Below, in pieces: positions 1 to 15,524 of a DNA stretch of 15,524 nucleotides. The DNA comes from a virus (lineage: Duplodnaviria; Heunggongvirae; Uroviricota; Caudoviricetes), in IMG/VR virus record IMGVR_UViG_2645727555_000007, positions 1-15,524 of that record; one strand, written 5' to 3'. The notes under the pieces were generated by a model. The model searched no databases and was not told where the DNA came from. It saw nothing but the letters and a program-made list of their open reading frames with translations. How positions within the stretch are numbered: the stretch's first letter is position 1; every line of letters starts with the position of its first letter. The translations under genes were made by a program, and so were the position numbers.

Positions 1-35
1 TGGCGGCTGGATCCGTCAAGGATCCGTGCGTGCAC

Positions 36-60
36 AAAAAAACGCGCTTTTTCTGCGCGC
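36..60 (-). terminator. Candidate intrinsic terminator read on the minus strand (GC stem CGCGC/GCGCG, 7-nt loop, followed by a 7-U tract)
   Basis: Plus strand reads AAAAAAA-CGCGC-TTTTTCT-GCGCG; on the minus strand this is a hairpin followed by UUUUUUU. It lies about 330 nt downstream of the portal stop. The stem is short (5 bp), hence low confidence. Confidence 0.3.
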
Positions 61-113
61 AGGTGACGGGGGAACAGCCCGCGTTTCAGGGGGTAAATAG
101 TATTCCCTGAGCG

Positions 114-128
114 ATGTCGCAGCGACAT
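114..128. promoter_or_regulatory. Perfect 15-bp palindrome ATGTCGC-A-GCGACAT (possible dimeric protein-binding site)
   Basis: Read directly; 7-bp arms around a single central base, too tight for a hairpin loop, so operator-like. Confidence 0.2.
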
Positions 129-147
129 AACAGAATGGCCATCTTTC

Positions 148-162
148 TCACGCTGAGCGTGA
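148..162. promoter_or_regulatory. 15-bp palindrome TCACGC-TGA-GCGTGA
   Basis: Read directly; 6-bp arms with a 3-nt centre, about 34 bp from the previous palindrome. Confidence 0.2.
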
Positions 163-339
163 AAAAGATGTGAGGGCTTTTGATTTGATGGGGTGAAAGG
201 TAAGGCCGTCAAAATCGCACTGAGGCGGTGAGAACATGCAGTCAGCGCGGTGGGATTGCGTAAGAGTCTGACCGTCGATGATGGTAATAAACAGGAAAGC
301 GTCGTGAAATTATCTGATTGATACAGGAGCTGGAGAGTC

Positions 340-362
340 GGGGCATAAATTTTTTATGCCCC
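340..362. other. Strong stem-loop GGGGCATAAA-TTT-TTTATGCCCC just 3' of the portal gene
   Basis: 10-bp perfect inverted repeat with a 3-nt loop, about 28 nt past the Q stop (minus strand). No U-tract follows on either strand, so it is not a classical intrinsic terminator. Confidence 0.35.
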
Positions 363-389
363 GCCGAAGCAGCAGACAAGCGAAGCGCG

Positions 390-1436
390 TCAGGATGTGG
401 GCTGGGTGTCTAACAGTGCGTAAGGGTTAAAGCGAATCACCTCTTCGCCAAGCCAGTCATTGATGTGCTTCATGGCCTCCATGACGGGCATCAGCTCGTT
501 AATTGCGTAAACCCGCGCGGCCTTCTCCACATCACCAAACGCACTTTTTTCGCCTGGCATCGCCCCCATCAGTTGCGGCGGAACGCGGTGCGCAGCCAGC
601 ACATCATCACGGGATGCCACCTTAACATTCATGAACTCATCCTTTGCGGTGATCTGCTGGAACGGCAAAATTTGCACCCCCTCTTTGCCACCGTTGGGCG
701 CATGAATGAGCACGTTTTTAAACGCACCACCACCACGCGCACCCTGTAGCGTTTCTTTCAGGGAGTCCATGCTTTCGCGGTTTACCTGCGCTGCACCGAT
801 GTAGATGATGCACCCGGCGTGGGATCCGTTGTCGTAATACAGTTTTCTGAACATGTCCGCCGAATGAGACAGGCTGGCCGAGAGTAATGCGCCGAGATAT
901 TCCGGCATGCCGTAGATTTCCTGGTTAATGTCAGGATTCATCAGGTGGCACACTTTGCCAGGGCGAAACTGAAACGCGTCCTTGCCATCCTGCACATACC
1001 ACCATGATTCAAGATCGCTTCCGCGTCGCATGTATTTCGCCAGGGCGTGCCGTAATTTAAGCGGTTCGCCGAGCATATTGCTTCGAAGCTCAAGGAATGC
1101 GTTACCGAACACAAACCAGTCCAGCGCCAGCGCCGAGAAATCCTGCCGGGAAAGCAACGGGTGCGGGATGTAGCAACCGAGTAATACATTGCGCTTAAAG
1201 TAAAGCGCAGACTGATGCCAGGACGTTTGCCGGGCAGCTCTTGCCAGACCGTACCAGTCCACCGGGGCTTCATACCACCGCCCGTTATCAGCACAGTACA
1301 TATTGTCCAGCAGGTCATGCCCGGTCAGGCGATAAGGACCATCAAATGTGAATGCACTGAGCGATGATTCTTTCCTGAGCGCATCAGCGAGATCAATGCG
1401 TGAACTCATGCGCACTTTTTTATTTTTTCTGCTCAT
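390..1436 (-). CDS. Q: Portal (capsid portal vertex) protein, P2 gpQ-like
   Basis: 348-aa ORF, portal-like by size and sequence character, placed directly after the terminase ATPase gene on the same strand as in P2. Its start overlaps the P stop (ATGA). The exact start is uncertain (an internal Met lies 9 codons in). Confidence 0.85.
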   Translation of the reverse strand: MSRKNKKVRMSSRIDLADALRKESSLSAFTFDGPYRLTGHDLLDNMYCADNGRWYEAPVDWYGLARAARQTSWHQSALYFKRNVLLGCYIPHPLLSRQDFSALALDWFVFGNAFLELRSNMLGEPLKLRHALAKYMRRGSDLESWWYVQDGKDAFQFRPGKVCHLMNPDINQEIYGMPEYLGALLSASLSHSADMFRKLYYDNGSHAGCIIYIGAAQVNRESMDSLKETLQGARGGGAFKNVLIHAPNGGKEGVQILPFQQITAKDEFMNVKVASRDDVLAAHRVPPQLMGAMPGEKSAFGDVEKAARVYAINELMPVMEAMKHINDWLGEEVIRFNPYALLDTQPTS

Positions 1437-3187
1437 CAGAACTCCATAACCGTGAAACGCTCGTTTTCTCCTTCGCCGCCAATTGGTTCGTTAATGACAG
1501 CAAGCATGGTTGCCCACGCAAGGTCGCCGTGGCTGATCCCCCTCGCGCGGTCCGTTTCGTAAGTGATAAAGCCGCCCGGTGTTTTCACCTTACGCACGGC
1601 GTTAAAGGCCGCGACCAGCTCGCGTTCGGCGCGATCGTATTCCCACCGCCCGGCACGCATTATTTGCAGCATTTTCAGTACCAGCGACCGTTTTGATGAC
1701 AGCGTGAAGGTGTACGGAATAGCGGCAGGGAAAAACCGTTTCACTATCTGATAAACAGCCTCCCCGTTCCCGCCCGTCACATCAATGCCGATGTGTTCCA
1801 CGTTGTAGCGACACGTGAACTCTTCAATGACTCTGGCCTGTTCTTCAAACTCCAGCCCCTGAACGCGTCGCGTCTCCACCGTTCGAAAACGGCCACCAGG
1901 AACAGACGGAGGAACCACCACGGACACAGCGCCGCTGTCGCCGTTGCCACTGCTGCCGTTTGCGTCATACCCAATCCATACCGGACGATTCCCCATCGGG
2001 CGGGGAGCAAAAGGTTTCCAGTCTTTCCAGTCGTCGTATCCGTCAACACCGCAGCCAATCAGGATATTCAGGTTAAATGCCGATTCCCCTTCGCGGACAA
2101 ACTCACACATATAGAGATTGAGGAACTCGTCTTCGGTGTTTTCATCACGAATTTCGTCGATATCGGTGTGTTCCCAGCCGTGATTAACCACATCTTCCAG
2201 CGTGACAATTTGCCGCCACGTCCGGTCAGGGCAGATAAGCCCGTTATGCAGCGTTTTCCAGTCCACAGAAAAACGCTGGCGTTTATGCGTGGCCTTTTTC
2301 TCGTTCCAGCGGTCGCCGTTCCAGTAGGCGTATGCCTCGTGCGTTTCGGTGGATGGCGTGGAGAAGTAGGTGCGCCGCAGTCCGCTGAGGGTTGCCATAG
2401 CGCCAGCCACCTTGCGCAGTTCAGCAAAGCGACTGACCCAGAAAAATTCATCAAAATAAAAATTGCCCGTATAGGACTGTGCCGACGCAGCAGAAGTGCC
2501 GAGAAAATGCAGCTCTGCGCCGTTGGAGAGGATGATTTTATCGCCCCCTTTCAGCTCCACATCAACTTCAGCCGCGGCCTTCTGAATAATGCTTTTAAAC
2601 TGGAACGCCTGACGACGCGACGCAGACAAAAAAATCTGGTTACGCTGGTAAGGTTGCGCCACATCGTCACGCAGCGCCATCAGCAGCGCTTCCTGTGCAA
2701 AATACCAGGTCGCCCCAATCTGTCGGGATTTCAGGATCATCCTGTTACGTATCCCTGCTTCCCTGCAAAGGGTCAGGGAGTCAAACCAGCCCCGCTGATG
2801 CCACTCCAGCCTGCTGATGATTTTTTCCCGCAGTGCGGCAATCTGTTCCGGCGTGAAATGATTTTTAAGCTTTTTCGCCCGGCCTTTCTTTCCTGTGGCC
2901 GTCGCATCCGGCTGGCCATCATGCAGTTTTTTAAGCTGCCGGGCCAGCAGGTCTATTTCCTTGAAGTCACCACCTGTTTTATTCTGTTTTTCAGTGAGCT
3001 GGATGAGGCGCGCATCGATGGACTGCGTGACACGCTGCACGGGTGGCATTTCATCCCACTGGTCGCGTTTTTTCCACGCATAAATCGTGTTCGGGTTTAT
3101 TCCCATCAGACGTGATATTTCTGCGGGCGGATAACCCTGCCAGTAAAGTTGCCGCGCACGCTGGCGCACAAAAGCGTCCTGAATCAT
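1436..3187 (-). CDS. P: Terminase large (ATPase) subunit, P2 gpP-like
   Basis: 583-aa ORF (P2 gpP is about 590 aa), divergently oriented to the capsid operon as in P2, with terminase-like N-terminal and nuclease-like C-terminal sequence character. Confidence 0.9.
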   Translation of the reverse strand: MIQDAFVRQRARQLYWQGYPPAEISRLMGINPNTIYAWKKRDQWDEMPPVQRVTQSIDARLIQLTEKQNKTGGDFKEIDLLARQLKKLHDGQPDATATGKKGRAKKLKNHFTPEQIAALREKIISRLEWHQRGWFDSLTLCREAGIRNRMILKSRQIGATWYFAQEALLMALRDDVAQPYQRNQIFLSASRRQAFQFKSIIQKAAAEVDVELKGGDKIILSNGAELHFLGTSAASAQSYTGNFYFDEFFWVSRFAELRKVAGAMATLSGLRRTYFSTPSTETHEAYAYWNGDRWNEKKATHKRQRFSVDWKTLHNGLICPDRTWRQIVTLEDVVNHGWEHTDIDEIRDENTEDEFLNLYMCEFVREGESAFNLNILIGCGVDGYDDWKDWKPFAPRPMGNRPVWIGYDANGSSGNGDSGAVSVVVPPSVPGGRFRTVETRRVQGLEFEEQARVIEEFTCRYNVEHIGIDVTGGNGEAVYQIVKRFFPAAIPYTFTLSSKRSLVLKMLQIMRAGRWEYDRAERELVAAFNAVRKVKTPGGFITYETDRARGISHGDLAWATMLAVINEPIGGEGENERFTVMEF

Positions 3188-3341
3188 TGCTCCCCCTGAG
3201 TAATTACAGGAAGATTACCCGCGCGCGAAACTGTTCTCCTTAACCCCCTGTTCTGGCTGTTTTCTTACAACAAAAGCCCTTTGTATCAGCCTGTTACGCT
3301 TTGCCATCATGACTGAAGAACCAGTCAGAGGGGCAAAAACT
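3188..3341. promoter_or_regulatory. Divergent late-promoter region between P (leftward) and O (rightward)
   Basis: Only sizeable intergenic gap between the divergent Q-P and O-N-M-L operons, which is where P2 has its PP/PO Ogr-activated late promoters. It contains a CTGTTCT direct repeat (3231-3237 and 3248-3254). No perfect TGT-N12-ACA activator dyad was found by eye. Confidence 0.4.
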
Positions 3342-4178
3342 ATGGCTAATGAAAAAAAGACATCCCGCAAAAAGTTTCGCGTGGCTGTCTCCGGTGTAAC
3401 GGCAGACGGGCGCGAAATCAACGGCGACATGCTGAAAGCTGCCGCCACCAGTTATAACCCGTCCGTTTATGGTGCACGTGTGAATATTGAGCACATCCTG
3501 TCACCACTCCCCGGTAGCGAGTTTTCCGCTATGGGCGATGTTGTGGGGTTGAGCACCGAAGACATAACCGATGGCCCGCTGGCAGGCCGCACGGCACTGT
3601 ATGCCGAAATTGAGCCGACCGCTCGCATGATGTCCCTGCTTAACGATGGTAAAAAAATTTACTCCAGTATTGAGCTGGAACCACAGTCAACCATCACGGG
3701 AGGCCCTTACCTGCGCGGGCTGGCAATGACCGACACCCCTGCCAGCCTGGGCACGGAACGTCTGGCCTTTGCGGCACAACAACGTATGCAACTGATGACA
3801 TTCAACTGTCAGCAGGGAGACGTGGCGATGTTTACCGCCGCTATGGAGTCAGAACTTATCGAACTCACCGAACAACGTCAGGAAGAAGGCACCCAGTGGT
3901 TTAACCGCGTTATGGGGATTATTGGCCGTGGCCGCAAAGCGGATGACGCCAGTTTCTCCCGTATTCAGGAAGCGGTGGAAGGTGTCGCAACGTCACAGGC
4001 CGACATTATCGACCGTTTTAATGCGCTGGAAACCCGCCATCAGCAGGACAGCCAGAAAATCACTTTACTGACCACAGAGCTGACAGCACTGAAGGAAAAA
4101 CTGCGCACGCAGGACGGCGATCCGCAGAACCGGTTCACCGCAACGGGCGCAGCCTCCGATCAACTGGCTGACTTCTGA
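3342..4178 (+). CDS. O: Capsid scaffolding protein, P2 gpO-like
   Basis: The ORF track starts at 3309, but the ATG at 3342 is preceded by AGAGGGG with good spacing and gives an N-terminus (MANEKKTSRKKFRVAVSGVTADGR...) of the gpO type. Its position before the major capsid gene matches P2. Confidence 0.8.
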   Translation: MANEKKTSRKKFRVAVSGVTADGREINGDMLKAAATSYNPSVYGARVNIEHILSPLPGSEFSAMGDVVGLSTEDITDGPLAGRTALYAEIEPTARMMSLLNDGKKIYSSIELEPQSTITGGPYLRGLAMTDTPASLGTERLAFAAQQRMQLMTFNCQQGDVAMFTAAMESELIELTEQRQEEGTQWFNRVMGIIGRGRKADDASFSRIQEAVEGVATSQADIIDRFNALETRHQQDSQKITLLTTELTALKEKLRTQDGDPQNRFTATGAASDQLADF

Positions 4179-4201
4179 TAAGACAAAGGAGCAAATTTTT
4201 T

Positions 4202-5254
4202 ATGAATCTGGTGATGTCAGATATTACCCGCAACAAGCTGGGTTGCTATATGGCGCAGCAGGCGTCGCTTAACAACATCCCGGTATCTGCACTGGTATCG
4301 CGATTTACCGTGGAACCCTCGGTGCAGCAGCGTTTTGAAAACGCAGTAAAGGAGAGCACTGAATTTACAAAAAAAATTAACGTGTTCGGTGTGACCGACC
4401 AGAAAGGCGAAAAAATCCTCCTGGACACCACCGGGCCGATTGCGCGCACGAATACCAGTTATGACGGCACAAAACGCCGTAACCCGAATAACGTGGTTGA
4501 TCTGAAAAACCGTAAATATCAGTGCGAACAGGTGAACTACGACACGTTTATTTCGTATCCGCAGCTTGATGCCTGGGCGGCACACCCTGATTTTCAGTCA
4601 CGCGTCAGCACACAGATTGCCCGGCAGGTGGCGCTTGACCGCATCATGATCGGTTTCAACGGCACGTCTCACGCAGATGAGTCCAACTTCAGCACCAACA
4701 AGCTGCTTCAGGACGTTAACGTGGGATGGCTGGAGCACATCAGAACCGACGCCAGCGAGCGCGTAATGAATGACGTGACGCTGACCTCCCGCAACATGGA
4801 CAACACCGTGGCGCACGCGGGTAAGTATGCGAACGCTGATGCACTGGTACAGGACGCGCGCTCATCCCTGCTGGATGAATGGCACAAGGAAGCTGACGAC
4901 CTCGTGGTGATTATGGGGCGCAACCTGTTTAACTCGCTGCGTCTGCCCGTGCTGAACAGCATCAGCGGCCAGAATCCCAATGCGGAATTACTTGCCGGAC
5001 AGCTCATCCTGTCATCGCGCGCCATTGGCGGACTGGATGTATTCCTTGCGCCGTTCTTCCCGGATTCAACGATGCTGATCACCTCGTTCAACAACCTGTC
5101 GATTTACTGGCAGAAAGGAACAATGCGTCGCCTGATGAAAGACGAGCCGGAATACAACCGCATCGCCACCTACCAGTCCATCAATGACGCTTATGTCGTT
5201 GAAGACTATGGCAAGTGCGCGATGGTCACTGGCCTGAAGTTCGCCGACAGCTAA
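4202..5254 (+). CDS. N: Major capsid protein, P2 gpN-like
   Basis: 350-aa ORF with AAGGAG upstream and gpN-type motifs (FTVEPSV, GFNG, VGWLE, LVVIMGRNL, VVEDY). It sits between the scaffold and small-terminase genes. Confidence 0.9.
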   Translation: MNLVMSDITRNKLGCYMAQQASLNNIPVSALVSRFTVEPSVQQRFENAVKESTEFTKKINVFGVTDQKGEKILLDTTGPIARTNTSYDGTKRRNPNNVVDLKNRKYQCEQVNYDTFISYPQLDAWAAHPDFQSRVSTQIARQVALDRIMIGFNGTSHADESNFSTNKLLQDVNVGWLEHIRTDASERVMNDVTLTSRNMDNTVAHAGKYANADALVQDARSSLLDEWHKEADDLVVIMGRNLFNSLRLPVLNSISGQNPNAELLAGQLILSSRAIGGLDVFLAPFFPDSTMLITSFNNLSIYWQKGTMRRLMKDEPEYNRIATYQSINDAYVVEDYGKCAMVTGLKFADS

Positions 5255-5263
5255 TCAACTCAC

Positions 5264-5282
5264 GGCGGGCATCATGCCCGCC
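5264..5282 (+). other. Stem-loop GGCGGGCA-TCA-TGCCCGCC immediately after the major capsid gene
   Basis: 8-bp GC-rich perfect stem with a 3-nt loop, 10 nt after the N stop. It is followed by GGAGAG and the M start rather than a U-tract, so it may be an mRNA stability or attenuation element. Confidence 0.4.
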
Positions 5283-5299
5283 TGTAACGGAGAGAAAAA

Positions 5300-6100
5300 A
5301 TGATTACTCCTGCACAGCAACACTGGCAGAACGTGATGGCACAGCGCGCAGGCCGGGCGAATGAAGGCGTGGACCACGCCGCGCGTACCGCGCATGAAGA
5401 GGTGCTGTATCGTCTGCGTCTGGCACAGGCCCGACTTAAGGGCGTACAGGCCAGAAGCGCGAAAGCCGCCATCAAAAAAGAGTTGTTGCCGGACTTTTCC
5501 GGCTGGATTGAGGGAACGCTGGAGGCTGACGGCGGGCAGCAAGATGAAGTGATTGCCACGCTGATGGTGTGGGCAATTGACTGCGGCGATCTTCCGCTGG
5601 CGCTGCGTATTGGTGCGTATGTGGTCCGTCACAACCTCATCATGCCGGATAACTTTGGCCGTACTGCTGCCACGGTACTGACCGAAGAAATCTGTAATCC
5701 GGTACTGACGCAGGCCGGGACGGATGCCGACGCGGATTTGTCCGCCTTTATCGAACCACTGGACACCCTCCGGGAGATTGTCACCGACCAGGACATGCCG
5801 GACGAAGTGCGCGCCAAATTATGCAAGGCGTGCGCCTTTGCCCGTCGTGGCCTGACCGATGCGGACAGCATGGCCTCATCACTGAAGCTGCTGCGCGAAG
5901 CGATGCACCTGAACCCGAACGCAGGTGTGAAACGCGAGATTGCAACCCTTTCCCGCGCCCTGAAAAAAGCCGATTCCGCAGCCGCACCAGAAGATGCCAG
6001 CACACCGCAGGCGCAGGACGAAAGCAGCAAAAGTAAAAAGACAACGCGGAAGCCTACAACACGAAAAACCACCGCGACGCAGAAGGCGAAGCGCGGTTAA
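5300..6100 (+). CDS. M: Terminase small (endonuclease) subunit, P2 gpM-like
   Basis: 266-aa ORF containing MPDEVRAKL and a basic Lys/Arg/Thr-rich C-terminal tail, as I recall for P2 gpM. GGAGAG lies 5 nt upstream. Confidence 0.85.
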   Translation: MITPAQQHWQNVMAQRAGRANEGVDHAARTAHEEVLYRLRLAQARLKGVQARSAKAAIKKELLPDFSGWIEGTLEADGGQQDEVIATLMVWAIDCGDLPLALRIGAYVVRHNLIMPDNFGRTAATVLTEEICNPVLTQAGTDADADLSAFIEPLDTLREIVTDQDMPDEVRAKLCKACAFARRGLTDADSMASSLKLLREAMHLNPNAGVKREIATLSRALKKADSAAAPEDASTPQAQDESSKSKKTTRKPTTRKTTATQKAKRG

Positions 6101-6116
6101 CGACTGACCCCGTCAG

Positions 6117-6188
6117 CGGGCGGCGTGCGCGGTGTTCCGGTTTGACTCCGTGACCGTTTACACCGCACACCCACCGCCCGATTTTTTC
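6117..6188 (+). terminator. Long imperfect hairpin followed by a T-tract in the M-L intergenic region (attenuator or partial terminator candidate)
   Basis: CGGGCGGCGTGCGCGGTG (6117-6134) pairs with CACCGCACACCCACCGCCCG (6161-6180) with a few mismatches, followed by ATTTTTTC and then AGGAG and the L start. Confidence 0.3.
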
Positions 6189-6201
6189 AGGAGTGAACCC
6201 C

Positions 6202-6696
6202 ATGAGTATGGTTGCCAGAACCAACCCCGGCCCCGCAGAGGACGACATCACCGATACCGATGATGGTGATACCCGTATTTCAGCGGGCGCATTCTGGCCG
6301 GATATTGTGCTGCGTGAGCTGCGTCTGGCGATACGACTGCCGGGCCGTGTGACCACCTCCCGCCTGCTGCATACCGCCACCGGGGCCGTGGCACACGTTA
6401 CCCGCGAGCTGAAAGCGTGGCAGCAGGAACAGCAGGCGGCTGGCCATCAGACGCTGGCCGATGTTCCGGCACCCGTAATTAACGGAGAAAGCGTCAATCT
6501 CTGGCACTGGCGCAATGCTGTTTATACCGCCACGCGCGCCCTGATTCTGGAGCGTTATCGTGATGCAGACACAACGGACAAGGGCGACCGCCGGGCGGAC
6601 GCTCTGGATATACAGACATCGGATTTGTGGCGTGATGTGAGCTGGGCCATCTCTGACATTCTGTGCCGCCCGCGAATCTTTGCGGAGTTGTGCTGA
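6202..6696 (+). CDS. L: Head completion/stabilisation protein, P2 gpL-like
   Basis: About 164 aa from the ATG at 6202, which has AGGAG 8 nt upstream (the ORF track start at 6193 is a GTG). Position and size match P2 gpL; its stop overlaps the X start. Confidence 0.8.
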   Translation: MSMVARTNPGPAEDDITDTDDGDTRISAGAFWPDIVLRELRLAIRLPGRVTTSRLLHTATGAVAHVTRELKAWQQEQQAAGHQTLADVPAPVINGESVNLWHWRNAVYTATRALILERYRDADTTDKGDRRADALDIQTSDLWRDVSWAISDILCRPRIFAELC

Positions 6697-6896
6697 TGAA
6701 AGTGAAGGCACTGGAAGGCGACACCGTGGATTCGCTCTGTTTCCGGTACTACGGCACGACGCAGGGCGTCACCGAAAAGGTGCTGGATGCCAACCCCGGA
6801 CTCTGTCAGCAGGTATTTCTGGACGCCGGGCAGGAAGTGGAGATGCCGGAGCCGGAGAAGAAGAAACGAGAAATGATTCAGTTGTGGGGGGAGTAG
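6696..6896 (+). CDS. X: Tail protein X (LysM-like), P2 gpX-like
   Basis: 66-aa product MKVKALEGDTVDSLCFRYYGTTQGV...ANPGL...LWGE, clearly alignable to P2 gpX as I recall it. The track ORF 6663..6896 shares this frame with an upstream alternative start. Confidence 0.8.
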   Translation: MKVKALEGDTVDSLCFRYYGTTQGVTEKVLDANPGLCQQVFLDAGQEVEMPEPEKKKREMIQLWGE

Positions 6897-6898
6897 CA

Positions 6899-7222
6899 GT
6901 GAGCACCATTCAAACAGGGATCACAGAGCAGGTTATTGCGTGGCTCTTTGACCACCTGCCAACGGTGTATGCAGTAGGCGCGGCGGTCAGCATTTCCGCG
7001 CTGATGAGTCTTTATGACGGACGAACACTGGTTCAGACCGTAACGGGATCGCTGGCGTGCGGCGTTCTTGCCATGGCCGTGGCCGGGTCGTTGCGCTTCT
7101 TCGGGTTTCCTGAAGATGCCGTGACGTTTATCGGCGCATCAATCGGTTTTATGGGCGCAGAGAAAGCACGCGACAAGGTTATTGCGGCCTTTAATCGCAG
7201 GGTGAAGGAGAAGGACGAATGA
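6899..7222 (+). CDS. Holin (multi-TM small membrane protein)
   Basis: GTG start with a strong GGGGGAG site 7 nt upstream. The 107-aa product has 2-3 hydrophobic segments and a charged C-terminus (KEKDE), and sits immediately upstream of the endolysin. The track ORF from 6680 is an upstream read-through of the same frame. Confidence 0.65.
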   Translation: MSTIQTGITEQVIAWLFDHLPTVYAVGAAVSISALMSLYDGRTLVQTVTGSLACGVLAMAVAGSLRFFGFPEDAVTFIGASIGFMGAEKARDKVIAAFNRRVKEKDE

Positions 7223-7611
7223 GCAACACATTTAAATTCAGCAGCCGGAGCGAAAAGAATTTGCAGGGCGTAAATCCTGATCTGGTGAAAGTGACCCGAC
7301 GGGCACTGGAAATCTCGGAAGTGGATTTTGGTATCACCGAAGGGTTGCGCAGCCGTTACCGCCAGAAACAACTTGTGGCCACAGGTAAGAGCCAGACCAT
7401 GAACAGCCGCCACCTTACGGGGCATGCCGTGGATGTTGTGGCTTATATCGGCAGCCAGGTGTCATGGGAATGGCCGCTGTACGAAAAAATCGCAGCAGCA
7501 TTCAGACAGGCCAGCCGGGAACTGAATATTCCGGTGGAATGGGGCGGCGACTGGAAGACCCTGAAAGACGGACCGCATTTTCAGTTACCACACGGAGCCT
7601 ATCCGGCATGA
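7219..7611 (+). CDS. Endolysin, peptidase M15 (VanY/L-Ala-D-Glu peptidase)-like
   Basis: 130-aa protein with SRHLTGHAVDV and a later DGPHFQ His, fitting the H-x6-D...H zinc-peptidase pattern of M15-family phage endolysins. ATGA overlap with the holin stop. Confidence 0.7.
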   Translation: MSNTFKFSSRSEKNLQGVNPDLVKVTRRALEISEVDFGITEGLRSRYRQKQLVATGKSQTMNSRHLTGHAVDVVAYIGSQVSWEWPLYEKIAAAFRQASRELNIPVEWGGDWKTLKDGPHFQLPHGAYPA

Positions 7612-8015
7612 AGCTCTGGCCCACGCTGGGCGTCGCTTTCCTTCTGATTGCCGCATGGGGAACATCCATGCGTCTGTCGTGGTCGCTGGGCTGGGAGAAC
7701 GCCAGAAACGAAGCGCAGGCCAGCGCTCTGAAAAGTACCGTCGACACTCTGAATATCATCAGCACCGGGGTACAGGATATGCAGCAGGTGCTGGCGCAAC
7801 TCCGCGTGGAAAATCAACAGCGAAATCAGGACGGAGAGGCCAGACGTGAACAGCTACGCAACGATATTGCAAAAGATGAATGCGCCCACGCTTTGCCTGA
7901 CGCTCGTTTTACTGACAGGTTGCGCAGACACGCAGAACGCGCCACGGCCAGCGCCGTCAGTCCGGCTTATACCGCAGACGCTGACCATACCGGTAACGCC
8001 TCCCCCCTTCCCTGA
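7608..8015 (+). CDS. i-spanin (Rz/LysB-like inner-membrane spanin)
   Basis: ATG at 7608 overlaps the endolysin stop. The product has an N-terminal TM segment (LWPTLGVAFLLIAAWG) followed by a charged, coiled-coil-like periplasmic region. The track ORF from 7464 is an in-frame upstream extension. Confidence 0.7.
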   Translation: MKLWPTLGVAFLLIAAWGTSMRLSWSLGWENARNEAQASALKSTVDTLNIISTGVQDMQQVLAQLRVENQQRNQDGEARREQLRNDIAKDECAHALPDARFTDRLRRHAERATASAVSPAYTADADHTGNASPLP

Positions 8016-8166
8016 CACTCCCACATGGGGAAATCTCGGTATATGGGGCGACCGCCTTCTGGATGCACTGGAAACCTGTAACGCGGATAAACGGGCCATT
8101 GAATTACTGGAACAGCGCAGGCTGCAAAGACTGAACAACGAGGACAACAACCATGCTGAAAACTGA
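7846..8166 (+). CDS. o-spanin (Rz1/LysC-like outer-membrane lipoprotein), overlapping the i-spanin in another frame
   Basis: Signal peptide with lipobox LLTGC, a Pro-rich mature region and a C-terminal Cys. It starts inside the i-spanin gene in a different frame and extends beyond it. The start is GTG 7846 (GGAGAGG upstream) or ATG 7876. Confidence 0.7.
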   Translation: MNSYATILQKMNAPTLCLTLVLLTGCADTQNAPRPAPSVRLIPQTLTIPVTPPPFPDTPTWGNLGIWGDRLLDALETCNADKRAIELLEQRRLQRLNNEDNNHAEN

Positions 8167-8620
8167 TTCCCTGCGTGAAGCCATGACCCGTTCATGCCGA
8201 TGGTGTCAGGCTAACCCGGAAAAATTCACCATTTTCGTGGAGAGCGGCAACATTGAAACGACAGGAGAAACCCCATCGTTTGTTTACCGCTATCAGATGG
8301 TGATGTTTGTCATGGATTACGCCGGGGAGCTGGACGACCTCACGCTGCCGCTGCTGGCGTGGTTATCAGAAAATCAGCCACAGTTGTTGCTCAATCCGGA
8401 GCGTAATCAGGACATCAAATTCTCCGCCGTTATCAATGACGATGACAGCGCCGATCTCCTGTTTACGCTCCCTCTGCGGGAACGCGTTCGCATCACGCGC
8501 AGCAGTCAGGGCACGCCGCAGGCAGAACACCTGCCGGAGCCAAAACCCCGCCTGCCATCTTCCGAAGGCGACTGGTCGCATGTATTCCAGGATGTGACGT
8601 GGGGTGAAAGCGATGGATAA
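8153..8620 (+). CDS. R: Tail completion protein, P2 gpR-like
   Basis: 155-aa ORF, the same length as P2 gpR, in the conserved position after the lysis genes. Confidence 0.8.
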   Translation: MLKTDSLREAMTRSCRWCQANPEKFTIFVESGNIETTGETPSFVYRYQMVMFVMDYAGELDDLTLPLLAWLSENQPQLLLNPERNQDIKFSAVINDDDSADLLFTLPLRERVRITRSSQGTPQAEHLPEPKPRLPSSEGDWSHVFQDVTWGESDG

Positions 8621-9248
8621 GGCATTCACCCGCGTGGATGAAACCTTTGAGGCCATCCGCGACAGCCTGAATCAGCAGGCCATCAATAACATTGCCAGAA
8701 AGCTGGCACAGGATTTACGCCGCGCCCAGCAGGCGCGCATCCGGTCACAGAAAGCGCCGGACGGGACCGCGTGGACACCACGCAGACGCCGCGTAACCCG
8801 GATACAGGAACGCATTCGCTTTATCTGGAATAACGAAGCACGCACGCTGAAAAACTGGCATCACGACACGGGGAAATACGGGCGAACCATTACCGGGTGG
8901 GATGAGGATAAAAATAATATCCGCACGTTTTACCGGGATGACATCGACCGTTTTCTGGAAATACGCACCCGGCGCATCAACCAGGACAGCACAAAGCACG
9001 TCCCCATGTTCGTAAAACTGCGCACCTCCCGCTACCTGAAAGCCCGTGCGGATGCTTCCGGTGTGACGGTGGGTTACAGCGGCGTGGCCGCACGTATTGC
9101 ACGCGTTCATCAGTTCGGTGAGCGCGATCAGGTTGCGCCGGGCATTTTCACCGATTACCCGGTACGTGAGCTGTTGGGCATCAGTCAGGCAGATGAACGC
9201 CTGATTTATAACACGGTGCTGGGCCGGATTGCGGAGGCTGTACGGTGA
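8613..9248 (+). CDS. S: Tail completion / virion morphogenesis protein, P2 gpS-like (longer than canonical)
   Basis: Positional equivalent of gpS, with the ATG at 8613 overlapping the R stop (alternative GTG at 8604). About 211 aa against about 150 for P2 gpS as I recall it. Its stop overlaps the V start. Confidence 0.7.
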   Translation: MDKAFTRVDETFEAIRDSLNQQAINNIARKLAQDLRRAQQARIRSQKAPDGTAWTPRRRRVTRIQERIRFIWNNEARTLKNWHHDTGKYGRTITGWDEDKNNIRTFYRDDIDRFLEIRTRRINQDSTKHVPMFVKLRTSRYLKARADASGVTVGYSGVAARIARVHQFGERDQVAPGIFTDYPVRELLGISQADERLIYNTVLGRIAEAVR

Positions 9249-9826
9249 GCGCAGAACTCATGCGACTGCTGAGCAATATCATCCGCACCGGGATCATCTC
9301 TGAAGTTGATGAGAAGTCCTGGCGCGTGCGCGTTCGCAGCGGCGAACTGGAAACAGGCTGGCTGCGCTGGAACACCACGCGCGCGGGAGCCTTCAATGTG
9401 TGGCTGCCGCCATCACCAGGCGAACAGGTGGTAATTGCCTGCATTGGCGGCAATCCGGAAACCGCCATGATAATTGGCAGCCTGTGGAGTGATGCCAATC
9501 CGGCCCCCGGCAAAAGCCTGAAAGAAATCGTGATCAGCGCGCCGGACGGCGCGGTGTTCCGCTACGACGCGGACGCAGGCGCACTGAGCGCCAGCGGCAT
9601 GAAAACAGCCACCCTGCAGGCATCCGTCAGCGTGACACTGGATACGCCCGTCGTGGAATGCACAGACCTTCTGAGAACAGCGACGATTGACGTCACAAAA
9701 GGAGGAAAGATGAGCGGCAATATCACGCACAGCGGCGGCGATTTCACCTCAAACGGCATCACAGTGCATACGCATAAACACGGTGGCGTTAAAGGTGGCA
9801 GCGATTCGACGGGAGGCCCGCAGTGA
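9245..9826 (+). CDS. V: Baseplate spike/assembly protein, P2 gpV-like
   Basis: GTG start with GGAGG 7 nt upstream. N-terminal NIIRTGIISEVD and C-terminal HTHKHGG...GG match gpV as I recall it. Confidence 0.85.
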   Translation: MSAELMRLLSNIIRTGIISEVDEKSWRVRVRSGELETGWLRWNTTRAGAFNVWLPPSPGEQVVIACIGGNPETAMIIGSLWSDANPAPGKSLKEIVISAPDGAVFRYDADAGALSASGMKTATLQASVSVTLDTPVVECTDLLRTATIDVTKGGKMSGNITHSGGDFTSNGITVHTHKHGGVKGGSDSTGGPQ

Positions 9827-10173
9827 CAACCCGCTACACAGGAATGAATCCGGACGGAACGGGAAACCTGAACGATATGGAGCACCTGAAACAGTCAGTC
9901 AGGGACATCCTGACCACCCCGCTGGCAAGCCGGGTTATGCGACGGGAATATGGCAGCCTTGTGCCCGATTTAATTGACGAACCCATGAATAACACCACAC
10001 GTCTGCAATGCATGAGTGCTGCCGTGATTGCGCTGACACGATGGGAACCCCGCATTGCCCTGGATGCCATCGACGTTGTCTGGAAGGCAGGAGGCCGCGC
10101 CAGGGTGACGCTGTCAGGTACTGTCATGCAGACCATGCAGAATGTTGAATTAACCATCACGCTGAGAGAGTAA
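9823..10173 (+). CDS. W: Baseplate wedge protein, P2 gpW-like (gp25 family)
   Basis: 116 aa (P2 gpW is about 115 aa). GTG start overlapping the V stop, with GGGAGG upstream; conserved position. Confidence 0.85.
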   Translation: MTTRYTGMNPDGTGNLNDMEHLKQSVRDILTTPLASRVMRREYGSLVPDLIDEPMNNTTRLQCMSAAVIALTRWEPRIALDAIDVVWKAGGRARVTLSGTVMQTMQNVELTITLRE

Positions 10174-10176
10174 ATC

Positions 10177-11073
10177 ATGCCCGCCGTTGACCTTTCACAG
10201 TTACCGGACCCCGCCATCATCGCGGAGCCTGACTTTGAGGCAATTCTGGCTGACACAAAGGCCATGATGATTGCGGCTTATCCCGCCGAACAACGTGAAG
10301 CCGTCTCCGCCGCGCTGGAGCTGGAATCGGAACCTCTGAACGTTATCGCCCAGACAACAGCGTTTCGTGAAATGCTGTTACGCCAGCGGGTCAATGAGGG
10401 TGCACGCGCCTGCATGTTAAGCCACAGCGCCGGGACAGACCTGGACAACCTCGCAGGCAATATGAACACAAAGCGCCTGGTTATCACTCCGGCAACGGAT
10501 ACCACCGACGCGGTGATGGAAAGCGACACCTCGCTGAGACTGCGGGCGCAACGGGCGTACGACGGCCTGAGTGTTGCTGGCCCGTCAGGTGCATACGAGT
10601 ATTTTGCCCGCAGCGCCAGCGGTCTGGTGCGTGATGCGCGGGCTATCAGTCCGTCTCCGGCAAATGTGACGGTTTCCATCCTGTCCACTGAAGGCGACGG
10701 CACAGCAACGGAGGCGTTGCTTAATACCGTTCGCGCCGTTCTGAATGCAGAGGATACCCGCCCGGTGGCCGACCGCCTGACCGTACAGAGTGCCAGAATC
10801 GTGACATGGCGGCTGAATGCAAAACTGTACTTTTACCCCGGCCCGGAATCCGAACCTATTCTGGCTGCGGCGGAATCGTCGTTCAGGAAGTGGCTGGCTG
10901 ACCAGGGGCTTATCGGTCAGGACGTGGCGTTGTCCGCCATTGCTGCCGCACTGCATGTGCACGGTGTGCAACGCGTGGAGATAACCGAACCCACACAGAA
11001 TATGGCCATCAGCGACATACAGGCGGCGCGCTGTGAGTCGTTCACCATCAGCGAAGGTGGGCGCAATGAGTAA
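10177..11073 (+). CDS. J: Baseplate assembly protein, P2 gpJ-like
   Basis: 298 aa (P2 gpJ is about 302 aa); conserved position between W and I. Confidence 0.9.
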   Translation: MPAVDLSQLPDPAIIAEPDFEAILADTKAMMIAAYPAEQREAVSAALELESEPLNVIAQTTAFREMLLRQRVNEGARACMLSHSAGTDLDNLAGNMNTKRLVITPATDTTDAVMESDTSLRLRAQRAYDGLSVAGPSGAYEYFARSASGLVRDARAISPSPANVTVSILSTEGDGTATEALLNTVRAVLNAEDTRPVADRLTVQSARIVTWRLNAKLYFYPGPESEPILAAAESSFRKWLADQGLIGQDVALSAIAAALHVHGVQRVEITEPTQNMAISDIQAARCESFTISEGGRNE

Positions 11074-11596
11074 TTCGCTGTTACCACCATCAGCCAGCAA
11101 TTTCATGCGTTGCGCCGAAGCTGTCGGAGCGCGCATTACAAACATCCCGGTAGACCTCAACACACTGTGGTCACCAGATACCTGCCCGGTGCATCTGCTG
11201 CCTTATCTCGCCTGGGCATTTTCCGTTGACCGCTGGGATCGCAACTGGCCGGAAGAGACAAAGCGACAGGTTATTCGTGATGCATGGCTGATACACCGAC
11301 ACAAAGGGACCATCAGCGCACTGCGCCGGGCCATTGAGCCGCTGGGATACCTCATTCGCGTGTCTGAGTGGTGGGAGTTCGGCGGAGAACCGGGAACATT
11401 TACCGTTGAAGTCGGCACGCTGGACAGTGGCGTGACGGAGGAAATGTATCTGGAAATGGAGCGGTTGATTGCTGATGCCCGCCCGGTCAGCCGCCACATG
11501 ACAGGGCTGAATATCATTCAGGAAATTCCGGGGGATATTTTCGCAGCGGCGGCAACTTATGACGGTGAAGTCATTACCATTTATCCGGACGATTAA
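11066..11596 (+). CDS. I: Baseplate/tail protein, P2 gpI-like
   Basis: The ATG at 11066 overlaps the J stop and gives 176 aa, the same as P2 gpI. The track ORF from 11033 is an upstream extension of the same frame. Confidence 0.85.
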
Positions 11597-11598
11597 GC

Positions 11599-14148
11599 AT
11601 GAGTACCACAACACGTAAATTTAAAACCGTTATCACCGATACGGGTGCAAAAAAATTAGCTCAGGCAGCCGCGCCAGATGGTAAGCCTGTCCGCCTGACT
11701 CATATGGCCGTGGGCGACGGTGGCGGCACGTTGCCCACACCAGACAGTAAGCAGACCCGTCTGGTGCATGAGGTGTGGCGACATACTGTTAATCGCGTCA
11801 TCCTGGACGCAACACATCAGAACCGCATTATTGCGGAGCTGGTTATTCCTCCTGAAACGGGCGGATTCTGGATCCGGGAAATTGGTGTATTTGATGAGCA
11901 CGGCGATTTAATCGCGGTGGGCAATACTGCCGAAAGTTACAAGCCAGCCGTTGCCGAAGGGTCCGGTCGTGCACAAACATTTCGCACCATTCTGACCGTA
12001 TCCAGCACTGCCACCGTGGCGCTTACCGTGGATAACACCATGGTGATGGCCACAGTGGATTACGTGGATGACAAACTGAAAGAGCATGAACAGTCACGAC
12101 GTCACCCGGACGCCTCGCTGACCGCAAAAGGCTTTGTTCAACTCAGTAGCGCCACTAACAGCGTGTCTGAAACGCAGGCTGCAACGCCGAAAGCAGTAAA
12201 GGCCGCGTATGATCTTGCTAACGGTAAATATACTGCGCAGGATGCCACCACAGCGCGAAAAGGCCTTGTCCAGCTCAGTAGCGCCACCAACAGCACGTCT
12301 GAAACGCTCGCCGCAACACCAAAGGCAGTAAAAGCAGCCTATGACAATGCTGAGAAACGTCTGCAGAAAGACCAGAACGGTGGCGATATTCCAGATAAGG
12401 GCACTTTCCTGAACAACATTAACGCGGTCAGTAAAACAGACTTTGCTGATAAGCGTGGTATGCGTTATGTGCGGGTTAACGCTCCTGCAGGTGCAATATC
12501 TGGAAAATATTACCCTGTTGTTGTTATGCGTTCTGCTGGCTCAGTAAGCGAACTGGCATCAAGGGTCATTATCACCACGGCAACGCGAGCCGCAGGCGAT
12601 CCGATGAATAACTGCGAGTTTAACGGATTTGTTATGCCTGGTGGCTGGACTGACAGGGGGAGTTATGCTTATGGAATGTTCTGGCAATATCAAAACAATG
12701 AACGAGCCATCCACTCAATAATGATGAGTAATAAGGGCGATGATTTGCGCTCTGTGTTCTATGTTGATGGCGCTGCTTTCCCTGTTTTTGCGTTTATTGA
12801 AGATGGCCTGTCAATATCCGCACCTGGTGCTGATCTCGTTGTTAATGATACGACCTATAAGTTTGGGGCAACAAATCCGGCGACTGAATGTATCGCGGCG
12901 GACGTTATCCTTGATTTTAAGAGTGGCCGTGGTTTTTATGAGTCCCATTCGTTAATCGTTAACGATAACTTGTCGTGCAAAAAACTTTTTGCCACAGACG
13001 AAATTGTAGCGCGTGGTGGTAATCAGATTCGAATGATAGGTGGGGAGTATGGTGCATTATGGCGTAATGATGGCGCTAAAACTTACCTGCTGCTTACCAA
13101 TCAAGGTGATGTTTATGGTGGCTGGAATACATTAAGACCGTTTGCTATTGATAACGCAACCGGCGAACTGGTTATTGGAACCAAACTGTCCGCAAGTCTG
13201 AACGGTAATGCATTAACAGCAACAAAGCTGCAAACGCCAAGACGGGTTTCTGGTGTTGAGTTTGATGGTTCCAAAGATATTACTTTAACCGCCGCGCATG
13301 TGGCTGCTTTTGCCAGAAGGGCAACGGATACATATGCCGATGCGGATGGTGGCGTTCCCTGGAATGCCGAATCAGGCGCTTACAATGTCACCCGCTCTGG
13401 CGACAGCTATATTCTGGTTAACTTCTATACCGGAGTCGGAAGTTGCCGGACCCTGCAGATGAAGGCGCATTACAGAAATGGAGGTCTGTTCTACCGTTCC
13501 TCAAGAGATGGCTATGGTTTTGAGGAAGGCTGGGCAGAAGTTTATACCTCGAAAAATCTTCCACCAGAAAGCTACCCAGTTGGCGCACCAATCCCGTGGC
13601 CATCAGATACCGTTCCGTCTGGTTATGTCCTGATGCAGGGGCAGACTTTTGACAAATCTGCCTACCCGAAACTTGCAGTGGCTTATCCGTCAGGCGTTAT
13701 TCCTGATATGCGTGGCTGGACGATTAAGGGCAAGCCCGCCAGTGGTCGTGCCGTATTGTCTCAGGAACAGGACGGCATTAAATCGCACACCCACAGCGCC
13801 AGCGCATCCAGTACTAATTTGGGGACGAAAACCACATCGTCGTTTGATTACGGAACTAAATCCACAAATAACACCGGAGCACATACACACAACTTTGCTT
13901 ACAACAATACTTCAGCATACGCAGAAACTCCCGGTACCGGTGGTGGAATGCATGCAAGTAACACAAGCAAGACAGCAAGTAATCGTGTATTAAGCGCAGG
14001 AGCTCATGCTCACACAGTAGCAATAGGTGCGCATACACATACGCTCGCTATTGGTTCGCATACACACACCATTACCATTGCCGCTTATGGCAACGCGGAA
14101 AACACCGTAAAAAACATCGCATTTAACTATATTGTGAGGCTTGCATAA
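11599..14148 (+). CDS. H: Tail fibre protein (gpH position): P2-like N-terminus with a lambda Stf / T4 gp37-like His-repeat receptor-binding tip
   Basis: 849 aa. The N-terminal part is of the conserved P2-family H type; the middle has two tandem Phage_fiber_2-type repeats; the C-terminus has HxH motifs and ends ...[18 protein letters not shown], which I recall as the C-terminus of T4 gp37 and lambda Stf. Confidence 0.9.
12124..12345 (+). repeat. Two about 90-bp in-frame direct repeats (period 132 bp) inside H
   Basis: 12124-12213 and 12256-12345 encode (A/R)KG(F/L)VQLSSATNS(V/T)SET(Q/L)[12 protein letters not shown] with only a few nucleotide differences, seen directly. Confidence 0.8.
13999..14079 (+). 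repeat. Three tandem 27-bp coding repeats encoding G(A/S)H(A/T)HT(V/L/I)(A/T)I HxH units in the tail-fibre tip
   Basis: GAHAHTVAI / GAHTHTLAI / GSHTHTITI read in frame. Further HxH motifs lie upstream (KSHTHSA near 13781, GAHTHNF near 13876). Confidence 0.8.
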
Positions 14149-14747
14149 TGGCATTCAGAATGAGTGAACAACCACGAACCATAAAAATTTATAATCTGCT
14201 GGCCGGAACCAATGAATTTATTGGTGAAGGTGATACATACATTCCACCTCATACAGGTCTACCTGCAAATAGTACTGATATTGCTCCGCCAGATATTCCA
14301 GCTGGCTTCGTGGCTATTTTCAACAGTGATGAGGCGTCCTGGCATCTCGTTGAAGATCATCGTGGTAAAACGGTTTATGACGTGGCTTCCGGCGACGCGT
14401 TATTTATTTCTGAACTGGGTCCGTTACCGGAAAATGTTACCTGGTTGTCGCCGGAAGGGGAATATCAGAAGTGGAACGGCATAGCCTGGGTGAAGGATAC
14501 GGAAGCAGAAAAACTGTTCCGGAAACGGGAGGCGGAAGAAACAAAAAACAGCCTCATGCAGGTAGCCAGTGAGCATATTGCGCCGCTTCAGGATGCTGCA
14601 GATCTGGAAATTGCAACGGAGGAAGAAATCTCGTTGCTGGAAGCATGGAAAAAGTATCGGGTATTGCTGAACCGTGTTGATACATCAAGTGCACCGGATA
14701 TTGAGTGGCCTGCTTCCCCAGTGGAATCAAGGAGTAAACAAGCATAA
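14148..14747 (+). CDS. tfa: Tail fibre assembly chaperone, lambda Tfa-like (gpG position)
   Basis: 199 aa beginning [29 protein letters not shown]..., which I recall as near-identical to the lambda Tfa N-terminus. ATG overlaps the H stop. Confidence 0.9.
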
Positions 14748-14840
14748 GGCTTTCATTTCAAACCATTGTAGTCCAGTTTTTTGTATAGTACCCTGCTCAT
14801 TTCGAATGACATGAGTGATTTGGAATTTCAGGGTGCCATT
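14748..14840 (+). promoter_or_regulatory. AT-rich intergenic region upstream of the cargo ORF (possible own promoter)
   Basis: Composition drops sharply here. A TATAGT -10-like hexamer sits at 14785-14790 and AGGG at 14830-14833 precedes the ATG at 14841. No convincing -35 at standard spacing. Confidence 0.2.
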
Positions 14841-15488
14841 ATGAATGTTATTTCATCATTAAAACAGCTTAACAGACAGCGAAATATTAAAACAAAAAAG
14901 ATAAAGACGAAGGCCAGACTGGCATTTCTAAAAATGCGATACAGAAGGAAAACATCATTACAGCCGGATAGTTATAAAACAGTGTGCATTTTCATGCACA
15001 TGCAGGCCATTGGTGACGGCATCGTTACCTCAGGGTTTATTAAACAACTTCAAGAATCCGGCATGGTGGTATATGTGATAGCACCTCCAAGAGTATCATT
15101 CCTCTTTACTGATATTGTTGGCGTGGATGCCTTTATTTCTTACGAGAAAAATAAATTTAACGAACTAAAAGCAAAGATAAAAAAACTGAATGTAGATCTT
15201 GTTGTTGACTTCTCAAATTTTGATAACACAGCGATAACCAGATTGCAAACACTACATTTACTTAAACCTAAACACTCTATCTGTTTTAATCATCCTGCCG
15301 TAACTATTTTTGATACAAATATAATCGATAATCGTTCCATTCACTCATCTGAAAGAATGAAAAAAGTTTTATCTTTACTAAAGATAAAAAATAATGATTA
15401 CGCTGCAGCGCTTAATTTTGACAACAAAATATATCGAGTAGGCAGCCTGACGGCTGCGGCTTGTCATGGTCTGCAATTACCGTTATAA
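14841..15488 (+). CDS. AT-rich cargo ORF at the P2 Z/fun-equivalent position: GT9 (heptosyltransferase-family)-like N-terminal Rossmann domain protein, function unknown
   Basis: ORF track 14781..15488 starts at TTG; the ATG at 14841 with AGGG upstream is the more likely start (about 215 aa). Roughly one-third GC by eye against over half in the structural genes. A Lys/Arg-rich N-terminal stretch is followed by KTVCIFMHMQAIGDGIVTSGFIKQLQESGMVVYVIAPP...NVDLVVDF, matching the GD...LK..FP...DxLV pattern of GT9 N-terminal domains (WaaC/WaaQ-like) from memory. Confidence 0.5.
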   Translation: MNVISSLKQLNRQRNIKTKKIKTKARLAFLKMRYRRKTSLQPDSYKTVCIFMHMQAIGDGIVTSGFIKQLQESGMVVYVIAPPRVSFLFTDIVGVDAFISYEKNKFNELKAKIKKLNVDLVVDFSNFDNTAITRLQTLHLLKPKHSICFNHPAVTIFDTNIIDNRSIHSSERMKKVLSLLKIKNNDYAAALNFDNKIYRVGSLTAAACHGLQLPL

Positions 15489-15524
15489 AAACAGGCAATG
15501 TCATTGTCTTTCAGGTGGTTATAT

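Follow-up and report, generated by a model that had tools for sequence, protein, structure and literature searches.

A mosaic tail fibre gene in a P88-like prophage of Escherichia coli

The receptor-binding protein of a P88-like prophage of E. coli is encoded by a tail fibre gene that was very probably put together, through homologous recombination, from three or more modules. The gene occupies positions 11599–14148 of the window (the whole stretch of 15,524 nucleotides analysed here), and all features described below lie on its plus strand. Module 1, residues 1 to about 235, corresponds to the N-terminal domain and linker repeats of P2/P88 gpH. Module 2, from about residue 237 to about residue 675, would be a shaft acquired from a lambdoid side tail fibre. 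Module 3, from about residue 680 to residue 849, is a collar and needle of the T4 gp37/lambda Stf type that was inherited together with a lambda-type Tfa chaperone. The swapping of tail-fibre modules is a known phenomenon, and for the fibre genes of P2 horizontal exchange has been recognized since the early 1990s. The present gene is an ordinary example that brings no conceptual change. The only element with a potential for novelty is a linked glycosyltransferase gene of the GT9 family.

Modular architecture of the fibre gene

The window belongs to a P88-like prophage (P2 family) in E. coli and matches phage P88 with 96.7% nucleotide identity across positions 8–12345. The fibre gene is an 849-aa open reading frame in the gpH position, downstream of the baseplate genes for gpJ and gpI (Baseplate_J and Tail_P2_I) and upstream of a gene for a Caudo_TAP-type chaperone. 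Its product is identical to WP_054191972.1. The initial annotation described the protein as about 180 residues longer than P2 gpH, and the difference is exactly 180 (849 versus 669 aa). It also described a fusion of a P2-type N-terminus to a lambda Stf/T4 gp37-type tip. The mosaic itself stands; however, the backbone is P88-like rather than that of P2 itself, and at least three donor modules are present instead of two.

The N-terminal gpH-type domain (aa 6–153, 11614–12057) matches PF12571 with E=6.4e-54, and a role in baseplate attachment is likely. By analogy with P2, this part would anchor the fibre trimer to the gpI/gpJ baseplate wedge. Residues 1–254 align with P2 gpH 4–251 at 73% identity, as had been anticipated for the N-terminus, and are 97% identical to P88 gpH; like gpH in both phages, the gene follows the baseplate genes J and I. 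Past residue 254, however, there is no resemblance to either gpH, the hypervariable regions of P88 gpH included. These hypervariable regions set host range in P88 (PMC5285337). Two further differences from these phages concern the neighbourhood: the chaperone is of the lambda type and not of the gpG type, and the invertible alternative fibre segment and DNA invertase of P88 are missing at the matching position in intact relatives.

The N-terminal domain is followed by two copies of the Phage_fiber_2 linker repeat (12126–12351; PF03406, E=1.5e-40 over two stretches). At the nucleotide level they form a 94-nt direct repeat, D1 (12126–12219 and 12258–12351), whose copies are 81% identical. The linker motif is also found in P2, P88, lambda, mEp332 and Mu gpS. 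The first crossover (12286–12307, aa 230–237) falls within this repeat, in a conserved 23-residue linker sequence common to P2-like, lambdoid and Mu-like fibres. In a three-way alignment, the informative sites change here from the P88 type to that of the lambdoid phage mEp332: the final P88-type site of the run is at 12285 and the earliest mEp332-type site at 12308. A single stray P88-type site lies downstream, at 12351.

Beyond the first crossover, the gene encodes a lambdoid side-tail-fibre shaft (12308–13623, aa ~237–675). Over window positions 12239–13889, which cover the shaft and most of the needle, the identity to mEp332 stf is 96.7% at the nucleotide level. The shaft contains a trimerisation domain of the T4 gp34 C-terminal type (aa 418–517; PF21446, E=2.3e-27) and a gp37_C-type domain (aa 582–651; PF12604, E=7.4e-5), and its matches in the PDB are 4UXE, 5YVQ and 8JU3. 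The same shaft is found in lambdoid Stf proteins of 1139–1238 aa. The lambdoid Stf proteins of mEp332, ev099 and 2H10 nevertheless differ from the present fibre at both ends. In place of the PF08400 N-terminal domain, which is present in the matches of 1160–1238 aa, the latter has the P2-type PF12571 domain, and its tip carries another insert.

The second crossover lies within the collar-coding region, at about 13624–13679, where the informative sites change from the mEp332 type to that of the P88-like prophage of strain VG35A2; the position of this crossover is approximate, since informative sites are few and one of them (13750) is discordant. From 13581 through the Tfa and GT9 genes, the window and the VG35A2 prophage are 96.9% identical in nucleotide sequence, and the module of collar, needle and Tfa is common to other P88-like prophages as well. 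P88, mEp332 and VG35A2 serve in these comparisons as representative parents, not as the actual donors. The similarity leaves P88 for a lambdoid sequence and then passes to the tip sequence of P88-like prophages, and the proposal that the distal module was replaced horizontally is supported.

A further comparison is with a 703-aa fibre of P88-like prophages, such as those in the E. coli strains VG35A2 and CREC-591. It shares the N-terminus (97.6% identity over aa 1–251), the short tip with five HxH motifs (CREC-591 has two substitutions in the last 110 aa), the Tfa protein (93%) and the GT9 neighbour. It differs in having extra linker repeats and another shaft, whereas the 849-aa form carries the lambdoid shaft of the mEp332 type.

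The GC content is 0.559 in the backbone (1–11598), 0.539 in 11599–12345, 0.455 in 12346–13150, 0.504 in 13151–13900 and 0.456 in 13901–14148. A shift near 12400, noted previously as a drop from that point onward, is therefore present, but it is not monotonic, and the switch of parent occurs about 100 nt further upstream.

Could the mosaic be an artefact, in which an assembler jumped from a P88-like prophage to a lambdoid stf gene and back via the shared linker and collar sequences? The window is an entire contig (DF970300.1, 15.5 kb) of a draft assembly (GCA_001297725.1), the sequences in which both junctions lie are repeated within E. coli genomes (at a median of 2 and a maximum of 14 places in each), and neither the whole gene nor the first junction is found in any of 5426 complete RefSeq E. 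coli genomes. However, independent assemblies contain 16 further distinct 849-aa proteins that are 99–100% identical along their whole length; the contigs that encode them number more than 50, and several of these contigs measure 4.8–5.1 Mb (up to 5.08 Mb). Six loci were read. In all of them the genes for Tfa, GT9 and gpU lie downstream of the fibre gene, and in five the complete P88-like arrangement from gpI to gpU, upstream baseplate genes included, is preserved; the remaining locus (L012) is a remnant in which the part from the fibre gene through Tfa and GT9 to gpU survives. These full-length variants in the same context refute an assembly chimera, which we regard as exceedingly improbable. 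A look-up of exact-sequence clusters returned the protein as a singleton, a result that is misleading when taken alone.

The gene is a well-resolved natural case of fibre rebuilding, in which the Phage_fiber_2 linker and the collar served as conserved "adaptor" sequences for recombination. Through them, shaft and needle have moved between a contractile-tailed P2-family phage and non-contractile lambda-like phages. For the engineering of fibre chimeras, the crossovers mark junctions that are tolerated in nature.

Collar, needle and tip insert

Residues 657–849 match the structure of the T4 gp37 tip (2XGF) with E=4.3e-72, and the last 192 residues are 61% identical to lambda orf-314, in agreement with the predicted relationship of the C-terminus to gp37 and Stf. 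The collar domain (aa 662–709, 13582–13725; PF07484, E=7e-11) aligns with the D10 collar of gp37 in 2XGF, for which the domain limits have been described (PMC6957217). Identity to gp37 amounts to 84% in the collar and descending stem (T4 residues 811–917) and 77% in the ascending stem and C-terminus (975–1026). The conserved C-terminus of 18 residues (14092–14145) would return to the collar. This terminal sequence had been pointed out from the beginning; lambda orf-314 ends in exactly the same residues, whereas the end of T4 gp37 differs by one residue. The 16-residue C-terminal sequence that is conserved in the T4 gp37/lambda Stf tip family is likewise present.

The needle stem (aa 730–823, 13786–14067) contains five HxH motifs, which would form a metal-binding ladder: HTH at 730, HTH at 762, HAH at 803, HTH at 812 and HTH at 821. 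There are no others in the protein. Repeated HxH motifs had been assigned to the C-terminal third; they do occur there, but they are confined to the last 120 residues. T4 gp37 and mEp332 Stf have seven such motifs and lambda Stf has eight. If the needle is organized as in 2XGF, three chains would descend it, turn at the tip and ascend to the collar. Trimer formation is expected from the same analogy. Each HxH of the three chains would then hold one metal ion, giving five predicted sites compared with seven in T4. The coordination of iron, or of another metal, by HxH is taken from 2XGF via PMC6957217. An AlphaFold2 monomer model of aa 657–849, built from an alignment of 29 sequences, was unusable (mean pLDDT 36, pTM 0.21).

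The ladder, an 11-residue terminal sequence and an adjacent chaperone gene of the gp38/Tfa type are all shared with T4 gp37. However, the rest of the fibre is not gp37-like, and it is a single polypeptide, in contrast to the four-protein long fibre of T4. The difference within the tip is equally clear. The needle has no equivalents of T4 H929/H931 and H966/H968, the motifs that correspond to the second and fifth of T4 are 38 residues apart instead of 62, and the tip sequence is unrelated. These 38 residues (aa 765–802, 13891–14004) form an insert flanked by the second and third HxH motifs of the fibre and are the presumed determinant of receptor specificity. In the T4/lambda tip family, about 215 distal residues are conserved except for a specificity insert, to which the divergence is confined, and a gp38/Tfa-like gene lies next to the fibre gene (PMC9659904). 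The present fibre fits this description, with its gp38/Tfa-like gene immediately downstream, but its insert is another one and could be matched to none of the five family members whose receptors have been published.

No alignment was obtained between the insert and T4 918–979, lambda or mEp332. The stretch of 151 nt that codes for the tip had no blastn match among 50,697 phage records, and a tblastn search of the same records with the 48-aa tip returned only a Pseudomonas phage (E=0.2). Among 5426 complete E. coli genomes, 38 contain the stretch. A glycine-rich match (GTG-GG-M) between the insert and T4 G938–M946 appeared only in the HMMER alignment; the global alignment lacks it, and we consider it unreliable. 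The insert, apparently unique to its lineage, would set the receptor.

Receptor specificity and the linked GT9 gene

The fibre gene is followed by a gene for a lambda-type Tfa assembly chaperone of 199 aa (14148–14747; PF02413, Caudo_TAP, E=5e-43). The protein is 94% identical to lambda Tfa and resembles P2-type gpG only in its last 67 aa (40–42%). Its start overlaps the stop codon of the fibre gene (TAATG), and the two genes are translationally coupled. Tfa may be needed for folding of the fibre, as judged by analogy with T4 gp37.

Downstream of Tfa lies the 5' part of a low-GC gene for a GT9-family glycosyltransferase (14841–15434), which is linked to the tip type and interrupted. The intact gene encodes 392 aa and is located at 9243–10421 of one of the loci (L011); the window leaves its sequence at 15435. 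The GT9 gene occurs in 49 of the 5426 complete genomes. Its protein scores 27 bits against PF01075 (cut-off 22), and its matches to RfaQ and heptosyltransferase I are weak. Scans for promoters and terminators around Tfa and GT9 detected none above the shuffled background on the plus strand.

P2 itself adsorbs to the LPS core, and recognition of LPS would hence not set the fibre apart from P2. The initial annotation had predicted a receptor of the OmpC/LPS type unlike that of P2, and this prediction does not hold: only the needle scaffold is conserved, and the insert cannot be aligned to those of T4, lambda and mEp332. The receptor is not predictable, because the specificity insert matches no characterised phage. 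Our best guess, held with low confidence, is an LPS-core sugar. It rests on three indirect points: the GT9 linkage, one related phage that is reported to use LPS, and the weak glycine-rich resemblance to T4 G938–G943. A search of the literature on mEp332 returned no receptor data.

Recognition of OmpC with LPS as a co-receptor, as in T4 gp37 and lambda Stf, would give a lambda/T4-like host range. The collar and needle scaffold is strongly homologous to those two proteins, Tfa is nearly identical to lambda Tfa, and T4 gp37 itself binds OmpC (PMC5221442, PMC6957217). However, mutagenesis of the T4 tip placed the receptor contacts within residues 932–959, and the OmpC-contact residues K945, I951 and Y953 (PMC6957217) map to a part that has no counterpart in the present fibre. 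The two HxH motifs nearest to the tip are missing there as well, and the insert is unrelated to T4, lambda and mEp332 and is found in no characterised phage. Furthermore, members of the family that share this scaffold differ in their reported receptors, which are LPS GlcII, OmpC or OmpF (PMC9659904). We therefore consider OmpC recognition unlikely. Similarity to gp37 or Stf tells of the scaffold, not of the receptor, and the present case cautions against this common shortcut.

Instead, the fibre may bind an LPS-core sugar while the linked GT9 enzyme modifies the same core in the lysogen, so that tip, chaperone and GT9 would act as a cassette to "adsorb and then mask the receptor". This is a possibility to which we give somewhat more weight than to OmpC, although it too is improbable. 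GT9 belongs to the family of LPS-core heptosyltransferases, as its PF01075 score above the cut-off indicates, and LPS GlcII is the receptor reported for the related phage PhiNP (PMC9659904). Tip and GT9 gene are contiguous in VG35A2, within the region of 96.9% identity, and adjacent in CREC-591. They are about 0.8 kb apart at every inspected locus, and at least 23 strains appear in both the tip and the GT9 matches listed. Prophage remnants that have lost the fibre retain the GT9 gene. On the other hand, shared ancestry within a single prophage lineage may be all that lies behind the linkage. The NCBIfam equivalog scores of the GT9 protein are far below the cut-offs, a sequence search of the PDB returned no relative, and a literature search for such a prophage GT9 gene found nothing specific. 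In the window, moreover, a mobile element disrupts the gene, which therefore cannot act there.

Our own version of the cassette is at best tentative: the five-HxH tip, the lambda-type chaperone and GT9 could be one co-inherited cassette, in which the fibre would bind an LPS-core structure and GT9 would remodel that structure in the lysogen. If so, the lysogen would be guarded from superinfection, and released virions would not be lost on lysogens. This would be a lysogenic conversion acting on the LPS core, of which we found no description for P2-family coliphages. It would also explain the retention of GT9 in degraded prophages.

The element that breaks the GT9 gene occupies 15435–15524 and ends the contig; this stretch is the end of a multicopy mobile element. 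A total of 412 places across 225 genomes contain it; plasmids account for 387 of these places, and the annotation there is often that of an IS3-family transposase.

Modules and joins of the tail fibre

The window corresponds in full to contig DF970300.1 of the draft E. coli assembly GCA_001297725.1. The prophage whose late region it carries is P88-like and belongs to the genus Xuanwuvirus (family Peduoviridae, P2 family). Phage P88 matches window positions 8-12345 with 96.7% nucleotide identity, from the portal gene to partway into the tail fibre gene. The fibre gene (11599-14148, + strand) has the baseplate genes J and I upstream and a fibre-assembly gene downstream; the ATG of the latter overlaps the fibre stop codon (TAATG). 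The fibre protein of 849 aa exceeds P2 gpH (669 aa) by 180 aa, as the initial annotation stated.

Pfam and PDB sequence searches resolve the protein into a chain of modules. A P2-type N-terminal domain (aa 6-153; PF12571, E=6e-54) is followed by two Phage_fiber_2 linker repeats (aa 173-263), which are encoded by a 94-nt direct repeat (12126-12219 and 12258-12351) and also match Mu gpS (PDB 5YVQ). Further along are a domain resembling the C-terminal trimerisation domain of T4 gp34 (aa 418-517; PF21446, PDB 4UXE), a gp37_C-type domain (aa 582-651; PDB 8JU3) and a collar (aa 662-709; PF07484). Residues 657-849 as a whole align with 2XGF, a crystal structure of the receptor-binding tip of T4 gp37, at E=4e-72.

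These modules resemble different phages. The first 254 residues share 97% identity with P88 gpH and 73% with P2 gpH, and past residue 254 no similarity was found in comparisons with both proteins. The side tail fibre gene of the lambdoid phage mEp332 shares 96.7% DNA identity with nt 641-2291 of the fibre gene (aa 214-763), and those of ev099, 2H10 and PhiR34_1 are similarly close to the shaft DNA. From nt 1983 of the gene (aa 661), a P88-like prophage of E. coli VG35A2 is 96.9% identical through the fibre end, the lambda-type tail fibre assembly chaperone (Tfa) and the next gene; the fibre of that prophage itself has only 703 aa. The chaperone of the window is 94% identical to lambda Tfa; P2 gpG resembles it in the last 67 residues only. 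On these alignments, the fibre gene is a mosaic of at least three parts: the head is of P2-family type, the shaft is lambdoid, and the collar-needle-chaperone module is one also carried by other P88-like prophages. The fibre had been proposed to be mosaic, and this is correct; the joins can now be mapped. Informative sites place the first crossover at 12286-12307 (aa 230-237), within the second linker repeat. The second lies roughly at 13624-13679, within the collar-coding region. Both joins fall within sequences common to unrelated fibres, which matches what homologous recombination would need.

The described drop in GC content along the gene is also present. GC is 0.559 in the backbone, 0.539 over the initial 747 nt of the gene and 0.455 at 12346-13150, and it returns to 0.504 at 13151-13900 before falling to 0.456. 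The end of the lowest-GC stretch (12346-13150) coincides exactly with the end of the gp34-type trimerisation domain (aa 517), past which GC rises to 0.50. This step hints at an older module boundary within the lambdoid shaft. A separate observation concerns names: many E. coli and Shigella lambdoid side-tail-fibre proteins (e.g. P0022, P0054 and P0105 in our homology search) are called 'short-chain fatty acid transporter' at NCBI, which looks like a propagated annotation error.

The fibre as an established lineage

The fibre mosaic is a real, established lineage. A homology search returned 16 further proteins of 849 aa with 99-100% identity over the full length. These come from over 50 contigs, several of which span 4.8-5.1 Mb. 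An assembly chimera was considered because the window, a short draft contig, has both joins in multicopy sequences, and neither the whole fibre gene nor the first crossover occurs in any of 5426 complete RefSeq E. coli genomes; the exact protein is also a singleton cluster. However, the order of fibre, Tfa, a family 9 glycosyltransferase gene (GT9) and gpU recurs in all six loci read. Baseplate genes lie upstream of the fibre in five of these; in the sixth, the remnant L012, an integrase takes their place. The 16 full-length relatives, with this gene context shared by the six loci read, rule out an assembly chimera. A relative of 817 aa, from a different Escherichia lineage, has the N-terminus and shaft in common with the fibre and a different tip. 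The fibre is a new combination inside well-known families and is already present in many public E. coli genomes, annotated as 'phage tail protein'.

The working of the fibre can be proposed from its homologues. The protein would trimerise, dock onto the baseplate by its P2-type N-terminus and gain its reach from the lambdoid shaft. Tfa would assist folding of the collar and needle; lambda Tfa is reported to stand in for T4 gp38 in gp37 folding (Montag et al. 1989, cited in PMC9659904). Receptor contact would be made by a 38-residue insert at the needle turn. Compared with P88, the P2-type distal half is gone, and it is a hypervariable region of this half (716-746) that sets the P88 host range (PMC5285337). 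P88 also has an invertible alternative fibre end (20445-22593 of its locus, L002), in which another pair of fibre and chaperone lies on the opposite strand, along with a DNA invertase. In two intact relatives of the window (L010 and L011), Tfa and GT9 occupy this position, and the invertible segment and its invertase are absent. Fibre specificity in this lineage is thus fixed rather than switchable.

The needle tip and its receptor

The terminal 18 residues of the fibre, which the initial annotation linked to T4 gp37 and lambda Stf, are the same as in lambda orf-314 and one residue off T4 gp37. Repeated HxH motifs were placed in the C-terminal third; there are exactly five (aa 730, 762, 803, 812 and 821), confined to the last 120 residues rather than spread over that third. 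In T4 gp37, the collar comprises residues 811-881 and 1010-1026, the stem 882-931 and 960-1009, and the receptor-binding tip 932-959, and the needle holds seven iron ions coordinated by histidines of all three chains (PMC6957217). Fibre residues 657-764 are 84% identical to T4 gp37 811-917, and residues 798-849 are 77% identical to 975-1026. The two T4 motifs nearest the tip (H929/H931 and H966/H968) have no counterpart, and the surviving motifs are separated by 38 residues in the fibre versus 62 in T4. This 38-residue stretch gave no alignment to T4, lambda or mEp332. The needle is thus predicted to have five metal sites and to differ at its tip.

Mutagenesis of T4 assigned the LPS pocket to G940, G942, G943, S947 and Y949 and the OmpC patch to K945, I951 and Y953 (PMC6957217), all of which fall exactly in the part without a counterpart in the fibre. 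The published description of the T4/lambda tip family agrees with this: its members conserve about 215 aa of scaffold, diverge at the specificity insert and adjoin a gp38/Tfa-like chaperone, and the characterised ones are reported to use differing receptors, including LPS GlcII, OmpC and OmpF (PMC9659904). The tip of the window had no match in phage records at the DNA or protein level and occurs in 38 of the 5426 complete E. coli genomes. An OmpC/LPS-type receptor unlike that of P2 is therefore not supported: it does not follow from a tip that lacks a T4/lambda counterpart and is absent from phage records, in a family with varied receptors. P2 itself adsorbs to the LPS core, so 'LPS' would not set the fibre apart from P2.

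The insert contains a lone histidine (aa 785) and a glycine-rich 'PGTGGGM' (TGGGMHAS, aa 780-787, is encoded at 13936-13959, with P778-G779 just upstream). HMMER aligned 'PGTGGGM' to G938-M946 of T4 gp37, which form part of the glucose-binding pocket there. Global alignment did not reproduce this, and the resemblance may be due to chance in a low-complexity segment.

The glycosyltransferase gene beside the chaperone

Downstream of Tfa, at 14841-15434, lies the 5' part of GT9 (GC 0.35), just 3' of the fibre-assembly gene, where P2 has its Z/fun accessory locus. In intact relatives (e.g. L011, 9243-10421), the product is a family 9 glycosyltransferase of 392 aa. It scores 27 bits for PF01075 (cut-off 22) and weakly matches RfaQ and WaaC, two heptosyltransferases of the LPS core. 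GT9 is found in 49 of the 5426 complete E. coli genomes, always on the chromosome. In all loci inspected, it adjoins the short tip with five HxH motifs, and the two occur together in at least 23 strains among the matches listed for each. GT9 may serve lysogenic conversion by acting on the LPS core, and its linkage to the tip suggests that the fibre receptor may be an LPS-core structure that the prophage would then modify. The tip-chaperone-GT9 linkage is the one lead worth pursuing.

The persistence of GT9 in prophage remnants without fibre or head genes suggests that selection on the host keeps this accessory gene in place. The P88-like deletion remnants L012, L007 (MB06101), L016 (CREC-591) and L017 (NCTC11121) all retain GT9 and the tail genes downstream. 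Such remnants have head genes fused to fibre fragments, IS2 replacing the fibre, or an integrase directly beside the fibre gene.

In the window, the end of a multicopy element, one that resides mainly on plasmids, interrupts GT9 at 15435. The last 90 nt (15435-15524) match this element at 100% and are out of the GT9 reading frame, so the gene is disrupted in this strain. The contig ends at 15524 because the sequence there is a multicopy repeat. Across 225 genomes, the element occurs at 412 places, of which 387 are on plasmids, often beside IS3-family transposases. Several of the listed 100%-identical matches lie on plasmids of O169:H41 and O27:H7 strains.

Follow-up and report, generated by a model that had tools for sequence, protein, structure and literature searches.

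The window analysed here is the whole 15,524-nt stretch of DNA, in which the tail-fibre module of an E. coli P2-like prophage is followed by a short AT-rich segment that contains one further reading frame. This locus raises the question of what the gene in the AT-rich segment codes for, whether it belongs to the prophage or to the host, and whether the copy in the window could be functional. We consider it probable that this is a cargo gene for a WaaU-like family 9 glycosyltransferase (GT9) that has been broken by an insertion sequence (IS), and that intact copies of the gene add a sugar to the lipopolysaccharide (LPS) core and thereby alter a phage receptor. The features of this end of the window are as follows.

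14148-14747, plus strand: tfa (gpG), the tail-fibre assembly gene (199 aa), an ORF with Caudo_TAP domains that is annotated 'tail fiber assembly protein' in homologous loci; it forms the upstream edge of the cargo slot.
14748-14840, plus strand: AT-rich intergenic leader upstream of the cargo gene, 38.7% GC.
14841-15434, plus strand: codons 1-198 of the WaaU-like GT9 gene (392 aa when intact), covering the basic N-terminal helix and the whole N-terminal, acceptor-side Rossmann domain; 99.9% identical to 6142-6735 of locus L001 (WP_001594315.1).
15435-15524, plus strand: terminal ~90 bp of an IS66-family element, 98% identical to E. coli records, with a boundary that is uncertain by about 2 nt.
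15435-15488, plus strand: IS-derived end of a chimeric ORF, 17 codons (RVGSLTAAACHGLQLPL) plus a stop, as seen by comparing the translation with the intact protein and from the DNA alignment.

The base composition of the window changes abruptly at the end of tfa. Specifically, positions 14748-15434 have a GC content of 33.8%, with 33.0% GC and a GC3 of 30.8% in the coding part (14841-15434), relative to 54.4% for positions 1-14747, in which the lowest 687-bp stretch still has 44.0% (z = -5.5 for 14748-15434). A reading of this DNA made earlier from its letters alone (the sequence-only reading) had described a switch at this point from over 50% GC to roughly one-third. The sharp drop right after the tfa stop bears this out, but tfa itself has a GC content of only 46.8%, and the figure of over 50% fits the prophage as a whole. 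The last segment of the window, 15435-15524, has 46.7% GC. Note that tfa is 89-92% identical to the tfaQ/tfaR genes of lambdoid prophages until about 30-37 bp short of its stop. As the same reading had observed, there is an ORF that stops 36 nt short of the window end, which taken mechanically extends from a TTG at 14781 to 15488. The start used in all homologues is the ATG at 14841, not this TTG, and the view that a single ORF fills the rest of the window does not survive comparison with intact copies, since the ORF is a chimera in which the match to the intact gene extends to 15434/15435, with an IS lying beyond. Scans of the plus strand for a sigma-70-like promoter upstream of the cargo gene, and for a terminator after tfa, gave nothing above shuffled expectation. 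Transcription of the late tail-fibre operon may read through into the cargo gene.

The intact gene is 1179 bp long, codes for 392 aa, and is present in 49 of 5,426 complete E. coli genomes as revealed by megablast of 14700-15524. The matches in all 49 of these genomes stop at window position 15434-15438, and matches to the window in its entirety stop at 15434. When aligned to intact loci, the window tracks the gene as far as ...AAAATATAT (15434), after which divergence is total. The last ~90 nt of the window instead match 236 E. coli records, mostly ETEC plasmids, with up to 98% identity. On the ETEC plasmids this same ~90-nt end abuts an interrupted IS3 transposase gene and is followed by IS66-type tnpA-like, tnpB and tnpC ORFs. 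Two independent flanks thus diverge at the same point, to within ~2 nt, which indicates that 15435-15524 is the terminus of an IS66-family element. Assignment to the IS66 family is based on this independent insertion site and on the contiguity of the terminus with tnpA-like, tnpB and tnpC ORFs in reference copies on ETEC plasmids that are themselves truncated. Judging from these alignments, an IS66-family element is inserted after codon 198, at the junction of the two Rossmann domains, and the breakpoint after residue 198 coincides with the inter-domain boundary that an AF2 model of the intact protein predicts near residue 196. Since the window copy lacks the whole C-terminal nucleotide-sugar-binding domain, it cannot be an active GT-B transferase, and its product of 198 native and 17 IS-derived residues is inactive in this capacity.

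The window constitutes an entire draft contig (DF970300.1 of assembly GCA_001297725.1) that stops 90 nt into the IS, with one IS junction visible. It could be argued that the junction at 15434/15435 is an artefact of assembly at a contig end and that the actual genome carries an unbroken gene, given that a short-read-style contig is ending here 90 nt into a multi-copy repeat, and that the junction of the GT9 gene with the IS is absent from all 5,426 complete E. coli genomes searched. We regard an artefact as unlikely, because contigs usually end in repeats for the reason that the repeat truly adjoins unique sequence, and because a break exactly at an IS terminus that is set by an independent insertion site is unexpected for a random chimera. 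With a genuine insertion, the contig break falls inside a repeat and what follows the window edge is therefore the IS, not partner genes. Thus, the apparent end of the ORF, like the earlier idea that partners of this gene lie past the window, is an artefact that arises from the contig breaking off within a repeat.

The family to which the gene belongs is best seen in the intact protein, to which NCBI has given the product name "glycosyltransferase family 9 protein". This protein matches Pfam PF01075 (Glyco_transf_9) over residues 205-312 with 27.0 bits relative to a cut-off of 22. The 198-aa fragment coded for in the window has no Pfam match because the GT9-matching residues 205-312 are located beyond the IS breakpoint. 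Other sequence searches returned little. The NCBIfam models for RfaQ and HepI score far below threshold (22-23 bits vs cut-offs of 185-467), and the PHROGs match is to phrog_36326, for which the function label is unknown. When the intact protein was compared with PDB sequences by phmmer, only chance hnRNP-L matches resulted, and the family profile reached WaaC in the PDB at an E value of just 0.07, with the DT..HL motif as the aligned part. No match came from megablast of the region against 50,697 phage records, and tblastn against phage records found only distant homologues (23% identity) in two Campylobacter phages.

The fold is more informative. The AF2 model of the intact protein (34 family members; mean pLDDT of 90, pTM of 0.86) has a GT-B fold and is predicted to consist of a helix at residues 3-33, two Rossmann-like domains and a disordered tail at residues 371-392. 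Top Foldseek matches of this model in the PDB are 3tov, WaaC (6dfe, 2gt1, 2h1h) and WaaF (1psw), with E values of 1.8e-13 to 2e-11 and TM scores of 0.6-0.7. The intact protein therefore has a predicted GT-B architecture that is nearest to solved GT9 enzymes, and the window copy has its N-terminal domain only. Profile-profile comparison with the K-12 enzymes is more specific still. The hhalign match of the family profile to K-12 WaaU has a probability of 99.4% and an E value of 7.9e-22 over 307 columns, extending from residue 21 to the C-terminal WxPN motif, as compared with E values of 4.8e-7 for WaaQ (where the match starts at residue 58), 1.7e-5 for WaaC (48 columns) and 1.2e-3 for WaaF. Full-length homology to WaaU is thus stronger than homology to the other GT9 paralogues. 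The sequence-only reading had seen a GT9-type N-terminal Rossmann core in the window ORF and had proposed Foldseek and profile searches as a check of that relationship. These searches match the intact protein to GT9 structures and to WaaU, so that membership in a GT9-related family is upheld by Pfam, Foldseek and the family profile alike, but the Pfam signal resides in residues 205-312, which the window copy is missing.

K-12 WaaU (b3623) is itself labelled 'putative' in RefSeq, and has been described as adding a fourth heptose to GlcIII in the outer core of K-12 (PMC4483631). Identity of the family to WaaU is ~21%, and at this level the reaction specificity is not readable from sequence. When 1.84 billion representatives were searched exhaustively with HMMER, 119 of them matched at E <= 1e-30 and 749 at E <= 1e-10. 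The sub-family members that we sampled, from Gilliamella, Orbus, Zophobihabitans, E. fergusonii, Pectobacterium and Succinivibrio, are all named only "glycosyltransferase family 9 protein", and a literature search found no paper that characterises this GT9 sub-family.

Two conserved elements of the family are located in the part of the gene that the window retains.

14847-14939, plus strand: Lys/Arg-rich N-terminal helix, codons 3-33, predicted as a helix (3-33) by AF2, conserved in the family and common to K-12 WaaU.
15012-15017, plus strand: invariant Gly-Asp, codons G58-D59, the candidate catalytic-base motif of GT9 enzymes, invariant in 34 sequences and aligned to the GD of WaaU and WaaQ.

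The Lys/Arg-rich leader had already been remarked upon as unusual for a GT9 protein. It is real, and it is a conserved property of the family that is also present in WaaU: N11, R12, N15, K19, K22 and R35 are conserved in at least 90% of 34 family members, most of the best 150 matches listed by HMMER align from profile positions 1-10, and the hhalign match to WaaU begins within the basic helix. The N-terminal Gly-Asp is present in the intact protein and retained in the window copy, and we take its Asp to be the candidate equivalent of Asp13, the catalytic Asp of WaaC. In the C-terminal half of the intact protein, V290, D291, T292, V295 and H296 are invariant in the 34 members and align to the VDTGLSHL of WaaC, with the region of this motif matched to WaaC residues 235-279. 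The DTxxxHL nucleotide-sugar-binding motif is accordingly present in the intact protein and missing from the window copy, whose native part stops at residue 198. The 34-member alignment contains no invariant Cys.

With regard to where the gene resides, the sequence-only reading had called it prophage cargo and had named host waa DNA downstream as the finding that would speak against this. The opposing view, that the gene is part of a host-chromosome LPS-core region against which the prophage is truncated, can draw on the fact that some homologues are chromosomal waa-cluster genes and that the copy in strain L6-21 is found in a degraded prophage remnant adjoining host genes. We give it next to no weight, given that the closest relatives, which are 96-99.9% identical over the whole window, run on into gpU, tape measure, tube, sheath, gpD and ogr, that these relatives constitute a complete prophage at the btuC-ihfA site, and that the K-12 waa cluster is without a copy of the gene, with the distant homologue WaaU being the nearest protein there. 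Intact relatives of the window thus continue into phage tail genes, as the cargo assignment had foreseen.

The slot that this cargo occupies is related to, but not the same as, the one known from P2. In P2 the gene order is H, G, a terminator, fun(Z) on the minus strand, and then FI-FII-E-T-U-D on the plus strand. The gpU type of the window's lineage is present in 1,404 of 5,426 genomes, and all seven loci of the lineage that were inspected have the FI-FII-E-E'-T-U block on the strand opposite to H-G. Inversion of the FI-U block means that the slot is bounded by tfa and a convergent gpU, not by the sheath gene FI. A search for inverted repeats around the inverted block gave only short pairs at chance level. 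The content of the slot varies among P2-like prophages. The GT9 gene is present in 49 genomes, a serine-O-acetyltransferase-family gene is found in O157:H7 TW14359, a small hypothetical gene in an ST131 strain, and elsewhere a Cin/Hin-type recombinase accompanied by inverted alternative tfa and fibre-tip genes. The sequence-only reading had proposed to compare the slot across P2-like prophages for polymorphism of this kind. In intact E. coli P2-like prophages the GT9 gene is the sole gene between tfa and gpU. A Z/fun hotspot located between tail genes, with mixed cargo that includes fibre swaps and invertases, has been reported for these phages (bioRxiv 10.1101/2024.10.15.618418). The earlier placement of the gene at the P2 Z/fun hotspot position is therefore right insofar as there is a corresponding variable slot after G that is a hotspot in the literature, but wrong as to its neighbour, which is gpU and not FI. 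The cargo protein itself has no similarity to Fun(Z), with a best BLASTP E value of 3.7.

This slot had also been viewed as a hotspot for defence cargo, with the ORF as a possible component of a multi-gene anti-phage system whose partners lie past the window edge. The tail-gene hotspot does carry 16% of P2 defence systems (PMC13586616), so that it is a recognised secondary hotspot with defence-like cargo in P2-like phages, but Rousset et al. 2022 place the principal defence hotspot at gpA-gpQ (PMC9122126) and not at the tfa-side slot. We consider a role as a defence component very unlikely. Intact prophages carry the gene alone between tfa and gpU, a search of PADLOC-DB v2 with PADLOC gave zero matches at E <= 1, an IS66-family element lies beyond the window edge where the partners were expected, and chromosomal homologues are found in clusters for LPS and O-antigen rather than in defence islands.

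Chromosomal relatives are found in LPS loci, and the phage-borne ones always come after the receptor-binding module. For example, at locus L011 the gene is part of a canonical waa cluster that reads GT9, GT4, Kdo/WaaP-type kinase, GT4, GT8, GT8, the gene in question, WaaA, CoaD, GT2, MutM and rpmG/B. At L012 and L013 it is in O-antigen-type clusters beside asmA-dcd-udk, together with wzx, Wzy_C and sugar-nucleotide genes, and in Orbus (L007) it is beside a GT2 gene, a homologous GT9 gene and two EptA-like sulfatase-family genes. Among prophages, it directly follows tail-fibre or Tfa genes in those of Providencia that have E217/PhiTE-like tails (L005, L008 and L023), and also in a prophage with a Mu-like baseplate (L009), where a convergent GT2 gene, DinI and an integrase come next. 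It follows a Gp10_C-domain protein on a phage-like contig (L024) and is a lone island at L010. A position directly downstream of tail-fibre or tail-fibre-assembly genes is thus seen in no fewer than three myovirus-type prophage lineages that are unrelated to one another, namely P2-like, E217/PhiTE-like and Mu-like. This pattern fits an LPS-assembly enzyme that has been repeatedly captured as a phage accessory gene. Transfer of the fibre tip, tfa and the glycosyltransferase gene together as one cassette was considered and rejected, as the Tfa from Providencia and that of the window share only 44% identity and the tfa type of the window is present in 4235 genomes, nearly all of which are without the GT9 gene.

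The constant proximity to fibre genes can also be read differently, with the intact enzyme being a protein glycosyltransferase, either an autotransporter heptosyltransferase of the TibC/Aah type or a modifier of the adjacent tail fibre. Prophage copies always adjoin tail-fibre or Tfa genes, and TibC is among the fold matches, at rank 33. However, TibC (4rap) is matched with an E value of 1e-5 and a TM score of 0.42, as compared with E values of 1e-11 to 1e-13 for WaaC, WaaF and 3tov. The lack of an invariant cysteine indicates that the TibC-style four-Cys iron finger is absent, so that neither this finger nor a close TibC structure supports membership in the BAHT (TibC/Aah) group. Several chromosomal members are, moreover, in waa or O-antigen clusters that lack a neighbouring fibre or autotransporter gene. 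A protein target accordingly seems improbable to us, and modification of the LPS core by intact copies is the most likely function that we infer from family and context.

In a working model of this core modification, the intact 392-aa enzyme would be a peripheral protein at the cytoplasmic face of the inner membrane, where its basic N-terminal helix together with the N-terminal domain would engage the anionic lipid A-core acceptor. It would then attach a side-branch sugar to the LPS core. By analogy with WaaU, to which its identity is 21%, this sugar would most likely be heptose donated by ADP-heptose. The altered core would change a surface receptor, leading to lysogenic conversion or to exclusion of LPS-binding phages. 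Such conversion would depend on the gene being expressed in the lysogen. If the gene is expressed only late together with the fibre operon, then the benefit could be that progeny are kept off debris. The LPS core is the receptor of P2-type and of many other coliphages. We therefore put forward, tentatively and as an idea with somewhat less than an even chance of being right, that intact members of the sub-family serve to mask receptors and are carried along with phage receptor-binding modules, with the core side-branch sugar stopping the phage's own or competing fibres from binding to the lysogen or to lysis debris. If true, this would be a core-level counterpart of O-antigen seroconversion that is physically coupled to the fibre gene whose receptor is edited. 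Prophage genes that remodel surface glycans decide phage adsorption, the readout of serotype or core type, and the outcome of phage therapy or typing panels.

In comparison with known systems, P2 fun(Z) is the positional counterpart, being located in the matching variable slot that follows G, the tail-fibre assembly gene. It differs from the window gene in having no sequence similarity and the opposite orientation, and the slot of the window lineage is bounded by gpU. WaaC, WaaF and WaaQ (CAZy GT9) share the GT-B fold with the family, with WaaC and WaaF being among its best structural matches. Unlike the family, these three enzymes have no aligned counterpart to the ~45-residue basic N-terminal helix, with hhalign matches starting at residue 58 (WaaQ) or later, and their sequence similarity to the family is very weak. 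Likeness is greatest to K-12 WaaU (formerly RfaK, a putative ADP-heptose:LPS heptosyltransferase IV). This enzyme gives a full-length profile match in which GD, DTxxxHL and WxPN are all shared, it has a length of 357 aa vs 360-392 aa in the family, and the L011 member is at an equivalent place, the end of the outer-core gene block beside waaA. Differences from WaaU are the low identity and the location of the window gene, which is prophage-borne and not in a waa cluster, as well as the truncation of the window copy by an IS.

Finally, prophage accessory genes that modify surface glycans are an already known kind. Temperate enterobacterial phages carry lysogenic-conversion glycan modifiers such as gtrABC and O-acetyltransferases, and the known prophage glycan modifiers mostly act on the O-antigen. 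To our knowledge, no prophage-borne enzyme that acts on the LPS core has been characterised, and a WaaU-like GT9 that acts on the core and is carried by phages beside their fibre genes appears to be uncharacterised. The window gene resembles the known modifiers in being a lone accessory gene, foreign in composition, that borders a tail-fibre module, in belonging to a family that predicts surface-polysaccharide modification, and in having a sister prophage, that of O157:H7, with an acetyltransferase in the same slot. It differs from them in being a GT9 gene that belongs to cytoplasmic core assembly, for which the likely target is the LPS core and not the O-antigen repeat.

Across positions 13992-14718 of the window, a stretch made up of the fibre tip and most of the tail-fibre assembly gene tfa, identity to the stfR/tfaR/tfaQ genes of lambdoid prophages is 89-92%; fibre tip and tfa sequence of this type is found in 4,235 of 5,426 E. 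coli genomes. This lambdoid identity ends about 30-37 bp short of the tfa stop codon. The WaaU-like GT9 cargo gene thus seems to have brought its own tfa 3' end, and this in turn suggests that recombination occurred inside the conserved Tfa C-terminus.

The slot between tfa and the convergent gpU gene holds other cargo in other members of the lineage. In the prophage remnant of O157:H7 strain TW14359 (L017) it is filled by a serine-O-acetyltransferase-family gene (4291-4863), which by its family is another candidate surface-glycan modifier. Two further E. coli prophages carry an invertible host-range module there (L018 2512-4979; L019 2343-4976), in which a second, inverted set of tfa and fibre-tip genes accompanies a Cin/Hin-type recombinase.

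The GT9 gene of the ETEC1746 prophage (L014 27180-28199) is annotated at only 1020 bp (339 aa), with a start located 3' of the basic leader. The PHROG profile, too, starts only at residue 52. The leader is conserved, and strand beta-1 (residues 47-51) is part of it, which makes these short versions look like the result of wrongly called start codons or of a leader lesion.

Elsewhere in the family, a GT2 glycosyltransferase gene directly adjoins the family member in a Mu-like Providencia prophage (L009 7144-8118) and in the Orbus chromosome (L007 11134-12111). This adjacency may point to two enzymes that act as a unit and attach two sugars. A distant homologue (23% identity across 81% of the protein) is also present in two lytic Campylobacter phages, A11a and A18a, of about 174 kb each, whose records are unannotated:

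Homologues of the GT9 gene in Campylobacter phages
MG065691.1, 142249-143205
MG065686.1, 30918-31874

The window (1-15524) spans contig DF970300.1 (15,524 bp) of draft assembly GCA_001297725.1 from end to end, and its 3' end, which falls 90 nt inside the IS66-family element, is the kind of contig break that repeats typically cause. In related prophages, insertions of other elements (IS3-family, IS903B and IS30) or structural genes that are fused or partial are frequent:

Related prophages with such hits or structural genes
L004, 28743-29971
L002, 4448-5416
L017, 2657-3660

Decay is under way in many copies of this prophage lineage, the window's copy included.

This P2-like lineage is common in E. 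coli, its gpU type being present in 1,404 of 5,426 genomes. A 93-bp partial ORF lies between FI and a gpD gene whose annotated product has only 266 aa. Long inverted repeats flanking the FI-FII-E-E'-T-U block were looked for and none were found. At all seven loci inspected (L014 28296-35138; L001, L004 and L017-L020) this block is encoded on the other strand from H-G and gpD-ogr, whereas in P2 the H-G genes, the FI-U block and gpD-ogr are all on one strand.

Follow-up and report, generated by a model that had tools for sequence, protein, structure and literature searches.

The glycosyltransferase-like open reading frame (ORF) that ends 36 nt short of the end of an Escherichia coli contig is very probably what remains, as a 5' half, of an accessory (“moron”) gene of a prophage, knocked out by insertion of an IS91 element. 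The window (i.e., the whole stretch of DNA that we analysed) is the entire 15,524-bp contig DF970300.1 of E. coli draft assembly GCA_001297725.1, on which the late genes of a P2-like prophage are found, including those for portal, terminase, capsid, lysis, baseplate and tail fibre. Read from ATG 14841 on the plus strand, the ORF encodes 215 aa and stops at TAA 15486–15488; a 93-nt spacer separates it from the tail fibre assembly gene. The part of the ORF that belongs to a glycosyltransferase family 9 (GT9) gene has a GC content of 0.33–0.39, against 0.45–0.51 for the flanking phage genes, and a scan for consensus promoters upstream of the ORF found no plus-strand site. The features of the tail fibre and GT9 region, with their positions in the window, are as follows:

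11599–14148, plus strand: P2-type tail fibre gene, 849 aa (Pfam)
14148–14747, plus strand: tail fibre assembly gene (tfa, G), directly upstream of the GT9 ORF (Pfam; matches across 11599–14747 are Phage_tail_fib, Phage_fiber_2, Collar and Caudo_TAP)
14830–14843, plus strand: Shine-Dalgarno (SD)-like AGGGTG at 14830–14835, 5-nt spacer and ATG 14841 (read from the sequence)
14841–15434, plus strand: codons 1–198 of a WaaU-like GT9 gene, the 5' half of its 392 codons (colinear with the intact gene at L001:6142–6735)
14847–14939, plus strand: predicted basic N-terminal helix, residues 3–33 (AF2 model; conserved in the WaaU-like subfamily)
15012–15017, plus strand: GD motif, G58-D59 (invariant in a 34-sequence alignment; aligns with the GD of WaaU and WaaQ)
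15435–15488, plus strand: end of the ORF contributed by the IS, RVGSLTAAACHGLQLPL (17 residues unrelated to the enzyme) with TAA (translation compared with the intact protein)

When positions 14700–15524 were compared by megablast with 5,426 complete E. coli genomes, the matches always stopped near query position 735–739; they were annotated as “glycosyltransferase family 9 protein” and lay downstream of a tail-fibre-assembly gene. The best match was found in E. coli MB06101, where, within a P2-like prophage, an intact gene of 1,179 nt (392 aa; WP_001594315.1) separates tfa from the tail genes. In a pairwise alignment the window follows this intact gene to 15434 and is unrelated to it from 15435 onwards. 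The 594 nt of 14841–15434 contain a single mismatch, which is synonymous (position 15023, third base of a Gly codon). A match as close as this is far more than chance would give, and that the retained half has diverged so little from the intact allele indicates a recent insertion. At the level of protein, the window ORF switches to its 17-residue tail where the intact protein continues ...KIYEPANIV, so that codons 1–198, which span the N-terminal helix and the complete, acceptor-side N-terminal Rossmann-like domain, are all that is left of the enzyme.

A preliminary description of this DNA, made from the letters alone, had taken the ORF for half of an enzyme from which the C-terminal domain was missing, and this is borne out by our comparisons: tblastn of the intact 392-aa homologue against the window recovered only residues 1–205, at 14841–15455, and in all frames of the window it found nothing of the C-terminal domain past 15455. 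The same search answers two further points of that description, namely whether a continuation lies in another frame downstream (none was found in the window) and whether a full-length GT9 frame could be recovered by correcting a single indel. We rejected such a repair, since only 36 nt follow the stop codon, all of them IS91, and tblastn gave no continuation. Of the family motifs, the window copy keeps GD alone and has lost the D-T/S-x-x-x-H donor-site motif. Given that the C-terminal donor-sugar-binding domain is lost at residue 198, the product encoded in the window cannot be an active transferase. Searches of the 215-aa fragment against Pfam and NCBIfam gave no match, in the case of Pfam because the part of the protein that matches PF01075 (residues 205–312) lies past the break. 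The truncated protein is identical to RefSeq WP_077819431.1, which is labelled “hypothetical protein” and is recorded from one contig only.

The sequence beyond the break has the anatomy of an IS91 left end, for which the window shows two features:

15435–15524, plus strand: IS91 left (terIS) end, starting with CGAG (CTCG on the bottom strand), 88 nt followed by the start of orf121
15442–15457, no strand assigned: terIS subterminal palindrome GCAGCC-TGAC-GGCTGC (centroid fold of the bottom strand)

In IS91, orf121 is followed by tnpA, the stop codon of the first overlapping the start codon of the second, and the left end measures 89 bp (PMC13181058); terIS is cleaved at 5'-CTCG beside a subterminal palindrome, no target-site duplication is made, and the target sequence 5'-GTTC or 5'-CTTG abuts the oriIS end (PMC13181058). 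In the window, the bottom strand ends ...CCTACTCG at 15435, the palindrome forms a 6-bp hairpin that sits 7 nt from the IS terminus in the centroid fold, and of the orf121 start codon only the A and T, at 15523–15524, are present before the contig stops. In the E. coli genomes we found 412 copies of bases 15435–15524, of which plasmids carry 387, and the left boundary |CGAGTAGGCAGCC was invariant in 6 independent contexts. Elsewhere (L020, 1551–1916 and from 1916 onwards, and L003), the shared end is followed by a 121-codon orf121, the stop codon of which overlaps the start of a gene annotated as “IS91 family transposase”; this overlap was seen in copies that had not been hit by other elements, the window itself stopping at the ATG of orf121. 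The element thus has in common with IS91 the anatomy of its left end, i.e., the CTCG terminus, the subterminal hairpin, the distance to orf121 and the overlap of the orf121 stop with the tnpA start, and with only 90 nt of it in the window it is likened to IS91 by this anatomy and not by identity to the reference X17114.

Among the copies of this IS91 variant that we examined none was complete, all being interrupted or frameshifted. Its right end could nevertheless be read in two natural copies, where it ends ...TTCCTATCG and is followed by GAAC or CGAG 2 nt past the last shared base. For these two copies to obey the target rule, the IS must run on for 2 nt after the last shared base, with one mismatch between the copies, and the right end is then written ...TTTTAATTCCTATCG(A/T)T. 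Two other identities were considered for the sequence at 15435–15524 and rejected. An IS3-family identity was suggested by the RefSeq label under the match, but the label belongs to a flanking remnant which the element had entered. The left end of an IS66/ISCro1 element was suggested by the IS66/ISCro1 genes that follow some copies of the sequence; in locus L006 the IS66 inverted repeat (GTAA...) starts ~450 nt downstream, and we therefore regard IS66 as a secondary insertion into or beside orf121.

The empty site in the intact allele agrees with the target preference of IS91. The allele reads ATATAT|GAACCAGC at the break, meaning that GAAC (GTTC on the other strand) stands exactly at the break, in codons 199–200; just distal of the break the intact gene reads GAACCAGCAAATATTG... 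/ GAACCAGCAAATATTGTTGC, followed by the remainder of the gene and by gpU. A GTTC so placed lies on the side where the oriIS end of an inserted IS91 would have to be, and by our own simple estimate the odds of finding GAAC or CAAG after an arbitrary junction are ~2/256. From this perfect fit to the target rule we infer a simple insertion, the right junction of which lies outside the window. Specifically, IS91 would have entered by its rolling-circle mechanism beside the minus-strand GTTC (i.e., at codon 199), with its orf121/terIS end facing the 5' half of the gene and, presumably, the 3' half of the gene placed beyond it. Translation from ATG 14841 would then run through 198 native codons and 17 IS codons to the stop. 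Short-read assemblies break in repeats, and a break of this assembly in the repeated IS would explain why the contig stops 90 nt into IS91. The same gene has been hit independently in strain CH468, by an ISKpn26 (IS5-family) insertion at ~nt 715, where both halves of the gene flank the IS; this locus probably shows what the locus of the window strain looks like.

An alternative that we consider unlikely is an IS91-associated deletion or rearrangement, in which the junction of gene and IS at 15435 is genuine but the 3' half has been lost or moved, for example through one-ended transposition or through recombination of IS91 copies with one another. The window ends inside IS91 and the far side of the element falls outside the contig, while relatives of the window strain carry plasmid copies of IS91 and one-ended transposition accounts for 18–53% of IS91 events in assays (PMC13181058), all of which would be compatible with a lost or displaced 3' half. 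The break nevertheless falls at the canonical insertion point, with GAAC immediately distal and in the right orientation to the terIS end, and the retained half shows no decay, which favours simple insertion of IS91. Exact-pattern scans for the gene/IS junction in genome contigs and viral contigs gave no match, nor did a search of a phage collection with the junction region; a search with the C-terminal half found a single cluster, made up of partial proteins that other assemblies encode on contigs starting inside the gene.

We regard it as highly improbable that the cell carries an intact gene to which the IS91 end was misjoined during assembly. The join does lie close to where a short-read contig ends, at a distance of 90 nt, and breaks around residues 190–212 of this A/T-rich gene are seen in many other draft assemblies too; those assemblies, however, end in gene sequence and not in an IS, and a chimeric join is unlikely to begin both at a GTTC target site and precisely at the CTCG terminus of IS91.

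The nature of the interrupted enzyme was established from its intact homologue, which, on its modelled fold, is a complete two-domain GT-B enzyme of family GT9 and belongs to the WaaU-like branch. The intact protein passes the Pfam model PF01075 (score 27.0 bits, gathering cut-off 22; residues 205–312). We aligned it with homologues in 34 clusters (E. coli, Providencia spp., Orbus and metagenomes; 334–403 aa, 38–89% identity) and used the alignment to build an AlphaFold2 (AF2) model, which has a pLDDT of 90, a pTM of 0.86 and two Rossmann-like domains. In this model a helix at residues 3–33 (pLDDT 82–89) precedes the N-terminal Rossmann-like domain (~45–180), which is followed by the C-terminal Rossmann-like domain (~196–335, with its first strand starting at 214) and by a C-terminal helix at 353–365. 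The top matches of the model in a Foldseek search of the PDB were the GT9 enzymes Veillonella 3TOV, WaaC and WaaF (E 1e-13 to 1e-10; TM 0.55–0.72). The GT9-like character that the preliminary description had assigned to the ORF is thus confirmed, and the possibility it raised that the similarity might be spurious can be set aside.

Similarity to solved GT9 structures was weak at the level of sequence: a PDB search with the single protein returned only spurious RRM matches, and a profile search reached WaaC at E 0.07, which made the fold comparison and hhalign necessary. The alignment against full-length WaaC, WaaQ and WaaF that had been proposed earlier was run with hhalign, with WaaU added, and it showed that WaaU is the closest of the four K-12 proteins (E 7.9e-22 over 307 columns, probability 99.4%), followed by WaaQ (E 4.8e-7, 263 columns), WaaC (E 1.7e-5, 48 columns) and WaaF (E 1.2e-3, 34 columns). 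BLASTP of the intact protein against WaaU gave 23% identity and an E of 1e-17, and the leader is included in this alignment as well as in the one made with hhalign. Residues G58, D59, D291, T292 and H296 are invariant across the 34 sequences, and the last three align with D261, T262 and H266 of WaaC. D59 of the GD motif is the putative catalytic base of GT9 enzymes, and D-T/S-x-x-x-H would be the donor-site motif. The NCBIfam equivalogs RfaQ and heptosyltransferase I were matched far below their cut-offs, which means that the protein is not one of those, and a protein heptosyltransferase of the TibC/Aah type is unlikely (TibC ranks 33rd, with a TM of 0.42). In PHROGs the family is phrog_36326, annotated as “unknown function”.

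GT-B enzymes usually have a C-terminal helix that packs back on the N-domain. The preliminary description had also entertained a co-opted Rossmann-domain fragment, and although residues 1–198 would, on the model, form a complete folding unit (helix and N-domain) and the start codon and SD-like site are kept, we find it barely credible that the ORF encodes a stand-alone N-terminal domain with a basic leader and a non-catalytic role (e.g., LPS binding or a dominant-negative effect), given that the truncation was made by a mobile element and adds 17 IS-encoded residues at the end, that only one contig is on record with precisely this protein, that 34 of the 34 family clusters are full length, and that the predicted C-terminal helix at 353–365, which we assume to be packed on the N-domain, is lost here. 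The truncation being the result of an IS91 insertion, and neither a natural short form nor the product of an indel, co-option is left without support; the other suggestion made in the same place, a pseudogene remnant, was essentially right, as the gene is cut by IS91 at 15434/15435.

WaaC, WaaF and GT9 enzymes of the 3TOV type have GD near the N-terminus and carry no leader. The ORF had accordingly been described as having an atypical basic N-terminal extension, of which the observation holds and the adjective does not. The Lys/Arg-rich stretch is real (residues 11–37 of the 215-aa product, ahead of the GD at 58–59), and a leader of ~45 residues before the first beta-strand is conserved across the 34 clusters, down to 38% identity, with N11, R12, N15, K19, K22 and R35 conserved at 90% or more. 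K-12 WaaU, which starts MRLGTFHKKKRFYINKIKINFLSFLFRNK..., likewise has a basic leader of ~45 aa and GD at residues 53–54, and residues 24 onward of our leader align with the WaaU leader from WaaU residue 15. Given that WaaU has the same basic leader, the extension is a trait of the WaaU-like GT9 branch and not an oddity of the prophage gene. The PHROG 36326 profile starts at M52, suggesting that its members were called without the leader. The conserved basic face of the helix points to a role in binding, and the helix probably assists the enzyme in binding to the membrane or to its anionic acceptor, LPS.

The start codon, which had been left undecided, can be fixed by comparison with homologues. 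The in-frame candidates are TTG 14781, ATG 14811, ATG 14841 and ATG 14934; the first three had been listed correctly, and the fourth, placed earlier at 14932, actually occupies 14934–14936. RefSeq starts the intact gene at the ATG equivalent to 14841, and all aligned homologues but one begin within a few residues of that position. Together with the SD-like AGGGTG 5 nt upstream, the starts of the homologues identify ATG 14841 as the start.

Among characterised enzymes the closest counterpart is therefore WaaU (RfaK, LPS heptosyltransferase IV), with which the intact protein has in common the GT9 family, the two-domain architecture, the basic leader of ~45 residues and a GD near residue 55. It differs from WaaU in sequence (~23% identity) and in being encoded in a prophage outside the waa operon, and the copy in the window is in addition disrupted. 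Of WaaU and its counterpart WaaK, the GlcNAc transferase of the R2 and Salmonella cores, the comparison covered WaaU, and the likeness to WaaK is drawn through it. With the heptosyltransferases I–III (WaaC, WaaF and WaaQ) and with 3TOV the protein shares the GT-B fold, and its VDT..H motif aligns to WaaC; the sequence similarity to WaaC, WaaF and WaaQ is marginal (E 5e-7 to 1e-3), and WaaQ differs further in having GD near its N-terminus, without a leader.

We found the gene in 49 of the 5,426 complete E. coli genomes, always on the chromosome, and it was full length in 48 of the 49 (the exception being CH468). By comparison, the P2-like sequence at the left end of the contig occurs in 1142 genomes, and the GT9 gene is an accessory (moron) gene of P2-like prophages. 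Among deposited E. coli phage genomes, none carries it. More distant relatives lie in two kinds of neighbourhood, the first of which is LPS or polysaccharide gene clusters. A homologue of 54% identity (P0009) takes an outer-core position in a canonical waa core operon, where it follows GT4, Kdo-kinase-family, GT4 and two GT8 genes and precedes waaA-coaD-mutM-rpmGB. Orbus-type homologues are found in LPS clusters near lapAB, with GT2, a second GT9 and sulfatase-family genes (the last possibly phosphoethanolamine transferases), and one homologue adjoins a polysaccharide gene cluster. The second kind of neighbourhood is phage DNA: relatives in Providencia stuartii and P. alcalifaciens stand directly after tail fibre/Tfa genes in prophages with Pam3/E217-type baseplates, a P. 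rettgeri relative, likewise directly after tail fibre/Tfa genes, is paired with a GT2 gene and adjoins the integrase in a prophage with a Mu-type baseplate, and one relative follows the portal gene in a phage contig.

In K-12 it is WaaU that attaches the fourth heptose, at the third glucose of the outer core, and in the R2 core a GlcNAc side branch is attached by WaaK; these terminal side-branch sugars matter for O-antigen ligation (PMC13293308). The waa-operon and tail-fibre-adjacent contexts of the relatives suggest that the family modifies the LPS outer core, and by analogy with WaaU and WaaK the intact enzyme probably adds heptose or GlcNAc to the outer core of the lysogen's LPS. On balance we favour, by a modest degree of belief, the view that it is a prophage-borne outer-core glycosyltransferase for lysogenic conversion, which would alter a receptor or the attachment site of O-antigen and which the window strain would have lost.

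Phage systems of the gtrABC type modify O-antigen in the periplasm via undecaprenyl-linked sugars. With these systems and the O-acetyltransferases of P22-, Sf6- and Kapi1-type phages, our gene has in common that it is an accessory gene of a prophage and encodes an LPS-type glycosyltransferase, with a foreign GC content and a position beside receptor-binding genes. Unlike gtrABC-type enzymes, a WaaU-like GT9 is a nucleotide-sugar enzyme of the cytoplasmic face and is expected to act on the core. The intact family may represent an uncharacterised class of lysogenic-conversion enzyme, a suggestion to which we give slightly less than even odds: a cytoplasmic WaaU-like GT9 that remodels the outer core and not the O-antigen, and that moves together with tail-fibre and tail-fibre-assembly modules, as one cassette, between unrelated lineages of myoviruses. 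We searched the literature for a prophage GT9 or heptosyltransferase that had been characterised, and no relevant paper came up. If the suggestion is true, a prophage could alter the receptor or the O-antigen ligation site used by related phages, and the window allele would be a natural loss-of-function control.

The finding in the window is an ordinary one, i.e., an insertional knockout, and matters little by itself. Its practical consequence is that where half an enzyme is found at a contig end, the IS junction should be checked first, and that WP_077819431.1 can now be read as an IS91-truncated GT9 fragment. The PHROG 36326 gene, which is widespread and unstudied, now finds its place in the WaaU-like outer-core branch, and we offer core-level lysogenic conversion linked to tail-fibre modules as a hypothesis for it. 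The lineages in which we saw the tail-fibre-linked gene were P2-type in E. coli and Pam3/E217-type and Mu-type in Providencia.

The prophage GT9 gene was found to be independently disrupted on the chromosome of E. coli CH468, where an ISKpn26 element (IS5 family) lies at approximately nucleotide 715 of the gene (locus L024, 3501-5879). In RefSeq the two resulting pieces are labelled differently, the 5′ piece as "hypothetical protein" and the 3′ piece as "glycosyltransferase family 9 protein".

Many other draft assemblies have contigs that end within this gene, mostly in the following stretch:

A-rich stretch of the GT9 gene at the common contig breaks, approximately residues 190-212: AAAATATATGAACCAGCAAATATTG...GAAAAACAAAAAA

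The fragment set considered here comprised the proteins P0035, P0039-P0042, P0044, P0046 and P0048 together with the genomic loci L018 and L019. Some of the fragment ends overlap (one N-terminal piece extends to R209 and one C-terminal piece begins at A190), and 126 C-terminal fragments form a single cluster. The contig ends in these other drafts resemble assembly breaks and not junctions with an IS. At the other end of the window's own contig, positions 1-420 are ordinary P2-like sequence adjoining the portal gene; among 5,426 E. coli genomes, 1,142 have this sequence, in up to four copies each. A repeat may likewise account for the break at this left end.

The closest intact allele of the GT9 gene belongs to a P2-like prophage of E. 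coli MB06101 which itself carries a deletion that joins its head-completion gene with a tail-gene 3′ end (L001, 4228-5449), and the counterpart of window 6524-13242 is therefore absent there. The GT9 gene is nevertheless still intact in this deleted prophage, and an MB06101 plasmid bears the same IS91 end as the window at 100% identity. All examined copies of this IS91 variant, on ETEC-type and other plasmids (loci L002, L003/L004, L006, L020, L022 and L023), are damaged: some by IS3 or IS66/ISCro1 insertions within orf121 or tnpA, others by a frameshifted or truncated tnpA.

As for the genes surrounding GT9, the tail fibre, tfa and GT9 genes are encoded on one strand and the tail block (gpU, tape measure, gpE, tube and sheath) on the other in both the MB06101 prophage (L001, 7417-12735) and the prophage at L018 (647-6222), which places GT9 at a point of convergent transcription. 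Elsewhere, the WaaU-like GT9 gene is repeatedly adjoined by a GT2 glycosyltransferase gene of approximately 325 aa (loci L013, 6001-8118; L010, 8001-10111; L027, 3099-5243), and this pairing was found in a P. rettgeri prophage as well as in Orbus-type chromosomal LPS clusters. Such recurrence suggests that WaaU-like GT9 and GT2 constitute a two-enzyme module in some lineages.

Upstream of GT9, window 13243-14747, i.e., the 3′ end of the P2-type tail fibre gene and tfa, has approximately 94% DNA identity to the phage lambda stf/tfa region (phage records H36-H50). The segment is a mosaic receptor-binding module common to the myovirus prophage and lambdoid phages. Among the phage records, MW057783.1 (H49), labelled "Campylobacter phage", matches the tail-fibre/tfa segment at 93.7% with coordinates identical to those of lambda stf/tfa. 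Two further records with this label (MG065691.1 and MG065686.1, both 174 kb; H118 and H119) contain an unannotated ORF matching residues 24-339 of the intact GT9 protein at 23% identity, a span and identity equal to those of K-12 WaaU. All three "Campylobacter phage" records may hold E. coli or lambda DNA.
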